Notes under the pieces: model-generated | What the model saw: the letters and a program-made list of their open reading frames with translations, nothing else | Told to the model about the DNA's origin: nothing | The model's database searches: none | Shown here: piece after piece, positions 1-64,000 of the stretch | Layout of the letters: the number at the start of each line of letters is the position of its first letter | Position numbering within the stretch: position 1 is the stretch's first letter | Position numbers and translations under genes: made by a program | IMG/VR virus record: IMGVR_UViG_2574180309_000001 | Location: 8,867-72,866 of that record | Length of the DNA: 64,000 nucleotides | Direction: 5' to 3' (one strand) | DNA from: a virus | Lineage: Duplodnaviria > Caudoviricetes

Positions 1-333
1 CTCACTCAAATCATTTATACTCAAAGAATATAATTCACTACAGATAAAAACTGTTAAATCTAAATAGACTGACAATTCACAGTAATTAATATACACTTTA
101 TCTTTAACTAAGTAAAGTGTTTTTGAAGAAAATTACATTAAAAAGTCTTAAAAAAAATTATATCCATATATAAATGAAAATGTTTCTCAATTTAGTTGTT
201 TATAATCAGAGGATATAATTCACTGTGAATAATATCAAACCAATAATCCCATCTTTTCCAAAGTAGAACATCATGTCCGTATAAAAAGGTCATGACTAAG
301 GAAAATTAATCTAATTATTAATTTTTTCTACAT

Positions 334-424
334 AAAAAAGACACCCTAAGGTGCCTTCCTCCGACTTGAACCATCTTAATTTTAATAATATGTATTGGAC
401 TCCCATCCGAATATTATTTTACCA
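334..424 (-). repeat. Dispersed AAAAGACACCCTAAGGTG repeat / small RNA cassette (copy 1)
   Basis: Minus strand: extended -10 TGGTAAAAT, ~80 nt, then terminator hairpin AAGGCACC-TTAG-GGTGTCTTTT. Related copies at 57810, 58742, 60674, 61849, 62651. Confidence 0.7.
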
Positions 425-519
425 TGTTAAGTAATTTTATGCATTGAGGGGTATCGCCACATCACCATCAAGCTAAGGTTTTTATTTTTTTATTAAATCT
501 ATTAAAATATTTATTAGTA

Positions 520-1356
520 TTGGAAAAAATTTCTGGAGTGGATAAGAATATGGAGAAGATAGGAAATTGTAGATTATGTGGGATGGAAGGAATCCTTCAA
601 GATAGTCATATAGTGCCAAAGTTTATAGGTAGATGGATAAGAAAAACATCAGAAGCGGGAGATTTAAGGATTCCCTATAATCCTAATAAACCTGAATATG
701 ACCTGTTTAGTACACACCTCCTTTGTAAGAAATGTGAAGGTATCTTCAGTAAGTTTGAAACTACTTTTGCAAATAAGATATTTTATAAATACCAAGATAA
801 TGATAGAAAATTCGAATATGATGATTGGTTAATGAATTTTGTTATCTCATTAAGCTGGCGTATTGGAACTTTATATTTTGTTAATAATTCTTTTGATGAA
901 ACAAATAGCAAGCATGTGTTATTAAATGAGGCATTGAACTTATGGGGAAGTTATTTACTTGGCGACAATACAAATTATGGTAGTTATAATCACCACTTAT
1001 ATTTTGTAGATGAAAGTAAGATTTCTGAAGATTTTCCACCCGGATATAAATATTATTTTAATAGGAGTGTTGATGGGCATGTAAGCTATTTACCTAATGG
1101 TGAAATGAATATTTATTGCATGTTACCGGGAATGTTGATTGTTTCAAATATTTCTCCTAAATCAATAAAGGGGTGGAGGGGAACAATTATAAATCGCTTT
1201 GGAACACTTCATAAATACAAACAATACACTCCCATTAATATTGCAAATTACATGGTAGATCGCACTATAATTTCAAGCTATTCCCTTCTAAACGGCATTA
1301 GTGATCAGCAAATAGAAAAAATTAAAGTAAAAGCTTCAAAGAAAAAGGAAAGCTAG
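520..1356 (+). CDS. Putative Zn-binding HNH-like nuclease (defence-island protein)
   Basis: N-terminal CRLC...SHIVP...LLCKKCE pattern typical of HNH-type domains; ATG at 550 is an alternative start. Confidence 0.55.
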   Translation: MEKISGVDKNMEKIGNCRLCGMEGILQDSHIVPKFIGRWIRKTSEAGDLRIPYNPNKPEYDLFSTHLLCKKCEGIFSKFETTFANKIFYKYQDNDRKFEYDDWLMNFVISLSWRIGTLYFVNNSFDETNSKHVLLNEALNLWGSYLLGDNTNYGSYNHHLYFVDESKISEDFPPGYKYYFNRSVDGHVSYLPNGEMNIYCMLPGMLIVSNISPKSIKGWRGTIINRFGTLHKYKQYTPINIANYMVDRTIISSYSLLNGISDQQIEKIKVKASKKKES

Positions 1357-1734
1357 CTACTATGTTATAACTAGATTTTATTTTGCTTCATGTAAGTGTA
1401 TTAATATATAACTAGGATAAAGCCGTAGCCCTCGATGAAAATAATGGTGAACTCACCGTTGGATATTAGAGAAATTCCCCTTTATTTCTCATTAAAAATT
1501 TCATTTATGTTGTACAAATATTGAATAATGTTTTTTATCAGATATATAGGGGGATATGGTTGTAATATGGGAAGAAGTGTGTTTCAAAAGGTTACTTAGG
1601 AAATGGATTTTATTAAGCTTTTTGATTTCAAATAGACGGGACCTCCTGAGTTTTTTAAAATCATTAAATGAAAATTGGATTGGGTATCGTGTATGATATA
1701 GTAAGAGCTATTTTTACATAAAGGGGGATATTTT

Positions 1735-2379
1735 ATGAAGTTGAAAAAGGAAGATTTTATGGAGAATCTAATTGAAGCATATGATTTTTTAATTACTTCT
1801 GTTGATGTATTTGATAAAAAGCAAAAATATCATGAGGCCAAAAGAATGGCAACAACTGTTAGGGTTCTTTTACATGATACAAATCAATCAACATCATTGT
1901 TAAAACATCTAGACCGAAAAGATATACATTTTTGTGACTCTTCATTTAAACATGACATGGTTCAAGAGGATGGATCTATTTGCATTATGCCACTGAGTAA
2001 ACCAATGTATTATGAAGAGGTTAGTATTGATGGAGTTACACTGATACCGTACTTGAATGAGAATGAAGAGAAATACATTCCATTTAAGGAATGGTGGGAG
2101 GAACAAGTAATATTAACAAATGGATATGGTAACACATTTACAAGAAAAAGTATTGTTACAGAGCTTGCAAATCGAGACGGAGGTGCTCATGTTGATAGCA
2201 AACTTCGTGATTCTTACTTCCATTTGACTAGAGGGATTTCTACAGGAGAGACGTTTCAAAGAAATGATGGGGATCCTGAGCCAATTCCTAATCCTCATTT
2301 GTTTACAATGAGACAAATTACTTATGAGGTAATAAAAACATTAGAAAAAGAATTTAATGAATTTATTGAACTGGAATAG
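1735..2379 (+). CDS. Hypothetical protein with HEPN-like RxxxxH motif
   Basis: 214 aa, RBS GGGGGA; ANRDGGAHVD contains R-x4-H. Confidence 0.5.
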   Translation: MKLKKEDFMENLIEAYDFLITSVDVFDKKQKYHEAKRMATTVRVLLHDTNQSTSLLKHLDRKDIHFCDSSFKHDMVQEDGSICIMPLSKPMYYEEVSIDGVTLIPYLNENEEKYIPFKEWWEEQVILTNGYGNTFTRKSIVTELANRDGGAHVDSKLRDSYFHLTRGISTGETFQRNDGDPEPIPNPHLFTMRQITYEVIKTLEKEFNEFIELE

Positions 2380-2489
2380 AATTTTAATAAAAATGTTAGT
2401 TTGAAATAAAGTTGTATAATTTATTATCAAGACAATGAATTAATCTATTTTTGAAAAAGCTGCAAACTTAATGTTTAATAAAATGTAAC

Positions 2490-2580
2490 AAAAAAACACT
2501 ATTCAAATGAATAGTGTTTTTTTGGACTTTTAGCAAGCTGCGATAGCTTGACACGCCGTCTTGGCTATACGTTATTTTAT
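2490..2580 (-). ncRNA. Candidate AbiF-associated antitoxin RNA
   Basis: Minus-strand sigma-A promoter TTGACC(2615-2610)-17bp-TATATT(2592-2587), GC-richer core with hairpin CAAGCT-ATCGC-AGCTTG, terminator 2490-2523; directly downstream of the Abi_2 gene. Confidence 0.65.
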
Positions 2581-2631
2581 GAAATAAATATAACATATAT
2601 ACGAAAAAAGGTCAATAAATTAATGTTTAAT

Positions 2632-3855
2632 TTATATCCAGTAAAAAATATTTGAGTTTCCCATTCTATCTAATAAAGAAATTGCTATATCATGCTTTTC
2701 TTCATAACGATATTTCCATAATAATAATTTAATTTCCGTTAAATCAATGTATTGTTTTAAGACTTTTAAAACATCATATAACTTAAGGACATATTTGTTT
2801 GCTCTCATAGGTGTAAGACCTAATTCGGAAATTAAATGCTGGTTAATTTTTAAGGAACTTGATGTTCTGAAACGATTAACCAATTCGAAATGTGCACACG
2901 TATTACGTAATTCTCTAATGATTTGCAAAGAATTTAAAAATTTCTCTTTGTCTTTTGGTTTTAGATTGAAATCCCTTAAAATAGCATCAAAAGTACGTTT
3001 CTTTAGTCCATAAAGTAAAAGAATTAAATCATTAAACATTAGGGTTTTAATAACAACCCAAAATGGAGGATTGTTATATTCATTTATAAATGGAAACCTT
3101 GTTTTGCATTCATCGATATAATTTAACCCATATATTCTTTCATCCTTAATGGTTATTGGTGTAGTAATAGATGTTCCTGATGAAGGGGCAAGCGAATGAA
3201 TATGTGCTACTAATGATGCTTGTTTCGAATTAAAAAAGGTGCACTTACCTTGGACTGTATTTATTGATGTAGATCCAAATCTGCCCGTAAATGTTCCTTC
3301 AAGTATAGTTTGCCCACGGGCGGGATTATAAGTCACATCTCCAGAAAAATCTCCACTAAAAATGCCTTCGAAATAAGCTGATTTTTTAAATAATTTATGT
3401 TTCTTAAAATGTTTAGTATATTCTTTAGGTCCATCTGTTCTTTTGGGAAGAGAATAACTAGTAAGTTCAATGTATTTATTATTATCACATAAAGTAGAGC
3501 AATGATTTTTACTAAAATGATAAGATATAGAAGTCTTTAATTTGTTTTCGAGTTCCGAAATTTTTTGGAATATTAAACTTGAAAGTTGATTATCAAGTTT
3601 ATAAAGACTTAAAAAATCATCAAAGAAAACATTAGTATAATATTTAGATGTACCTTTAGGGTCATCTAATAAAAGGGTTTCAAAACCATTTATTAAATTA
3701 AAATAATTTTTTTCATGAAGATGTAATTTTGCATTTTTTAAATCTTGAATAGCTAAATTCCGATCTCTTAATAAACGTAATTGATCCACGACAGCTTTAA
3801 ACTCTTTATCTGAAGGCATCCCTAAAAATCTCCCCTTATTTTTATGTAACCACAT
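2632..3855 (-). CDS. Abi_2 family (AbiF/AbiD-like) HEPN RNase toxin
   Basis: N-terminal QLRLLRDRNLAI...NYFNLINGF, ELENKLK, PPFWVVI, HEPN motif RNTCAH; likely start MPSDK at 3819. Confidence 0.85.
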   Translation of the reverse strand: MWLHKNKGRFLGMPSDKEFKAVVDQLRLLRDRNLAIQDLKNAKLHLHEKNYFNLINGFETLLLDDPKGTSKYYTNVFFDDFLSLYKLDNQLSSLIFQKISELENKLKTSISYHFSKNHCSTLCDNNKYIELTSYSLPKRTDGPKEYTKHFKKHKLFKKSAYFEGIFSGDFSGDVTYNPARGQTILEGTFTGRFGSTSINTVQGKCTFFNSKQASLVAHIHSLAPSSGTSITTPITIKDERIYGLNYIDECKTRFPFINEYNNPPFWVVIKTLMFNDLILLLYGLKKRTFDAILRDFNLKPKDKEKFLNSLQIIRELRNTCAHFELVNRFRTSSSLKINQHLISELGLTPMRANKYVLKLYDVLKVLKQYIDLTEIKLLLWKYRYEEKHDIAISLLDRMGNSNIFYWI

Positions 3856-4352
3856 AATAAAAAGTAATAGTTAGAGACAATTTTAGTGAAATAAATATGT
3901 TAGTAACCTTTTGAATAACATATTTTCCTATTTGGATAAAATTTTATGTATTATCAAAAAAGTGTCTTTTATTACTTAGTAGTTAATAATTTATATATAT
4001 ATATTATAATAAAATCGGAAGAAATTTAAGTATATTTTAAATAGACATAAATAACCGCACGATTAAGATATATAATTTTTTTGAAAAGTATATTTAAAAA
4101 TTTGAATGTTATTTTAGATGGTATGTATTTTCAATTAGGTCTAGAATATGATTTTTTAGTAATCAATATAGAATTCGACTTGCATATATAGTTGTAATCA
4201 CATTTAGTTTGGTGTTCAAAAGAAAGTGAATTTTATTGCTTATTCCTTTGAAATGTAAGATTTTATGAACTCATGTAATGAGTCCGATTACAATAATTTG
4301 GTCATATTGTGTTGAATAAAAATAAAAAAGAGAACCATAGCTCTTTTTTTTA

Positions 4353-5621
4353 TTAAGTAGCATCTATTTTTGAAAACTTCGTAGCCAGTGAACAAACGAT
4401 GAATAGACAATATAGTTGAAGGTATAACATCACGTAGTTTTCCTCAGCAAATTCAATTAAATATTTTTCTGTTGTGATTTTTTTATCTTTAAAAATTAAT
4501 TTTTGACTAATAGACTCATATTCCACCGAGGCATGATTTATAGCATTTCGTATTTTATTATTTAGAATGGATAGATCATTATATCTGGAAACACCTGAAG
4601 ATATTTTTTTTAAGTATTGAATTTGAAGTCCAATTGGTTTATTTAAAAAATTTTCTAGTGAATTAGTATTGTCCGAAAATTTATTAATGTCTTTTCTGTT
4701 AATGATATTATCAATAACAACTATTAAAGGAATTATTTTCCCAAGTATTTCATAGTTTTCAGCATAATTTTGCAGTAGAGTCTTATAGTTAGCTGTGCTT
4801 AGACCATAATCCTCCTTTATTGTTTCAATCTTCTTATGGTTGAACGTTTCAGAAGTAATTATAGGAACAATATTAGGAATAATACTTATTGAAGAATAAA
4901 AAGCGTTAATTAAAGAATTAATTAGGCTAGGTAATTTATCTTGAAATAAGTCTTTAACTTTTTGAAATTCAATATTATCCTCATACATTTTATAAAGATT
5001 ATTTTTAATATCATCTACCTGGAACTTTTTCTCATTTAGCTTTAATAAAGGGCTGATACTATTTACAATTGCCGAAAATAATATAGAATATCTGTTTATA
5101 TTGTAATCAGTAGCAAATTTTTCTTCAGGTATATTTAAATTCCTAATTAATCTTTTTAGTTCTGAATAAACATATTTAACATTATTTTTGTTACTAAGTA
5201 CTAAATTGACAAGATTTTTATGATTGTTGACATCTTGTTGAATATCTTCAGCCAAGTAAACCGCTAACCCATTCATTTTTTCTATATGAGGACCAAGGTT
5301 TCTCATAAAAGGGCTTGGGGTAAAAGGAAAATAACCCTTAAGAGAAGAGAGTTTCTCATCATAGAATTCACCGGTTAGTTGAATACAGTAACCTTCTTTA
5401 GATTCTAAAATATTTCCAGTGAAATCTATTAAATTATCGAAATTCCAACCTATTCTAACATTTTTATTATCTACATTAATCGTTCCTTCAATCATTACTC
5501 CACAAGTTGGGCACTCGAAAGAAAAATGGTTTTCTGGTACATAACCAACTTGATATTTTATTAAATATGGAGTTTCACAAACCTTACATTTTGTTTTGAA
5601 ACTATGATTCATAATCATCAC
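4353..5621 (-). CDS. Zn-ribbon + C-terminal HEPN-like protein
   Basis: CKVC...CPTC at N-terminus; RNAINH (R-x4-H) near C-terminus; 422 aa. Confidence 0.6.
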   Translation of the reverse strand: MMIMNHSFKTKCKVCETPYLIKYQVGYVPENHFSFECPTCGVMIEGTINVDNKNVRIGWNFDNLIDFTGNILESKEGYCIQLTGEFYDEKLSSLKGYFPFTPSPFMRNLGPHIEKMNGLAVYLAEDIQQDVNNHKNLVNLVLSNKNNVKYVYSELKRLIRNLNIPEEKFATDYNINRYSILFSAIVNSISPLLKLNEKKFQVDDIKNNLYKMYEDNIEFQKVKDLFQDKLPSLINSLINAFYSSISIIPNIVPIITSETFNHKKIETIKEDYGLSTANYKTLLQNYAENYEILGKIIPLIVVIDNIINRKDINKFSDNTNSLENFLNKPIGLQIQYLKKISSGVSRYNDLSILNNKIRNAINHASVEYESISQKLIFKDKKITTEKYLIEFAEENYVMLYLQLYCLFIVCSLATKFSKIDAT

Positions 5622-5970
5622 CCCTTTTTAAGTCTATGTTATCATTTTTGCAATCAAGTAACAAAAAAGAGAGCCAACTGGCTTTTTCGTCATATTTGAT
5701 AAAATTATAAACTTCTAGAAGAAGGGGATAATCTCCACTTAAAATGAACTAGGGATACAGTATGTCTTTGTTGATGACCATTTAAATTATAAATTTTATT
5801 AATAAAATATTAACTTGAATACAATTTATTGTATTGGACAGGGATAATTTACATTCTTAGCATATTAGGTATAATTCTTAAATCTTGTGTTAGTTTATCT
5901 GTTTATATACTATACCATACCTTCTATAATAGAATTATTTGGAACATCATCATAAATATGGAGGGATTTT

Positions 5971-7851
5971 ATGTATATATCTGATGTGAAAATTTTGAAT
6001 TACAGAAGCTTTTCAGAGTTTAATGTAAGCTTGAATGAAGGCTTATCTATAATCATTGGAGAAAATAATGCGGGGAAATCCAATTTTTTAGAGGCGTTGA
6101 GTCTTATCTTTAATAGTAATTACTCATTACGAAAAAGAATATTACAACAAGAGGATTTTTGGAGTGGACTCAATATTCAAGGGAACTGGCCAGAGATTAC
6201 AATTGAGGCAACTTTAAAAGGAATCGAAACAGAAAACGATCTTGCTATTACAAGTAGATGGCTAACAAGAAATCCAGGAGAGGCAAAACTTACCTACAAG
6301 TACAAACCAAAGGCAAATATTTCGGTTTCAGCTCCTCTTGATGCTACCCCTATTAGCAAAATTCAGCTTCCCCTTCATGAGTATGAGTGGATAATTTATG
6401 GTGGGGAGCGTGAAACATTAGACACCTTTGATTTTAATATGCTATCCAAGTTTGGAGTCGAGTATGTAGGGGCTCTTAGAGATGCAAATGCTGAATTAAA
6501 AAAGTCCTCTGGTCAATTACAGAGAATCCTAAAAAATTTCGATCTTGGAGAAGAGGAGCTTCATAAGATTTCAGGAAAAATTGATGAACTTAATGAGCAA
6601 ATTATGCAAGGTAGAGAAATTCAGAAGGTACAGAGTGATATCAATGAACATCTTCGAAAAATTACAGGGACTATGAGACAGCAAGTAAAAATCCAAATGG
6701 GAGAAAGTGACTATGACGCTTTATTAAAAGATTTAAAGGTCCTAATTGGTTCATATGAAGACAGAGTACATTCTGTTGATATGAATGGCCTTGGTTATAA
6801 TAATTTGCTGTATATTAGCCTTTTACTTACTCAATATACAGCCATTAAGGAAAAGCGAAATCAAAATCATGACTATGTGTTTCCACTTTTAATTGTTGAG
6901 GAACCGGAAGCCCATCTGCATAGTCATTTACAAAAGTTCTTAGCTAATTATTTCTTTAATCAGAAAGTCGTAGGCCAGGTTATTATGACAACCCATTCTT
7001 CACACGTTAGTTCGCATGCAGAACTGGATAATTTAGTAGTGTTTTATAAGGGGAACAATAGGACATTATCTAAACGTATTGGAACAATTTTTGATACCAA
7101 TAAAAAAGAGGAAAGAGATTATAAACGGTATTTAGAAAGATGGTTAGATGCTACCAAATCTGATATTTTTTTTGGTAGAAGGGTCTTATTAGTAGAAGGA
7201 ATTGCAGAACGTCTATTAATACCGAAATTTTTCTCTATGCTACAAAATCGATACGCGGGAGAAGATAAAACATTAGAAAGTGAAGGGATATCTATTATTT
7301 CAGTAGATGGTGTAGCATTTAGACCATTTTTACAGTTATTTGGATCAAAGGGATTAGATATGAAGTGTGCTGTTTTGACTGATAGTGATCCAGAATCTGT
7401 TCCAGTAATAGACATGCATGGGGATGAAGTGATTGGAAGTGACGATAAGGTTGTAAAAGAGGCAGTTTATCCTACGAAATTTGGTGATTTTCCAATCTGT
7501 TCAAGAACAACTGGTTTAATTAATGATTTTAGCACATCCTCTAATATTTATATATCTAGTAATCTTAAAACATTTGAATATGATTTGATGATGGAGAATA
7601 ATGCATCTTTCTTTCGTGAGTTAATTCAAACATACGATATTGGAACAAAAACAGAAAGGGAAAGAATTGTTACTTTGGACGGGCACGAATTTGCAAAAGA
7701 AGCCTATGAAGTTATTTCAAAGGAGAAGGGTCAATTCTCCCAGTTCATATTAGATGAATTGAATAAAGGGAAAGTTCTTCATATTCCAGCATATATCAAG
7801 CAGGTATTTAGTTTTCTTACGAATGAAGAGGAGGTAAGAAGTGATGGTTGA
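5971..7851 (+). CDS. gajA: Gabija GajA, OLD-family ABC ATPase + TOPRIM nuclease
   Basis: Walker A GENNAGKS, EEPEAHLH, TTHS, TOPRIM LLVEGIAE and DSD; overlaps a downstream UvrD helicase. Confidence 0.88.
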   Translation: MYISDVKILNYRSFSEFNVSLNEGLSIIIGENNAGKSNFLEALSLIFNSNYSLRKRILQQEDFWSGLNIQGNWPEITIEATLKGIETENDLAITSRWLTRNPGEAKLTYKYKPKANISVSAPLDATPISKIQLPLHEYEWIIYGGERETLDTFDFNMLSKFGVEYVGALRDANAELKKSSGQLQRILKNFDLGEEELHKISGKIDELNEQIMQGREIQKVQSDINEHLRKITGTMRQQVKIQMGESDYDALLKDLKVLIGSYEDRVHSVDMNGLGYNNLLYISLLLTQYTAIKEKRNQNHDYVFPLLIVEEPEAHLHSHLQKFLANYFFNQKVVGQVIMTTHSSHVSSHAELDNLVVFYKGNNRTLSKRIGTIFDTNKKEERDYKRYLERWLDATKSDIFFGRRVLLVEGIAERLLIPKFFSMLQNRYAGEDKTLESEGISIISVDGVAFRPFLQLFGSKGLDMKCAVLTDSDPESVPVIDMHGDEVIGSDDKVVKEAVYPTKFGDFPICSRTTGLINDFSTSSNIYISSNLKTFEYDLMMENNASFFRELIQTYDIGTKTERERIVTLDGHEFAKEAYEVISKEKGQFSQFILDELNKGKVLHIPAYIKQVFSFLTNEEEVRSDG

Positions 7852-9637
7852 TAATGATGATTTCCGGAGAAGTATAGCATGTGCTCCTCATACTGATTCA
7901 ATTACTGTACAAGCTGGACCTGGAAGTGGTAAAACGACGTTATTGATAGAGCGGTTGAAATATATAATTGAAAATCGCATAAATGCTTTGTCCGGGATTG
8001 CTTGTATTACTTATACCAATGCGGCTAAAGAAGAGATCATGATGCGACTACAAAATGAAGGAGTGCAGCTACCTAATGAGCTGTTTATAGGAACAATCCA
8101 TTCATTTTTATTGGAGCATGTGATTAAACCCTATTCACACTTGAAGCATAAGGAAGGAATACCATATAAACTTGCTTCTGTGGGCTTTGCTAGGGGATAT
8201 AAAGATTATATTGCAAATATGTTAGGACGCCCCCATTATCATATTAATGAGAGTATATTTAAAGCGTTCGAGAGCCTGGGCCGTGATGAAAAGGGAAATC
8301 CTTATTGCTATAGAAATAAGATTTCTTCTTCAGATGCATTGACATGGAAGAGCTTTATTAAAAATAAAGGATACATAGATCAACAAGATGTGATTTATCT
8401 TTCTTACCTTATTTTAAAAAAATATGGTCATATTCGAAATGCATTTAGTTCTCGCTTTAAATATATTCTTGTAGATGAGTATCAAGATGTTACTTATTAT
8501 CAAGAGAAGTTATTTTCTTTGCTAGAACATTCTTCGTTCTTTTGCGTCGGGGATACAAATCAATCAATTTATAGCTTTACAGGAGCAAAGCCAGAAATAT
8601 TTCAAGCAAAGTGGAACAATGAGAGTTACAGAAACTATATGTTAACCAACAATTTTCGGAGTACGCAACACATTGTCCAGTTTGCTAATTATAAAACAGA
8701 AATTGAGCAAACTGGAGCTGGTAAAAATGCTACAAGAAAGCAAAAAGTGATATTTATAAAAGATATTAAAGAGGCTTCAGAGGCTATTCAATTGTTTCAA
8801 AGTATTTGTACAGATATAGAATGTGAGGAACAAAAGAAGCCATTTATGATTCTAGCTAGACGGAATGATTATGTGAAAAATATAAATAGTCTTTTAAAAA
8901 AACAAGAAGTGGAAGTAAGCCCTTTTTTTAAGAAATTAGCAAAAGAGCATTATCGTCGCTTTCAAATTTTGCAAAATCTCATATTGGCTATCTCATATAA
9001 GCGGAGAAACGAATTTGACAAAGCTGTTGAAAGAATGAGTGAAGCCTTCAGCTATTTATTTTTTAATGAACACCCTAATTATATTGCATTAGTTGAAATT
9101 GGATATAGTATGTTTATGTGGAAGAAATTGCAGATCTTTACGCTTCAGTTTTTAGATAACCTGGTATTAACAGAAACATCGGTGGAAGAGCTGTTTGAAG
9201 TACTGAAAAAATTTCTGATGGAAGAATCAAAAAAACTGTATGGTAAATCTATAGGGAAAAAACTAAATATGCTTAATTACAAATGGAAGAATCAAGTTAA
9301 AGCATCAAAGAATACCATGTTATCACATCTCATAGAGCAAGTAGAGCTACAAGGGCACTTTTCTGAAAGTGAAGGCTCTATTTTAAACATTCATGATGCA
9401 AAAGGTCAAGAAGCGGAATGTGTATTGGTAATGGCTGAATACGAATCTCAGCTTAAGGAGTGGCTTGGAAAAAATGGAGAAATAGAAGAAGCACGTGTAG
9501 GTTATGTGGCGTTTTCTAGAGCTAGAAAGTTATTATGTGTATGGGCTCCTTCCATTCAAGAAAGTAACTACATGCATTTACAACAACATGTTCAATTTGT
9601 AGATAAGGTCTATGCCGCTAAAATGGAAAGTGTTTAA
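7841..9637 (+). CDS. gajB: Gabija GajB, UvrD-like helicase
   Basis: AGPGSGKT, TYTNAA, TIHSF, VDEYQD, GDTNQSIY, NFRS, HDAKGQE, YVAFSRA motifs. Confidence 0.88.
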   Translation: MMVDNDDFRRSIACAPHTDSITVQAGPGSGKTTLLIERLKYIIENRINALSGIACITYTNAAKEEIMMRLQNEGVQLPNELFIGTIHSFLLEHVIKPYSHLKHKEGIPYKLASVGFARGYKDYIANMLGRPHYHINESIFKAFESLGRDEKGNPYCYRNKISSSDALTWKSFIKNKGYIDQQDVIYLSYLILKKYGHIRNAFSSRFKYILVDEYQDVTYYQEKLFSLLEHSSFFCVGDTNQSIYSFTGAKPEIFQAKWNNESYRNYMLTNNFRSTQHIVQFANYKTEIEQTGAGKNATRKQKVIFIKDIKEASEAIQLFQSICTDIECEEQKKPFMILARRNDYVKNINSLLKKQEVEVSPFFKKLAKEHYRRFQILQNLILAISYKRRNEFDKAVERMSEAFSYLFFNEHPNYIALVEIGYSMFMWKKLQIFTLQFLDNLVLTETSVEELFEVLKKFLMEESKKLYGKSIGKKLNMLNYKWKNQVKASKNTMLSHLIEQVELQGHFSESEGSILNIHDAKGQEAECVLVMAEYESQLKEWLGKNGEIEEARVGYVAFSRARKLLCVWAPSIQESNYMHLQQHVQFVDKVYAAKMESV

Positions 9638-9691
9638 AGGATATAACTTTCTGTAAGTATTCCCCAGTGAGTAGGAATATTAGCTGGATAG

Positions 9692-10012
9692 GATATTCCA
9701 GAGCCTAATAACAAAGCATACACACCTTTATTTGCTTCCATTGAAAAAGATAGTAATGGACAATGGTTTGTTAACTATTTATCTGTACTGCTCCAGTCCG
9801 GAGAAAACCATTTGCGTTCACGTTTAGCTCAACATAAACAAGTTGTAGAGAAGAAATTAGAAGAATATAAAGATGATTCCAAACTTCTAGACAAATATGG
9901 TTGGGTAGCAAACTATCACAATAATTTCTGTGAGAATTATGTGGGAAATTCAGAGGGTTATATAATTACACTTACTCATAAGTGTCCTAGCACGATTCTA
10001 TTATCAATTTGA
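9692..10012 (+). pseudogene. 5'-truncated gene remnant
   Basis: Open frame without start/RBS: ...DSNGQWFVNYL...KYGWVANYHNNFC, reads like a protein C-terminus. Confidence 0.45.
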
Positions 10013-10529
10013 AGAAGATGTTCTATTTTTACGTTTACTTCTTATGAAGTAGGACTAGAGAAATGGAAGTTTACAAAAATCAGGTGGTTATACAATTGAA
10101 AAGTTCAATTTATCGGTATTTAAATAGAGAAATCGAGCTTTTTTTGCTATATAAGCATTTCCAGCATTATAGGAAATTGCAAACTTTTGTGGAACGAATG
10201 CCCCTGTTAGTTAATTTAAAGTTACAAAACAAAAAGATCATTTACTATCTTTTTTGTTTTGTAACTTTTTCAAATACAATGAAACTTTCTTAGTAAAAGG
10301 ACCTCACAGCCGTTCATGAAGGTCTTCATAAGTTCCCGTGGTTATAATATACGGTAAAATATGCATTTGGCACTCTATACAGAAAGATGCACTATTGCAT
10401 ATCCTTATCCGTAAGTGTGAGAAAGCGTTGATATAAAGCTATTTTCAAACTTTCTCAACTTTTTTCTGATAACCACACGACTGAATTTTGGCAAAAATAT
10501 GATATTATGAAAATAATAAAATAAACGGA

Positions 10530-10617
10530 CGTAAAAAGACCCACGGTGCAAGTAGTGCTGGTAACACTCTTACACTGCCCCTACTACCCTAGGGAACATT
10601 GTCGCGGATCTTATACA
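10530..10617 (-). ncRNA. Antisense RNA in the aimR leader
   Basis: Minus-strand extended -10 TGTTATAAT (10630-10622); long closing stem whose plus-strand C-A mismatches are G-U on minus; ends in a U-run at ~10533. Confidence 0.5.
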
Positions 10618-10703
10618 TATAATTATAACACACCATAGATTGAGGGTGGCACGTTTTCCTTTATGGGGTTTACGTGTCTTTTGTTCCGGCAAGGAGGAGC
10701 AAA

Positions 10704-11876
10704 ATGAAATATTGGTTATTTAAAGTTGTTGATCAAATTGATTTTCAAAAAAAGAGCCAAGAGAGTATTTCAAAAGAACTTGGAATAAGTGGCCCTGCGT
10801 TTTCAAAGAATTTATCAGGGAAAAGTGAATTGAATTTTTTAAATGTAGTAAAGTTAGTTGAATTATTATATGAAGATCCGCTTGAAAAGAATTATATGAT
10901 CCATGAATTTTGTAAAAAAACTAAAAGTAAAAAGAATTTAAGAATAGCTATGGAGTATGGAAATGCTTTAGGGGATTTGGAACTCCTTAGAATCGCGATT
11001 CAAAGAGGCTTTGAATCTAATAACTCTAAAACTTACGAATGGGCATATATATATGAACTCGTTTGGTTAAGAGCTAAGAAATTTTTTACAGCTGAAAAAC
11101 TTTTAACGGAGACTGAGAATAGGAAAAAGAGTAAAGTTCTTAAAAATGAAGAAACTAAAATAATGTTTGATATTTTAACATTATATTCTATGTATGATTG
11201 TAGGGATTTTAAACTTTTAGATGGGTATATACAAACATTACAGGAAAAAATATCTGAACTTCCTAGCCAATTTATAAAAGATATATACAGTAGCCGTGTA
11301 AAGGAATGGTATGCGTATGCATTGCTAATGGACGAGCAAATAGAAAAATCAAGAGAACTATGCCATAGTATATTGAATGTTAATGATGAATTAGGTTATT
11401 TAAGGTTATTAAAGATTTCTGCATTAGGATATTTAGGTGAATCATACGTTGAAAATTATGAACAATCTTTATGGTATTTAAATAAAGGGATTGAGATGCT
11501 AGACCAACTATCTTATGAGAAAGCAGAAAACCGAAAAAAAGAGTTTTTAAATATGAGGTCTTACATTAGAATAATCCATCAAAAGGATATGTATGATTTA
11601 CAAATTTTTGATGTGGGCGAGAAAGCGCTTCTATATATAGTAACAGGAGAAAAAGAAAAAGCTGCCACTATATTAAGAAAGTACGAAAAAGAGAATGGTA
11701 GTCTGTCTCCAATGAAATTATGTTATTTAGGAATGGCATTGGAAGATAGAAAATTACTAGAAAAATCAATTGAGTTATTCTACTCGCAAGGGTGTAAATT
11801 TTATAGTTATTTACCTCGAAAAATATTGGTAGATATTAATAAAAATAGTATAATATACAAGGGTGATGCTAAATGA
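10704..11876 (+). CDS. aimR: Arbitrium receptor AimR (RRNPP family, HTH + TPR)
   Basis: N-terminal XRE HTH, helical TPR-like remainder, ~390 aa; RBS AGGAGGAG; stop overlaps a signal-peptide ORF; adjacent to cI/cro. Confidence 0.88.
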   Translation: MKYWLFKVVDQIDFQKKSQESISKELGISGPAFSKNLSGKSELNFLNVVKLVELLYEDPLEKNYMIHEFCKKTKSKKNLRIAMEYGNALGDLELLRIAIQRGFESNNSKTYEWAYIYELVWLRAKKFFTAEKLLTETENRKKSKVLKNEETKIMFDILTLYSMYDCRDFKLLDGYIQTLQEKISELPSQFIKDIYSSRVKEWYAYALLMDEQIEKSRELCHSILNVNDELGYLRLLKISALGYLGESYVENYEQSLWYLNKGIEMLDQLSYEKAENRKKEFLNMRSYIRIIHQKDMYDLQIFDVGEKALLYIVTGEKEKAATILRKYEKENGSLSPMKLCYLGMALEDRKLLEKSIELFYSQGCKFYSYLPRKILVDINKNSIIYKGDAK

Positions 11877-12028
11877 AAAAAGTACTAGCTTTAGTAACAA
11901 CTTTGGCTTTAGTCGGAGTATTATATGTATCTCCTGTTAAAGGTCAAAAGGAGCAGCCTAAACAAGTAGCAAAGGATGCTCAAACTCAAATTATGCTTAG
12001 AATGGATCCAGGGACAGGAATGGGATAA
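11873..12028 (+). CDS. aimP: Arbitrium pre-pro-peptide AimP (51 aa, not in ORF track)
   Basis: MKKVLALVTTLALVGVLYVSPVKGQKEQPKQVAKDAQTQIMLRMDPGTGMG: Sec signal peptide plus C-terminal DPG peptide; ATGA overlap with aimR. Confidence 0.88.
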   Translation: MKKVLALVTTLALVGVLYVSPVKGQKEQPKQVAKDAQTQIMLRMDPGTGMG

Positions 12029-12060
12029 TTTTCTGGTTAAGGGTCCGATATAAATAGATT

Positions 12061-12095
12061 GAATGCGATTGTCTCTTAATGGGGCAATCGCATTC
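12061..12095 (+). terminator. Stem-loop after aimP
   Basis: GAATGCGATTGTCTC-TTAAT-GGGGCAATCGCATTC inverted repeat. Confidence 0.7.
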
Positions 12096-12194
12096 GCTGT
12101 TTATAGGGGGATTAACTAAATTTCAAAATTAAATATTGGTTATACATTGTGATAAATTCACAAACTACTATGAAAATATCGGAGGATGTTGGTG

Positions 12195-12332
12195 ATGGAA
12201 CAAAATACAATCGAAAAAGAGTTAATTGAAGTTGAAAGTAATCTACAAGGAATCTTTAATGCGGCTCATAATGGGGATGCTGAGTCTTATGAAATTCTTT
12301 TGAAAATAAAAGAGGCGATCGGTAGCATTTAA
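12195..12332 (+). CDS. AimX-like small ORF (45 aa), convergent on repressor
   Basis: RBS GGAGG; MEQNTIEKELIEVESNLQGIFNAAHNGDAESYEILLKIKEAIGSI; canonical aimX position. Confidence 0.6.
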   Translation: MEQNTIEKELIEVESNLQGIFNAAHNGDAESYEILLKIKEAIGSI

Positions 12333-12337
12333 CGCTA

Positions 12338-12688
12338 TCAATCGCCTGATATTTTAACTAGTTGTTTTATCATTTCAATAAGTTCTTTTTGTTTATCAGG
12401 ATTCTTAGATCGGATATCTATCATTACTTGTTCTAAGTCATCCTTAGCTGTTAATTCAGGATTCTTCTCATCGGATTCACCTAATACATAAGAAACGGAT
12501 ACATTTGCGAGTTTAGCTATATCTAAAGAAGTTTTTCTCGATGGACATTTATCTATTTCTTCGTTCTCCCACATAGATACAGCAGATTTACTTTTTAGTC
12601 CTAGTGCGTTAATGAATTCAGATTGGCTCATTTTGAGTATTTCCGTTCTGATTTCTTTAACCCTTTTACTAATCAATTGATGATTCAT
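12338..12688 (-). CDS. CI-like XRE HTH repressor
   Basis: HTH MSQSEFINALGLKSKSAVSMWEN; divergent from cro; no S24 autoprotease domain. Confidence 0.85.
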   Translation of the reverse strand: MNHQLISKRVKEIRTEILKMSQSEFINALGLKSKSAVSMWENEEIDKCPSRKTSLDIAKLANVSVSYVLGESDEKNPELTAKDDLEQVMIDIRSKNPDKQKELIEMIKQLVKISGD

Positions 12689-12780
12689 TAGTTTTCTCTC
12701 CTTTATAGAAGTCCCGTCTACTATTATCTTTTACTTTTTTTCATTAACTATAGTCAATATATATAAAATTTAACAGGAAA

Positions 12781-13140
12781 GTTCACTCAAAGACAACCTT
12801 TTTAAGTTTATAGAAAAAAATAAATTTTACTGTTCACAAAACGTGAACGTTGTGTTATTATCAAATTAACGAAAAGAACAAAGGTGATAAACATGAAACT
12901 AAATATCGAAAAGGCCAAATCGTTACGCAAGAAACGTGGTTATAGTCAGGCTTATGTAGGTGATTATCTTGGTTACTCAACAAAATCCGCTTATTCACAA
13001 CTTGAATCTGGCAAGAGACAACCAAGTATATACAGATTGGGTTTGTTGTCTAAATTGTATGATGTTACAGTTGATGAATTAGTAGAAAGTTAACGAAAAG
13101 TTAACTATTATTTTTAACTAAATGTTCACTTTTTGTGAAC
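12781..13140. promoter_or_regulatory. Repressor operators GTTCAC-N5-GTGAAC
   Basis: Perfect palindromes at 12832-12848 and 13124-13140; degenerate copy at 12781-12797. Confidence 0.7.
12884..13093 (+). CDS. Cro-like XRE HTH regulator
   Basis: YSQAYVGDYLGYSTKSAYSQLESGKRQP HTH. Confidence 0.85.
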   Translation: MINMKLNIEKAKSLRKKRGYSQAYVGDYLGYSTKSAYSQLESGKRQPSIYRLGLLSKLYDVTVDELVES

Positions 13141-13157
13141 TTAGAGGAGGAAAGAAA

Positions 13158-13961
13158 ATGAAGCAGTTACAGGTTTTCAATCATCAAGAATTTGGAGCGT
13201 TAGAGGTTATACACCTTAACGGTAAGGAAATGTTCAATCTTGAAAATGTAGCGTGGTCACTTGGATATACGAAAGTGGCAAAAGGGAAAACTTATCTTCG
13301 AAAAGATCGTATCGAGAAAGTCATCCAAAAAGCTGATATATCAGTAATTGTCCACGATGGACAACCATACATTACCGAAGATGGATTGTATGAGCTGATT
13401 TTCGAATCAGAAACTCAGAAAGCAAAAGAATTTCGAAAATGGGTAACAAGTGAAGTGCTTCCTTCTATTAGAAAACATGGAGCATACATGACACCAAACA
13501 CAATTAATGCTCTACTTCAAGATCCAGACTTAATTATTGGTCTCGCATCACAACTCAAGCAGGAACAACAAGCGAGACAGGTTGCTGAACAAAAAAATCT
13601 CATGTTAACACAACAGATCGCAGAAAACGCATCAAAGATTACATACCTAGACCAAATTCTTCAATCCCAAGATACAGTAACAGTCTCACAAGTTGCAGCG
13701 GATTACGGATTATCAGCGATGAAGCTTAATAAAATCCTGAAAGAAGAAAAAGTGCAGTACAAAGTGAATAATCAATGGTTACTGTACTCCAAATACCAAA
13801 ACAAAGGTTATACAAAATCGAAAACAGTTGATGTAGTGCATACAGATGGTAGCAGATCAGTGAAAATGAATACGCGTTGGACACAAAAGGGGAGGCTCTT
13901 CATCCACGAACTTCTAACGAAACGCGGAATTATTCCAGAAATGGATAGGGAGGCGATGTAA
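13158..13961 (+). CDS. Phage antirepressor (BRO-N + KilA-C)
   Basis: FRKWVTSEVLPSIRKHGAY, TVSQVAADYG, WTQKGRLF; RBS GAGGAGG favours ATG 13158. Confidence 0.88.
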   Translation: MKQLQVFNHQEFGALEVIHLNGKEMFNLENVAWSLGYTKVAKGKTYLRKDRIEKVIQKADISVIVHDGQPYITEDGLYELIFESETQKAKEFRKWVTSEVLPSIRKHGAYMTPNTINALLQDPDLIIGLASQLKQEQQARQVAEQKNLMLTQQIAENASKITYLDQILQSQDTVTVSQVAADYGLSAMKLNKILKEEKVQYKVNNQWLLYSKYQNKGYTKSKTVDVVHTDGSRSVKMNTRWTQKGRLFIHELLTKRGIIPEMDREAM

Positions 13962-14084
13962 ATGATGGAGGAAAGTATATTATCACTGGCGATTGTATCA
14001 GCAGCTATATGTCTATCATCATACCTAGTATATAGAATTGATGTCTGGGATAAAAAGACAGGATGGTCACAAGATGATAAATAA
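13962..14084 (+). CDS. Small membrane protein (40 aa)
   Basis: MMEESILSLAIVSAAICLSSYLVYRIDVWDKKTGWSQDDK; RBS GGAGG. Confidence 0.55.
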   Translation: MMEESILSLAIVSAAICLSSYLVYRIDVWDKKTGWSQDDK

Positions 14085-14214
14085 ACAGCAACGTGATGAA
14101 TATGAACGAAAGAAAATCTTGTGGATTATAAAGGATTTAAGAGCAAAGGGTGTACATAACAGCGCAGATAAGGTTGAGGAAACATACAAGAGGTATATCA
14201 CTCTAGCTAAATGA
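14074..14214 (+). CDS. Small phage protein (46 aa)
   Basis: MINKQQRDEYERKKILWIIKDLRAKGVHNSADKVEETYKRYITLAK; overlaps previous ORF. Confidence 0.55.
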   Translation: MINKQQRDEYERKKILWIIKDLRAKGVHNSADKVEETYKRYITLAK

Positions 14215-14738
14215 TAAAAGCCCTACAAGGGGATGTAGGGCAAGACTAAGGGTATTGAAGAATTGTCGATTCTAAAAGTAAAGGACTTCTTGGAACGTTA
14301 TAAGTTTAACACGAAATTTAATAAAACATTATATAAAGATGTTACGAAATTATGGATGTAAAAAACAAAGATAAAAATTATGAAAAAAGTTGATAATCAA
14401 TAGAACCTATAAGGGATTATGTTTGTAATAGCGTCTTTATAAAGTTAGTTGGACAGGCTTTTGCTTGTCGAAATATTCAGGAATTTAATAGAATTCCCCA
14501 CCTAATAGGCAGGTTCCTGGGTATTGCGATGCGTGAAAGCATCAAAAAAGCCCGTACAGAAGCACGGGCCGGTTGTTACACATATCGTTAACTAAATTTT
14601 AACAGCTTTTCAGAAAGTTAGCTATTGAAAAATAAAAAACGCTCGATGGCAACGAGCGCTGTAGAGAAAACATTCCCTAAAATTAGCTACCTCTATTATA
14701 CCATAAGTTTTCTCTCAGTAAATAAGGAGGAACGAGAA

Positions 14739-14939
14739 ATGATTGAAAACAGAATGTTAATCGGAAATCACCACGATTCATCAGCAAGAGATTTCATTGA
14801 AGAGTGTGCGGGTTGCAATGGAGAGATATATTTCGGTGAAAGTTGTTTAGATTTCGATGGTACTTACCTACACGCAGAAACAGAGTGCATTACTCAATAT
14901 GTGAAGTCCCATTCTACAGAGAAAGTAGCAGGTGAATAA
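14739..14939 (+). CDS. Small Cys/His phage protein
   Basis: RBS AAGGAGG before MIENRM; CAGC...H...C. Confidence 0.6.
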   Translation: MIENRMLIGNHHDSSARDFIEECAGCNGEIYFGESCLDFDGTYLHAETECITQYVKSHSTEKVAGE

Positions 14940-15117
14940 GATGGCCCTACAAAACAAAATTGAAGCTGAAATTCAAATTATGAAGAATTTAGTTGAACGA
15001 TATAAGCAAAGTAATGAACCTAACGCTGCATCAATGGTTGTAGCCTATGAATACGGATTACAGGCACTTACGGAAGTATATGAGGTTAGTAAACAAACAG
15101 AAGTATCACCATTTTAA
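14932..15117 (+). CDS. Hypothetical phage protein
   Basis: In the operon between flanking early genes. Confidence 0.6.
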   Translation: MNKMALQNKIEAEIQIMKNLVERYKQSNEPNAASMVVAYEYGLQALTEVYEVSKQTEVSPF

Positions 15118-15134
15118 AGGAGAGGGAGATTCAT

Positions 15135-15761
15135 ATGATAATTGAAAACTACTTTTCTAAATTAGCTCAAATAGATTGCACGGAACATGTTGAAAAGAAA
15201 GGGCGCTTTAACTACTTATCATGGGCATGGGCAGTTAAAAAACTTCGTGAGGTTGATCCAACAGCGACATGGGAAGTAAAACGATTTAATGGGGCACCTT
15301 ACCTTAAAACAGATTGTGGTTACTTTGTAGAGGTTGAAGTAACTGTACAAGGAATACCACTAAGTCAGATTCACCCAATACTTAACAATCAGAATAAGCC
15401 AATTGCAGAGCCTAACAGCTTTGATATTAACACAAGTATCCAACGGTGCTTAGTAAAAGCAATTGCACTTCACGGATTAGGATTATACATCTATGCAGGT
15501 GAAGATTTACCAGAAATCCAAGAGGAAATGATTACTGCTCAACAAGTCGGTGCAATCAAATTAAACATAAAAAAATTAGCTACTCTTCGAAAAGTGGATG
15601 AAGACTCGATTAAAGGACACTTAAGTATTAAAGAAGTTGGCGAATTGACATTAAAACAAGCTGAAGAAGTACTAAAGAAATCAACAAAGTGGGTTAAACA
15701 GGCTGAAAAAGCAACTTCTGAAATCGAAGAACAAGTAGAAAAAATAGAACAAACAAACTAA
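15135..15761 (+). CDS. Sak/Rad52-like single-strand annealing protein (DUF1071)
   Basis: YLSWAWA...FDINTSIQRCLVKAIALHGLGLYIYAGEDLP. Confidence 0.85.
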   Translation: MIIENYFSKLAQIDCTEHVEKKGRFNYLSWAWAVKKLREVDPTATWEVKRFNGAPYLKTDCGYFVEVEVTVQGIPLSQIHPILNNQNKPIAEPNSFDINTSIQRCLVKAIALHGLGLYIYAGEDLPEIQEEMITAQQVGAIKLNIKKLATLRKVDEDSIKGHLSIKEVGELTLKQAEEVLKKSTKWVKQAEKATSEIEEQVEKIEQTN

Positions 15762-15776
15762 GGAGATGTTAAGCCT

Positions 15777-15953
15777 ATGTTAGACAAAAATCAATCTAAA
15801 GTCGTCCTTCCGAAGTGGGTGTGGAAGGGCGCACGGAATGAAAAAGAAGCAAGAGTAAAGGCGATTGAGTACATCACCCCCAATCGCTACCCAGGATATA
15901 AAATAATCAAAATTCAAGGCGACATAGCGGTATGCGAAAGGGCGAATGCGTGA
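15777..15953 (+). CDS. Small phage protein (58 aa, not in ORF track)
   Basis: RBS AAGGAG; MLDKNQSKVVLPKWVW...AVCERANA; TGATG coupling to next gene. Confidence 0.6.
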   Translation: MLDKNQSKVVLPKWVWKGARNEKEARVKAIEYITPNRYPGYKIIKIQGDIAVCERANA

Positions 15954-16174
15954 TGTTTAAGATACCTGTCAGACGTGGATCAATGAAAGAAATGCTAATA
16001 GCAGTTCGTGATTTAGAAAAACGGGGTTATGACTATGTAACACCAATTAAGCGGGTATATAGAGCAGAAAGAACTTTCCATCACGAAGGTAAATTCAGGG
16101 GGAGAGACAAGGTTCGTTTTACTGGCATGGAAGACAATGTGAGTTATGAATGTTGGATGAAGAAGGTGAACTAA
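15953..16174 (+). CDS. Hypothetical phage protein
   Basis: MFKIPVRRGS...; coupled to both neighbours. Confidence 0.6.
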   Translation: MFKIPVRRGSMKEMLIAVRDLEKRGYDYVTPIKRVYRAERTFHHEGKFRGRDKVRFTGMEDNVSYECWMKKVN

Positions 16175-17059
16175 ATGGCGAAATACAGACACGTTCAAAC
16201 TTCATTTTGGTCAGATGCAAGAGTTTCAGAAGAGATGACGCCAGAGGATAAATACTTTTACCTCTATCTAATGACTAATGAGCATACAAACCAAATTGGA
16301 GTTTATCAGATAACTAGAAAACAAATGGCTTTTGAATTGGGTTACTCAATTGAAAGTGCAAAAGCTTTATTGGATCGCTTTATTAATCATCATGATTTGG
16401 TAGTTTATAACGAAGAAACTAGAGAACTTTGCATACTTAACTGGGGGAAATACAACCTTAACAAAGGTGGCAAGCCGATTGAGGATTGCATAAAGAAAGA
16501 GCTTAAAAGTATTAAAGATTTGTCGTTGGTACGACTGGTGCTAGAACGAACAGAAAACACCTCGTTAGTACAAAAAGTCAGTGTTTATGCGGGTCTTGAC
16601 GATACGTCACACGATACGTCCACGATACGGGGACAAAAAGAAAAAGAAAAAGAAAAAGAAAAAGAAAAAGAAAAAGAAAAAGAAAAAGAAAAAGAAAACA
16701 AGCCTCCTCGTCACAAGTTTGAAACTTGCGACACCAACGGGGCTAAGTATCTATTTGAAAAAATTAAGGGGAACAATCCTAAACAAAAAGAACCTAATTT
16801 CGATAATTGGGCAAATGAATTTAGATTAATGCGAGAACGCGATAACAGAGAACCGCAAGAGATTAAAGATGTTATTGATTGGTGCCAAGCTGATCTATTC
16901 TGGCAGGGGAACATTTTATCTCCTAAAAAGCTAAGGGAGAAGTTCGACCAACTAGCTATCCAAATGAATTCTAAAAAAGGAGCAAAAAACAATGCGGAGA
17001 GCGGTGGCAGCAATACCAACCGATATAGCCAAAAAGGTGAATATGACTATGGATTCTGA
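16175..17059 (+). CDS. Phage replication initiator / replisome organiser
   Basis: YRHVQTSFWSD...DKYFYLYLMTN N-terminus; lambda-O-like C-terminus FWQGNILSPKKLREKFDQL; precedes the helicase loader. Confidence 0.85.
   Translation: MAKYRHVQTSFWSDARVSEEMTPEDKYFYLYLMTNEHTNQIGVYQITRKQMAFELGYSIESAKALLDRFINHHDLVVYNEETRELCILNWGKYNLNKGGKPIEDCIKKELKSIKDLSLVRLVLERTENTSLVQKVSVYAGLDDTSHDTSTIRGQKEKEKEKEKEKEKEKEKEKENKPPRHKFETCDTNGAKYLFEKIKGNNPKQKEPNFDNWANEFRLMRERDNREPQEIKDVIDWCQADLFWQGNILSPKKLREKFDQLAIQMNSKKGAKNNAESGGSNTNRYSQKGEYDYGF
16598..16698. repeat. Intragenic lytic origin: three ACGATACG iterons + (GAAAAA)n tract
   Basis: ACGATACG x3 at 16598-16630, then ~10 perfect GAAAAA units. Confidence 0.6.
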
Positions 17060-17801
17060 TGTGTGTGATACGCACGGTATGAATAAGATGAAGTTCGTTG
17101 GACAAGTTGTTTGTCCGCGTTGCTTCCTTGAAAACGAGAGTAAGAAGCTTCAGCAACATGAGCAAGCGAAATACGATGCGGATAAAGCGAATGAGAAGAA
17201 GTTTATGTTCCATCAACAAAGTATGATTGCCGATAGCAACATTAAGAAAGCTAGTTTCGATAACTATCAACCTACTAGCGAGGAAGGAGCAAAGAACCTT
17301 GAACTTGTAAAGGTCATCGCTACTTATTATCTCAATGGAAAAGTGTTTAACACGATTATGGCAGGAAATTGCGGGGCAGGGAAAACGCATCTTGCTTATG
17401 CTATCGCGGATCAACTTGCTGGAGCAGGGAAGTCAGTTGTCTTCGTCACAGTTGGGGAATTATTACGAAAGATTAAAAGTACGTTCAGTAAAGATTCAAC
17501 ACTAACTGAGGATTCAATCATTCGAGGCTTAGTAAGAGCAGAAGTGTTAATAGTCGATGATTTAGGAGCGGAGTTAGGCGCATTAGATGCCAATACAAAA
17601 GCAACAAACTTCATTAATAGGGTGTTATTCGATGTTTTTGATGGAAGGCAAGGTAAATCTACTATTTTTACGACAAACCTTACAGGAGAGCGTTTAGAGG
17701 GTGCATATGATGAAAGAATTGTATCGCGTATCTTTAATAACTTTAGAACGATTGTTTTCAAAGATACAAAGGATTACAGGAGAAAAGCATTGCCATTCTA
17801 A
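16992..17801 (+). CDS. DnaC/IstB-like helicase loader ATPase
   Basis: GNCGAGKT, LIVDDLGAE, TTNL, RIVSRI. Confidence 0.9.
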   Translation: MRRAVAAIPTDIAKKVNMTMDSDVCDTHGMNKMKFVGQVVCPRCFLENESKKLQQHEQAKYDADKANEKKFMFHQQSMIADSNIKKASFDNYQPTSEEGAKNLELVKVIATYYLNGKVFNTIMAGNCGAGKTHLAYAIADQLAGAGKSVVFVTVGELLRKIKSTFSKDSTLTEDSIIRGLVRAEVLIVDDLGAELGALDANTKATNFINRVLFDVFDGRQGKSTIFTTNLTGERLEGAYDERIVSRIFNNFRTIVFKDTKDYRRKALPF

Positions 17802-17808
17802 GGGGGAA

Positions 17809-18444
17809 ATGAAAATGACAAAGGTAACAGTTGAATTAACAGAAAAGCAGGTTGAGTTCTTAAAATTATTTAGCGAAAAACAATACGAAGATACAGAAGA
17901 CAATCAATACACATGTGATGCTTTGCATGTTGTTCAGAAAAAAAGATACCGTTTCATCCCATATAGCGAAGAAATTTCAGGTTACTTTGATCCAGATATC
18001 TTAAAGTTTTGTGTTGATGCAGAATATGAAGATTGGCATGAGAATGAAACGGCAGCAGTTAAACAACGGTATGAATTGATAGAGGAAGAATGTCCGATTG
18101 AAATAAAAACGTTCGATGATTTGCAATACGAACGAGTTATTGGAACAGATGGAGAAGAAAGATTCATTATGAATTTCGATGATTACTTTAAACATTATGG
18201 AATAGAAAATTACGACATAGCTTGGGTAGAAAAAGAATGGGAAAATGTAGCGTTCTTCTTCATTTTGGAAGAAGCTAAGCACTATCTAAAATATCAAGCT
18301 CATAATCTAGGGAAATCAAGAATCTACACTTATTCTGCTGGCTATGACAATAGAGGAGATTTTACGCACTTCCGTAATTTGTTATTGAAAATGGGGCAAG
18401 GGCTAAATAAGGAATCTAATCAAAAAGAAGCAGCGGCTGTTTAA
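17809..18444 (+). CDS. Hypothetical phage protein
   Basis: RBS AAGGGGG suggests start at 17809/17815 within the ORF-track frame. Confidence 0.65.
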   Translation: MKMTKVTVELTEKQVEFLKLFSEKQYEDTEDNQYTCDALHVVQKKRYRFIPYSEEISGYFDPDILKFCVDAEYEDWHENETAAVKQRYELIEEECPIEIKTFDDLQYERVIGTDGEERFIMNFDDYFKHYGIENYDIAWVEKEWENVAFFFILEEAKHYLKYQAHNLGKSRIYTYSAGYDNRGDFTHFRNLLLKMGQGLNKESNQKEAAAV

Positions 18445-18466
18445 AAATATAAAGGGGGAATAAACG

Positions 18467-18730
18467 ATGTGTGTATGTGCAGGAACGGGAGTAATTAGCA
18501 AAGATATGGGGAATGGCTGTTATCAATTTGCACTGTGTATTTGCGAAGCAGGGAATCGCAGTCCTGAAGAAGTGGATAGAAGACGTCATGCCGTTATGGC
18601 GGAGTTACGAGAAATTCATCAATTACAACTGGAGGGGAAATGGGATGCCACGACTTGGAACGGATTTGGAAAAGGAGAATTACACAATGGCGTTGCAGCA
18701 GGGGAAGTACATGAAGAAGTCGCGTCGTAA
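18467..18730 (+). CDS. Small Cys-rich phage protein
   Basis: CVC...CIC; RBS GGGGG. Confidence 0.55.
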   Translation: MCVCAGTGVISKDMGNGCYQFALCICEAGNRSPEEVDRRRHAVMAELREIHQLQLEGKWDATTWNGFGKGELHNGVAAGEVHEEVAS

Positions 18731-18932
18731 CTTATATATTGCTTTAGAGGAGTTGGACTTAGTGTTTGATGAAAGCGAAGTGATTCAATTAAGAGAAATG
18801 TGGGATGAGGATAAAGATATTCTTGAAATAGCAAAAGAGTTAGGAAGGCATCAACTAGAAATCGCCGCATTAATTATGGATCAGGCAGATAAGAACAAAA
18901 TCAAATCTCGTCCAATGGGGTTAGGGGCATGA
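18645..18932 (+). CDS. HTH-like phage protein
   Basis: RBS GGAGG before MPRLG; ILEIAKELGRH HTH-like segment. Confidence 0.6.
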   Translation: MPRLGTDLEKENYTMALQQGKYMKKSRRNLYIALEELDLVFDESEVIQLREMWDEDKDILEIAKELGRHQLEIAALIMDQADKNKIKSRPMGLGA

Positions 18933-19192
18933 AACAACTAACACTGGAGGATGTAGTCGGAAGTTTTGATTATACCGCAACAAGTACCGTGGACAAATTC
19001 TTGAAGCGTAATAGCGTTATGACGTACTCAGTAGAGTTTTACGATAAAGATGAGAAGTGGAAGCTTCGTTGGTTTGAGGCGGAGTCCGAGAGCGAAGCTA
19101 TAGAAATGGCTAAAAAGAAATACGGAAAGATACAGATTATTACTACGTATATTTCCGATAGAACCTTAGAAGAGATAATGAATTTAGATTAG
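18929..19192 (+). CDS. Hypothetical phage protein
   Basis: ATGA overlap with upstream gene. Confidence 0.6.
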   Translation: MKQLTLEDVVGSFDYTATSTVDKFLKRNSVMTYSVEFYDKDEKWKLRWFEAESESEAIEMAKKKYGKIQIITTYISDRTLEEIMNLD

Positions 19193-19299
19193 GAGACATA
19201 GCGTTATGACGTATGATCAAATCAGATAGATTCAGGTAATTAGATTATGACTCTAATAGTCTCATAAAAGTGTTATTTGAATAGAAAAAGAGATAGGGT

Positions 19300-19440
19300 T
19301 CACAACCCCATCTCTTCCAACAAAGATAAGTGCAGTTTTGCTTCTTCGCAATTTGGATTAATGCAGTAATAAATAAACGAATGTTCATCGTGTTGTATGA
19401 GAGGTTGATCACAAGATACACATGTATATAGTGAGAGCAT
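19300..19440 (-). CDS. Small Zn-ribbon moron protein (46 aa, not in ORF track)
   Basis: RBS AAGGAGG; MLSLYTCVSCDQPLIQHDEHSFIYYCINPNCEEAKLHLSLLEEMGL. Confidence 0.65.
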   Translation of the reverse strand: MLSLYTCVSCDQPLIQHDEHSFIYYCINPNCEEAKLHLSLLEEMGL

Positions 19441-19802
19441 TTTATATACCTCCTTACATAATATGGATTAATTGTAGCATAGTTTTAGTTGGGGAAGGAG
19501 TAAAATAAAATCGTTATTTAAATAAAAGAAACCCCGATTGTCTGCGGGGTTTCTAAGGGTAATCGTCAAGTAATGACGTACTCGACTAAACAACCATATC
19601 ATGAATTTTTTGGTAAAAGTACTGGTAAATGCGTCCAAATGGGGAAGGGCATCGTTTTGAACAAAAACGCTATTTTAAATAAAAGAACAGTTAGCAAAAG
19701 CTAACTGCTCGGTTCTCCAAGGGGGAACAAGGAGAAAGTAACTTAATGGGTTGTCTATAGTATTGACGGAATATTGAGTTTTATTCACTGTGAGATTCAT
19801 AT

Positions 19803-19967
19803 TTAAATTAAAATCTCTGTTATTAATATTATCATTCCTACAAGAAGCAAGAATTCAAGCGAAATCCAAAATACACTTTTCTGTGGTTTTTTAAATTCTT
19901 GTATTAAAGAGAAGATGGAACTAATTGCTACAAAGATGAAAAGAATGAGTCGTATCATATCTGGCAT
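19803..19967 (-). CDS. Small two-TM membrane moron
   Basis: RBS AGGAGTG before MPDMIRL; two hydrophobic helices. Confidence 0.6.
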   Translation of the reverse strand: MPDMIRLILFIFVAISSIFSLIQEFKKPQKSVFWISLEFLLLVGMIILITEILI

Positions 19968-20093
19968 TTTAACCACTCCTAAGGTTTGAATGGATTCATT
20001 ATATAACGATTTTTGAATTTTTGGATAATCAAGGATGAGAATTAAGCAAAATTTAAACAAAATAATCCTTTTAATAGAAAGTGAGGAATAACA

Positions 20094-20723
20094 ATGGGAC
20101 GAGGAAACAGAGGTATGGCATTTGAGAAGCTTATCAATCTATCGAATGAAATGTATCAACGCGAGGGAGTAGCGCTTATAAACAAGCGTGCAACTCCTGT
20201 AAAGGTGTTAAAAAGTGCTGGTGGACGAGTATTAAATGGATTCTATGAAGCAAAGAGCACAGTAGACTATGACGGTGTATATAAGGGGCGAGCTGTAGCA
20301 TTTGAAGCGAAGTCTACAGAGAAAGATACACGTTTTGATTTGAAGAACATTGCACAGCATCAGTTGGATTACTTGGAGAAAGCAGAGAAGATGGGAGCGA
20401 TATGCTTCTTCCTTATAGAATTCAGTAAGGATAATTCAGTATTCGCAGTGCCACTATCAGTCATTCAATCGTATGTAAGGATGTCTCATCAACCAAAGGG
20501 TAAGAAGTCTATACCAAGAGCAGACTTTGATATTTATGGGTATTTAGTAGAACAGACAGAACGAGCACCAGTGGATTACTTACAATACGTAGATGTAGCA
20601 GTAGCTCCAGTTATGTTTGATGGCATGATTCAGATTGATCAGGACCATAAGAAAGTAGCGAATAACATTGAGGTAGCAAAAGAGAAGATGGCTAATAAGA
20701 AACGTAAGTTATTAAAGGCTTAA
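20094..20723 (+). CDS. recU: Holliday junction resolvase RecU
   Basis: NRGMAFE, STVDYDGVYKG, FEAKST, HQLDYL. Confidence 0.9.
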   Translation: MGRGNRGMAFEKLINLSNEMYQREGVALINKRATPVKVLKSAGGRVLNGFYEAKSTVDYDGVYKGRAVAFEAKSTEKDTRFDLKNIAQHQLDYLEKAEKMGAICFFLIEFSKDNSVFAVPLSVIQSYVRMSHQPKGKKSIPRADFDIYGYLVEQTERAPVDYLQYVDVAVAPVMFDGMIQIDQDHKKVANNIEVAKEKMANKKRKLLKA

Positions 20724-20861
20724 TGGATAACGGAACCATGCAGAGTGGATGATGGGGGCTACTCGCTATGCATGGTTCCCTTATTCAATAATAAGATAGT
20801 AAAATTTCACGTACCTGATGTGAATGTAAAAACTAAAATTCAGAAATAGGGGGATTCCTTC

Positions 20862-21245
20862 ATGGAACAATTAGCATTCCTACCAATAATGGACAAAGAG
20901 ATGGAGAAAAAGATGCAAAAGGAAGTTGTGAGCATTCTAAAAGAGTATCGCGCCTTAAAAGCACGTTTTGAGAATGAAATGGAGCAACAACAAGAGGGAA
21001 TTAGTCTGTTTCCTGAGATAAGGAATACAAGACATGTCAGTAATATCAAATTCAAGCAAATTGATAAGGCTTTACAACACGTTTTAGATTATGATGAGGC
21101 AGAGATTATTAAGATGAAGTATTTGAATGGTGGGAAGTTAAAGGATAGTTTTATCTACACTGAATTATCAATGAAGAAAGATCATTTCTATTATAAGAAG
21201 AAAAATGCTATTCGATTAATCGCAACTTCATTGGGTATGATTTGA
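20862..21245 (+). CDS. ArpU/RinA-family late transcription activator
   Basis: EIIKMKYL...YTELSM...YYKKKNAIRLIATSLG; at the end of the early region. Confidence 0.85.
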   Translation: MEQLAFLPIMDKEMEKKMQKEVVSILKEYRALKARFENEMEQQQEGISLFPEIRNTRHVSNIKFKQIDKALQHVLDYDEAEIIKMKYLNGGKLKDSFIYTELSMKKDHFYYKKKNAIRLIATSLGMI

Positions 21246-21334
21246 AGATATAGAAAAATAGTGCATTATATAATATTCGTATGTTAATATATTATAGTTA
21301 TTTATTTTTAATATATTAATAGGGAGATTAAAGC

Positions 21335-21835
21335 ATGTTTAAGAAAACGAAATTATTATTTGCTATATTTACTAGTATGATTATTTTACTTGTAGGCTGC
21401 GGAGGACCTGAAATACCTTATAAAAAAGGAGAGGTCTACAATTATAAAGATGGTGATGCTTTTGTTAACATCACAGAAGATAATGAATGGAAAGTTAAGG
21501 GTGGCCGTGGAATGAAATCAGAAGCCATTTATAAGGTTGAACCTATGGATGAGTTTAATGCAGGCCCTTACTCTGTTATAAAAATATCCTTGAAAGAAGT
21601 CATTAGTAAGAAAGATCCTTGGCTTATTAGACAAGACTATGAATACTATATTCTGTCACCGATGGAAGAAGGATTTGGAACGGTATATATAAGTTCTTCT
21701 TATCAAGATGATAAAGATTTGAAGAAATTTAGAAAGCAGTTTGAAAGTGCAGATGACAAAGAAGCATTTATGAAACAAGAGATAGAGAAAGAGAAAAAGA
21801 AGTATCGCTTAAATAAATTTAGAAAAACAAGTTAA
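21335..21835 (+). CDS. Lipoprotein moron
   Basis: Lipobox LVGC; own AT-rich upstream region and terminator (21869-21903). Confidence 0.75.
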   Translation: MFKKTKLLFAIFTSMIILLVGCGGPEIPYKKGEVYNYKDGDAFVNITEDNEWKVKGGRGMKSEAIYKVEPMDEFNAGPYSVIKISLKEVISKKDPWLIRQDYEYYILSPMEEGFGTVYISSSYQDDKDLKKFRKQFESADDKEAFMKQEIEKEKKKYRLNKFRKTS

Positions 21836-21910
21836 TAATTGATGGAGTTATTAGATAAATAGTAAATGTAGAGCAGGGTCATTAAAGTGATTCTGTTCTT
21901 TTTATATTTA

Positions 21911-21975
21911 AAAACGTCGACAAAACGCCGATAAAAAAGGGGGAATTTTAAAAATGAAAATAGCGATAAATTATA
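21911..21975 (+). promoter_or_regulatory. Putative late promoter with ArpU-binding direct repeat
   Basis: Tandem AAAACGTCGAC / AAAACGCCGAT then GGGGG and a TAAATT -10-like element. Confidence 0.45.
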
Positions 21976-21979
21976 TGTA

Positions 21980-22773
21980 CAAGCCCTTTGACAACCGTAT
22001 ATCGAAGAGGATTAGTACACCTATAAGTGAAACGTTCTTATGCGAGAATGTCACGGTAACGTATACCGCATAGTAGGGCGGGCAAGGCGGTACGAACCCG
22101 CGTTCAGACGAAAAGACCAATGAATGTATAACAATGACATATTCCAGTGTGGCGGGTGTGAGATAACTCGCATTCGTCATGCTGTTTCTATTGTATTTAT
22201 CAATCAGCTCGGAATGCGTCCTCTGGGTTGATAATAAATATAAGTCTATTTCTCTCTAATATGTCGGTTCTTGAAAATGGAATGGAGGTGGTTGCTCATG
22301 ATTGAGTGACATTTGCATTCTAAAAAGCTAAAAAGTATACGTATCTCGTACATTAGTAATTACCCATGATTCTTATTAATGACCAAAACGAGGGCAAAGA
22401 GTTCCACTCTTTGTTTGAGCCAATACAGCGAAAACATTCCCCTTCCGTCCCTCTAGTGTATTGGTTCAAACAAGGCGTTGGAAGATTCATATACGTCTTG
22501 GATATAAACCCTTTATAATTCGATATTGGTCAGCTAAGGGCCGCGACACCCGATGTATTGACCGACTCTACGGAGTATAAACGAGAAGACTCCTAGTCTT
22601 CTCTCAGCCACCGAACGTAAAGCGCGTAGCTAATAAGAGCTAAAAAATTACATGATGCGGTGGCTTGGAGAAGGTTGAGGGTATTCAGCCTTGATCTAAG
22701 AGAAACTTTTGCCATTTGTTTTCTCTCTTTTCTCCCATCCCCTTGAAAGCTGTCACTTCGGTGATGGCTTTTT
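21980..22773 (+). ncRNA. Large (~800 nt) structured non-coding RNA / hairpin array
   Basis: No credible ORF; about 15 consecutive stem-loops with plus-strand G-U pairs and UNCG tetraloops; closes with terminator AAAGCTGTCAC-TTCG-GTGATGGCTTT. Confidence 0.7.
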
Positions 22774-22833
22774 GTTATGTAGGATATTCTGTTATTTTGT
22801 CGAATAGATAGAGTAGGAGAGGAGGAATATAAT

Positions 22834-23034
22834 ATGAAAAGATTTTCGGTTACTGTACATTGGATTGGTGGAGGAAATGAAGAATATGTTATTTCCTATA
22901 AAAGAAGCGACGCCACAACAGATGATGTTGAGCAATACATTATAAGAAATGAATACCGTTTTATAAAGCTTGGTGAAGAGTTGGTCAATCTTGATAATAT
23001 ATTAGCGATAAAAGTTAATGAAATCGGTAACTAA
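22834..23034 (+). CDS. Small hypothetical protein
   Basis: RBS GGAGG; terminator at 23052-23080. Confidence 0.65.
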   Translation: MKRFSVTVHWIGGGNEEYVISYKRSDATTDDVEQYIIRNEYRFIKLGEELVNLDNILAIKVNEIGN

Positions 23035-23573
23035 AACTAACTACTAAAGAAAAAGCATCCAAAATGGGTGCTTTTTTCTTTGTTATATAGAAATTACACA
23101 TTAAACGTATTTAATGAGTTTGCTAAGTATAAAGACAATCGATAATCATACAATGATATGGAAGGGTCTTTTCTAACGTGTTAGTTACCTCAAAGTATAT
23201 GTATCTTTTGGCGCCTGGGCGAGGGTGCTTTTTTTATTGCACATTATGATAAGGACAAGCATATATTAAAGTGTAGGACAAGTTCACTCGCTTGTATCCT
23301 ATTTCAATACTCATAGAAAACCCCTTATCACATTAAGAGCACCCAACCATTGGATGCTCTTTTAAAATTATCTTATTCATATCGAAAATGTTTTAACATA
23401 CAATAAGGTGAGAGTAGGCAAAAGAGTCAACGATACTCTAATAATTTGAAAGAGCGTCCATTGCAGGTGCTCTTTTATTTTGAACAAAATGGACATTTGG
23501 TTTAAAGGATTCTATATAAATAGGTAGAATCTAATTACTTGGTTCACATTTTAATCCAAGGGGTACAAATTCG

Positions 23574-23765
23574 ATGCGACGTGAAAAGGATTTGTTGAAA
23601 CAATGGAAGGCGGATTTGCAAGCTGTTCAAGAAGAGAAAAGGCTGAAGAAGAAAGCTAAGAAAAAGAATAAGAAATATAGCATTCCGGGTAATACAGCTG
23701 ACTTCATGGATGGCAAGAATACTTATCGTAAAGAGAATGGGGTATGGAAGCAAAGAAATAAATAA
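23574..23765 (+). CDS. Small basic protein
   Basis: 63 aa, Lys-rich, RBS AAGGGG. Confidence 0.5.
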   Translation: MRREKDLLKQWKADLQAVQEEKRLKKKAKKKNKKYSIPGNTADFMDGKNTYRKENGVWKQRNK

Positions 23766-23899
23766 TGTGAGGATAAATGATTTTGATTAAATGTATAGGA
23801 ATTATAGTAGGCGCTGCCTTGATTTGGGCGGCGTCTTATTTGTTGTTAAGGAAAGATAAGGATTAACAAAACAAACGAACACAACGAGTGAAAATAAAA

Positions 23900-24025
23900 C
23901 TGTCTAAAAGTTGACCCTTTTGTACAGTTGAAATGTATAGGGTAAAAACTTTGTAAACAGATAGTTGTTAATGTCTAAAAGGTAGTCTAAAATAAAAGTG
24001 TATAATTCTTAAGACTTTTAGACTA
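23900..24025. promoter_or_regulatory. Putative res site
   Basis: GTCTAAAA three times plus inverted TTTTAGAC directly upstream of the resolvase. Confidence 0.55.
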
Positions 24026-24041
24026 TTTTGAGGTGATTTGG

Positions 24042-24617
24042 ATGGCTATCGTTGGTTATGCAAGGGTGAGTACAAAAGATCAAAACTTAGATGCACAAAT
24101 TGAAAGGTTAACAGAATATGGATGTGAAAAGATATATTCTGAAAAGTACAGTGGAGCTAATAGTGATCGGGAAGAATTGCAAAAGGCATTAGAGTATATG
24201 AGAGAAGGGGATAAATTTGTTGTTTGTAAAATAGATCGTTTAGCTAGATCGATATTTGATTTGCATAAGATTGTAAATCAATTAGCTGATCGAGGAATAG
24301 CGGTAGTATTTCTTAAAGAACAAATTGATTTCTCTACACCAGCAGGTAAATTGATGTTTACTATGTTAGGGGCTATTGCTGAGTTTGAAAGGGATTTAAT
24401 TAACGAAAGAACAGCTGAAGGAAGAGAAAGAGCTAAAGCAATGGGCAAACATATGGGACGTAAGGGGCAGGATGAAAAACAGGTGAAGCAGGCTATGAAC
24501 TTATTCTTTAATAGGAAAGAGAATGGTTTGAGTGTAAATGATATTTCAAAAATGACGGGAGTTCCGCGTTCTACTATTTATGCTAAGGCGAAAGAATTAA
24601 AAGAGGAGGAATTATGA
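24042..24617 (+). CDS. Serine resolvase/invertase
   Basis: GYARVSTKDQ, GD..VV.KIDRLARS, EFERDLI.ERT.EG, C-terminal HTH. Confidence 0.92.
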   Translation: MAIVGYARVSTKDQNLDAQIERLTEYGCEKIYSEKYSGANSDREELQKALEYMREGDKFVVCKIDRLARSIFDLHKIVNQLADRGIAVVFLKEQIDFSTPAGKLMFTMLGAIAEFERDLINERTAEGRERAKAMGKHMGRKGQDEKQVKQAMNLFFNRKENGLSVNDISKMTGVPRSTIYAKAKELKEEEL

Positions 24618-24808
24618 TGGAGGAATACGAACAGCTACGGCAGGAATTTTGAAATATAAGTAACCAGTTAAAGTAGCGAATCCGCTGCTTTTTTATTTTA
24701 TAAAAAAAGAACCTGCAAACCTGCAGATTCTCCTGATAATGATTTATGAAGTAAGACCCGAAAATATAATACAATGATTCGAAAATGAGTTCAAGAGTGT
24801 TTGGTGAT

Positions 24809-25039
24809 TTAAGCCACTCTATAATCTTTGTTTTTAAGCTTTTTTCTAGTATCCATGAATCCTATAATCATTATCGCCATGCATATTAACTTAAGCCAAC
24901 GAACCTCCTGGTGGTACATTAGCCCAGAAAAGAATTCATAGGCATATAACAAACCGACAATTGGAAATAGCCAAGTCATAAATTTCAAATCTTTTAGATG
25001 AAACTTATAATTATTAATCTTTTTCCACATATGTATCAA
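24809..25039 (-). CDS. Small membrane protein
   Basis: Two TM helices, basic tail; resembles its neighbour (YEF..G, KDYR/KNYR). Confidence 0.65.
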   Translation of the reverse strand: MIHMWKKINNYKFHLKDLKFMTWLFPIVGLLYAYEFFSGLMYHQEVRWLKLICMAIMIIGFMDTRKKLKNKDYRVA

Positions 25040-25048
25040 CTCCTATTG

Positions 25049-25255
25049 TTATGAGGTTCTGTAGTTTTTCTTTTTGAAATCTCGCATGTTGAGGATAAAG
25101 AATAGAAGGAAGATAACAGCTCCGATGCCATTAATCCAGTAGTATGTGCGCCCTGTTGTGAATCCGTTATAGAATTCATAGGCATTCCAAATTACAAGAA
25201 GTACTGAGCAGACAGTAGAGACCATTAATGAGCCAAAACTTCTCATGATTTTCAC
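25049..25255 (-). CDS. Small membrane protein
   Basis: Two TM helices, basic tail. Confidence 0.65.
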   Translation of the reverse strand: MKIMRSFGSLMVSTVCSVLLVIWNAYEFYNGFTTGRTYYWINGIGAVIFLLFFILNMRDFKKKNYRTS

Positions 25256-25472
25256 CTCGATTCAAAATGTTAGAACTTATTTATAATTTTACATTTAAAT
25301 AAATAGATTTACAAGAAGAGGGAATAATAAAAAGAACCCGCTGGAGTTCGGGTCCTTTCAGAAGTGATGATGTATTCTCGGCTTGGGAACTGAGAAAAAC
25401 ACAAAAATATAATACATCGAGTTTTAGGGAATTTCAAGAATAAATTAGAGTGATTTTGGAGGATGATGAATA

Positions 25473-25685
25473 ATGAAACTAACTAAACAAGAACAAGCGA
25501 TTGCAATTGGTACATTCATTTCGATGTTGGGACAGGACTTTGTAAATGAGCGCATCGATAAACAGAAATTAGAAAGTGCAATTCCAATCTTTAATGAGTT
25601 AGAAGATAACACAACACCAAAGCAAAAGAGAGAAGCAATGGTTAGTTTGCTCGATAAAACAATGGAAGAATTCCTAAAAGCTTAA
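25473..25685 (+). CDS. Small phage protein upstream of terminase
   Basis: RBS GGAGG; 70 aa. Confidence 0.7.
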   Translation: MKLTKQEQAIAIGTFISMLGQDFVNERIDKQKLESAIPIFNELEDNTTPKQKREAMVSLLDKTMEEFLKA

Positions 25686-25718
25686 AAAACTAATAGAGCC
25701 TATCGTGAGGTGGTGGTT

Positions 25719-26633
25719 ATGGCTAGACAACGTAGCGCGGACAGAGATAAAGCATTTGAAATATATAAAGTAAGTAAAGGTGAGAAGCCATTAATTGATA
25801 TTGCTACTGAGTTAAACCTTAAACCTTCGCAGATCAGAAAGTGGAAATCACAAGACAAATGGGATGAACAAATGAATGGTAACGTTACTATTGCGAAAAG
25901 GAGCGTTACTAATGTTAAAAATCCCAAAACGAAAGAAAAACTGAAAGAGATTTTAGAAGATGAAGAGTTGACCGAAAAGGAAAGGCTCTTTTGTTTGTAT
26001 TATGTGAAATACTTCAATGGTACACAAGCTGCACTGAAGGCTGGATACTCCAAAGACGGCGCTCATGTACAGGCTAGTCGATTGCTAAGACGTGAACGAG
26101 TTTCTTCCTATATAAAAGAGCTTAAAGGTGAGTTAATCGAGAATGTATTTGTGGAAGCCATGGATGTGCTTAAAGAGTACATTAAGATTGCTTTTGCTGA
26201 TATTACTAACTATGTAACCTTTGGACAGAAGGAAGTACCTGTAATGGGGATGTTTGGCCCGATGAAAGATGAATCCGGTAAAGAAATAACTCGTATCATA
26301 AATTATGTAGATTTACACGAGGCTGACATGGTTGATGGTTCTATAATAACCGAAGTAAAACTCGGAAAAGATGGCGTGTCAGTAAAACTTGCTGACAAGA
26401 TGAAAGCACTGGACAAACTATCTCAGTACTTTGACTTAGTACCTGACAATTTCAAACGTAAAATCGAAGAAGAACGCCACAAAATCCAGATGGAAGTGCA
26501 GAAAGCTCAAATTGATAAAATTAAAGCAGATACTTCTCGTATTAAAGGTGATGAAGGTGAAGAGTATGAAGATGACGGATTCATCGATGCGTTAGAAGGT
26601 AAAACAGCAGAGGTGTGGGAAGATGAAACTTAA
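25719..26633 (+). CDS. terS: Terminase small subunit
   Basis: N-terminal HTH (IRKWKSQDKW), LTEKERLFCLYY..FNGTQAALKAGYS, DKMKAL. Confidence 0.9.
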   Translation: MARQRSADRDKAFEIYKVSKGEKPLIDIATELNLKPSQIRKWKSQDKWDEQMNGNVTIAKRSVTNVKNPKTKEKLKEILEDEELTEKERLFCLYYVKYFNGTQAALKAGYSKDGAHVQASRLLRRERVSSYIKELKGELIENVFVEAMDVLKEYIKIAFADITNYVTFGQKEVPVMGMFGPMKDESGKEITRIINYVDLHEADMVDGSIITEVKLGKDGVSVKLADKMKALDKLSQYFDLVPDNFKRKIEEERHKIQMEVQKAQIDKIKADTSRIKGDEGEEYEDDGFIDALEGKTAEVWEDET

Positions 26634-27897
26634 ACCTGCCCCTTTTAAATTTAGACCATTCTCAAAGAAACAATTACAAGTACTCACTTGGTGGAGAAAA
26701 GATTCACCTGTGAAGGACCATGACGGCATTATATGCGATGGTTCTATTCGTGCTGGCAAAACTGTTTCGATGGCTCTTTCTTATGTTATGTGGGGAACTG
26801 AAACATTTAATGGTGAAAACCTAGGTATGGCAGGTAAAACAATTGGATCACTGCGACGCAACGTAATTACTCCATTAAAGAAGATGTTAAAATCACGTAA
26901 ATATAAAGTGAAAGACCATCTATCAGAGAACATGCTTACCATTAGTAAAGATAGCCATACGAATCATTTCTATATATTTGGTGGTAAGGACGAATCATCA
27001 CAAGAACTTATCCAAGGTATTACATTAGCTGGTATGTTTTTTGATGAAGTTGCTCTTATGCCACAAAGCTTTGTGAACCAAGCGACAGGACGTTGTTCTA
27101 TTGAAGGCTCAAAGTATTGGTTTAACTGTAACCCTGCCGGCCCGTATCATTGGTTCAAACTTGAATGGATAGATAATAAGGAAGATAAGAACCTGCTACA
27201 TATTCATTTTACAATGGACGATAATCTTTCTTTATCTGAAAAAGTGAAGCAAAGATACTATCGTATGTATAGTGGAGTCTTCTTTCAACGCTTCATTTTA
27301 GGTTTATGGGTGCTTGCAGAAGGTATTGTATATGACATGTTTAACAAGGAAAAGCATGTTGTAAAAACAGTAGAAAGAGAATACGAGAAGTATTATGTAT
27401 CTTGTGACTATGGTACACAGAACCCTATGACATATGGACTATGGGGATTGTGTAAAGGTATATGGTACAAAACAAAAGAGTACCATTATGATGGTCGTAA
27501 AAATTCACGGCAAAAGACAGATGATGAGTATCTTGACGACCTAAAAGAATTCATCGGAGATATTTCTATTCGCGGGATTATAGTTGACCCATCAGCAGCT
27601 TCATTTATTGCTTTATTGAAAAAGAATCGATTCAAAGTGCTTAAAGCTAAGAATGAAGTTATAGATGGCATAAGAAATGTAGCGCGACTTCTTAATGAAG
27701 AGAAGATAAAATACAACGACTGCTGTAAAGAAACATTCCGTGAATACGCTTCTTATACTTGGGATGAAAAAGCTACAGCTCGTGGTGAAGATAAACCAAA
27801 TAAAGAGAATGACCACCAAATGGATGGTGATCGTTACTTTGTAAATACAGTTGTTGTAACTAATAACAAAGCTAAGGCTGTTAAGTCAATCTATTAA
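26623..27897 (+). CDS. terL: Terminase large subunit (PBSX family)
   Basis: DGSIRAGKT, FFDEVAL, NCNP, CDYG, VDPSA, DHQMDGDRY. Confidence 0.92.
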   Translation: MKLKPAPFKFRPFSKKQLQVLTWWRKDSPVKDHDGIICDGSIRAGKTVSMALSYVMWGTETFNGENLGMAGKTIGSLRRNVITPLKKMLKSRKYKVKDHLSENMLTISKDSHTNHFYIFGGKDESSQELIQGITLAGMFFDEVALMPQSFVNQATGRCSIEGSKYWFNCNPAGPYHWFKLEWIDNKEDKNLLHIHFTMDDNLSLSEKVKQRYYRMYSGVFFQRFILGLWVLAEGIVYDMFNKEKHVVKTVEREYEKYYVSCDYGTQNPMTYGLWGLCKGIWYKTKEYHYDGRKNSRQKTDDEYLDDLKEFIGDISIRGIIVDPSAASFIALLKKNRFKVLKAKNEVIDGIRNVARLLNEEKIKYNDCCKETFREYASYTWDEKATARGEDKPNKENDHQMDGDRYFVNTVVVTNNKAKAVKSIY

Positions 27898-27909
27898 GGA
27901 GGTGAGACG

Positions 27910-29335
27910 ATGTTTGAACACTATATTCCGTTGCTGGATGAACAAAATGGCGAGCCTACATCAAAGTTACTAAAAAAAAATTATTGATGAGTTTGAACCA
28001 TTAAAACAACGCATGATTAACAGGTACGAGCGATACAAAGCAAGTGAAAAGGGTGTACCTATCTTTACTCGCGAGTTTAAAGGTGATGGTAATAAAGATA
28101 AGGTTAACAATAAGCTAAACAATGACTTCTTTTCTGAAATTATCGATACAAAAATCGGTTATATGTTTGGGTTGCCTATCTCATACAGCTTAGATCATGA
28201 AGATGATGAAGTATTGAAACGTATTCAGGACTTTTTAAAAGCGAATCATACTGAGGATGCTGACGCAGAAACAGGGAAGTTCGCTTCTATTTGTGGATAC
28301 GGAGCGAGACTACTGTATCACGATAAAGAAGGTATCGAAAAGGTTATGAATATCAAACCTTACGAAGCTATATTTCTTACGAATTCAAGTATTGCAGAAC
28401 CTAAATACGCTATACGCTGCTATCCAATCAAAGTAATTGATGGTGATGATTTCAAGGATGGTTACAAAGTAGAGTTTTACAATGAAACAAACATTATTGA
28501 GTACACTGGTGAAGGTTTAGATAAGTTAACAGAGACTGACCGTATTCCAAACTTATTTAAAGGTGTGCCACTTATTGGGTTTCCTAATAATGAAGAATTA
28601 CAAGGCGATGTAGATAAAGCTATATCACTTATTGAAGGTTACGACCGTTCATTTTCCGATGTAAACAGTGAAATTGAACAGTTTCGTCTGGCTTATATGA
28701 TCTTTAAAGGCGTTGATATAGATGATGATACTATCGAGAAGCTAAAACAAACAGGAGCTCTTGATGTAGGTGAGAATGGTGAGGCTTCTTTTTTAACTAA
28801 GGACCTTAATGACAACATCTTAGAACACCATCTCGACAGATTAGAAAAGAATATATGCCGTTTCACAAAGCATGTGAACCTTTCTGATGAATCATTTGGT
28901 GGTAACCTTACTGGTGTTGCTATTCGTTACAAGTTATTAGCTTTAGAAACTAAATCAGGAACATTAGAAATGAAGTTTACTAAGTCATTGCGACAACAAT
29001 TTAAGTTATTGTTTGACGCTTGGAACTTACGCTCAAATAAAGGAGAACTAGACTACCTTTGTATGACGTTTCAATTTACGCGAAACCTTCCAGCCAACTT
29101 AGCTGATGAAGCTGATGTGCAGTCTAAACTACAAGGTTTAGTAAGCGAAGAAACACGATTATCTATGTTATCTGTTGTTTCTGATCCGAAAGCGGAGATA
29201 CAGAAGATGCAGGAAGAAGAGGCGGATTCCATGAATCTCGACAAGGTAGGTGAGCCTAGTGGAATGGGACAAGAAGCAGAAACATCTCCAAAAGATAGAG
29301 GACGAACTGGAAAAGGCGATTCTCTACCTGTATAA
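27910..29335 (+). CDS. SPP1-type portal protein (extra A in A9 run at 27972-27980)
   Basis: RBS AAGGAGG and ATG at 27910; deleting one A joins it in frame to ORF 28013-29335 (GYMFG.PI, NLTGVAIRYKL). Confidence 0.85.
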
Positions 29336-30176
29336 AGATGCTTTAGAAGAAGTCAGAGGAATACTGGCTTTTTATTATGCCAAATATGCCGTAAATGAGC
29401 AGTTGAGTATGCAGGAAATGCGCCGATTCAATCGATATAAGAGCATGCAAAGTGAACTGCAACACGTTATTAATGAAATAACATATGAGAAAAAGAAAAC
29501 TCTCAATGAAACGCTCTCCAATCAGTATGGAGAGTCTTTTTATTATACGAGTTATCTCATCGAGAAAGAAGTCGGCGTGGCTCTTTCGTATGGTCTTCTT
29601 GACCCGAACGTCATTAAACGAGCGGTACAAATGCCAATCGATAAAATGACACTCAATCAAAGGTTAAGTACACATCGAGTACAGATAGTTAACCGAATAC
29701 GCAGAGAGTTATCTATCGGTCTTAGAAAAGGCGAAGGATATGCAACAATGGCAAATCGGATTAAGCCGATACTTGATGGTGATGCGAAGAAAGCCCAAAT
29801 GGTCGCTTGGACAGAAAGTGCTAGGGTGCAAAACTTAGGTACTTATGACAGTGCTTCTCACGCTTTTGATGAAGGTGTATCAATGAAGAAGATTTGGATT
29901 TCTACATTAGATAAACGTACGCGTCCTACTCACCAAGCAGCAGATCATCAAAAAGTACCGTTTAAAGGATTATTTAAAGTCGGTGGTTATAGTTGCGAAT
30001 ATCCACATGATAGTAATTTACCTGCTAAAGAAGTTGTACGATGCCGCTGTACTTTCATTACTGAGGTAGCGGATGTTAGCTCATTCATTGAGAGAAGGGC
30101 CAGAAACCCAACTACAGGTAAGAATGAGGTGATTAGCGCAGTTAGTTACGAGGAATGGAAAGAATCTCTTGAATAA
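29250..30176 (+). CDS. Minor head protein (SPP1 gp7 / Mu gpF family)
   Basis: WTESAR, W.STLDKRTRPTH, RCRCT. Confidence 0.85.
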   Translation: MSLVEWDKKQKHLQKIEDELEKAILYLYKDALEEVRGILAFYYAKYAVNEQLSMQEMRRFNRYKSMQSELQHVINEITYEKKKTLNETLSNQYGESFYYTSYLIEKEVGVALSYGLLDPNVIKRAVQMPIDKMTLNQRLSTHRVQIVNRIRRELSIGLRKGEGYATMANRIKPILDGDAKKAQMVAWTESARVQNLGTYDSASHAFDEGVSMKKIWISTLDKRTRPTHQAADHQKVPFKGLFKVGGYSCEYPHDSNLPAKEVVRCRCTFITEVADVSSFIERRARNPTTGKNEVISAVSYEEWKESLE

Positions 30177-30248
30177 TAAAACACACGAGGGCTTATAAAA
30201 TACGAACTAAATAGGGTGTATTCATAGGAACTCAGAGGAGGAATAATA

Positions 30249-30980
30249 ATGAAACAATTACAAAAGCAAGCGGAAGTACAGTTTTTAAAAGAAAGAGAAC
30301 TAACAAAGTTACCGTTTCGTTTATCAAATCTGCAATTCTTTTCTGATCCTGCAATACCTGCAGATGAGACACTACAGAATGAACAAACATCACCTGCGGA
30401 TGATATAAAAGATTCACTAGTTGAAGAGCAAAAAGAACCGCCAGTTGGTGAACAAAAAGAACCGAAATTAGATGATGCAACAAAAACATTTATTGAGAAG
30501 ATGGTACAATCAGCGGAAGATAGAGTGCGCTCTAAATATTCGAAAGAACTGAATGCAACAAAAAAGGAATTAGAGAACTATAAAACCGCTTCTATGACTG
30601 CACAAGAGAAAGCTGAATATGAGATGAAGCAACTTCAGGAACAACTAGAAGAGCGAGAAAGGGTACTTCATCAGAAAGAAATGCAGAGTGTTGCATCAGA
30701 TGGTTTATCAGCGGTTGGATTGGATCTTAAATTTGTAGATTTTGTTATTGGTTCAGATGTAGAAGATACAAAAGTTAGGGTGTCAAAGTTTAATGATTTA
30801 TTCTCTACTGCATTAGAAGTAAAAGTGGCTGAAAAGTTTAAAGCTGCTGGCCGAGAAATCCATGTTAGTGGCGGAACTGGAGGGGGATTTACGAGAGAAC
30901 AAGTAAATTCAATGAGTCAAGCTGAAATTAATGCGAACTGGCCACAAATTCAGAAGGATATGCGCAATTGGGGTAAGTAG
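30249..30980 (+). CDS. Capsid scaffolding protein (DUF4355-like)
   Basis: LQFFS motif, acidic coiled coil, precedes the capsid gene. Confidence 0.8.
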   Translation: MKQLQKQAEVQFLKERELTKLPFRLSNLQFFSDPAIPADETLQNEQTSPADDIKDSLVEEQKEPPVGEQKEPKLDDATKTFIEKMVQSAEDRVRSKYSKELNATKKELENYKTASMTAQEKAEYEMKQLQEQLEERERVLHQKEMQSVASDGLSAVGLDLKFVDFVIGSDVEDTKVRVSKFNDLFSTALEVKVAEKFKAAGREIHVSGGTGGGFTREQVNSMSQAEINANWPQIQKDMRNWGK

Positions 30981-31097
30981 CACTAGGAAAGTTAAGTGAT
31001 TTGAATAGTACAGTCAAAAAAATATAAAAGGAACAAAAGAGATTGCTAGTTTAGTAATCTCTTTAGTTATGGAAAAACATTAAGGAGGAATTAATAT

Positions 31098-31943
31098 ATG
31101 TCAGTATCAACTTTTATTCCAACAATTTGGGAAGCGCGCTTGATGGCGAACTTTCACAAGCGTTCTATTGCGGATTTAATTACAACAACGCCAACGAAAA
31201 TCGAAGGTAATAAGATTATCTTTAATCGTGTAGGCGCAGTAAATGTAAAAGATTATAATGGTACAATCGAATGGGATGATACCAACCCTTCTAAAGTAGA
31301 AATTAATATGGATCAACAAAAGTATTTTGCTTTCAAAGTTGATGATGTAGATGCAGTTCAGGCTGCTGGAGATTTAATCGACCCACATACACAAGAGGCA
31401 GGAGCGGTACTTCAGGAAACCGTTGATACATTCGTATTAGGGCTTTATAAAGGCGCTCATAAAACTCATACAATTGGGAGTGACTCTAGTCCAATTGAGT
31501 TATCACCTAAAAATGCATATGATTACGTTGTAGACTTAAATACGATTTTAAATATTAAAAAGGTTCCTAAAACTGAACGATTCACAATCATCAATTCTCA
31601 GGTTTTAGGTTTATTATCTAAAGATGATCGCTTTACTAAGCAACCTGTTGTTTTAGAAAATGGTATTGTTGAAGGACAGATTATTAATGGATCACAAATC
31701 GTTGTATCAGAAGAAATTCACGGTACTGGTGGTAAGTATAAAATTTTAGGTCTTCATAAGTCTGCCATTGGATACGGGACACAGTTAACTGAAACAGAGG
31801 CACAACGTCTGCAAAATTCCTTTGCAGATGGTATTCGTGGTCTTATGGTTTATGGTGGAGATATCCTTCGTCAAGAGTCAATAGCGGTACTTACAGCTAC
31901 AGTTACATCAATTACTCCGGAAAAACCAGGTGGAGGGGCTTAA
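31098..31943 (+). CDS. Major capsid protein
   Basis: FIPTIW, IDQ/MDQQKYFAFKVDDVD, FADGIRGLMVYG. Confidence 0.88.
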   Translation: MSVSTFIPTIWEARLMANFHKRSIADLITTTPTKIEGNKIIFNRVGAVNVKDYNGTIEWDDTNPSKVEINMDQQKYFAFKVDDVDAVQAAGDLIDPHTQEAGAVLQETVDTFVLGLYKGAHKTHTIGSDSSPIELSPKNAYDYVVDLNTILNIKKVPKTERFTIINSQVLGLLSKDDRFTKQPVVLENGIVEGQIINGSQIVVSEEIHGTGGKYKILGLHKSAIGYGTQLTETEAQRLQNSFADGIRGLMVYGGDILRQESIAVLTATVTSITPEKPGGGA

Positions 31944-31986
31944 TAAGCCTTCTCCATTTTTTTCTTTTACGTAAGTAGGTGATTAG

Positions 31987-32298
31987 ATGGAAGATATGAA
32001 AGCAGAAATTTTAAAACGTGTAAAACTGCAAGTACCTAATATAAGTGATGAAAATTTATTAATAAGCATTGAAGATACAATGTTAATGGTTGCTCAGTAC
32101 ACCAATAGAACTATTCCTGAATTCCCTCCTGCTTATATTGGTATCATCGCTAAAATGGTGGTTCATCAGTATATGGAGCAAGAGAGAGAAGGAAAGAAAA
32201 GTGAATCGTTAGGTAACTATTCTGTTACTTATGATGATGTGGTAGATTATCCAGCAAGCGTCACGAAGGGGCTGAAAGTGAGGTTACGTGTTCTATGA
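31987..32298 (+). CDS. Head-tail connector (SPP1 gp15-like)
   Basis: EGKKSESLGNYSVTY motif. Confidence 0.8.
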   Translation: MEDMKAEILKRVKLQVPNISDENLLISIEDTMLMVAQYTNRTIPEFPPAYIGIIAKMVVHQYMEQEREGKKSESLGNYSVTYDDVVDYPASVTKGLKVRLRVL

Positions 32299-32639
32299 TT
32301 CAGTCAATGATACGCAAGTTTGGAAAAGATGCTACAGTACTTCGTAACGCTGGTTCTGATGATGGACCATATCCAACAGAAGAATGGAAAGAAATCAATA
32401 CTGTTAAAGGTGTATTGGATGCTATCCAAGGGACAAAGGATGCTCGCAATAAGAAAGTAGAAGAGAAAAGCACACATTTCTTTTACTGCATGCTTTTCGA
32501 CGTAACTATTCAAGATAGATTAGTTATCGATAAGAAGGTATACAGCGTTACTTATCCGGGCGATCCAATGAATGCGGGTAGATTCTTTCAAATAGAATTG
32601 GAGATGTTGCCATATGAGCGTGAAATTCCAATCCAATAG
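32295..32639 (+). CDS. Head closure protein
   Basis: Synteny, size, YSVTYPGDPM motif. Confidence 0.7.
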   Translation: MIQSMIRKFGKDATVLRNAGSDDGPYPTEEWKEINTVKGVLDAIQGTKDARNKKVEEKSTHFFYCMLFDVTIQDRLVIDKKVYSVTYPGDPMNAGRFFQIELEMLPYEREIPIQ

Positions 32640-33021
32640 AGCCGCTGTTATGGCGAGACATTTGGCTGCAAAGAAAGCAGCTCATACTGCTATTGGTCAA
32701 TTTGTATCTTCTAAAGCTAAATTACTTGCTGCTGTAGACACTGGCAATCTAAGAAGAAGCATTAGTTCTAAAGCAGAGCAAGAAAAAGTTGTTATCGGTA
32801 CTTCTGCTGATCATGGAATTTATGTTGAGAAAGGAACAGGAATTTATGCTGTAGACGGTGATGGGCGTAAAACTCCTTGGATGTACCGTGACCCTAAAAC
32901 AGGGAAGATGGTTAAAACTCAAGGGCAACATGCACAGCCTTTTCTTAGACCAGCAGCAGAGAGCAATAAACCGCAAATTACACAAGTTGGCACGCGAACC
33001 TATTCGTCGTTAATGAGGTAG
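32614..33021 (+). CDS. HK97 gp10-family protein
   Basis: VDTGNLRRSI, YVEKGTG, AQPFLRPA. Confidence 0.85.
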   Translation: MSVKFQSNRAAVMARHLAAKKAAHTAIGQFVSSKAKLLAAVDTGNLRRSISSKAEQEKVVIGTSADHGIYVEKGTGIYAVDGDGRKTPWMYRDPKTGKMVKTQGQHAQPFLRPAAESNKPQITQVGTRTYSSLMR

Positions 33022-33026
33022 ATAGC

Positions 33027-33389
33027 ATGAATGACTTTATAAATATATTACACAGTGAATTAAAACAGATTCATAAAGAAACGTATTATGAAATCGCTAA
33101 AACAACGGCTGAAATGCCTTATCTGGTATTCACGGTAAATGATGACAAAGAACCATGGGGACGAAAGAATATCATGCTTACAATTGATATTTACGGCACT
33201 TCCGCTCATCTTAGTAAAATAGATGAACTGATTATGAAGCTAGAAAACAATCTTCATAGAAAAAGGTTAAGCAGTGCTGAATTTGGTGCTGCTATTTCTT
33301 ATCTTTCGAGTCAGAAAGTACCTGATCCAGACCCGAATATCAGACGTAAAGAAGTGAGGTTCATTTTAAGAACTTATTTTAAACAATAG
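33027..33389 (+). CDS. Tail terminator/completion protein
   Basis: MPYLVF, IDIYG; synteny. Confidence 0.7.
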   Translation: MNDFINILHSELKQIHKETYYEIAKTTAEMPYLVFTVNDDKEPWGRKNIMLTIDIYGTSAHLSKIDELIMKLENNLHRKRLSSAEFGAAISYLSSQKVPDPDPNIRRKEVRFILRTYFKQ

Positions 33390-33403
33390 AAAGGGTTGAT
33401 TAT

Positions 33404-33997
33404 ATGGCAGCTCCACAACCAAAACCAGAGAATGTCCTATTCGGAGATTGGGGTGCATTCTTCTTTAATTATGGAGAAAAAGACGAACTACCTGTAGGTG
33501 CTACACAAGGCGGTGGCTCATTTAAATACGAACCAGAGTTTAAAGAAATTGAATATGATGGTTCTCCTGGTGACACTATGGGGATGAAACGTATTACAAA
33601 ATCAAAAACTCAAATTAGTTTTAAGACACTTGAATTTTTGGATAAAGAAAAAATCAAAAACTTTATTGCTGGTTTAAAAGTATCAGAAGAGACTGTTACA
33701 AAAGACGGGAAAACAATTAAGTACGACGTGATCGAAGCTACAGAACGTCTAACAAAAGATAGCTATCTTAAAAACGTAGCATGGGTTGGCGAAACTTTAG
33801 GTGGAGATATCGTTGAAATTATCGTATATAACGCATTATCTGACGGTTCATTAGAGCTAGGATTTGAAAACGAAAGTGAAGTTGTTCCAGAAGTGACATT
33901 CACAGGACATCGTGATCCAGAAAACATTCGAAAAGTACCATGGAAAAAACGTATTTTAACAGCAACAGAAGCAGCTAAATTAATACCAGCAGGTTAA
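33404..33997 (+). CDS. Major tail protein
   Basis: GATQGG motif, 197 aa, followed by terminator and chaperones. Confidence 0.8.
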   Translation: MAAPQPKPENVLFGDWGAFFFNYGEKDELPVGATQGGGSFKYEPEFKEIEYDGSPGDTMGMKRITKSKTQISFKTLEFLDKEKIKNFIAGLKVSEETVTKDGKTIKYDVIEATERLTKDSYLKNVAWVGETLGGDIVEIIVYNALSDGSLELGFENESEVVPEVTFTGHRDPENIRKVPWKKRILTATEAAKLIPAG

Positions 33998-34043
33998 AGA
34001 GTAGGGATAATCCCTGCTCTTTTTATTTTAAGGAGGAATAAAT

Positions 34044-34472
34044 ATGACTATTGCAATTCAAGAAAAAGAATATAAAGTGAGACAAATTCATGGTGGAGAT
34101 TTATTTTCTGTAGTTCGTATTTTGAAGAAATCGAAATTCAAGGTTGATATTAATTTACTTAAAGATTTAATGATGGGCGTACGAAATAAAGAAGGAGCAA
34201 CTCAAGCTGATGTATTAGCTGCCCAAGAGACTTTCGGGTATGACATTATCATGAAGTTTATCTTCGGATTAGAAGAAGCAGAACAGGAATTTTTTGAGTT
34301 TGTAGCCGGACTTTTAGTTCATGAAGATGAAGGTGGCAAAAAAACATCACCAGGTTGGGAAACGATTCGAACTTTAAATCTAGAAGAGTTGGTTCGATTA
34401 TTTATTGCAATTAAAGATTCAGAAGTTGGGCTGGTTAAGCTTTTTTCCAATGCGGTGAACTTGATGAAATAG
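34044..34472 (+). CDS. Tail assembly chaperone (gpG-like)
   Basis: Between tail tube and tape measure genes; U6 run near 3' end. Confidence 0.75.
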   Translation: MTIAIQEKEYKVRQIHGGDLFSVVRILKKSKFKVDINLLKDLMMGVRNKEGATQADVLAAQETFGYDIIMKFIFGLEEAEQEFFEFVAGLLVHEDEGGKKTSPGWETIRTLNLEELVRLFIAIKDSEVGLVKLFSNAVNLMK

Positions 34473-34783
34473 ACTTCATCGATACGTTAGCTTCTCGCTA
34501 TCCAAATATGGAGTATATAAGGAGTTTGGATGCAGAGATAGTTATTAACTTGTATCTCACCGCAAAGAAGAAACAGATGGACCGCATGTTATGGGAGGAA
34601 TGGTGCGCCCTGCAACCGTACTGCGATGAAACATTTCCTCAATTTAAACATAAGCGCGAAAATCCAACGCAAGAACAGGTACAACAATACAACGATTCAA
34701 TCGAACAAACACCGAAGCAGAAACTTACAAAAGAAGAAGTGTTTGCTCGAGTTGCAAAAATCCGCGGAAAGGCGGGTGAATAG
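34448..34783 (+). CDS. Tail assembly chaperone extension (gpT-like, via -1 frameshift)
   Basis: -1 frame is open from the T6 run (34441-34446) into ORF 34508-34783. Confidence 0.65.
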   Translation, partial: QCGELDEIDFIDTLASRYPNMEYIRSLDAEIVINLYLTAKKKQMDRMLWEEWCALQPYCDETFPQFKHKRENPTQEQVQQYNDSIEQTPKQKLTKEEVFARVAKIRGKAGE

Positions 34784-37700
34784 ATGGAATTATTTAAGAT
34801 GTTCGGTTCAATCTTCTTAAAAGACGATCAGTTACAAAGAGGATTGGCTAATGCAGAAAGAAGCGGGCAAAGGACCACAGGTATCTTAGGTCGTGGATTT
34901 GGTCAAGTTGGCGCTGCGGCAGCTGGTTTAGGTTCTTCTGTTGGTGGAGCGGCTATAGCTATGGGTGGATTAGTCGGCATTGCTGTCGGTGTGGGTGCCG
35001 CAGTTGCTGGTATAGTTCATGTTGGTTCTGAGTACACGAAACAAATGTCAAAGGTAGAAGCTCTTTCGCGTTCGAACGGACTACAAATGGCTGAGCTTGG
35101 AGCTAACGCTCGTAAACTTGGTGCTGATACTAGATGGTCTGCTACCAATGTAGCTGAAGCCTATGAGTATATGGCTTTAGCTGGTTGGGATTCTAACCAA
35201 ATGATTGCAGCTAGTAAACCACTACTTGACTTAGCGACTGCTGGTGCTTTAGACCTTGCGAAAGCTTCTGATATCGTTACGGATACGATGACTCCATTTG
35301 GCATGAAAGCTTCTGAAGCAGGGCGAGCTGCTGACGTATTCGCACTAGCCCAAGCGACTGCCAATTTAAATGTTGAGCAGCTGGGCGAGACTATGAAATA
35401 TGCAGCTCCTGTAGCTGCTACATTCGGTTTAAACATCGAACAAACAGCTGCGATTGCTCAGATATTTGCGAATAACGGTATCAAAGCTTCTATGGCTGGT
35501 ACTGCATTACGTGCTGGGTTATCTCGATTAGCCGCACCGCCAAAAGAAGCAGCTAAATCATTATCAGCATTAAATGTAACAGTTAAAGATTCACAAGGTA
35601 ACTTGAAACCGATGAATGAAATCATCGGGCAATTACACGATGGGTTTGGGAAGTTAACTGATGCTCAACAAATCGCTGCTGCAAAAGCAATCTTCGGTGA
35701 AGAAGCCTATGCAGGATGGATTCAAGTTATTAAGGGTGGTAAACCTGCCTTTGATGATATGGTAAATACCCTCGAAACTGCTGAAGGTTCTGCGAAAGTT
35801 ATGGCTGAAACAATGGCAAATAACTTATCAGGTGCAGTTGATGGCGTTAAATCACAATTGGAAAATTTAGGGCTTGTTGTTTTTTCGCACGTTGAACCGG
35901 CGCTTGTCGCGATGACAAATGGAACAAACAATGCTGTTAAATCTCTTACCAACTGGCTCGATCCATCTGGACGTGCCGTTGAAGCAGCTAAATTAATGCA
36001 ACAAACTGATCAGCAGTTAGCTCAATCTAAAGCTGTTCTTGATATGAATCTTAAAAAAGGGAAAATAACGCAAGAAGAGTATAACGAAAAGTTAGCTCTA
36101 TCTAAGAAACATGCCGAAGATATGATGAACGCTGATGGTATGTTAGCTCAGAAAAAAGAAGAGTTAAAAATGAAGATTGAAGAAGGGAAAATGACTCAAG
36201 AAGAAGCCAACAAGATCCTCGACCAATCTGAAGTTGAATACCAGAAACTCCAACAGGGTATTGATCAAACTCGTCAACGTCAAGAAGCGATGAATAAAGT
36301 ATTCGAACCACTTCGTGATGCAATTGGAATCATCCAACAAGTTGGAGCTGCTATCGAGCAATTCTGGATTGCTGCAACTGGAGATAGAAATGCACTAGTT
36401 GAAGGGTATGACATCCTTACTAAACTAGGTTTTTCAGCTAATGCAATTCAGTTTATACAAGAAACTACAGCAGCAGTACAATACGGTGTAGAAACTATGA
36501 AAGCCCTCGTATCTGGTGATTGGGGAGCTGCTAGTAATTTCTTAGACAAGTTAGGTTTTTCACCTGAGCAAAAAGCAGATATTATTATGTTCGTTCAGGA
36601 TGTGCAGGCTCAATTGAGTAGCTTCATAGAAAATGTACAATCTCTAATCTCAGCTGCCGCTCCAGTAATTATGGGAATCATCGGTGCTACTTGGGATTTT
36701 ATTAAGAGTGTATTTAATACCATAGCCCCATACTTAATGCCTTTGCTAACAGATGTGATGTCGTTTGTGAACGGAATTATAGAAAAGATTGCGGCGTTTT
36801 GGAAAGAAAACGGAGATCAAATTGTTCAAGCTGTAAAAAATGCATTCGATATTATAAAGAGCATTATTGAATTTGTAATGCCTATTGTTCTATTCATCAT
36901 TGAAGATGTGTGGGGAAACATAAAAGGTGTTATAAATGGGGCCTTAGATATCATCTTAGGGACAATTAAATTGTTTTCTTCCTTACTAACTGGTGATTGG
37001 ACTGGTGTATGGGAAGCGATTAAACAGATTTTATCAGGGGCTTGGGAATTCATTTGGAATTTCATTCAAATATGGGGAGTTGGAAAGGTACTTGGCATCA
37101 TCGGCAAAATAGGCAGCAAAATGAAAGGACTGTTTGGAGAAGCTTGGGAAGGTGTAAAGAAAGTATTTTCTGACATGTTCGAGGGGATTTTTAAAAGTTC
37201 AGGGGACACCCTTACAGTGATAAAAGAAGTGTTCGGAAAAGTGAAAGATGCAATCGCAACCCCATTTAAAAATGCTTGGGAAGGCGTTATGGAATGGATT
37301 GATAAAATTAAAAAAGGTGTTTCAAATATGTTTAGTGGTGTGCATATACCAGTTCCGAAAATTAGTGTGAACGGTTCGTTAAACCCTGTTAATTGGGCGA
37401 GTGAGGGTCTGCCATCTTTCGACGTTAAATGGGCTGCGAATGGAGCTTTAATTAAGCCTGGTAATCCTACATTAATCGGGGTTAAATCTAGCCCGGTTGT
37501 TGAGAAATCAGCAGCATAAAACATCGTGTGAATTCGGGGAAACCTAAGTTTTATCAATAATTCAGGTATGGTATAATATGGGAGAGAGATAGATTCGGAT
37601 TAGCTACCCGAGTCGAAAGAAGGTACCGACACCTTTTCTCTCATTTGAAAATTAAATAGTCGGATAAAAAAACTCTGTCGGAGGGTTATTCGTTATGACT

Positions 37701-39166
37701 AAAAGAGTTAGATGTTTAGAAGACGCTATTTCTTTTGTTAATGAAAATAGCGATTGTACATTGTTTTCGAATGAATATGCAGGCAACCGTGCAAAGATGA
37801 AATTCAAATGCAGGTGTGGTTCTGAATTCACAACTGACTTCAATCAATTCAGGAAAGGAAAACGACAGTGCAATAAGTGTGGTCTCAATAGATGTAATCA
37901 AGATAAGATATTCACTTATAGCCAGATCAAAGCCTTTGTTGAATTAGAAAGTGATAGTGGTTGCACTTTGATTAGCGACAAGTACCAAAATTGCAAAACA
38001 CCTATTAATGTTAAATGTAGGTGTGGAAACGAATTTGTTACTACATTCGATTCTTTTAAAAATAGCGGTAAAAGAAGATGTAATTTTTGTTCCAATAGAA
38101 ATACTGGGAAAACAGCAACCTTGTTAGCCAAAAGAAGAACTAAATCTGAAGGGCCACACAATAAATCTAACCATGAAGAATTTGTTTCGAGAATGTATGC
38201 TCTATTAAAAGATGAGTATACTGTACTTGGTCAATATACAACAGCGAGAGATAAGATTCTCGTGAAACATAACATTTGTGGTCATGAATATCATGTAGCG
38301 CCAGATAAGATTTTAAATCAAAATAGACGTTGCCCAAATTGCAGCGACTGCCGTTCATCAAAAGCTAGTAAAGAAATTGAAAAATGGCTAACTGAAAATG
38401 ACGTTCTATTCGAAAAAGAATACAAGTTCCCTGACTGTAAATATCAAAGGAAACTAGCTTTCGATTTCGCTGTTTTAGATTCAAATGAACATGTTAAATG
38501 TTTAATTGAATATGACGGAGAACAACACTTCAGACCTTTCCAGTTTATTAGGAACAAAAATACAAGAAATGCTAAATTCCGAGATTCTAAGAAAAGGGAT
38601 GCAATAAAAAATGCATATTGTAAAAGAAATAACATCCCGTTGATTAGAATTTCTTACTTAGAACAAGACATATTAAAACCAATACTTGAATTAAAGGTAG
38701 GCACTCTATTATGAGTGTCTTTTTTGTTGATAAAATATGGCAATCCCGAGCCAAGCCTGTGCGGAAACGACAGGAAGGTGTAGAGACTAGGTAGAGTAAC
38801 CTAAGTGAGAATATGGTGAAATACCCAAGAGCGCACGACACCCGAACCCGAAGAATAGGTGATGATATAGTCCGATACTCCAGCGAAAGCTGGAGAGTTA
38901 AGGATAAAGAGCCTTAACATAACAAATGTGGTGACGCAAGAGGATACGATGAAACGGTTTTACCTTTACGTAAGCAAACCTTTGACGCGATTGCGAATGG
39001 AATTATGGGTTCATTACCATTAAATCAACAGCAAGGGGCCAAATATGCATCACAAGGTCCAACTGTTTTACAAATTAATTTGAACGGAAGAGAAATAGCG
39101 AAGGAAATTTACTCAGATGTCAATGAATTTCAAGAACGCGAGAAAGAAAGAATCAAAGTATTTTAG
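34784..39166 (+). CDS. Tape measure protein, spliced: exon 1 34784-37482, exon 2 38929-39166 (978 aa)
   Basis: TP901-type core, Trp-spaced repeats; joining gives ...PTLIG-VGDARGYDETVLPL...ERIKVF*. Confidence 0.88.
37483..38928 (+). mobile_element. Group I intron with homing endonuclease gene
   Basis: 5' exon ends in U37482 paired with G37491 in P1; core elements GAATTCGGGGAA, AATCCCGAGCCAAG, GTAGAGACTA, ATATAGTCC (P7 GACTA/TAGTC); terminal G38928. Confidence 0.9.
37695..38714 (+). CDS. Intron-encoded homing endonuclease (Zn-ribbon repeats + Vsr/DUF2726-like nuclease)
   Basis: Three CxCG/HxxCG...CxxC modules; FDF...IEYDGEQH...D.IK...IPLIRISY. Confidence 0.8.
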   Translation: MTKRVRCLEDAISFVNENSDCTLFSNEYAGNRAKMKFKCRCGSEFTTDFNQFRKGKRQCNKCGLNRCNQDKIFTYSQIKAFVELESDSGCTLISDKYQNCKTPINVKCRCGNEFVTTFDSFKNSGKRRCNFCSNRNTGKTATLLAKRRTKSEGPHNKSNHEEFVSRMYALLKDEYTVLGQYTTARDKILVKHNICGHEYHVAPDKILNQNRRCPNCSDCRSSKASKEIEKWLTENDVLFEKEYKFPDCKYQRKLAFDFAVLDSNEHVKCLIEYDGEQHFRPFQFIRNKNTRNAKFRDSKKRDAIKNAYCKRNNIPLIRISYLEQDILKPILELKVGTLL

Positions 39167-39178
39167 GTAGGTGATGAT

Positions 39179-40660
39179 ATGGCGGGAATTGGCTTCTTTA
39201 GTTTTAACGGTAAAAGGAATCCAAATGTAATTCCACTGCAGGGTAAAAAGCGCCCTGCATGGGCTCCTTTGGATCATATGTTTCTTGAAGTCCCGCATTA
39301 TCCAGGAGGTAGGTTACTACGCACACAAACTAAAATGAGAAAAATTTTAGTTCCTATTGCACTATTATATGATTCAGCTGAAGAAGCTGAAAAACTAAAA
39401 GAAGAAATAGCAGATTGGCTCGTTACGGATCAACCGTGCGAGCTTATTTTTGATGATGAAAAAGATCGTACGTTTTTAGCTGTCGTAGATGAAACTTTAG
39501 ATTTAGACCAGTTAGTTGATCTCGGTGAAGGTACTTTAACTTTCATTTGTCCAATGCCATATAAGCTAGGAAAAGGGCAAACGGTTGACTTTAAAAAAGA
39601 TGTTAGTGGGTTAGTTGCTAATGTCCAAAATAAAGGAACTGTTCATTCTAACCCTATCATTGAGATTGATATTACGAAACCAAACACTTTTTTAGATGTA
39701 TGGTTCGGCGGGGTATCCTTAAGTGATCGAGATTATTTTCGTATCGGTATGCCACTAAAAACTGTGGAAAAGCCTGTAGAAAGGAATCAACGAATAGTAT
39801 GGGATGAAATGGCCACTACGGTCGGATGGAGTAAAGTCAGCTCAATGGAAGATGGGGAACCGGTTGGTGAAATGAAATCAGATAAATATCAATTTTATTG
39901 TTCTGACTTTGGTACTGCGGGTAAAGGTTGGCACGGCGCAGCCGTTAAAAAAAGTATCCCTGGCGGTCCAGTACAAGACTTTATTATGCAAGCCTACGTT
40001 ACATGTAAGAGTAAAAAAATCAATGAAATGGGACGAGTTGAGATAGCGATACTGGATGAAAATAGCAAGGTACTTTCAAAAATTGCTATGAACGATCTCT
40101 TTTGGCAAGCTGAACAAAATTTCGGGACAATGGTAATTGGATATGACAATAAGCCAGGGAAAATAGGTTTAATTTATGAGAGTGGCGATTATCCGAATAC
40201 ATGGAATCAGTATTTTGGTCGATTGTGGATAGCTAGGACAGGAAATGTATGGGAAGCGTATATTTCAAAATTCCTTCCAGGTACAGAAAAAGATGATTCA
40301 GAACGATTTGCACGTTGGACCGATGAAAAAAACTATCATATGGAAAAAGCAGCACAAATTCAGATTAGCATCATGCAGTTTCAAGACGTTCCACCAGTAG
40401 AAGCAATGTCAGTTAGTGGTTTGAAGTTTTGGAAAGTGAATTTAAATACGAAAAATACACCGCCTTATATAGTAGATGTTGGTGATAAAGTCGTGATCGA
40501 CACAGAAAACAGTCATGTAACAATTGAAGGAAAGAATGCGATTAACATTAAGGACATTTTCAGTAATTTCCCTGTTATCAATAGAGGCACTAATAAACTT
40601 GAAATCATGCCTTCTGATATCGGAACAGCAAGGGTCAAATATAGGGAGCGATTTAGATGA
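39179..40660 (+). CDS. Distal tail protein Dit (evolved, with inserted domain)
   Basis: LIFDDEKDRTF, LTFICPMPY, YRERF end; 493 aa. Confidence 0.85.
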   Translation: MAGIGFFSFNGKRNPNVIPLQGKKRPAWAPLDHMFLEVPHYPGGRLLRTQTKMRKILVPIALLYDSAEEAEKLKEEIADWLVTDQPCELIFDDEKDRTFLAVVDETLDLDQLVDLGEGTLTFICPMPYKLGKGQTVDFKKDVSGLVANVQNKGTVHSNPIIEIDITKPNTFLDVWFGGVSLSDRDYFRIGMPLKTVEKPVERNQRIVWDEMATTVGWSKVSSMEDGEPVGEMKSDKYQFYCSDFGTAGKGWHGAAVKKSIPGGPVQDFIMQAYVTCKSKKINEMGRVEIAILDENSKVLSKIAMNDLFWQAEQNFGTMVIGYDNKPGKIGLIYESGDYPNTWNQYFGRLWIARTGNVWEAYISKFLPGTEKDDSERFARWTDEKNYHMEKAAQIQISIMQFQDVPPVEAMSVSGLKFWKVNLNTKNTPPYIVDVGDKVVIDTENSHVTIEGKNAINIKDIFSNFPVINRGTNKLEIMPSDIGTARVKYRERFR

Positions 40661-43600
40661 GAACACCAAGCGGAATACTTCATGTTGTTGATTTCAAAAC
40701 AGATCAGATTATATCAGCTATTCAACCAAAGGACTACTGGGCTGATAACCGTCATTGGGAGATAAAAAATAACATTGATATGTTAGAATTCAAAACTTTT
40801 GACGGCACTCCACATGCAGTTACATTACAGCAGCAGAACTTAGTTTTAAAGGAAGTGCGTGATGGTCGCATTGTTCCATATGTTATCAATAATGAAGTAG
40901 AAAAAGACTCTGATGATAGATCGCTCACTGTACATGCTTCTGGTGCCTGGGTTCAAATAGCCAAAGATGGGATTATTAAACCTCAACGTATAGAGAGCGA
41001 AACAGTTAATACGTTTATTAATATCGCTCTTGCCGATTCAAAATGGCAACGTGGAATAACGGATTATTCTTCATTCCACACGATGACGATTGATGAATTC
41101 ATCGATCCCCTCACTTTTTTAAAGAAAATCGCTGCTTTGTTTGAGTTAGAAATCCAATATCGCGTTGAAGTATCCGGTTCTCAAATTACTGGATGGTACG
41201 TCGATATGATAAAGAAACGAGGGAGAGAAACAGGGAAGGAAGTAACCCTGGGAAAAGACTTAGTAGGCATTAGACGCATTGAACATTCCAGGGATATTTG
41301 CACTGCCTTAGTTGGATTTGTACGGGGTGAAGGTAACAAACTTATCACAATTGAGAGCATCAATAATGGACTTCTTTATATTACAGATAGTGATGCTTTT
41401 CAACGCTGGAATGCGCATGGTAAGCATAAATTTGGTTTCTACACTCCGGAAACAGAAGACCAAAATATGACACCGCAGCGATTAATGACTTTGATGAAGA
41501 CGGAATTAAAGAAGCGTGTCAATTCTTCAGCTTCTTATGAAATAGAAGCACAATCTATTGGACGTATTTTCGGACTAGCGCATGAACTAATTAACGAGGG
41601 CGATACTATCCGAATCAAAGATACAGGCTTCACGCCTAAGTTATACCTTGAAGCACGTGTAATTGCTGGCGATGAATCTTTTACGGATCCTACACAAGAT
41701 AAATATGTGTTTGGTGATTACCGTGAGATTACAGATCAAAATGAAGAAATACGAAAGATTTATAATCGTATTCTTAGTTCACTAGGAAGTAAGCAAGAAC
41801 TGATAGATCAGCTAGATAAATTGGTGAAAGAAGCTAATGAAACAGCAAGTAACGCTAAGAAAGAATCAGAAGCAGCGAAAATACTGGCTGAAAAGGTTCA
41901 AGAAAATATTAAAAATAACACGGTAGACATCATTGAAGCTAAGAATCCACCGACAACAGGGCTGAAACCTTATAAAACACTTTGGCGTGATATTAGTAAT
42001 GGAAAGCCGGGTATTTTAAAAATATGGACAGGTACAGAGTGGGAACCTGTTGTACCCGATGTAGAGTCTGTCAAAAAAGAAACACTTGAACAGGTTAATA
42101 AGGATATTCAGTCCACAAAAGAAGAATTAGATAAAAAAGTAGAAGATGCGCAAAAAGAGACAAATGGACAATTCAAGAAAGTAACAGAAAATCTGCAAGA
42201 AGTTTCTCTAACCATTAAAAATGTAAAAAAATCTCAAGGTGAAATAGATAAAAAAGTTACTAGCTTGCAGCAAACTAACGAAGGATTCAATAAATCTATT
42301 GAAGCATTAACAAAAAAAGATGGTGAAATCACTGAGAAACTAAATACAGTAGTAGAGACTTCCGAAGGCACAGTAAAGAAAATCTCTGAGGTACAGCAAA
42401 CAACAAGTGAACTAAAGAAAACAACTACTGAAATAGAAGAAAAAGCTGGGGAAATCAGTGAAAAGTTAACAAGTGTAGAAACAAAGGTTAATAATGATAA
42501 GGCTGGAGGACGTAACCTTTTATTAGATTCAAATATTAAATACGAAAAAACAGATTATCTAATCAATCAATATTCTCTAACTGAAAATTTCTTTGCGGGT
42601 GAGGAATATACCTTTGTAATTAAGGGAAGTGTCCCACAAGGTCAGAAATTTGGGATTTGGCAGAATGGCGGTTCAAATAATGTTGGATATGCAACAAGTG
42701 TTTATGCTAATGGAATAACGTATGTAACCTTTAAAGCTGGTGCAACTACAAGTGGAAATGAAAGAAAGTTAAGTTTATATAACTATCCAAGTAATACTAC
42801 AAAGGCAATTGTAGATTGGGTTGCCTTGTATAAGGGGAATAAGCCCCAGGATTGGACGTCAGCGCCTGAAGAACAGGTAACAACCGATGAATTCACCAAG
42901 AAAACTACTGAAATTACAAAAAGTGTAGATGGTATCAAAGAAACAATGACAAAAGTAGAAAATAATCAAAGTGGATTTGATAAGCGTGTTGCTACTGTAG
43001 AAAAAGATGCAACTGCCATTAAACAAAATGTCTCTTTAATACAAAATACGCAGACAGAACAAGGAAGACAATTACAAGAGGCGAAAGCTGGTTGGGAAAA
43101 TACTGCGAAAGCACTTGAAGGTAAAGTTGAGCTTAAACAAGTAGAAGATTATGTTGCAGGGTTTAAAATCCCTGAATTGAAACAAACAGTTGATAAAAAT
43201 AAACAAGATTTATTAGGCGAATTAGCTAACAAGCTTGCGACTAATCAATTTAATCAAAAAATGACTTCGATTGATAACCGCTTTACTATCAATGAACAGG
43301 GAATCAATGCTTCAGCCAAAAAGATAGAGGTATATACAAAAGAGCAAGCAAATGGGCAATTTGCAACATCATCTTATGTAAGAGATATGGAAACACGCCT
43401 TCAGTTAACTGAAAAGGGCGTTAGTATATCTGTAAAAGAAAACGATGTAATCGCAGCATTCAATATGAGTAAAGAAAACATTACTTTGAATGCGAACAAA
43501 ATTAACTTAGTAGGTTTTATTACAGCAAATCATATCAAAGGAAAAGTTTTAGAAGGAGTAACACTTAAAACGAGTGGAAACAGATTTGTTGAAATAAATA

Positions 43601-44691
43601 AACAAGACATGAAGATTTTCGATGCAGATACGCCACGTGGTTATATAGGATTTATGGAAGCAAATGATGGAAGTATTCAACCTTCATTAGTCCTTGGTTC
43701 TGATAATAGAAAATACGCCGGCACAGGATCGTTTTATATTTATCAAGTCATGCCGCGAATTAATGGAGTCGATCAACCTTCTAAAGCGTATGCAACATTT
43801 GGGATTTCTAAAGGAGAAAATGCAGAAGGCACTAATATATGGTCATCATATATTAATATGCAGAATGACGGTGGACATCTTTATGCGTATGCAGCCGGAA
43901 GATTATACTTTGATAATTTGAATGACATTGTTTTTAACTCAGTGGGATGGGCTCGAGGATACGGGAAGTTTATAGTGACAACCACAGAACCACATTATTT
44001 TAAAAATGACTATGGTGAGTTTCATTTTGATAGAAAAAGTACTGGTAACAGTATATACTTTGCCAATGGCGTTAATGATCACGATTTAAGTATGGGGAGA
44101 TTAACGATAAGAGCAAGTCTCGTATCAGGTTATGATACAAGTTTGCAAATTAAAGATACGTATGGTAATGGATGGCGAGATATAGAATTAAGAACGCTGC
44201 GAGCGCAAGAAAATGTAAATGCCAATGGTCAAATGTGGGCGAAAGCATTTAATCCTACATCAGCTAGGAATATGAAAGAAAACATAAAAGATATTCCTTT
44301 CTCAGCTCTTGATAAAATCATGAGTTTAGCTATCAAACAGTACAACTTCAAGGACGACATGTATGATCTGTATCAAATGCGTGTGAACAAGCCGGAAGAA
44401 CAAACAGAACCATATACAACAAAAGAAATTGAAACGTATTTCGGTATGATTGCAGATGATACGGAAGATATATTTACAGATAAAGAGAAACGGGCCATTA
44501 ATTTATATAATACTGTTTCTATTTTTATTGCAGCTTTCCAACAGCAGTATCATCAATTTAACGAAGAGTTAACTACTGTTAAAGGTGAGAATAAACAACT
44601 AAAAGAGCAAGTTACGAAACTAACAAACGATGTGTCCACATTAACAGAATTAGTACAAAAATTAATAGACGAGAAACCAGAGCAGCCATAA
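40657..44691 (+). CDS. Tail spike/Tal with coiled coil, carbohydrate-binding-like insert and C-terminal S74 chaperone
   Basis: Prophage tail endopeptidase N-terminus, GGRNLL...DWTSAPEE module, SARNMKENI...GMIADD. Confidence 0.85.
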   Translation: MRTPSGILHVVDFKTDQIISAIQPKDYWADNRHWEIKNNIDMLEFKTFDGTPHAVTLQQQNLVLKEVRDGRIVPYVINNEVEKDSDDRSLTVHASGAWVQIAKDGIIKPQRIESETVNTFINIALADSKWQRGITDYSSFHTMTIDEFIDPLTFLKKIAALFELEIQYRVEVSGSQITGWYVDMIKKRGRETGKEVTLGKDLVGIRRIEHSRDICTALVGFVRGEGNKLITIESINNGLLYITDSDAFQRWNAHGKHKFGFYTPETEDQNMTPQRLMTLMKTELKKRVNSSASYEIEAQSIGRIFGLAHELINEGDTIRIKDTGFTPKLYLEARVIAGDESFTDPTQDKYVFGDYREITDQNEEIRKIYNRILSSLGSKQELIDQLDKLVKEANETASNAKKESEAAKILAEKVQENIKNNTVDIIEAKNPPTTGLKPYKTLWRDISNGKPGILKIWTGTEWEPVVPDVESVKKETLEQVNKDIQSTKEELDKKVEDAQKETNGQFKKVTENLQEVSLTIKNVKKSQGEIDKKVTSLQQTNEGFNKSIEALTKKDGEITEKLNTVVETSEGTVKKISEVQQTTSELKKTTTEIEEKAGEISEKLTSVETKVNNDKAGGRNLLLDSNIKYEKTDYLINQYSLTENFFAGEEYTFVIKGSVPQGQKFGIWQNGGSNNVGYATSVYANGITYVTFKAGATTSGNERKLSLYNYPSNTTKAIVDWVALYKGNKPQDWTSAPEEQVTTDEFTKKTTEITKSVDGIKETMTKVENNQSGFDKRVATVEKDATAIKQNVSLIQNTQTEQGRQLQEAKAGWENTAKALEGKVELKQVEDYVAGFKIPELKQTVDKNKQDLLGELANKLATNQFNQKMTSIDNRFTINEQGINASAKKIEVYTKEQANGQFATSSYVRDMETRLQLTEKGVSISVKENDVIAAFNMSKENITLNANKINLVGFITANHIKGKVLEGVTLKTSGNRFVEINKQDMKIFDADTPRGYIGFMEANDGSIQPSLVLGSDNRKYAGTGSFYIYQVMPRINGVDQPSKAYATFGISKGENAEGTNIWSSYINMQNDGGHLYAYAAGRLYFDNLNDIVFNSVGWARGYGKFIVTTTEPHYFKNDYGEFHFDRKSTGNSIYFANGVNDHDLSMGRLTIRASLVSGYDTSLQIKDTYGNGWRDIELRTLRAQENVNANGQMWAKAFNPTSARNMKENIKDIPFSALDKIMSLAIKQYNFKDDMYDLYQMRVNKPEEQTEPYTTKEIETYFGMIADDTEDIFTDKEKRAINLYNTVSIFIAAFQQQYHQFNEELTTVKGENKQLKEQVTKLTNDVSTLTELVQKLIDEKPEQP

Positions 44692-44923
44692 GCTGTTTTT
44701 TATTTTTAGAAAAAGTTTATGGTGGGGTTCTATGATGACACGATTAGAACAGGTACTGAGTATAAAGAAAGGGCGACTGTAAGCGGAGTGTAAATGGTTC
44801 AAAATATTAACGAGCAGATTTGATGCATGGCAAGTTATCTTTGTAAAAGAATCAAACATTAAGATTAATAAAAAGTGATTTAAAAAACGTTACTCTTGAT
44901 GTCAATTAAATCACTAATATTAA

Positions 44924-45250
44924 TTAATCTTGTGAATTTACGTTTTCATGATTCCCTAAGTTTGAATCATGATGATTACTTTCCGAATGATCCTGAGCAC
45001 TTTTCATAGACGCTGTAATAAATGCGGTTGTCATTACGGCATTCATCCAGTCAGCTTCAGCATCATTAGTATTTGTTCCTGAATCGTTATGACTACCATT
45101 TTTTTGTATTGAGTAAGGGTTTTTAAATTCTTTTTTTATAGATTTGCTATTTTGCTTCTTTCTGTCAAAATTCTTCATAATTACCAATGATATCAAGCAT
45201 ACAATCAAGACTATTAGGAAGAAAATTATTTTTTCCATGTGCACACCCAC
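44924..45250 (-). CDS. Membrane-anchored moron protein
   Basis: N-terminal TM, low-complexity tail; counter-oriented between tail and lysis genes. Confidence 0.6.
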   Translation of the reverse strand: MGVHMEKIIFFLIVLIVCLISLVIMKNFDRKKQNSKSIKKEFKNPYSIQKNGSHNDSGTNTNDAEADWMNAVMTTAFITASMKSAQDHSESNHHDSNLGNHENVNSQD

Positions 45251-45429
45251 TTTCTACTTTATACAATAACAAATAAAACAGCACAATAATAGGTTATAAG
45301 GGGACTCTCAAAAATGATACTATTCTGAATAGAATGCGGTTTTTGTTTTGAAATTTCTGCAAAATATTCACCCTAAATAAGGTTGTCTCATATCATGTAG
45401 AGATTGCTTTATTAAGATTTTAAAAGGAT

Positions 45430-45663
45430 GTGAATATATTGGAAGATGTATATGTAAAAATCGACAGTTTAAAAGCAGAACAAAAAGAAATTATGCGAGA
45501 TATTCGTAATTTAGAAACTCGCACAACAATTAATGAGAAAGACATCACCACAATTAATAAGCAATTAGAAAAGATAAGCCTGAATACAACTTGGATTTTA
45601 CGAATCATTATTAGTGCAATTACTATGTCAGTTTTGGGTTTAATATTAAAAGGGATGATTTAA
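45430..45663 (+). CDS. XhlA-family hemolysin/holin-like protein
   Basis: Coiled coil + NTTWILRIII TM. Confidence 0.8.
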   Translation: MNILEDVYVKIDSLKAEQKEIMRDIRNLETRTTINEKDITTINKQLEKISLNTTWILRIIISAITMSVLGLILKGMI

Positions 45664-45738
45664 TATTTTAAAATAAAAGTACTTATTGAGAGAGGGACAA
45701 GCGTCTCTCTTTTTTATTGTAAATAAGGAGATGAAAAG

Positions 45739-46164
45739 ATGGATCGTATTGATGTATTAATGAAAATATTTATAGCTACCTTCGGCGCCTTCTGTGGGTA
45801 CTTTTTAGGCGGGTGGGATACAACATTGAAAGTTCTAGTAATCATGGCAGCTATTGACTATATAACAGGCGTATTTGCAGCAGGATATAACGGAGAGCTA
45901 AAAAGTAAAGTTGGTTTCAAAGGCATCGCCAAAAAGGTGGTGCTTTTTCTTTTGGTTGGAGTGGCGACCCAACTAGATGTGGCACTTGGAAGCAATAGTG
46001 CTATTCGAGAAGCAACAATTTTCTTTTTCATGGGTAATGAATTACTTTCACTTTTAGAAAATGCTGGTCGAATGGGTATTCCGTTGCCACAAGCTTTAAC
46101 AAATGCAGTTGAAATTTTAGGTGGTAAACAAAAACAAGAAGAGAAAAAGGGAGATGTTCAATAA
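45739..46164 (+). CDS. Phage holin (holin_4_1 family)
   Basis: DYITG, SKVGFKGIAKK, NELLSLLENAGRMGIPLP. Confidence 0.9.
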   Translation: MDRIDVLMKIFIATFGAFCGYFLGGWDTTLKVLVIMAAIDYITGVFAAGYNGELKSKVGFKGIAKKVVLFLLVGVATQLDVALGSNSAIREATIFFFMGNELLSLLENAGRMGIPLPQALTNAVEILGGKQKQEEKKGDVQ

Positions 46165-47093
46165 TGGAAATCAGAAAAAAATTAGTTGACCCAAGTAAAT
46201 ATGGTACAAAGTGTCCGTATACAATGAATCCAGAATTTATCACAGTTCATAATACGTATAACGATGCTACAGCAGAAAATGAAGTATCTTATATGATTCG
46301 CAATGATAACCAAGTCTCGTTTCATATTGCGGTAGATGATAAAGAAGCTGTACAAGGAATTCCTTTAGAGCGTAATGCTTGGCATTGCGGTGATGGTAAC
46401 GGAAATCGTAAATCTATTGGAGTTGAAATCTGTTACTCTTTAAGTGGTGGAAATCGATATTATAAAGCAGAAGATAATGCAGCTATCGTTGTAGCTCAAC
46501 TCATGAAACAGTACAATATTCCAATTAGTAAAGTTCGCACACACCAATCATGGAGTGGAAAGTACTGTCCTCATCGTATGTTAGCAGAAGGACGTTGGAA
46601 TAGCTTTATTGAAAGAGTTCAAAATTCATATAACGGTGGAGGTAGTCCAGTAATGCCAACTCCTATTCCACCGTCAACTAACAAGACAGGTATTGCGTAT
46701 ATTGAAGGGAATGACATTAACCTCCGTAAAGGGCCAGGTACTGGATACGGGGTTATTCGTCAATTAGGTAAAGGTGAGTCCTACCAAGTTTGGGGTGAGT
46801 CAAACGGATGGTTAAACCTTGGTGGTGATCAGTGGATTTATAATGATCCATCGTACATTCGTTATACAGGAGGAAATGCACCAGTTCCAACACAATCATC
46901 CAATGATGGCGTTGGTGTCGTGACTATTACAGCGGATGTGTTACGCGTTCGTACTGGCCCAGGAACTAACTATAGCGTCATAAAAAATGTGCACCAGAGT
47001 GAAAGATATCAATCTTGGGGATATAGAGACGGTTGGTATAATGTTGGTGGCGACCAATGGGTTTCAGGTGGATATGTGAAATTCGAGAAATAA
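46164..47093 (+). CDS. Endolysin, Amidase_2 + 2 SH3b
   Basis: ITVHNT, SFHIAVD, AWHCGD, THQSWSGKYCP; two R.GPGT.Y repeats. Confidence 0.92.
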   Translation: MEIRKKLVDPSKYGTKCPYTMNPEFITVHNTYNDATAENEVSYMIRNDNQVSFHIAVDDKEAVQGIPLERNAWHCGDGNGNRKSIGVEICYSLSGGNRYYKAEDNAAIVVAQLMKQYNIPISKVRTHQSWSGKYCPHRMLAEGRWNSFIERVQNSYNGGGSPVMPTPIPPSTNKTGIAYIEGNDINLRKGPGTGYGVIRQLGKGESYQVWGESNGWLNLGGDQWIYNDPSYIRYTGGNAPVPTQSSNDGVGVVTITADVLRVRTGPGTNYSVIKNVHQSERYQSWGYRDGWYNVGGDQWVSGGYVKFEK

Positions 47094-47124
47094 AAACAAG
47101 AGCCGTCCTGTTGGGCGGCTTTTT

Positions 47125-47478
47125 TTAGTTTATATTCACTAATTCATCAAACTTAAATTCTGTTTTGAGTCCAAATGCATCTCTACAATACACAGTTTTT
47201 AGCATCGGTTCGATATGTAATACATTTATATAAATGTCTTGTACCATTCCGTCACGATAGTATGAGATATGTATTTCTTCTTTGTTTTGTAGCGATTGAA
47301 TAAGACCAATTTGCAGTTGTTCTTTCATATCTTCAGTAACAATTGGTTTCGGTACTTTATTCAAATCGCTAATTATTTCTCGTATTACTTCGTATTGTTC
47401 CGGCATACTGGCAAAAGGCTGCCACTTGACCATGCCCCTCCCACGTAATTTAGGTGTTCCCCAGCTATGATTTTCCAT
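47125..47478 (-). CDS. YolD-like protein
   Basis: RGMVKWQPFASMPEQ motif. Confidence 0.85.
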   Translation of the reverse strand: MENHSWGTPKLRGRGMVKWQPFASMPEQYEVIREIISDLNKVPKPIVTEDMKEQLQIGLIQSLQNKEEIHISYYRDGMVQDIYINVLHIEPMLKTVYCRDAFGLKTEFKFDELVNIN

Positions 47479-47517
47479 GATGATCCCTCAATTCGTGTAA
47501 TTTATGCTTATTATACA

Positions 47518-47531
47518 CGAACGTGCGTTCT
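47518..47531. promoter_or_regulatory. LexA/DinR SOS box upstream of yolD
   Basis: CGAACGTGCGTTCT fits the Gram-positive GAAC-N4-GTTC box. Confidence 0.75.
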
Positions 47532-47533
47532 TT

Positions 47534-47773
47534 TTAAACTGCTTTTTCTGCTTTGTTTTTCCCCTCTAATTCCTTATTTAAAAATTCTATTCGTCGTTGG
47601 ATAAATTCAATTTCACTTCGGCGAGCTGCATTATATCCTTTGAAATGCCCTTTTGCGTAACCATCAGCAGCTTTTATTTCATTTTCAAAATCATTAATGC
47701 TATCCGTTAAGAATTGAATGCGTTCATTCATTATTTCTATGAAGTATTCAACTGACTTTCTTTCCATACCCAT
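47534..47773 (-). CDS. Hypothetical protein
   Basis: RBS AAAGGAG; helical 79 aa. Confidence 0.6.
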   Translation of the reverse strand: MGMERKSVEYFIEIMNERIQFLTDSINDFENEIKAADGYAKGHFKGYNAARRSEIEFIQRRIEFLNKELEGKNKAEKAV

Positions 47774-47807
47774 ACAGCTCCTTTTTTTACTAAATTACAA
47801 TATCGTT

Positions 47808-48041
47808 TTACATATCCCAAAAATCTCGTTCGTCTATATTCCTACCTAACTCTTTTAATCCCTTAACAATTTGAATTATCGTCGAAAACTTCGGTCTATA
47901 TTTTTTATCATTACACACTTTAGAAATAGTGGCTGTACTTAGTTTCGATGTTCTTTCTAATTCAATTTGAGCTATTCCATTTCGATCAAGATAGCTACCA
48001 AATTTTGTACGCTTTTTCCCCAGTCCGAACACGTTTATCAC
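47808..48041 (-). CDS. XRE-family HTH regulator
   Basis: IAQIELERTSKLSTATISKVCN...YRP. Confidence 0.8.
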   Translation of the reverse strand: MINVFGLGKKRTKFGSYLDRNGIAQIELERTSKLSTATISKVCNDKKYRPKFSTIIQIVKGLKELGRNIDERDFWDM

Positions 48042-48123
48042 CTCATCAACATCTTGACCTATTTCTTACTTTTTTAAACTAAGGCAAAAAAATAAGAAAT
48101 TGTCCAAGCTGTACACCATATGA

Positions 48124-48243
48124 TTTATCAAGGTCGCTACCAAAGTAGCTACCACAGTAAATAGCTAAATTGCTATCAAGGTAACTAGTATTTGCACTAT
48201 CAAAGTAGCTATCAAGTTAGCTATCAAAATAACACTACCAAGG
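48124..48243 (+). repeat. 12-bp-phased CTAYCAA direct repeats
   Basis: Copies start at 48124, 48136, 48148, 48172, 48196, 48208, 48220 and 48234. Confidence 0.7.
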
Positions 48244-48307
48244 TATTAGGCCGATAAACCCACGCAATAAAAGGATTCTAAATTCTGTTTATAAAGGGGG
48301 GTTTTAT

Positions 48308-48502
48308 ATGTTAACTACATTTATTTCATTAGGAGTTTTAGGAGCAACAACAATTGGTGGAGCTATATTAGAGACACACCTTGTAAAGAATGATCACGTT
48401 GCAGCAGCTAAACTTTTAAGCGATGGAATGTATCACGGAATGAGAATAGGTGGAATTTGTTTTATCGGTTATGTATTTATCAAAATTTTAATCATGTTCT
48501 AG
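48308..48502 (+). CDS. Small membrane protein
   Basis: Two hydrophobic segments; first gene of the FtsK operon. Confidence 0.65.
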   Translation: MLTTFISLGVLGATTIGGAILETHLVKNDHVAAAKLLSDGMYHGMRIGGICFIGYVFIKILIMF

Positions 48503-48512
48503 GAGGTGTCAC

Positions 48513-49679
48513 ATGGGACTCATCAAAGATTGGCTCCATAAGCAAAATTTAAAGAATCAACTTATAGAGGTATTTAGGAAAGCAGGTTTATATGTGGACC
48601 ATCAAACGAGAGGTGGTAAAGTACCCATTTATCCAAAGATACATTCCATTTCTTCCACACAAGAAAATGTTCGATATGTATTTACCATTCCGAATGGTTT
48701 GGATCCGAAGAATATTGAAAAGAAATGGTTTTGCTTTCAACAAATATTAGGACGTAATGTAGCGATTGAAGGTGATATTAAGCGATTTGTTCTTAATGTA
48801 TTCCATTCAGATGCTGGACTACAAACATACAAGTACAGTTATAAGAAATGGCAGCCATTATTAAAACAACATCGTCTTCCTGTTGTGGTAGGACGTGACC
48901 AATATGGAAACATGATTGCGTATGACATGGTTGATTCAAATACACCTCATTTACTCATAGCAGGAGAGACAGGTAGCGGTAAAAGTAGTATGGTACGCGT
49001 TGTTCTGTCCACACTCATTCAACACATGTCTCCTGATAAGTTGCATTTGTACCTGGGCGACTTGAAGAATTCTGAGTTTCATTTCTTGAGAAGAGTAAAG
49101 CACGTAAAAGAGGTTTGCATGGAAGAAATCGAAATGAAGATTATGCTACAGAAAGTGTGGAAGGAAATACGCGAACGTAGAAAACTGATGGAAGAGTATG
49201 AAGTGGATCATATAGATGAATACAACAAATTAAATCCCAATAATGAAAAACCGTATATCTTACTTGCTATTGATGAAGTAGCAATGCTTCAGGATGAAAA
49301 GGAATGTATGTCTACAGTTGAAAAAATATCGGCAGTCGGTAGGGCGCTAGGAGTCTTCCTTATGCTTAGCATGCAACGTCCCGACGCAAAAGTATTAGAC
49401 GGAAAGCTAAAGTTGAATATGACCGTGAGAATGGGCTTTAAATGTGATAGTACAATTAACAGTAATATCATGGGTACACCTGGTTCAGAAAACTTGGAGC
49501 AATCGGGCCAAATGATATTAAAATTGAACGGATTAAAGAAAGTGCAAGCTCCTTATTTAGAATTAAGTAAAGCGAGACAAATTGTTGAACCTTATCGCAT
49601 TCCGAAAGAGGATATGAAGTCCCAGATTCCTCCGCAAGAAGAAAATCAATTGTTTGGGGTGTTAGATTATGAAGAGTAG
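48513..49679 (+). CDS. FtsK/SpoIIIE-family ATPase
   Basis: PHLLIAGETGSGKS, DLK, IDE, GRALGV, QRPD. Confidence 0.9.
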   Translation: MGLIKDWLHKQNLKNQLIEVFRKAGLYVDHQTRGGKVPIYPKIHSISSTQENVRYVFTIPNGLDPKNIEKKWFCFQQILGRNVAIEGDIKRFVLNVFHSDAGLQTYKYSYKKWQPLLKQHRLPVVVGRDQYGNMIAYDMVDSNTPHLLIAGETGSGKSSMVRVVLSTLIQHMSPDKLHLYLGDLKNSEFHFLRRVKHVKEVCMEEIEMKIMLQKVWKEIRERRKLMEEYEVDHIDEYNKLNPNNEKPYILLAIDEVAMLQDEKECMSTVEKISAVGRALGVFLMLSMQRPDAKVLDGKLKLNMTVRMGFKCDSTINSNIMGTPGSENLEQSGQMILKLNGLKKVQAPYLELSKARQIVEPYRIPKEDMKSQIPPQEENQLFGVLDYEE

Positions 49680-50277
49680 AGACAAAGCGATACTGAGCGA
49701 TTTGAAACATTTCAGATGTATGTCTAGGGATGACATAATAGATTTACATTTTCAAGGAGTGAAAAACGCAGTTACTTGCTGTAATACGGTGATGAAACGA
49801 TTAAGAAGAGATGGCCATGTCGATGCAAATATCTCACAGCAGCCATTTATATATTTTCCTCAACCCAGCACACTTCGCAAAACTAGCCAAAAAATTCCCC
49901 ACTTTCTCGGCATTGTAGACGTATACAAACAGCTTATCCATTATGAAAAACCGAAACTATTCAAAGTCGAACCGAAATACGGTAAAGAATTTATGGAACC
50001 AGATGCATTTACAATTTGGCGTAGATCTCCATTCTTTATTGAAGTACAGAAGTCAGTTTACAGCAAGAAGATTATGCAAGATAAGATAAACAGGTATGAA
50101 TTATACTTCCACAGCCAGGAATGGCATAATGAATCGTGGCAACCCAAAGGATCTAAATTCTTTCCATCAATCCTCATTATTACCGATAAACAGTACGATA
50201 TTAATTCTTCTAATTTACGTATCTTTCAAGCTTCTTCAATTAGCAATTTTATGGGTAGTCTTGCTGTAAAAATTTAA
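49669..50277 (+). CDS. Replication-relaxation (Replic_Relax) family protein
   Basis: RDKAIL N-terminal wHTH, HFL, PDA...FFIEVQ...KINRY. Confidence 0.8.
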   Translation: MKSRDKAILSDLKHFRCMSRDDIIDLHFQGVKNAVTCCNTVMKRLRRDGHVDANISQQPFIYFPQPSTLRKTSQKIPHFLGIVDVYKQLIHYEKPKLFKVEPKYGKEFMEPDAFTIWRRSPFFIEVQKSVYSKKIMQDKINRYELYFHSQEWHNESWQPKGSKFFPSILIITDKQYDINSSNLRIFQASSISNFMGSLAVKI

Positions 50278-50457
50278 TAAGGAGCCCTAAACAGGGCTTT
50301 TTATTTTCAGGAACCTCTTACAATTGCATCCGTTGTAGCGTTATACGACGGACTGTACGATAGACTTTATGTTAAAAGCTTACTAATACAACTAAGTCTA
50401 ATTTAATGATATTCTTATAAAAGTGAATTCAAGAAAATATTGGAAGGGCGAAAAAGC

Positions 50458-51027
50458 ATGAACTCTAATTGGATAAAGACTATGGAATTAATAACTGTGT
50501 CTATGGGGATAGCGATAATAGTTTTAGGGATTTCATATTTTTGCGGTGGTGCGTTAATACCTCCAGCATTAGTTACGGGTATTTCTATAGCGGGACTTTG
50601 TTTAACGTTAAGTGATTCCGTAATTAAGATGGAAACCGGTGACAATAAATTTATAAAGAGTGAATCAACTCAAATAAGAGTAGTGTCAATCGTGAATGCT
50701 TTAGCTATATTTGGAGTTATATGGTTTCCTAATTTAACTATTATTGAAAATATGGGGAGAGAAAGATTAGACTTTATAAGTACTTTTGCTAGTGTAGTTG
50801 CACTTGGCTCCGTTATTTTAGCAATTGGAAATAATAATAGAAAAGAAGTTATGGAAGATATAATCAAAATAAAGGGTGATGTTGATGAATTCTTAAAAAG
50901 ATTACCCAAATTAGAAAAAGAATTAAAAGAGGCACAAGAAGAAGCCTTACAAAATAAAAATGAAGTTGAAAAATTAAAAATGCGTTTGAAAGAGGCACAA
51001 GAAGAATTAAAAGGAAAAAATCAGTAG
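50458..51027 (+). CDS. 4-TM membrane protein with C-terminal coiled coil (cargo)
   Basis: Hydrophobic N-terminal half, LKEAQEE repeats. Confidence 0.65.
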   Translation: MNSNWIKTMELITVSMGIAIIVLGISYFCGGALIPPALVTGISIAGLCLTLSDSVIKMETGDNKFIKSESTQIRVVSIVNALAIFGVIWFPNLTIIENMGRERLDFISTFASVVALGSVILAIGNNNRKEVMEDIIKIKGDVDEFLKRLPKLEKELKEAQEEALQNKNEVEKLKMRLKEAQEELKGKNQ

Positions 51028-51087
51028 GGAGAAGTCCTGTTTATTCAGGGCTTTTTTATTTTCAGGGATTTCTTCATCGTCAATACA

Positions 51088-51246
51088 GTTGCATCCGTTT
51101 TAGCGTTATGCGGTGGTTTGTTCATTATGGTTGGTAGCCAGGAACGGGGATTTTCGCTAATAAGTCGTGCAGGGATCGGCTATATAGTGGTTCAAATGAT
51201 TCCATTATTTATGAGGTTGCTTGTTGAAATTGCTAAAGCAATCTAA
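51088..51246 (+). pseudogene. 3' remnant of a VirB2/TrbC pilin-like membrane gene
   Basis: Start-less frame VASVLALCGGLFIMVGSQERGFSLISRAGIGYIVVQMIPLFMRLLVEIAKAI*. Confidence 0.5.
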
Positions 51247-51446
51247 TAGCAACTCTTCCCTAACTAAACAGCACACCCAGTTGTACGGTAGAAGATGGGA
51301 AGAGTTACAAGGGTAACAGACAATATCTATGTTATGCCTAAGAATCGTAATATAGAATACTAAGCCCTATGCATACAGGGATTTTTTTCTTTGCAGGAAT
51401 TTCTTTACCATCATGGAATACTCTCACTAGGAGGTGTTGTGACGTT

Positions 51447-52037
51447 ATGACGGACGAAATTGTTTATTCTGCTAGTGAAGTATACAAACGACTAGGAATA
51501 AGTGATAGCACCCTTAGAAAGTACATGGAAGTATTACAGCGAGAGAAATACATCGTAAAGAAAGATAATCGTGGCAGACGCCAATACACAGACAATGACA
51601 TTATGGTGATTGAGAAATTAATCGAACTGAGTAAGCATGACGGTATGACGCTAGAAAAGGCAGCTAAGATGATTGCACAGCAAATAGAAAAAGTTAATCC
51701 GGATTTGATTCAAGAAGAAGTTGAGGAAACGGATTTAGTGCCATTCCACATTAAACAGCAATTACAGGAACAGTACAGCGTTATGGCGCAGGAAATGAAT
51801 CAAAGCATGTTAGCGATGGAGAAGCGATTGAGTGACCAGGCGGAGCAAAACAATGAGGAAATCAAAGCGAGCGTAGAAGCGCATAATGAGCGCGTGGAAA
51901 AACGATTGGAAGCGCGGGATGAGACGCTTATGAAGACACTACGTGAAATGCAGGAAACGAAGAGAATGATGCAGGAATTTCGAGATGAGGTTGCTGCTGC
52001 GAAAGAGAAGAAAAAACCGTGGTGGCGGTTCTGGTAA
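51447..52037 (+). CDS. MerR-like HTH + coiled coil protein (DUF3967-like)
   Basis: YSASEVYKRLGISDSTLRKY; C-terminal KKPWWRFW; RBS AGGAGG before 51447. Confidence 0.8.
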   Translation: MTDEIVYSASEVYKRLGISDSTLRKYMEVLQREKYIVKKDNRGRRQYTDNDIMVIEKLIELSKHDGMTLEKAAKMIAQQIEKVNPDLIQEEVEETDLVPFHIKQQLQEQYSVMAQEMNQSMLAMEKRLSDQAEQNNEEIKASVEAHNERVEKRLEARDETLMKTLREMQETKRMMQEFRDEVAAAKEKKKPWWRFW

Positions 52038-52094
52038 GAATATGTAACAAACTACGCATAGGTAAAAGAGGAGTGAGATTTCACTCCCCTTTTT

Positions 52095-53234
52095 TTAATT
52101 GTGGATTTCAATAAGCATTAGATCGCTACTACGATTTTGCTTCTCTAAACTTATATCTATTTTAAGATTATTTTTATTTATGTGATATGTATCTGTTCTT
52201 GTATTAGAAGCTATTATTTTATCAATCTCTGTACTCAAATCTAAGTTTGGATTTATCATGGTGATCCACTTTTTTCCTAACTCTATTAATGCTTTATTAT
52301 CTTCAGCTCTATCGATTACAAAATTAACAGTAAAGTTATTTTCATCATCGCCATTTACATAAAAATTCCCATTAAATTCAGGAATCCCCTCTAATACAGG
52401 AGAGAATAAAACTATCTCTGAATGTGGAGCCCCTACCTGTATATACTTTAAATCCGCGTTATATTTTGCATTGATTTCAGTAACAAGATTTTGTGCTTTC
52501 TTAGATATAGATTTTTTTAGTACAGATGAGCTATCCATCCAACCCTCGTGATAAGTAATATACTCATCGGCTAAATCTTGCGGTATAACAGTAGGCTTAG
52601 ATTCAGGCTCTTTTTCTGGTTTTTCCGACTTAATAATTGCATTGTATAAGAATTGTGCATACTGCTCACGAGTTACGATATTTTTAGGTTCAAACATATT
52701 ATCGCCCGTGCCAATAGTGATTTTATTTTCTTGTAATGCACTGATAGCATTTGTTGCCCAGTAATTTTTATCTACATCTTTGAAAGTAGTAGTAGATGTC
52801 GCTTTGAAATTAAAAGCCTTTGTTAATACAGAAGCCAATTGTTCACGTGTTAAAAAATCATCTGGACCAAATTTCCCATCGCCAAATCCATTTATAACAC
52901 CTGCCTTACTAAGACTCAAAATTTCCTTTTCAAACATATGTCCTTGGATATCGCTGAAAGGATTTGATGCATTAGGTTCATCTGCTGGCTTCAAGTAGTT
53001 ATATATCAGTCTAGCTACTTGTCCTCGTGTAATATTATCACCAAAACCAAATATTCCATTTCCATAACCAGCTACAATATTTTTCTCTTTTAAATCCATA
53101 ATTGCTTTATAAGACCAGTGATCTACAGGAACATCTTTAAATCCTACCGTTTCTGCTGCTTGCACATTTGTTAGAGGGGTTAGTGTTGTTGATGCGATAA
53201 CTGTCCCTGCTAAGATTAGTTGTTTAAAGTTCAT
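52095..53234 (-). CDS. Secreted S-layer homology (3 SLH) protein
   Basis: Signal peptide VQA-AE; FKDV...ITRGQ, FSDI...LTREQ, FKDV...VTREQ. Confidence 0.9.
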   Translation of the reverse strand: MNFKQLILAGTVIASTTLTPLTNVQAAETVGFKDVPVDHWSYKAIMDLKEKNIVAGYGNGIFGFGDNITRGQVARLIYNYLKPADEPNASNPFSDIQGHMFEKEILSLSKAGVINGFGDGKFGPDDFLTREQLASVLTKAFNFKATSTTTFKDVDKNYWATNAISALQENKITIGTGDNMFEPKNIVTREQYAQFLYNAIIKSEKPEKEPESKPTVIPQDLADEYITYHEGWMDSSSVLKKSISKKAQNLVTEINAKYNADLKYIQVGAPHSEIVLFSPVLEGIPEFNGNFYVNGDDENNFTVNFVIDRAEDNKALIELGKKWITMINPNLDLSTEIDKIIASNTRTDTYHINKNNLKIDISLEKQNRSSDLMLIEIHN

Positions 53235-53436
53235 AATTAAATCCCCTTATCCGTAAAATAATGTGTTCACACAGAACACTGTACACATTCCGTTTAATAT
53301 TAACATATAGATATTAAAATTTAAATGTTTATTATGGGAATTTTTCTCAAGTAGTTCGTTTCAATCATTTGGTGTTTTTGTTCATCTCTTTGAAAAGGAG
53401 AATAAGCAAAAAAATATTGTCAAAAATCCTTATATC

Positions 53437-53730
53437 CCATTCCACTTTTAAGAACAATTGTAGCAATAGTACAGCGTTATGGCGCAAGAAATGAATCAGA
53501 GCATGTTAGCGATGGAGAAGCGATTGAGTGAGCAAGCGAAGCAAAGCAACGAAGAAATCAAAGCAAGTGTAGAAGCGCATAATGAACGAGTGGAAAAACG
53601 ATTGGAAGCGCGGGATGAGACGCTTATGAAGACACTACGTGAGATGCAGGGAACGAAGAGAATGATGCAGGAATTTCGGGATGAGGTTGCAGCTGCGAAG
53701 GAGAAAAAGCCGTGGTGGAAATTTTGGTGA
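53437..53730 (+). pseudogene. Duplicated 3' half of the DUF3967-like gene
   Basis: Near-identical to 51741-52037; lacks the HTH; stop codons upstream. Confidence 0.75.
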
Positions 53731-53783
53731 GAGAGATACAAAAAGAAGTATCCTAAATGTAAAACAGAGATACTTCTTTTTTC

Positions 53784-54137
53784 TTATTTATTTTCTAATG
53801 TTTCATAAAGACGCTTGTACATATCTTTATATGCATTAGAATGGCGATTTGCTAGATGGGTGTCTACAAAACTTTCAACAAGCATATCAATGATATTATT
53901 AATTGACGTTTTCTCCATACCCTCTTGTTCTTTAATGAATGGTTTAAGGGTATTTAGCTTTAGCAAAACAGCAGGTGAAATTTTAGCTGTTTTAGATGGA
54001 ACTAAACGTTGATCTGGTTTCTCTGGCGTCTGTATTTCCTTTTTCGTTTGATCGTTTTGAATAGTTAAATCAGAACTTTCGGTAATAGGTGTTACAGTTA
54101 CTACAAAAGATTTACTTTTATTATCCAAAGGTACCAC
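53784..54137 (-). CDS. Small partition-associated DNA-binding protein (DUF5388-like)
   Basis: KTAKIS...LNTLK...NIIDMLVESFV, RHH-like; downstream of parA. Confidence 0.6.
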   Translation of the reverse strand: MVPLDNKSKSFVVTVTPITESSDLTIQNDQTKKEIQTPEKPDQRLVPSKTAKISPAVLLKLNTLKPFIKEQEGMEKTSINNIIDMLVESFVDTHLANRHSNAYKDMYKRLYETLENK

Positions 54138-54317
54138 TCCTATTTAGTTTTCTATCGTAAACTATTAAAACTATTTTGCGTTTGTATTGGTAACGACTAT
54201 GTTATTATCTGCTGTTTTCCCTGTGTATTCAAGTAAGTTGGAGAAAGTTAATATATCATGAAGAAAAGTAAAAATATAGAAATATCCCTATTTCTAAATA
54301 GGGATATTTCTATATTT

Positions 54318-54693
54318 TTAAATCTCTGTTAACAGTTTGAATTTCCTTTTCTGTTCAGGTGTTAGCTCGTTTTCTACATAACGATCTATAAGTAAATCGA
54401 TGATCTCATACGTGAATTTTGTGTTTGTAAGTTTCATTAATACTTCAAGTTCTTCTTTTGATTGATTAGAAATTTTAATGCTGCCTTGCTGATTTTTAAA
54501 TTTCTTTTTTAATTCAGTTTTTTCGTTTCTTTTTTTCTTTTTGAGTTACTTGCTTTTCTTCTGTCTTAGGTTGAGAAGGAGCAGATGGAACTTCATTATC
54601 TTCCACTACAGCTTGTCCTTGCTCTGGTACATAAGGCTCAGTAGGTTCAAAGTTACTTTTCTTTCTACCTAACAAACCAGGAGTTCTCGCCAT
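54318..54693 (-). CDS. ParA partner (type Ib centromere-binding protein), extra base in T7 run at 54530-54536
   Basis: Deleting one A gives 124 aa ending GSIKIS...YEIIDLLIDRYVENELTPEQKRKFKLLTEI. Confidence 0.7.
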
Positions 54694-54694
54694 T

Positions 54695-55516
54695 TTACAC
54701 ACCAACCTTCATTTTTTCAAACATATCAATACGAGATAATAATTCATCACTAATTGTTTCGTATAGTTCAATTACATTCATATCATGTCTATCTTTTTCA
54801 GTAATACCATTCACATCAAATCGTTTAATACGTTCCATTTGAGGGACAATGTTTTTGAATAGGTTTTCTTCACCGAAAATTTCACGAGCGTTCTCCATGA
54901 TATATTCGTCAACCTTACCGTTGTTTTTTAATAGGACAGGAAGAACGCCAACTACTTCAATATCAAGATCATATTGTTCCTTTAACTTAATAAGCTCATT
55001 AATATAGTTCTCAGCACCAGTAAGAGAACGTTCTTGTGTTTGCAGAGCAATTAGAACATAATCAGAAGCTACAACTGCATTTTTTGTAACTTCTAGTGAC
55101 ATAGGAGGTACGTCGATAAATATGTAGTCGTATTTATGTTTTATCTTTTCAAGTAATCCTTTAAAGTAATGATCTTCTTCAGCTTCCGAAGAACAATTTT
55201 TATAAAGGAATTTTGCGAAGTCCTGAAAATCAACATAAGAAGGAAGTAAATGTAAGTTCTCCATAATTTCCACTTCTAAGCCGTCTAGGTTTCCCTCTTG
55301 TATACCTTTCATTAATGTTTTTTCAACAGTAACGATTTCATCAGGGTTAAGGATTGATTTTGTTAACATTAAAGACTTTGTTGCGTTACTTTGTGGGTCA
55401 AGATCAACAAGTAATGTACGCTTGCCCTTTTTAGCAAATTCATAAGAGTTCAATACAGCATTTGTGGTTTTACCGACTCCACCTTTGTAATTACCTACCG
55501 TAATTGTAATAGCCAT
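54695..55516 (-). CDS. parA: ParA/Soj-family partition ATPase
   Basis: KGGVGKTT, DLDPQSNAT, YDYIFIDVPP. Confidence 0.92.
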   Translation of the reverse strand: MAITITVGNYKGGVGKTTNAVLNSYEFAKKGKRTLLVDLDPQSNATKSLMLTKSILNPDEIVTVEKTLMKGIQEGNLDGLEVEIMENLHLLPSYVDFQDFAKFLYKNCSSEAEEDHYFKGLLEKIKHKYDYIFIDVPPMSLEVTKNAVVASDYVLIALQTQERSLTGAENYINELIKLKEQYDLDIEVVGVLPVLLKNNGKVDEYIMENAREIFGEENLFKNIVPQMERIKRFDVNGITEKDRHDMNVIELYETISDELLSRIDMFEKMKVGV

Positions 55517-55544
55517 TTTTAACACTCCAGTTATAGTTTTTGAA

Positions 55545-55890
55545 ATTTCCCTATATCCCTTTATAGAAATAGGGAAAAATAGAAATAGGGAAATAGGGAT
55601 ATTTCTAACTATAGAAATAGGGATATTTCTATATCTTTAAAGAAATTATAACAATGAAGTACGGTATATGCAATAGAATCATAGAGTTAGTAATTAATAA
55701 CAAAAACGTTGGTATCAAAAGATTCTTTTGATGTATGAAGTAGAAAGAGTTAAGAAATAAATATGTAAACTTATAGAGAAGTTAGTAGGTAAAAAAATAA
55801 CGAAAATAGGGAAATATAGATATAGGGAAAAGTGGAAATATCCCTATATCTATAAGTGGAAATAGGGAAATAGGGAAATAGGGATATTAT
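55545..55890. repeat. parS-like AAATAGGGA repeats (also at 54270-54320)
   Basis: More than ten direct/inverted ATAGGGAAA/ATAGGGATAT copies flanking the par operon. Confidence 0.75.
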
Positions 55891-56052
55891 TCGGAAAGTG
55901 TGCAAATTCACTGTTTACAAAGGATAGTGCTTGTTGTAACGTAGTAAACAACAAGCACCATTCTACAAAACAAAACATAATTTGATATTTTACATAAACG
56001 AAGATCATGAAGATTAATAGAGCAAAATTAAAAACAATTGAATATGAACATA

Positions 56053-56230
56053 AAACAAAAAGCCACTCCCATATGCTAACGGCTACCAACCTTTAGCGGG
56101 AATGACTCAGCTCTAGTAATTGCTACCAACACTTACTAGACATAACCTGTAACCATGCAGGAATTCAGTTTAAGTAGTGTACCACCACTATCCTTAAACA
56201 ATTATGCCTTTCGACTAGGCTTATTTGATA
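56053..56230 (-). ncRNA. Antisense copy-control-like RNA
   Basis: Promoter TTGAAT(56264-56259)-17-TAAAAT(56241-56236); stem-loops with GUUGGUAGC loops; U-tract terminator. Confidence 0.7.
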
Positions 56231-56310
56231 TACCCATTTTATCTATGATTCGGCTAAAATTCAACTAGTAAATGCTAGAATTGTATTTTTTGCAGTCAAA
56301 AGATATATAT

Positions 56311-56380
56311 AGGGCATCTCTAAGCTAGAAGTCTTGTGAATGTACAAGCTATTTAGGAGTTGGAGATGCCTTTTTGTTTT
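56311..56380 (+). terminator. Attenuator-like terminator
   Basis: GGCATCTCTAA...TTGGAGATGCC followed by TTTTTGTTTT. Confidence 0.65.
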
Positions 56381-57099
56381 GGTTCGCGTGGAATTGCCTG
56401 ATACCACGTAAATAAAAACTGATAAGCCGTAATTCCGTGCTGCTATACATATAGGAGGAACGTGTTACGTGCGTGGCTAGCTGTTGGTCGTGCAGGGGGT
56501 ACAGAGTATACGCCTACAAAAACAGCACCCCTCATTGGAATCCTGTTCTTCTGGTGAGGGTGGGCGAGAACTTGCCCAGGGACGATTCTCTAAAAGGTTC
56601 GGGTGGTTATCGTTAGCATCAAGGTGCTAGGGAGTACATTCAGTTTGTCGTGTAGGGACGATATTATAAGGACAAGCCATAGAAAAAGGATGTATGCGGT
56701 GAAAATCGCTAAGTGAGCAGGGTCTATACATACGGATACCTTATAAGTGACCGCATGGCAAAAACTAAGACGCTTATCCATCTATTTTGATCGATTACTT
56801 TTTTTGTGATCTTTCAAAGTAGGGGATAAATCTGCCTTCCAGCCGTGTTCCATAATCGTTCCCACATGATAAAAACCCTCAAGACCTTCAGTCAATACTA
56901 TTTACTAAGAAAATATAAAGAATGTAAGATAGTATTAGATTTTAAAGGGTTATTAATTAAAAAAAGAGGAAGATAGGAGGAAATGTTAATTTATTTGGAG
57001 GATAGGAGTATTAATTATTAGGGTATTTTTTAGAATTTAGTTTTACACTTTAGGTATAGTACATGAAATTTTATTATTTTATAGAATTGAGGTATAAAG

Positions 57100-57744
57100 T
57101 TGAGTGGATTAATGGAAATTTTAAAGCAATATGCACCAGTGTTAACGATTATAAGTATAGGATTAACTATTTATATCTATTTAAAAAATAAGAAGAAAAA
57201 AGAATTATCTTATCAGGAGGTCTCTTCAACACCGTTAATAAACAGTTTACATAATAAAGTGAAGATTCATGTTGATAATCAAGAAATACAGGAAAAATTA
57301 TATTTGGTTGTTCTTAAAATAGTTAATAGTGGTACTGAACCAATTAAGAAAGATGAATTTGAAAAAGATATATCAATTAAATTTTTAGAAACTTATAAAG
57401 GTGTTTCTAAAGTATTCGATGCTGAAGTTTCTTCGATGAACCCATTAGATATTGAATGTACTTTATATAATAATGAATATGGAAAAGAGTTAGGATTTAA
57501 GCCGTTATTGTTAAATCCAGGAGAAAATTTTACAATAACACTTTTGGTATCTAAATATGATAAAATTTTAATAAGAGGACGAATAGTCGGAGGTAAGATT
57601 ATTCAATCTGTCAAAAAGGATAAAAAATGGTTTTTTGCCCAGCCATTTATCGTTTCTGTGTTGTCGGCGTTGTTTGCAACGTTGATTATGATAGTGATTC
57701 CGATGTTATATGCATTGGTTAAAATTTATTTTAGTAAGTCTTAA
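57100..57744 (+). CDS. Membrane protein (N- and C-terminal TM around a beta-rich domain)
   Basis: Hydrophobic termini; NSG.EPI, LLNPGE motifs. Confidence 0.65.
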   Translation: MSGLMEILKQYAPVLTIISIGLTIYIYLKNKKKKELSYQEVSSTPLINSLHNKVKIHVDNQEIQEKLYLVVLKIVNSGTEPIKKDEFEKDISIKFLETYKGVSKVFDAEVSSMNPLDIECTLYNNEYGKELGFKPLLLNPGENFTITLLVSKYDKILIRGRIVGGKIIQSVKKDKKWFFAQPFIVSVLSALFATLIMIVIPMLYALVKIYFSKS

Positions 57745-57849
57745 TAAAACAAGTTGGAAGTGTAACTTAATACATAGCCTACCTATTAGATAGGCTATGT
57801 ATTAAGAAGAAAAGACACCTTAAGGTGTCTTCCTTCGACTTGAACCACT

Positions 57850-58683
57850 TTAATTTTGGTTTAGTTTTATGTTCAATTCATCTTTATATTTTTCAATCAG
57901 ACCAAGTTCATCCATTAATTTAATAAATTCACCATTCAACTCAGGAGACATGTATTTAATGATTTCTTGTATTGCTGCTGTACAAAAAGCCCTTGCGGCT
58001 CCTTCGTGAAAACCTATATTTACCTCACTTCTAATAGGTCTTAATGAAAATTCATCGTTAATTAAATCCATTGAATTCAATCCATTTAACGCTTGTGTTG
58101 CATGTGTTTCTTCTGATAAGAGTCCATAGTATCGATAAAGCTTCGGATCGTTTATTATCTCTACTAATCCTTTAATGGTTTTTGGACCGTCAAACAAAGA
58201 ATACCAATAAGGAGCATATCTTGATTTATTTTTGCGATAGAGACGATTCCATTCATTTAAAATGTCTTGAAATGCCGAATCGTTTAAGATTTTCGATGTT
58301 TTTTTAAGTATAGAATCTGGATAATCGCTTGGCATGTCATTTGGTGGAACTTTTTTAAATTGTTTAGCCGTTTTTTCTAAACTTTTTATATATCCTACAT
58401 AATAGCAGAGAGCTCTGTTTTTAATAAAAGTATCCTCGAGGAGAATATATTTTAAAGCAAGAAGATTTTCAAAGGCTGTTCGAACCACAACTCTGGAAGG
58501 CCCTGCTAACATATGATCAACTAAGACAAAGTTTCCATCAACCTGTTCAATTAATTTACGATAAATGGATAAAATAATTTTTTGTTCAAGATTTAAATCA
58601 TCTTTTACACATAAATCCATTAATAGTTTTTCGGCGAAACAAATACTTTTACTTAACTCTTCTATTTCTAATTTTTTCCCCAT
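57850..58683 (-). CDS. DUF5677-like protein (HEPN-like fold)
   Basis: VRTAFE, YWYSLFDGP, YGLLSEETH. Confidence 0.6.
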   Translation of the reverse strand: MGKKLEIEELSKSICFAEKLLMDLCVKDDLNLEQKIILSIYRKLIEQVDGNFVLVDHMLAGPSRVVVRTAFENLLALKYILLEDTFIKNRALCYYVGYIKSLEKTAKQFKKVPPNDMPSDYPDSILKKTSKILNDSAFQDILNEWNRLYRKNKSRYAPYWYSLFDGPKTIKGLVEIINDPKLYRYYGLLSEETHATQALNGLNSMDLINDEFSLRPIRSEVNIGFHEGAARAFCTAAIQEIIKYMSPELNGEFIKLMDELGLIEKYKDELNIKLNQN

Positions 58684-59007
58684 AATATTTCCTTCCTAAA
58701 TTCAATAATGACATTGTGCTATAGTGTTTATTAAGTAAAAGAAAAGACACCCTAAGGTGCCTTCCTCTACTCAATCTACATAAGACTTTTCTTACAGCAC
58801 AAATATATCTGGGTTCCACCCAACTTATATTTTACTACATCTCTTTATAAAGTTTAATTAATTTAATGTAAATTTTATAAAGAAAAGACACGCTAAGGAT
58901 TTTTGAACCGTTTTAGTATTGATGGAGACGATAAAAAATGAAAGCTTCAGGCAACCCTAAAGGGTTGCCTGAAACTTTCATTTTTTCACTTTTTACAGTC
59001 TTAAACT

Positions 59008-59184
59008 TTAAAATTCAATTTTTACTTTGCAATAATAAAGGCCATCTACAACATGGCATTCTAAGTTGCCTCTGCTTGTTTTTGCCACCCCTGATTCAAC
59101 ATCTAGCCCCTCTAATGTTACTTGTGCTCCTTCTGGGGTTCTGAATACAAGGTTATCCTGAGTTAATGAATGTTCTGGATTCAT
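59008..59184 (-). CDS. Small protein (58 aa, not in ORF track)
   Basis: RBS AAAGGAGG; MNPEHSLTQDNLVFRTPEG...YYCKVKIEF; long terminator at 58933-58986. Confidence 0.65.
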   Translation of the reverse strand: MNPEHSLTQDNLVFRTPEGAQVTLEGLDVESGVAKTSRGNLECHVVDGLYYCKVKIEF

Positions 59185-59421
59185 TATATTTCGCCTCCTT
59201 TCAACATCAGTCAGAGATTATTTTTCACCGAATGAGATATTTTTATTCGTTAAAAGTTAAATAGGGGTTCAACCGAGGTATCTGAATTTAGTAGTTATGA
59301 TTATGATTGCCAGGATTATTATTGGAAATTATGTATTTATAAAATTAAATTTCACATATTTAGTTGGTTATTTGTTGAGAATAGGTATTGTATATTTTTT
59401 AAAAATTTTGAGGTGTATTAA

Positions 59422-60396
59422 ATGAATAATAATTTTAGTGAACAAGATCAAAATAATAAAATGAGATTAATTCCTTATAAAGTAGCAGAAGTGTTTGAAG
59501 AAGTTAATGAAATACCACTAGGTGTTAAGCTTATTAAAGCTCCTGAAATTTGGGATAAAAGTGAAAAGGGAAAAAATATTGTAGTTGCTGTTTTGGATAC
59601 AGGTTGTCAAATTGATCATATTGATTTAAAAGATCGTATCATTGGGGGGCGTAATTTTACTACAGATTATAATCATGACCCAAATAATTTTTCTGATAAT
59701 GCAGGACATGGAACTCATGTTGCGGGTATTATCGCTGCCACAGAAAATAATAAAGGAGTTGTTGGTGTAGCACCAGAAGCTAAGTTGCTTATTTTAAAGG
59801 TTCTTAATGGTGAGGAGAGTGGACCATATGAATGGATAATTAATGGTCTTAATTACGCAGTAAAATGGGAAGGGCCTAGTGGAGAAAAAGTAAGAGTTAT
59901 TTCTATGTCTTTAGAAGGATCGTTGAATAGTCCACAGTTACATCAAGCTGTAAAAAATGCTGTAGACAATGATATTTTAGTTGTTTGCGCTTCTGGTAAT
60001 AAAGGTGATTGTAGTGAACAAACAGATGAATTGGCATATCCGGGCTCATATCAAGAGGTTGTAGAAGTAGGTGCTATAGACTTAAATAAAAAATTAGCTT
60101 GTTTTAGTAATTCAAATAAAAATATAGATTTAGTTGCTCCTGGAGATGGATTTTTTTTAGGGGAAGGTATTTTGTCAACATATATTAATGGAGGGTATGC
60201 CAAATTATTTGGTACATCTATGGCTACTCCACACATTGCAGGTGCGGTTGCGTTAATTATTAAGGAATGTGAAAAAGAATTTGGAAGAACTTTATCTGAG
60301 GATGAAATTTATGCACAATTGATTAAAAAAACTACTTCTCTCCAGTATGATAAACGTTCTGAAGGAAATGGCTTAATAGATTTAGCCAAAATATAA
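59422..60396 (+). CDS. Intracellular subtilisin-like S8 serine protease (Isp-type)
   Basis: N-terminal LIPY motif; VLDTG, HGTHVAG, GTSMATPH; no signal peptide. Confidence 0.92.
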   Translation: MNNNFSEQDQNNKMRLIPYKVAEVFEEVNEIPLGVKLIKAPEIWDKSEKGKNIVVAVLDTGCQIDHIDLKDRIIGGRNFTTDYNHDPNNFSDNAGHGTHVAGIIAATENNKGVVGVAPEAKLLILKVLNGEESGPYEWIINGLNYAVKWEGPSGEKVRVISMSLEGSLNSPQLHQAVKNAVDNDILVVCASGNKGDCSEQTDELAYPGSYQEVVEVGAIDLNKKLACFSNSNKNIDLVAPGDGFFLGEGILSTYINGGYAKLFGTSMATPHIAGAVALIIKECEKEFGRTLSEDEIYAQLIKKTTSLQYDKRSEGNGLIDLAKI

Positions 60397-61151
60397 TAAA
60401 AATTATATAAAAGGTTAGTGTGGATTAATTTTAAAACTCTTTATTTTCAATGTTTCTGTTAATATTTTATTAATTGAATATGGAGGGTAACTTAGTAAGG
60501 ATTTAAATATGTGGACCACTAGTAGATTAAAAGAACTTGAATAATTCAAGTTCTTTTTTTGGATTGTAATTAAATCCTAGATTAACCCCTCATACCCTAG
60601 ATGCTGCCTAATGAAACGACCTGTCTAACTTTCGGGGGTCACTTCAGAAATAGGTGGGCTTTTTAATACACAAAAAAGACACCCTAAGGTGCCTTTCTCC
60701 GACTTGAACCACTTTAATTTTATATAAATATACACGTATTACCCCTTTGTTATACGTGTAAACACATCCTATAAAACAGAATCGTCTATATACACCAGAT
60801 TGTTAGTTCACAAAATATCAAGAGATTTGAGATCAATATGTTACGTCTTTTAAAAGAATCTGCTTTATAGAATGTATCCACAATTTATATTTTACTACAT
60901 GTAATATTTATTTGGTGTATTTTTTATGAATATGTATAATTGCATAAAGTATATGAAAAAATGAGAGTATAATTTGGTATTGTGTAATAAAGATATAGCC
61001 CACCTACGGAAATAGGTGGGCTTGTTTTGGTAGTTCTATCTCGTTGTAAACTAATTTAACAACTTATGATTATAAGAATATTTTCGAACCTTTCATCTAA
61101 TGTAGAATTAGATGAAAGGTTCGAAAATAAAAAAGAATTAGAAGTGATTAT

Positions 61152-61313
61152 TTGAATAAATTAATATCATTGTTTTTATTGGCTACATTTTGTTTAAATA
61201 TCGCAGGATGTTCTAACGATATGGCTACACCAAGGGATAATTTTAAACCCTCAACACATAAGAAGGTTAAATGTATCAACAAAGCATGGTATAAAAAATC
61301 ACATGTTATGTAA
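61152..61313 (+). pseudogene. Truncated lipoprotein remnant
   Basis: TTG start, hydrophobic stretch, lipobox IAGC, stop after 53 aa. Confidence 0.35.
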
Positions 61314-61527
61314 AAATTCCCCTCCTAGAAATTTTCATTTGTTAATTATAATATAAATATAGTAAAATTAAGTTCTCTAAAACTACCCAAAAAGGACTGC
61401 CAGTAATGGTGGTTCTTTTATATTGGTGAGATTGTACTAGTATGATAGAATAAGAACAACTGTATATTGTAGGGTGGGCGGTTACGACTGTCCTTTTCTC
61501 ATTTAATGAGGAAAGGAGGTGTAGCCA

Positions 61528-61683
61528 ATGGATCTATTTCTTCAAATAGTATTAGAGGTAATTAAGACGATCGTACGAGAACTTGTAGTTTTCGTGGTTA
61601 AGAAAATTACTTCTAAAAATAAAAAGAAGAAGACCACCCGTCAGCCTCGCAAGCGTGGGAAGTCTTCTAAATCTAAAAAGTAG
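61528..61683 (+). CDS. Type I toxin-like peptide (51 aa, not in ORF track)
   Basis: RBS AAAGGAGGT; amphipathic/hydrophobic N-terminal half and Lys/Arg-rich tail. Confidence 0.7.
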   Translation: MDLFLQIVLEVIKTIVRELVVFVVKKITSKNKKKKTTRQPRKRGKSSKSKK

Positions 61684-61785
61684 TATTTAGTCGCAACCAC
61701 TCACCTTGCGGTAGCAGTTACTTGAAGAGATGTTAGCGCATCTCTTCTTTTATTATATACATACTGTATTACTGTAATACTAATA
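61620..61785 (-). ncRNA. Convergent antitoxin RNA
   Basis: TTGATT-16-TATAAT with extended TG; terminator hairpin and U-run inside the toxin ORF 3' end. Confidence 0.6.
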
Positions 61786-62155
61786 CAGTAATTATATCAA
61801 ATGCACATAAAAAATCAATGCGTACGTAATGGATATAATGGACAAAAGAAAAGACACCCTAAGGTGCCTTCCTCTACTCAATCTACATAAGACTTTTCTT
61901 ACAGCACAAATGTTTGCTGCAGCTCTATTAATTGGTTTAGGAGTAATCCCGCTTTGTTCTTAATTTAAGGAACTCCAAACAGCCTTACCTTTCAATTGAT
62001 AAACCCTCAAGTGTATGAATACTTGGGGGTTTTCTGATAAAGAAAAGACACGCTAAGCAAAAAGTACAATAAGCTGCCTAGATGGACAGCTTATTTGTAT
62101 AATTTCCATTGTTAGAAGTTATTGGGAAACCTCTTGTTCAGAGAAGGTTACTGTT

Positions 62156-62344
62156 TTAGCTTCTTGCCTTGTAAATCTTGTCTGCTCTATTTATGCTAAG
62201 AAACGTCAGAACGGTTGCAAGTACAACAAGGACTATCCAATAGCCATTTCCTTTTACAGCAAAAACAACTGATAGTATTGATAGAAACATTGCAAGTACA
62301 AAACCGGACATGGTTTTTGAATCCTTCAACATTAACCAATTCAT
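62156..62344 (-). CDS. Small two-TM membrane protein
   Basis: RBS AAAGGAGGTG before MNWLML. Confidence 0.65.
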   Translation of the reverse strand: MNWLMLKDSKTMSGFVLAMFLSILSVVFAVKGNGYWIVLVVLATVLTFLSINRADKIYKARS

Positions 62345-62767
62345 TTTTTCACCTCCTTTTTTTATTGTATCATTCAAGGATAACAATTTGTTTGGATTTT
62401 TGGATGTATATACTATTCATGCAAAGTTAACATAACGTCCTAGTATTGGTAGCAAAGAAAAAGGGGAATCTTTACTCTCAGAAGGAATTCCCTTTTTTAT
62501 TTTCTATAACGCTATTCATCTTTTTATACATTCCTATTATGGTGCGATTTTAGGTTTCTCGTTTATTCCTGGATTAGTCGAAAAACTGTATAAAATCTTG
62601 TATGCTCTTAGCGTGTTTTTTTCCTAAATGCTGACGCTACCCAATAAAAAAAAAGACACCCTAAGGTGTCTTCCGACTTAAACCATCTTAATTTTAATAA
62701 TATGTATCTCGCAAATATAATTTTACCATATTTAGTTATTTAACACATTGAGAAATGTTGTTCAAAT

Positions 62768-63247
62768 CTATATTTTATTACGAATCGATTTCAATACACC
62801 ATCAACATTGTAATCAGGAATATTGCTAATCGTTCTCTTTTTTGTACCTAACATTTTCTTTATTTTTAAGTAAATAACACCAGTATTCACGTTGGATAAG
62901 CCAAATAAATTTGGAGCAATATCGAAGTCTACGTTTTTAATATCCTTGTATTTAATTACTTCAGCTTCAGCGCCTCCGAAAAATCCGCCTTTCATCATTA
63001 CGAGGTAGAGATTATGTTCCCCTACAACCATAAATCCCATTTTTGTTAATTTAGGATTAGCAACTTCAAAGCAGTAGATCGCTTCTTTAGCTTTCATAAC
63101 CTTCTTTAAAGCATCGAAAGCATATTTATAATATGTGCGTTCTGTTTTCGGCAGTTCTTTTGATATTTCAACCATTTCTGCAAGTGTAACTGGGTATTCA
63201 ATAATGCCAAAACGTTCATCAATTTTAGTGTATTTTGGAGTAGCCAT
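62768..63247 (-). CDS. Bacterial PH-domain-like protein
   Basis: G.MVV.E.NLYLV...GFFG...IKYKDIKNV pattern. Confidence 0.65.
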   Translation of the reverse strand: MATPKYTKIDERFGIIEYPVTLAEMVEISKELPKTERTYYKYAFDALKKVMKAKEAIYCFEVANPKLTKMGFMVVGEHNLYLVMMKGGFFGGAEAEVIKYKDIKNVDFDIAPNLFGLSNVNTGVIYLKIKKMLGTKKRTISNIPDYNVDGVLKSIRNKI

Positions 63248-63367
63248 ATAATATCCCCTTTAAAAATGTAAGATTTAACCCAAGCATAACAAATCCAGTT
63301 ACAACTATTTTGTCATATTTTGTCGAAGAAAAATAAAAAGCACTCATAAGAGTGCTTATCCATAAAT

Positions 63368-63927
63368 CTAATGTTTTTTACTAGATTTTTTATGTCCTTT
63401 ATTTCGTTCACAAGCCACGCCATCACCATCACGATCTAAATGTGAAGCATAAGCTGGGCTATCTGGAGTTATATCATAGTAACCAGCATTATTTGCATCT
63501 GTACAGTTTGCAAAGTGAACTTTCTCTTGTTTAGGTGCAGCTTGTTGCTGAGGTGCTGTATTAGCTGCAGCTTTTTGTTGCTCCTGTTCTTTTGCTTGAG
63601 CTGCTTCTTGTTGTTTCTTTTGTTATTCCTGTTGTCTTTGAGCCCCTTCTTTGCGTTGTTCATCTAATCGTTTTTGTTCTTCAGCCTTTTTCTGTTCTTC
63701 CAACTTCTTTTGTTCCTCAGCCTGTTTTTGTTCTTCGGCTTTTTCTGTTCTTCTATTTTCTTTTGTTCCTCTTCCTGTTTTTGCTCATCTAGCTTCTTTT
63801 GTTCATCTTCTTTTTTAGTTTCTTGTTTTGGTTCTTCTGATGTACTTGCTTTATCATTTGAACCACAAGCAGCCAATCCCATGAGTAACACGCTGCATGC
63901 TAAAGCCATTAATAATTTTTTGCTCAT
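63368..63927 (-). pseudogene. Excalibur-domain lipoprotein, disrupted
   Basis: Lipobox LAAC, EEQK repeats, frameshift near 63740, in-frame TAA near 63624, then FANC...HLDRDGDGVACE. Confidence 0.8.
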
Positions 63928-64000
63928 AATTTAATTCCTCCAAGATATATATAATGTAATATTTCTGCACAATCTTATCAAAATAAACATCTGTATATTG

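Follow-up and report, generated by a model that had tools for sequence, protein, structure and literature searches.

What is the stretch of roughly 800 nucleotides, without genes, that opens the late genes of a Bacillus cereus-group phage, and what might it do there? The stretch occupies positions 21979-22776 of the + strand of the window, as we call the whole 64,000-nt piece of DNA that was analysed. It lies in a gap between open reading frames (ORFs) that is bounded by the stop of a DUF5512 gene (21835) and by a 66-codon ORF (22834). Across 76 full-length copies, sequence conservation sets in sharply at 21979 and ends at about 22778. A first-pass annotation of the window, made from the letters alone, had proposed a structured noncoding RNA of no named family, encoded on the + strand at the head of the late region and lacking a credible ORF. 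The last point holds, since the longest ORF in 21954-22811 has no more than 69 aa on either strand and none is conserved. The core of the proposal is borne out by covariation, by strand asymmetry, by the lack of a match in Rfam and by the fixed place of the element behind late regulators, and we put at about 0.9 the probability that the + strand encodes a genuine structured RNA whose family Rfam does not contain. The features discussed below are these:

20862-21245, + strand: gene for an ArpU-family late transcription activator (TIGR01637 match; upstream homologue in 70 of 76 copies).
21335-21899, + strand: DUF5512 gene (Pfam DUF5512), including its own terminator (terminator-like site at 21870-21899).
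21913-21978, + strand: putative ArpU-dependent late promoter, with direct repeats at 21918-21924, 21929-21935 and 21964-21970 and a -10-like TTATAT at 21971-21976.
21979-22190, + strand: 5' domain of the RNA (89-99% identity among copies; helices 2-9 of the consensus structure).
22145-22184, + strand: 18-bp G-U-rich hairpin that closes the 5' domain, followed by UUUCUAUU; scored as terminator-like.
22191-22243, + strand: two-part hairpin whose loop carries a CCUC/CCUU motif (compensatory changes in helices 11 and 12).
22284-22291, + strand: G-rich run resembling a Shine-Dalgarno (SD) sequence, GGAGGUGG, beside a small hairpin (22292-22309) and a mini-ORF (22298-22309).
22394-22500, + strand: bistable region, in which hairpin A (22394-22414), a central hairpin (22415-22469) and hairpin C (22471-22500) stand against a long helix (22402-22427/22457-22483); both covary, the first in helices 16, 18 and 21.
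22465-22742, + strand: 3' core common to several phage genera, with expansion sites at 22528-22540 and 22588-22596 and a CU-rich tail at 22722-22742.
22745-22776, + strand: closing intrinsic terminator with a 12-bp stem, UUCG loop and U-tract (fold energy; helices 38-40).
22834-23034, + strand: first downstream gene on the late strand, 66 aa, of no family, 57 nt after the U-tract.

The predicted fold of positions 21980-22780 (801 nt) has an energy of -252.8 kcal/mol on the + strand (z -4.51; none of 20 shuffles was as good), compared to -202.5 kcal/mol on the - strand (z -1.42), an asymmetry of 50 kcal/mol. The 18-bp stem 22145-22162/22167-22184, which the annotation had described as free of mismatches, with six G-U pairs, and as folding well on the + strand only, was recovered at the same positions with exactly these pairs, and its hairpin has an energy of -26.7 kcal/mol on the + strand versus -9.6 kcal/mol on the - strand. 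The closing terminator hairpin gives -14.8 kcal/mol on the + strand (z -5.6) versus -7.9 kcal/mol on the other. Also present as previously described are a 17-bp stem (22411-22427/22457-22473) that bears a CU-rich loop (22436-22453), the tetraloops C-UACG-G (22568-22573) and C-UUCG-G (22756-22761), and the intrinsic terminator itself. Across 21200-24100, we counted 11 terminator-like hairpins, while shuffled sequences gave 1.5 +/- 1.4.

Conserved copies of the element occur in over 130 viral contigs and in 22 named Bacillus phage records. The latter were obtained by blastn against a phage collection, where the region is unannotated except in three records that label it 'hypothetical protein'. 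Query coverage is at least 80% in four records (two accessions each of phages 0105phi7-2 and IEBH), 72-73% in phages LY4 and 250, and 58% in PfNC7401 and PfIS075. Scanning IMG/VR with two exact motifs drawn from the element returned 88 and 94 stretches; all 143 collected loci matched the element, 79 of them contained both ends, and 76 distinct full-length copies were retained. These copies are 69-96% identical to the window, with conservation inflated at two sites by the use of motifs inside the RNA itself to gather them. The first 210 nt of the RNA are the most uniform stretch we quantified, at 89-99% identity among copies.

Covariation, which the first-pass annotation had named among the checks to make, was assessed on the alignment of the 76 copies. 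The RNAalifold structure, limited to window columns, comprises 209 pairs in 40 helices. In this structure 93.9% of the alignment cells are paired, compared to 40.7-46.2% when the partners are slid by 1-3 columns, a margin that is large even though a structure derived from the same 76 sequences is somewhat favoured in such counts. Changes on both sides occur in 79 of the 209 pairs (34-47 when slid) and in 622 cells (97-176 when slid), and the covariation score is 0.201 compared to 0.036-0.053; none of 500 shuffles reaches the observed value in any of five covariation measures. The compensatory changes are well above both the slid and the shuffled controls. They are concentrated in the two-part hairpin at 22191-22243, where 96-98% of cells are paired and 14 of 18 pairs have two-sided changes, and at 22415-22469 (9 of 13 pairs); the hairpin 22394-22414 and the segments 22604-22670, 22671-22692 and 22292-22309 are also among the best-supported helices. 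The 18-bp stem is nearly invariant, with 99.6% of its cells paired and one-sided changes that turn G-U into A-U or G-C. Compensatory pairs beyond controls, a preference for one strand and the lack of a conserved ORF are what is generally expected of a structured noncoding RNA, and all three were found.

Length variation among the copies is due to insertions after 21981, at 22528-22540, at 22588-22596 and at 22744. The insertions measure up to 249 nt and fold as long hairpins, with z values of -6.0 to -7.8 against mononucleotide shuffles. Hairpin insertions at a few sites are the pattern of expansion segments in structured RNAs, and as they differ between copies, they are the gain and loss of hairpin modules that had been predicted. 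A small hairpin of about 23 nt is inserted after the conserved 5' ACA (window position 21981) in nine copies, for example L035, L070 and L039. The position of these nine insertions, right after 21981, supports a transcription start at or before 21979-21981. Separately, two overlapping self-complementary sequences, GUAUAC and UACGUA, lie at 22335-22343, a segment that is unpaired in the consensus structure, and are kept in most copies; they could represent a dimerisation site.

A coding role was considered and rejected. The small ORFs of the window are intact in at most 23 of the 76 copies, ORFs of at least 80 aa occur in only 13 copies, at differing places and on differing strands, and a search for 3-base periodicity of substitutions in the 76 copies found none, so that neither conservation of a frame nor a codon phase in the variability is present. 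One very short frame is kept more widely. A perfect SD-like GGAGGUG stands 9 nt ahead of AUG AUU GAG UGA (22298-22309), and the SD-like run together with AUG-AUU-NNN-UGA is present in 67 of 76 copies, with covariation between the third codon and the arm of the hairpin 22292-22309 (helix 14). A conserved peptide was rejected as the reason for its conservation because the residue at codon 3 varies (E, K, G, M) with the hairpin arm, and the AUG is absent from nine of the 76 copies. Judged by its sequence, the arrangement may be a ribosome-loading mini-ORF or a start-stop element. The G-run 22284-22291 is predicted to pair with the CU tail at 22735-22742 (helix 13), with 86.7% of cells paired and one-sided changes only.

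We searched Rfam 15 with the whole window and obtained no match at the gathering score. For 21800-23600, extending the search to E values of up to 10 gave only chance-level matches and no large RNA family, GOLLD and ROOL included, in agreement with the earlier statement that no named family could be assigned. A tRNA/tmRNA scan of the 64-kb window found none. When the loci of seven relatives were compared to Rfam, the sole match was DUF3800-VIII (RF03075), in one of them. In this PfNC7401-type copy, the closing terminator is expanded to a 64-nt hairpin (L005:3113-3175) whose score of 60.4 bits exceeds the cutoff of 40.2; such a terminator form is present in one of the 76 full copies. Among genomes of the host family, DUF3800-VIII was found in 1 of 105, following a 277-aa ORF and with no link to the window RNA. 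We rejected DUF3800-VIII as the identity of the RNA, given that the match covers the terminator only, is confined to the PfNC7401 type and leaves the window itself unmatched. The B. subtilis control genome also matches DUF3800-VIII. The available portions of the literature searched, including PMC10219371, PMC11526630 and PMC6669507, contain no description of the RNA; the supplementary list of 224 motifs of Weinberg et al. 2017 (PMC5737381), which lay outside this search, could overlap with it in part.

The surroundings of the element suggest when it would be expressed. The ArpU-family gene at 20862-21245 matches TIGR01637 with 41.7 bits (E 1.2e-10), just under the cutoff of 43.1. Using tblastn with the window proteins, a same-strand ArpU homologue (43-100% identical) was found upstream in 70 of 76 copies; in the six copies without one, the upstream flank is at most 559 nt. 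The distance from the end of arpU to the RNA is about 70-80 nt in many copies. The window has the DUF5512 gene and its terminator between arpU and the promoter boxes, a gene that is absent from most relatives. The tandem repeat and promoter that the annotation had placed downstream of arpU correspond to CGAYAAA boxes at 21918, 21929 and 21964, the only tandem cluster of this box in the window. More generally, the 95 nt preceding the RNA hold two to four direct repeats at a spacing of about 11 nt, and copies that differ in ArpU type differ in the sequence type of these repeats as well. A -10-like box comes next, 5-7 nt ahead of the conserved TACAAGC. In all copies with enough flank, TerS and TerL are encoded on the same strand, 2.5-6.4 kb downstream.

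In the available part of PMC3753634, Ltr-type late promoters are shown by experiment to have direct repeats just distal to the activator gene, which are needed for activation and bind ArpU, and the Ltr-type switch is said there to govern phage-mediated gene transfer in Gram-positive bacteria too. The present locus has the same order as these Ltr (ArpU/RinA/LtrC/LtrA)-dependent promoters, namely activator gene, type-specific direct repeats upstream of a -10 box, and late promoter. The difference is in what follows: in the phages covered by that part of PMC3753634, the promoter directly precedes terS, whereas here the two are separated by about 800 nt of RNA, a terminator and small genes spanning 2.5-6.4 kb. 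Quite probably, then, the RNA is the first product of the late promoter, with a predicted, ArpU-dependent transcription start near 21979.

Within the RNA, the region 22394-22500 can form two mutually exclusive sets of pairs. In one, 22406-22414 pairs with 22394-22402 upstream to form hairpin A, and 22471-22500 then folds as hairpin C. In the alternative, the downstream partner of 22402-22414 is 22470-22483, and the central hairpin is thereby lengthened to a 25-bp rod. All cells of hairpin A are paired (100%), and hairpins A and C each have three pairs with two-sided changes. The 12 rod pairs that conflict with this arrangement are 94.7% paired (42-67% when slid) and include 39 cells changed on both sides (0-7 when slid). 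When the shared strand is substituted, both of its partners show the matching change, as for G22413, which is A in 10 copies. Hairpins A and C against the rod have the layout of a switch (1:2/3:4 against 2:3); another reading is that the outer four rod pairs are a kissing contact between loops A and C. We also sought a covarying alternative pairing that involves the arms of the terminator and found none. Two candidates for an antiterminator opposing these arms, six complementary nucleotides at 22306-22311 and a limited match of the CU tail with the 3' arm, are not conserved and were rejected.

The terminator hairpin itself (22745-22772, followed by the U-tract) is conserved. It stands between the promoter and the genes, and among the 68 copies with at least 400 nt of downstream flank, 63 have a same-strand, SD-preceded ORF of at least 35 aa after it. 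The distance from the U-tract to this ORF has a median of 66 nt and is 0-29 nt in 14 copies, which is too close for a separate promoter. Further + strand terminator-like hairpins are located at 23049, 23210, 23809 and 24670, all before terS (25710), so a late transcript from 21979 must pass them all. Sigma-70-like promoter matches are present at 24984 and 25074, upstream of terS.

A hint that the region is transcribed in close relatives comes from RNA libraries. Parts of the stretch are contained in 20 rows from 13 studies, 12 of these rows being recorded as RNA, and we compared four RNA runs from four studies, all as assembled contigs of relatives' copies. Contigs, which may include DNA, cover the element in three of the four runs (X5, X10 and X12; none in X3). 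The X5 contig has 1094 nt, covers 21941-22825, continues downstream and ends at 21941 with no loose end; X10 has a 35-kb contig across the element, and X12 has separate contigs over 21966-22232 and 22464-22825. The X10 and X12 contigs extend upstream of the RNA. A contig continues past the terminator in each of the three runs, with the contigs being silent on starts, ends, strand and level.

The 3' part of the RNA extends beyond the phages described so far. In Waukeshavirus (BMBtp3, TP21T) and Beceayunavirus (BceA1), an unannotated gap of 590-620 nt right after a gene annotated as 'positive control sigma-like factor' contains the 3' core. BLAST finds window 22465-22636 at 75-77% identity together with the CU tail and a terminator, while the 5' part is unrelated to that of the window. 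In other phages and prophages the 3' core occupies the same place behind Xpf-type or sigma70-r4-like genes. The unannotated gap of about 1 kb in the genome records of Cecivirus, Waukeshavirus and Beceayunavirus is on this evidence a gene. The unrelated 5' part of the Waukeshavirus type has an AAGGGG followed, after a 9-nt spacer, by AUG UAG.

A covariance model of the 3' core (R1; 123 positions) was built from 24 sequences, 22 of them from the 76 copies and two from the other genera. With this model, 32 of 104 genomes of the host's GTDB family match at E <= 1e-5; a single genome holds as many as four copies. Inspection of 24 genome loci revealed ArpU upstream in 10, a sigma-like gene upstream in five and neither recognised in nine, where four of the nine had just 1.5 kb of flank and one adjoins an NRPS fragment. 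The last of these, L176 (G043:C1:5715000-5720500), is a chromosomal 3' core with 85.8 bits, directly after an ORF with an NRPS condensation-like domain and lacking a late regulator on its upstream side; it could have been left by a prophage or have been recruited for another function.

What the RNA does is a separate question. The late genes for packaging and morphogenesis lie downstream on this strand and in many cases leave no space for a separate promoter, and we accordingly read the RNA, tentatively and at somewhat less than even odds, as a late-operon leader that gates read-through. This reading was absent from the first-pass annotation, of which the structured noncoding part stands; it is a further step taken from the terminator and the close genes. 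ArpU, or the sigma-like late regulator in the other genera, would activate the late promoter, and the ~800-nt RNA would be transcribed first. It would consist of a lineage-specific 5' domain, a bistable middle and the cross-genus 3' core with its intrinsic terminator, and its fold would set the share of transcription that passes its own and the further downstream terminators, either by attenuation or by put/EAR-like antitermination acting on RNA polymerase. The terminated product would build up as a discrete late RNA.

RNA-based processive antitermination is represented by HK022 put and Bacillus EAR, alongside which the lambda pR'-6S RNA-tR' arrangement can be considered. The locus resembles these systems in having a promoter-proximal structured RNA, a terminator and a long operon with further terminators. 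It differs in that the RNA is roughly five to ten times larger and matches none of them by sequence or model, and an action on polymerase is hypothetical here. Several points argue against the leader reading. At 0.6-1.1 kb, the RNA is several times the size of known antitermination RNAs and attenuators, so that a leader role may not explain most of its structure. The search for covarying pairings that compete with the terminator arms had a negative result, terS may be transcribed from other promoters, as the sigma-70-like matches at 24984 and 25074 suggest, and nine of the 24 genome copies have no recognised late regulator upstream, one of them lying by an NRPS fragment.

The main rival account, somewhat unlikely in our estimate, takes the element for a free-standing late RNA of the GOLLD/ROOL kind, released at the terminator and acting in trans, either in an architectural or oligomeric capacity or by binding ribosomes, host factors or defence proteins; read-through would then be incidental. 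In favour of this account, the element is bounded by its own promoter and a strong, conserved terminator; its size, its many helices and its expansion hairpins also fit. According to the available part of PMC12286853, GOLLD is phage-encoded, combines a conserved 3' region with a variable 5' region and rises at lysis. The element has the same layout of conserved 3' core and variable 5' region and lies in the lysis-phase part of the genome, and with GOLLD and ROOL as presented there, it shares large size (here 0.6-1.1 kb), rich structure, phage origin and an unsettled function. The SD-like run and mini-ORF, several CU-rich, anti-SD-like loops and the self-complementary GUAUAC/UACGUA in an unpaired segment would also suit an RNA that acts in trans. 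However, the element has no similarity to either Rfam model, and the window has no tRNAs, whereas GOLLD and ROOL often lie near tRNA islands (PMC12286853, available part). Unlike both, it has a fixed place between the late activator gene and the late genes, and this fixed late-promoter position, together with genes 0-29 nt from the terminator in 14 copies, argues for a role in cis as well. The leader role and the free RNA role are not exclusive.

The second option of the first-pass annotation, a precursor from which RNases would release a number of small RNAs or decoys, we consider improbable. A precursor would agree with the succession of self-contained hairpins and with the gain and loss of modules between copies, the 18-bp perfect duplex could serve as an RNase III site, and the CU-rich loops resemble seed regions of Firmicute small RNAs. 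However, the long-range helix 22284-22291/22735-22742 and the long-helix alternative tie distant parts into one folded unit, and neither internal promoters nor repeated units are present.

A DNA-level element (a pac/cos site, replication origin or recombination site) or a decayed coding sequence is very improbable: packaging sites can lie upstream of terminase genes, and a serine recombinase gene is close by (24033-24617), but the conserved G-U pairs would turn into A-C mismatches in the opposite strand or a DNA cruciform, the two strands differ by 50 kcal/mol, pairing is preserved by compensatory changes, terS is 2.5-6.4 kb away at a variable distance, and a decayed gene is opposed by the lack of a conserved ORF and of codon periodicity.

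To our knowledge, conserved structure has been described for few bacterial or phage RNAs longer than 500 nt, most of which still await a function. The present RNA is abundant, and its position, as the probable first product of the late promoter and ahead of a terminator and the packaging genes, is unusually informative, so that temperate phages of B. thuringiensis that can be cultured offer a direct test of its function. An RNA layer would be added to the ArpU/RinA-type late switch if the RNA gates the late operon. A more far-reaching and, in our view, doubtful idea is that it belongs to a hitherto undescribed class of large, modular phage RNAs that combine a common 3' core with interchangeable 5' domains and are made first when the late promoter fires, whatever the type of regulator. 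Such an RNA would be a switch that licenses the 25-kb late operon via terminator-resistant RNA polymerase, and may also load ribosomes at the SD-like run and mini-ORF or form higher-order particles like the homo-oligomeric nanocages of GOLLD and ROOL.

As for distribution beyond the viral records, a degenerate motif found 15 stretches in contigs of a one-genome-per-species collection, 12 of them in Bacillus cereus-group records and many on contigs of 50-55 kb. The other three, which likewise carry the 5' motif, are in records labelled Paenibacillus sp. 102 (L146) and Candidatus Kapaibacterium MAG (L151) and in an 865-nt Chryseobacterium contig with a coverage of ~1 (L158), probably reflecting contamination or mislabelling and not true hosts.

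Downstream of the RNA, positions 23035-23573 form a second stretch without a credible ORF. Terminator-like hairpins lie on its + strand at 23049-23077 and 23210-23229, and inspection by eye showed more sites with a hairpin and a T-run near 23340 and 23450. The RNA contigs of relatives join 23109 straight to 23479, so the window has about 369 extra bases there. Between this stretch and terS, the serine recombinase (resolvase) gene at 24033-24617 has positional homologues (38-100% identity) in 20 of the 76 copies.

Follow-up and report, generated by a model that had tools for sequence, protein, structure and literature searches.

A conserved, gene-free module of 1 kb next to phage-plasmid partition genes in the Bacillus cereus group probably allows replication without a dedicated replication protein

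Theta replicons of Gram-positive bacteria that are independent of a Rep protein, such as those of pHT1030 and pLS20, initiate by a process that is, 30 years on, 'very little known', as a section of one report puts it (PMC8557374). The oriV of pLS20, a B. subtilis plasmid of theta class E, covers about 1.1 kb, contains no typical replication gene and is located beside partition genes, according to the parts of two reports that describe it (PMC8557374, PMC9743546). In the case of pHT1030, the pHT304/pHT315/pHT370 and pBS0E vectors replicate from ori1030 (Lereclus and Arantes 1992, as cited in a passage of PMC13001229), and ori1030 alone is given as the Bacillus origin of shuttle vectors in passages of two other papers (PMC5678133, PMC10101014). 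As for the plasmid prophages of the B. cereus group, the sections of the papers that list their ParA and phage replication genes name no plasmid replicon (PMC8026635).

Here, a phage-plasmid of the Bacillus cereus group was found to carry a conserved 1-kb gene-free module, in which an antisense-RNA switch is followed by a large folded RNA, and which adjoins partition genes. It is located at 55,980-56,900 of the window, i.e., of the whole 64,000-nucleotide stretch of DNA that was analyzed. Judging from its sequence, this segment would be the lysogenic plasmid-state replicon of a siphovirus-type phage-plasmid, a gene-free theta replicon that uses host factors only and is a sister to ori1030; we give this reading a probability of roughly 0.55. 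The module probably enables the plasmid to replicate without having to supply a replication protein itself. We infer both the replicon function of the window and the primer or R-loop step proposed below. No published description of the module was found in the main texts of the literature on pHT1030/ori1030, on spbA, on the replicons of plasmid prophages and of IEBH, and on Rep-independent replication and primer RNAs.

Location, composition and distribution of the module

The segment is devoid of ORFs, the largest open frame within the module not exceeding 63 aa, and it is conserved in 112 plasmid records and 77 viral contigs. At least 80% of the 1101-nt query was covered in 76 of these plasmid records, and no annotated feature lies beneath the match among the matches listed. 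Across plasmid records, the module moves among unrelated backbones. A pattern search based on its terminal hairpin returned 77 IMG/VR contigs as well as 25 genome contigs, 17 of which were upheld by a motif check, and the phage collection returned a single weak match, to Bacillus phage C30-2, with a coverage of 39%. Within the B. cereus-group family, the module was matched in 28 of the 104 scored species genomes and was near full length in 21 of them.

The GC content over 56300-56800 amounts to 0.42-0.485, compared with 0.22-0.35 in the flanks, in line with the first-pass annotation, which had described about 500 nt of GC-richer DNA lacking a long ORF. The + strand is G-rich over the same interval (GC skew of +0.13 to +0.29), a property that favors RNA-DNA hybrids. 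The oriV of pLS20 is likewise a GC-rich island (0.51-0.56) in AT-rich surroundings. No nhmmer match (E <= 10) links this oriV to the window, and blastn reached an E value of 0.19 at best; the oriV was not matched by the control-module profile either, and we know of no countertranscript or attenuator in pLS20. An enrichment in DnaA boxes was also considered and rejected, TTATCCACA with at most two mismatches occurring 256 times in the window for 260 +/- 15 expected. Because such words occur at chance level, the TTATCC arms of the terminal hairpin were not taken as evidence for DnaA. Among G000, NZ_CP090422.1 and seven small plasmids, cumulative GC-skew minima fall at the module edge in L006-L008 and not elsewhere; since gene direction dominates the skew, this was discarded as evidence. 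Contigs assembled from RNA libraries (four runs from four studies) span from 55400, 55907, 56229 or 56325 to about 56912. They indicate presence only, DNA carry-over being possible, and they give no strand, ends or level, so they were set aside as evidence of transcription.

The features of the locus are collected in Table 1. The neighboring ParA gene has a homologue that carries a ParA annotation in pALH1 and NZ_CP090422.1. The region of the ATAGGGAA repeats comprises a direct-repeat family (D1, eight copies) and the inverted pairs I1-I12, and the place of the repeat clusters upstream of parA makes them the probable centromere/operator of the par system. The parA/parS neighborhood recognized at first reading was thus recovered, both through the ParA domain matches and through the two repeat clusters. 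Closer to the module, the columns of the GTGCTTGTTGT..ACAACAAGCAC inverted repeat have a conservation of at least 0.9 in 55 sequences.

Table 1. Features of the module and of its partition side (positions in the window; a dot marks features given without strand).
Feature	Position	Strand	Basis or remark
parA, type Ib ParA ATPase, beside the module	54695..55525	-	Pfam AAA_31 2e-39, CbiA, ParA
ATAGGGAA repeats, 8-bp period, two clusters (55538-55650 and 55799-55887) flanking an AT-rich spacer	55538..55887	.	Repeat search
Perfect 11-bp inverted repeat GTGCTTGTTGT..ACAACAAGCAC (I13)	55927..55958	.	Conserved in the phage-plasmid group
Candidate sense-promoter region	55982..56040	+	Conserved -35-like TTGATA at 55982-55987, no good -10
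Predicted countertranscript, ~176 nt; loop letters of its three main stem-loops: GGUGGUAC, GUUGGUAGC, GUUGGUAGC	56054..56229	-	Fold and motif positions
Predicted anti-terminator partner(s) in the leader, including ATGCCTT at 56204	56156..56236	+	RNAduplex; within the stretch covered by the countertranscript
Putative countertranscript promoter, TTGAAT-17-TAAAAT	56236..56264	-	Promoter scan, 9/12 score
Predicted attenuator: long intrinsic terminator hairpin (56311-56372) and U-run to ~56381	56311..56381	+	Fold
Entry hairpins: CGTGG..CCACG (56387-56408) and 47-nt hairpin (56426-56472)	56377..56472	+	Helices 1 and 2
Structured core RNA, ~420 nt, closed by long-range helices	56474..56894	+	A1 alignment, covariation
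Terminal 22-pair hairpin of the core (helix 22), AT-rich loop	56774..56829	+	Arms TTATCC.. / ..GGGGATAA nearly invariant
Promoter-like TTGACT-18-TATCAT, directed back into the core	56866..56895	-	Promoter scan; overlaps the 3' strands of the closing helices

The antisense control part and its relatives

The scan of 55500-57200 yielded 5 promoter-like sites for 8.2 +/- 3.0 in shuffled sequences. Since the shuffles give more sites, the match to TTGAAT-17-TAAAAT is not by itself above chance, and the evidence for this putative minus-strand promoter is its conservation in distant plasmids instead of its score. Indeed, both hexamers are kept in the aligned Bacillus, Peribacillus and Planococcus plasmids and in the plasmid BTB_15p. 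The predicted ends of the countertranscript were deduced from this promoter and from a U-run, which forms, together with the last hairpin, the intrinsic terminator of the predicted RNA. The fold reaches -56.8 kcal/mol (z -3.40), and only 1 of 200 shuffles was as good. On the + strand, the loop letters read GCTACCAAC at 56082 and 56122, corresponding to GUUGGUAGC in the countertranscript, and GTACCACC at 56179, corresponding to GGUGGUAC. A near-consensus minus-strand promoter and an RNA of about 175 nt with one loop motif present twice and another once had been described from the letters alone, and both descriptions proved accurate. In the three strains examined, co-resident members of the family all differ in their loop letters.

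In the sense direction, no + strand promoter passed the scan of 55500-57200. The small plasmids aligned at the candidate region carry TTGATT-17-TAAAAT/TAAGAT. The sense promoter of the window is at best weak, and this was counted against the replicon reading. The promoter-like site directed back into the core is kept in the B. cereus-group copies and is absent from the Peribacillus, Paenibacillus and Planococcus copies.

The predicted terminator on the + strand has a folding energy of -28.9 kcal/mol (z -3.13), which 1 of 200 shuffles also reached, and its hairpin was missed by a simple terminator scan because the stem is long and imperfect. The ATGCCTT of the leader is a copy of the one in the terminator 3' arm (56366) and can therefore compete for the 5' arm. 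RNAduplex gave -18.7 kcal/mol for the pairing of the leader segment with this arm, and from -13.1 to -26.6 across 15 representatives. The ACAGGACTTC / GAAGTCTTGT pairing is perfect in L006 and L008 and is kept in BTB_15p. Among diverged representatives, the terminator hairpin and its upstream partner were present in 15 out of 15 and the U-run in 13 out of 15, with differing stem letters. The attenuator-like terminator, the competing ATGCCTT and the overall antisense/attenuator logic suggested by the first-pass annotation are thereby upheld, diverged copies having retained all three elements (countertranscript promoter, terminator, competing upstream pairing). From these sequence features, we infer antisense attenuation at 55,980-56,900, as well as the expression and the ends of both RNAs.

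This organization resembles that of pT181 and of the inc18 plasmids (pIP501, pAMbeta1, pSM19035), in that the countertranscript is antisense to the leader and covers a mutually exclusive upstream pairing, while the controlled region is immediately preceded by an intrinsic terminator. However, what is controlled here is an ORF-free structured RNA and not a rep gene. The module is also reminiscent of ColE1, through the possible absence of a dedicated initiator, a long folded sense RNA of about 0.5 kb running toward the presumed start, and an antisense RNA whose three stem-loops face the 5' portion of this transcript. In addition, the 9-mer GUUGGUAGC of the countertranscript loops is shared with loops 2 and 3 of ColE1 RNA I, as located by the Rfam RNAI match on ColE1. 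The corresponding model (RF00106) finds RNA I on ColE1 itself with 73.8 bits and has no match in the window at gathering score or E <= 10, and ColE1 is not matched by the control-module profile. Unlike in ColE1, control would be exerted by an intrinsic terminator and not by pre-primer refolding, in a Gram-positive host. The resemblance to ColE1 is functional only. Of the ColE1 RNA I-like loops claimed at first reading, the shared 9-mer remains, whereas the RNAI model is unmatched and control would proceed by termination, as in pT181/inc18.

The control part has a homologue on BTB_15p, a 15,189-bp plasmid of Bt407. A profile built from window 56036-56400 and its relatives matches BTB_15p at 1386-1716 over the whole model (E 3.8e-55), in an ORF-free region, and blastn aligns the two at 92% over 51 nt and 71% over 187 nt. 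On BTB_15p, two BalI sites lie 2,872 bp apart around the ORF-free region and bound positions 1270-4142, with an HpaI site 2,642 bp from the first of them. The ori1030 fragments described by Arantes and Lereclus in 1991 and by Lereclus and Arantes in 1992 are said to be a 2.9-kb BalI and a 2.6-kb HpaI-BalI fragment. From the agreement of these sizes, we take BTB_15p to be, probably, pHT1030 with its ori1030. To our knowledge, the minimal ori1030 is about 1 kb long and needs no ORF. The position of the sense promoter, the countertranscript promoter, the leader hairpins, the anti-terminator/terminator pair and the 3' flank are homologous in the two systems. Both consist of about 1 kb of ORF-free DNA with a + strand structured core and occur on small plasmids without annotated Rep, whereas the version of the window resides on a 73-kb phage-plasmid beside ParA.

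The homology does not extend to the core: nhmmer with the profile of the core alignment (A1, 66 sequences over 56374-56904, entry hairpins included) finds none on BTB_15p at E <= 10, and only a few short motifs are alike in a forced alignment. Because there is no detectable sequence likeness, the function of the core of the window (W-type) was transferred by architecture. The BTB-type core is itself better folded on the + than on the - strand (alifold -135.4 vs -110.1; z -2.3 vs +0.1), with 76 G-U versus 7 A-C pairs.

Carriers of the module and their protein partners

At megablast level, only 28,687 of 72,866 bases align with NZ_CP090422.1, so the ORFs of the 72.9-kb record were scanned directly, 34 of the 52 with at least 110 aa being covered. 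No plasmid Rep family and no tyrosine integrase matched in these 34 ORFs. To this extent, the earlier statement that neither a Rep nor an integrase is recognizable stands; it has to be qualified by the presence of a phage DnaD-like replisome organizer (16175-17059; phrog_1701, 5e-85), an IstB/DnaC-like loader (16992-17801) and a small serine resolvase (24033-24617).

Apart from the module, plasmids of 4.6-7.6 kb in which no Rep domain was detected have no large block of conserved non-coding DNA. In L006-L009 (6.9-7.6 kb), it occupies the sole long unannotated gap, and no replicon type is assigned by MOB-suite. The 4,632-bp contig L030 has a 77-bp terminal repeat and is therefore considered as a circle of about 4,555 bp; beyond the module, it encodes only a wHTH+RHH-like protein, a serine resolvase and an Xre HTH protein. 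Neither a Rep nor a DnaD-like protein was recognized among the scanned ORFs of L006, L008 and L030. A single-strand origin of a rolling-circle plasmid would be expected to accompany a rolling-circle Rep gene, and no such Rep (Rep_1, Rep_2, Rep_trans) was matched in any scanned ORF of the window or of the small plasmids. The first-pass proposal of a replicon lacking its own Rep gains support from these small carriers and from the homology of the control part to BTB_15p. The AlphaFold model of the wHTH+RHH protein has a pLDDT of 68, with a disordered segment at 75-134.

An unlikely but serious alternative is that the module combines an origin with RNA copy control and still needs an initiator in trans, which would be the DnaD-like organizer with the DnaC-like loader here, and a DnaD_N/HTH_36-like, RepA_N-like or wHTH+RHH protein elsewhere. 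Candidates are indeed at hand, since the organizer and the loader are encoded in the window and the module of L007 is immediately followed by a DnaD_N/HTH_36-like gene (1940-2434), with a similar gene close to the module in L009 (5351-5809) and another in L011. On BTB_15p, a RepA_N/DnaD-like ORF (101-1141; phrog_7882, 8e-12) is found directly upstream of the control part, and its equivalent in pLM5 is annotated 'replication initiator protein A'. The wHTH+RHH protein, which adjoins the module in five small plasmids including L030, could likewise be an unrecognised initiator. Yet the carriers as a whole have no protein family in common, L006, L008 and L030 being without a Rep or DnaD-like match in their scanned ORFs, and the wHTH+RHH protein was rejected as an obligate partner, the core lying beside it at only 1 of 28 genome loci. 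Moreover, the BalI fragment of BTB_15p that matches the reported ori1030 fragment leaves out the RepA-like ORF, and a lysogen is not expected to express the early replication genes of its phage.

The structured core RNA and the proposed mechanism

The A1 alignment, whose relatives were sought with nhmmer profiles, supports 175 pairs, paired at 96.6%. Two-sided changes were counted in 57 pairs, compared with 15.6 +/- 2.8 in shuffled alignments (none of 500 as good) and 14-30 in slid controls. The structure is specific to the + strand, as illustrated by an alifold energy of -271.0 against -223.5 on the - strand, by single-sequence fold z values for the core of -3.73 and -0.62, respectively, and by 1635 G-U versus 111 A-C paired cells. 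The CGTGG..CCACG entry hairpin is kept in all aligned copies and the 47-nt hairpin is missing from 9 of the 66. The core is closed by helices 56474-56478/56890-56894 and 56594-56613/56866-56888. In helix 22, 8 pairs are invariant, 7 are changed on both sides and 98.1% are paired; this hairpin may be a candidate site of initiation or of primosome loading.

Such an RNA could instead be a functional ncRNA with a role other than replication (regulatory, anti-defence, or of the 'ornate' ROOL/GOLLD sort), the dose of which would be set by the antisense attenuator, the replicon being located elsewhere. Its large size, its strong strand-specific covariation and the movement of the module among unrelated backbones would fit this explanation, and Bacillota phages and plasmids often carry large structured RNAs without a known role. 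Nevertheless, the circular 4.56-kb plasmid L030 has little beyond the module, small carriers are without a typed replicon, partition or stability genes always adjoin the module, and the control part has its homologue in a region that serves as a vector origin. No Rfam family was matched either: Rfam 15 gave no match at gathering score in the whole window (ROOL, GOLLD, RNAI and plasmid copy-control RNAs included), and at E <= 10 only snoRNA/miRNA-type chance matches over 55500-57200, none of them inside 56330-56690. We therefore regard this role as rather improbable.

Slightly more improbable is that the conserved pairings are those of single-stranded DNA, the displaced + strand folding as a primosome-assembly or single-strand-origin-like site while transcription only opens the duplex. 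RNA and displaced + strand share their letters, so the covariation fits both, and ssi/sso-type signals resemble the 22-pair hairpin with its AT-rich loop. However, the heavy G-T wobble (the 1635 G-U cells) suits RNA better, no rolling-circle Rep was found in the carriers scanned, and an attenuator placed directly upstream is sensible if the transcript itself matters. Finally, it is very improbable that 56.4-56.9 kb is a decayed rep gene with incidental hairpins, one of the outcomes that the first-pass annotation had named as refuting its proposal: the position matches that of rep behind inc18/pT181-type attenuators and stop-free stretches reach 103 aa in some copies, but the longest open stretch falls to 43 aa in the shortest case among 66 copies, substitutions lack a 3-base periodicity (p 0.09 and 0.76), of the 307 indels, 44 have a length divisible by 3 and 263 do not, and the mean column identity of 83% across genera (66 aligned copies) is accompanied by compensatory changes. 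The non-coding character of this stretch is supported by the missing periodicity, the indel lengths and the strong covariation.

In the gene-free replicon that we favor, the sense transcript would start near 56,000-56,040 and a constitutive countertranscript of about 176 nt would pair with its leader through loop-loop contacts. This pairing would cover the anti-terminator segment (56156-56236), so that the terminator at 56311-56381 can fold and transcription mostly ends there. By making the attenuator stop most transcripts, the countertranscript would set copy number and incompatibility. The escaping transcripts would continue into the G-rich RNA of about 420 nt, with its conserved multi-helix fold and the long hairpin at its end, and this folded RNA would act in cis to start DNA synthesis. 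Most likely, it would stay on the template as an R-loop, either being processed into a primer or opening the duplex for the host primosome. ParA and the adjoining repeat arrays would then segregate the copies.

More broadly, and at somewhat less than even odds, the Bacillales may harbor a family of gene-free, RNA-only replicons, in which an antisense-attenuated RNA of about 0.4-0.6 kb replaces Rep as pre-primer or primosome recruiter. The control module and the core would be exchangeable cassettes (W-type, ori1030-type and at least one mosaic, pLM5), and the W-type would be the long-sought lysogenic replicon of the large B. cereus-group phage-plasmid group.

The approximately 420-nt core represents a large structured RNA without an Rfam family. 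Together with the attenuator, its covarying structure supplies defined helices, loops and promoters for mutation. The ori1030 vectors are widely used, and a countertranscript probably determines their copy number. Relatives with different loops coexist in one cell, which points to compatible, tunable Bacillus origins. For the plasmid prophages of the B. cereus group, the module found in 28 of 104 species genomes constitutes a concrete replicon candidate.

A conserved, structured non-coding module

The ORF-free stretch at 55,980-56,900, hereafter the module, is real, widespread, non-coding and structured in a strand-specific manner, which confirms the observation of the first-pass annotation; all the sequence features listed there are present in the window. 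The longest ORF is at most 79 aa in 55,900-57,000 and at most 63 aa inside 56,260-56,900. The order of the module elements along the + strand was read from alignments of its copies and is given below together with the phage genes. Besides, a promoter-like TTGACT-18-TATCAT at 56866-56895 on the minus strand, kept only in B. cereus-group copies, faces back into the core and may drive a second antisense transcript.

Features of the phage-plasmid and elements of the module (numbered in + strand order), with window positions
Feature	Position	Strand	Description
AimR	10674-11876
Repressor/antirepressor pair	window
Sak annealing protein	window
DnaD-like replisome organizer	16175-17059
IstB/DnaC-like loader	16992-17801
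RecU	window
Small serine resolvase	24033-24617
FtsK/SpoIIIE and Replic_Relax	48513-50277		side by side
ParA	54695-55525
1. Sense promoter	55982		clear in small plasmids (TTGATT-17-TAAAAT or TAAGAT); in the window only a conserved TTGATA, no good -10
2. Leader		+	stems kept, hairpin loops vary between plasmids
3. Countertranscript promoter		opposite	conserved TTGAAW ... TAWAAT; ~176-nt RNA complementary to leader
4. Terminator hairpin		+	long, with U-run
5. Short hairpin		+	CGTGG..CCACG
6. Core		+	~420 nt
7. Terminal hairpin		+	22 pairs, within core
8. 3' flank		+	short, conserved

The core is a folded + strand molecule rather than a gene. After removal of truncated segments and eight chance matches, clustering of the 77 full-length copies at 96% identity, with a single sequence kept from each cluster, left 65, to which the Planococcus copy was added for an alignment of 66 rows. 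The RNAalifold consensus is more stable for the + strand (-271.0 kcal/mol) than for the minus strand (-223.5). In the + strand structure, 96.6% of 11,248 cells pair, and G-U cells number 1,635 versus 111 A-C cells, which designates the + strand as the folded one. Two-sided changes were observed in 57 of the 175 pairs versus 15.6 +/- 2.8 in shuffles, none of 500 reaching 57. Sliding the partners by 1-3 columns gave 14-30 pairs with such a change, a control that is somewhat flattering because the alignment itself provided the structure; the shuffle and strand comparisons are free of this weakness. These changes lie mostly in local helices (4-7, 11, 13-15 and the terminal hairpin, helix 22), while variation in the long-range closing helices 3, 9, 10, 12, 16 and 17 is mostly one-sided, making them less certain. 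The window's own core folds at -167.1 kcal/mol on the + strand (z -3.73, 0/100 shuffles) and -130.3 kcal/mol on the minus strand (z -0.62, 26/100 shuffles). Core substitutions are not 3-periodic, and of 307 core indels no more than 44 have a length divisible by three.

Predicted antisense control and relation to known replicons

The control part, i.e., the leader, countertranscript and terminator, would work like the countertranscript-driven attenuator established for pT181/inc18 plasmids. All 15 diverged representatives have a strong hairpin (-23.3 to -47.6 kcal/mol) in the segment corresponding to 56300-56392, with a U-run behind it in 13 (absent from loci L013 and L022). In all 15, a segment of the leader under the countertranscript can pair with the terminator 5' arm (-13.1 to -26.6 kcal/mol); in two small plasmids (L006 and L008) this pairing is a perfect ACAGGACTTC/GAAGTCTTGT duplex, also kept in BTB_15p, a plasmid of B. 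thuringiensis Bt407. The ATGCCTT at 56204, proposed earlier as a terminator competitor, is a second competitor of this sort in the window leader. Binding of the countertranscript to the leader would free the terminator 5' arm and allow the terminator to form, a step that we infer from sequence and from the pT181/inc18 mechanism. Loop letters differ within the pair in all three strains with two family members each, as predicted for an antisense incompatibility determinant, three pairs being few.

The likeness to ColE1 reported by the first-pass annotation holds at the level of the loops: two countertranscript loops carry the 9-mer GUUGGUAGC, as do loops 2 and 3 of RNA I, located by Rfam on the ColE1 record. 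However, module relatives use other loop letters and the Rfam RNAI model has no match in the window. We therefore interpret the shared 9-mer as convergent use of a loop well suited to kissing rather than as homology. The pLS20 oriV (NC_015148.1, ~64965-65365, gene-free, GC 0.51-0.56, beside alp7AR) resembles the module as a ~1.1-kb region without a typical rep gene, adjoining partition genes and forming a GC-rich island, but has no sequence in common with it.

The control-part profile matches over its whole length BTB_15p (15,189 bp) at 1386-1716 (E 3.8e-55) and also four relatives, with no match to pLS20 oriV or ColE1. The match lies in an ORF-free stretch (1141-2470). BalI sites at 1270 and 4142 of BTB_15p are 2,872 bp apart, and the HpaI site at 3912 is 2,642 bp from the former; these sizes match the 2.9-kb BalI and 2.6-kb HpaI-BalI pHT1030 fragments that carry ori1030 in pHT vectors. 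The 1992 ori1030 paper reportedly describes a minimal replicon of ~1 kb for which no plasmid protein is required. The BalI fragment 1270-4142 leaves out the RepA_N/DnaD-like ORF at 101-1141 but contains a gene for a 135-aa PBECR2-fold protein (3061-3465), which might correspond to the stability locus. Vectors of the pBS0E type are described as having ori1030 alone as Bacillus origin (PMC5678133, PMC10101014).

The BTB-type region was found in 101 plasmid records, among them 7.4-14 kb ones. Its core cannot be aligned to that of the window (W-type), and its + strand folds better than the minus strand in a comparison of four sequences, of which about three are independent. The arrangement is mosaic, with control part and core interchangeable: in plasmid pLM5 the control part is BTB-type and the core W-type, and at another locus (L122) a BTB-type core follows unrelated sequence. 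A further locus (L123) seems to hold a third core type.

Distribution and the phage-plasmid carrier

The 1,101-nt stretch 55,900-57,000 matched 112 plasmid records by blastn (Bacillus 109, Peribacillus 1, Pseudalkalibacillus 1, Planococcus 1), at least 80% of it being covered in 76, and no annotated feature lay beneath the matches listed. The terminal-hairpin pattern matched 77 IMG/VR contigs as well as 25 genome contigs; among the genome contigs, eight from unrelated taxa were rejected as chance matches because the upstream core motifs are absent. Among 104 scored species genomes of the family of one carrier, 28 matched at E <= 1e-5: 21 near full length, one partially and six with only a decayed chromosomal piece of ~110 nt. 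Carrier records range from 6.9 to 260 kb, gene content 3' of the module varies, and the carriers do not form a single phage lineage. Full-length copies also lie on 5.3-Mb contigs (G057:C1:1446610, G034:C1:5226237). A decayed mid-core copy of ~118 nt (profile positions 267-384) occupies an 850-nt intergenic gap in several B. cereus-group chromosomes (L126 3063-3180 and L127 3077-3192, on chromosomes G010 and G068 near 1.12-1.18 Mb); its paired G residues are now A, and no Rfam family matched there. No description of the module was found in Rfam or in the literature searched; subscription papers and supplements, above all the 1992 ori1030 paper, may hold one.

The source virus record is 72,866 bp long, the window covering bases 8,867-72,866, and the window gene content is that of a siphovirus-type phage-plasmid of the Bacillus cereus group. 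Of the 52 ORFs that reach 110 aa, 34 were scanned without a match to any plasmid Rep family or tyrosine integrase; the other 18 all lie within 25710-47478, one part of which aligns with packaging, head and tail genes of NZ_CP090422.1. Close relatives, among them pALH1, are described as putative plasmid prophages whose partition system is 'ParA-Ib plus RHH', in passages that name no plasmid replicon (PMC8026635). The FtsK/SpoIIIE and Replic_Relax pair is absent from pALH1, which carries the same non-coding module. A perfect inverted repeat (55927-55958; 11-bp arms, 10-nt spacer) lies in the gap separating the par repeats from the module; it is conserved within the phage-plasmid group and could be an operator or a terminator. 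The OLD-like AAA_15 and TOPRIM protein encoded at 5971-7851 and the UvrD-type helicase encoded next, at 7841-9637, resemble a Gabija-like defence pair, and an Abi_2 protein lies at 2632-3855. Outside the window, a cargo cluster of the source record (G000:C1:3266-8297) encodes a radical SAM enzyme, a GST-N/PqqD-like protein, an MFS transporter and a luciferase-like monooxygenase, possibly for peptide modification.

A probable replicon, with or without a plasmid protein

On four complete plasmids of 6.9-7.6 kb, the module occupies the sole long gene-free gap, and neither a MOB-suite replicon type nor an annotated Rep was found. A high-coverage Paenibacillus contig of 4,632 bp (L030), whose 77-bp terminal repeat indicates a ~4,555-bp circle, contains the module, a 189-aa protein, an Xre-type HTH protein and a serine resolvase. 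The 189-aa protein (1192-1761 in L030/L131) has an N-terminal winged HTH and a disordered middle, and its C-terminal end, on our reading of a model and a motif, appears ribbon-helix-helix-like. Members of its family (191 proteins of ~190 aa) are frequent on contigs of 7-7.7 kb from Priestia, Peribacillus and Paenibacillus; the W-type core adjoins such a gene at only 1 of 28 genome loci. In small cryptic plasmids, this family may serve stability or copy control. No protein family is common to all module carriers.

Several carriers encode replication-like proteins, which speaks against a strictly Rep-less replicon. Small DnaD_N/HTH_36-like genes are present in L007, directly downstream of the module, as well as in L009 and L011; a RepA_N/DnaD-like ORF lies directly upstream of the module region in BTB_15p and pLM5, and the window encodes its own DnaD-like phage organizer. 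The module most likely functions as a replicon that depends on host factors alone and is controlled by antisense attenuation, a sister of ori1030 in which the folded read-through RNA may act as primer.
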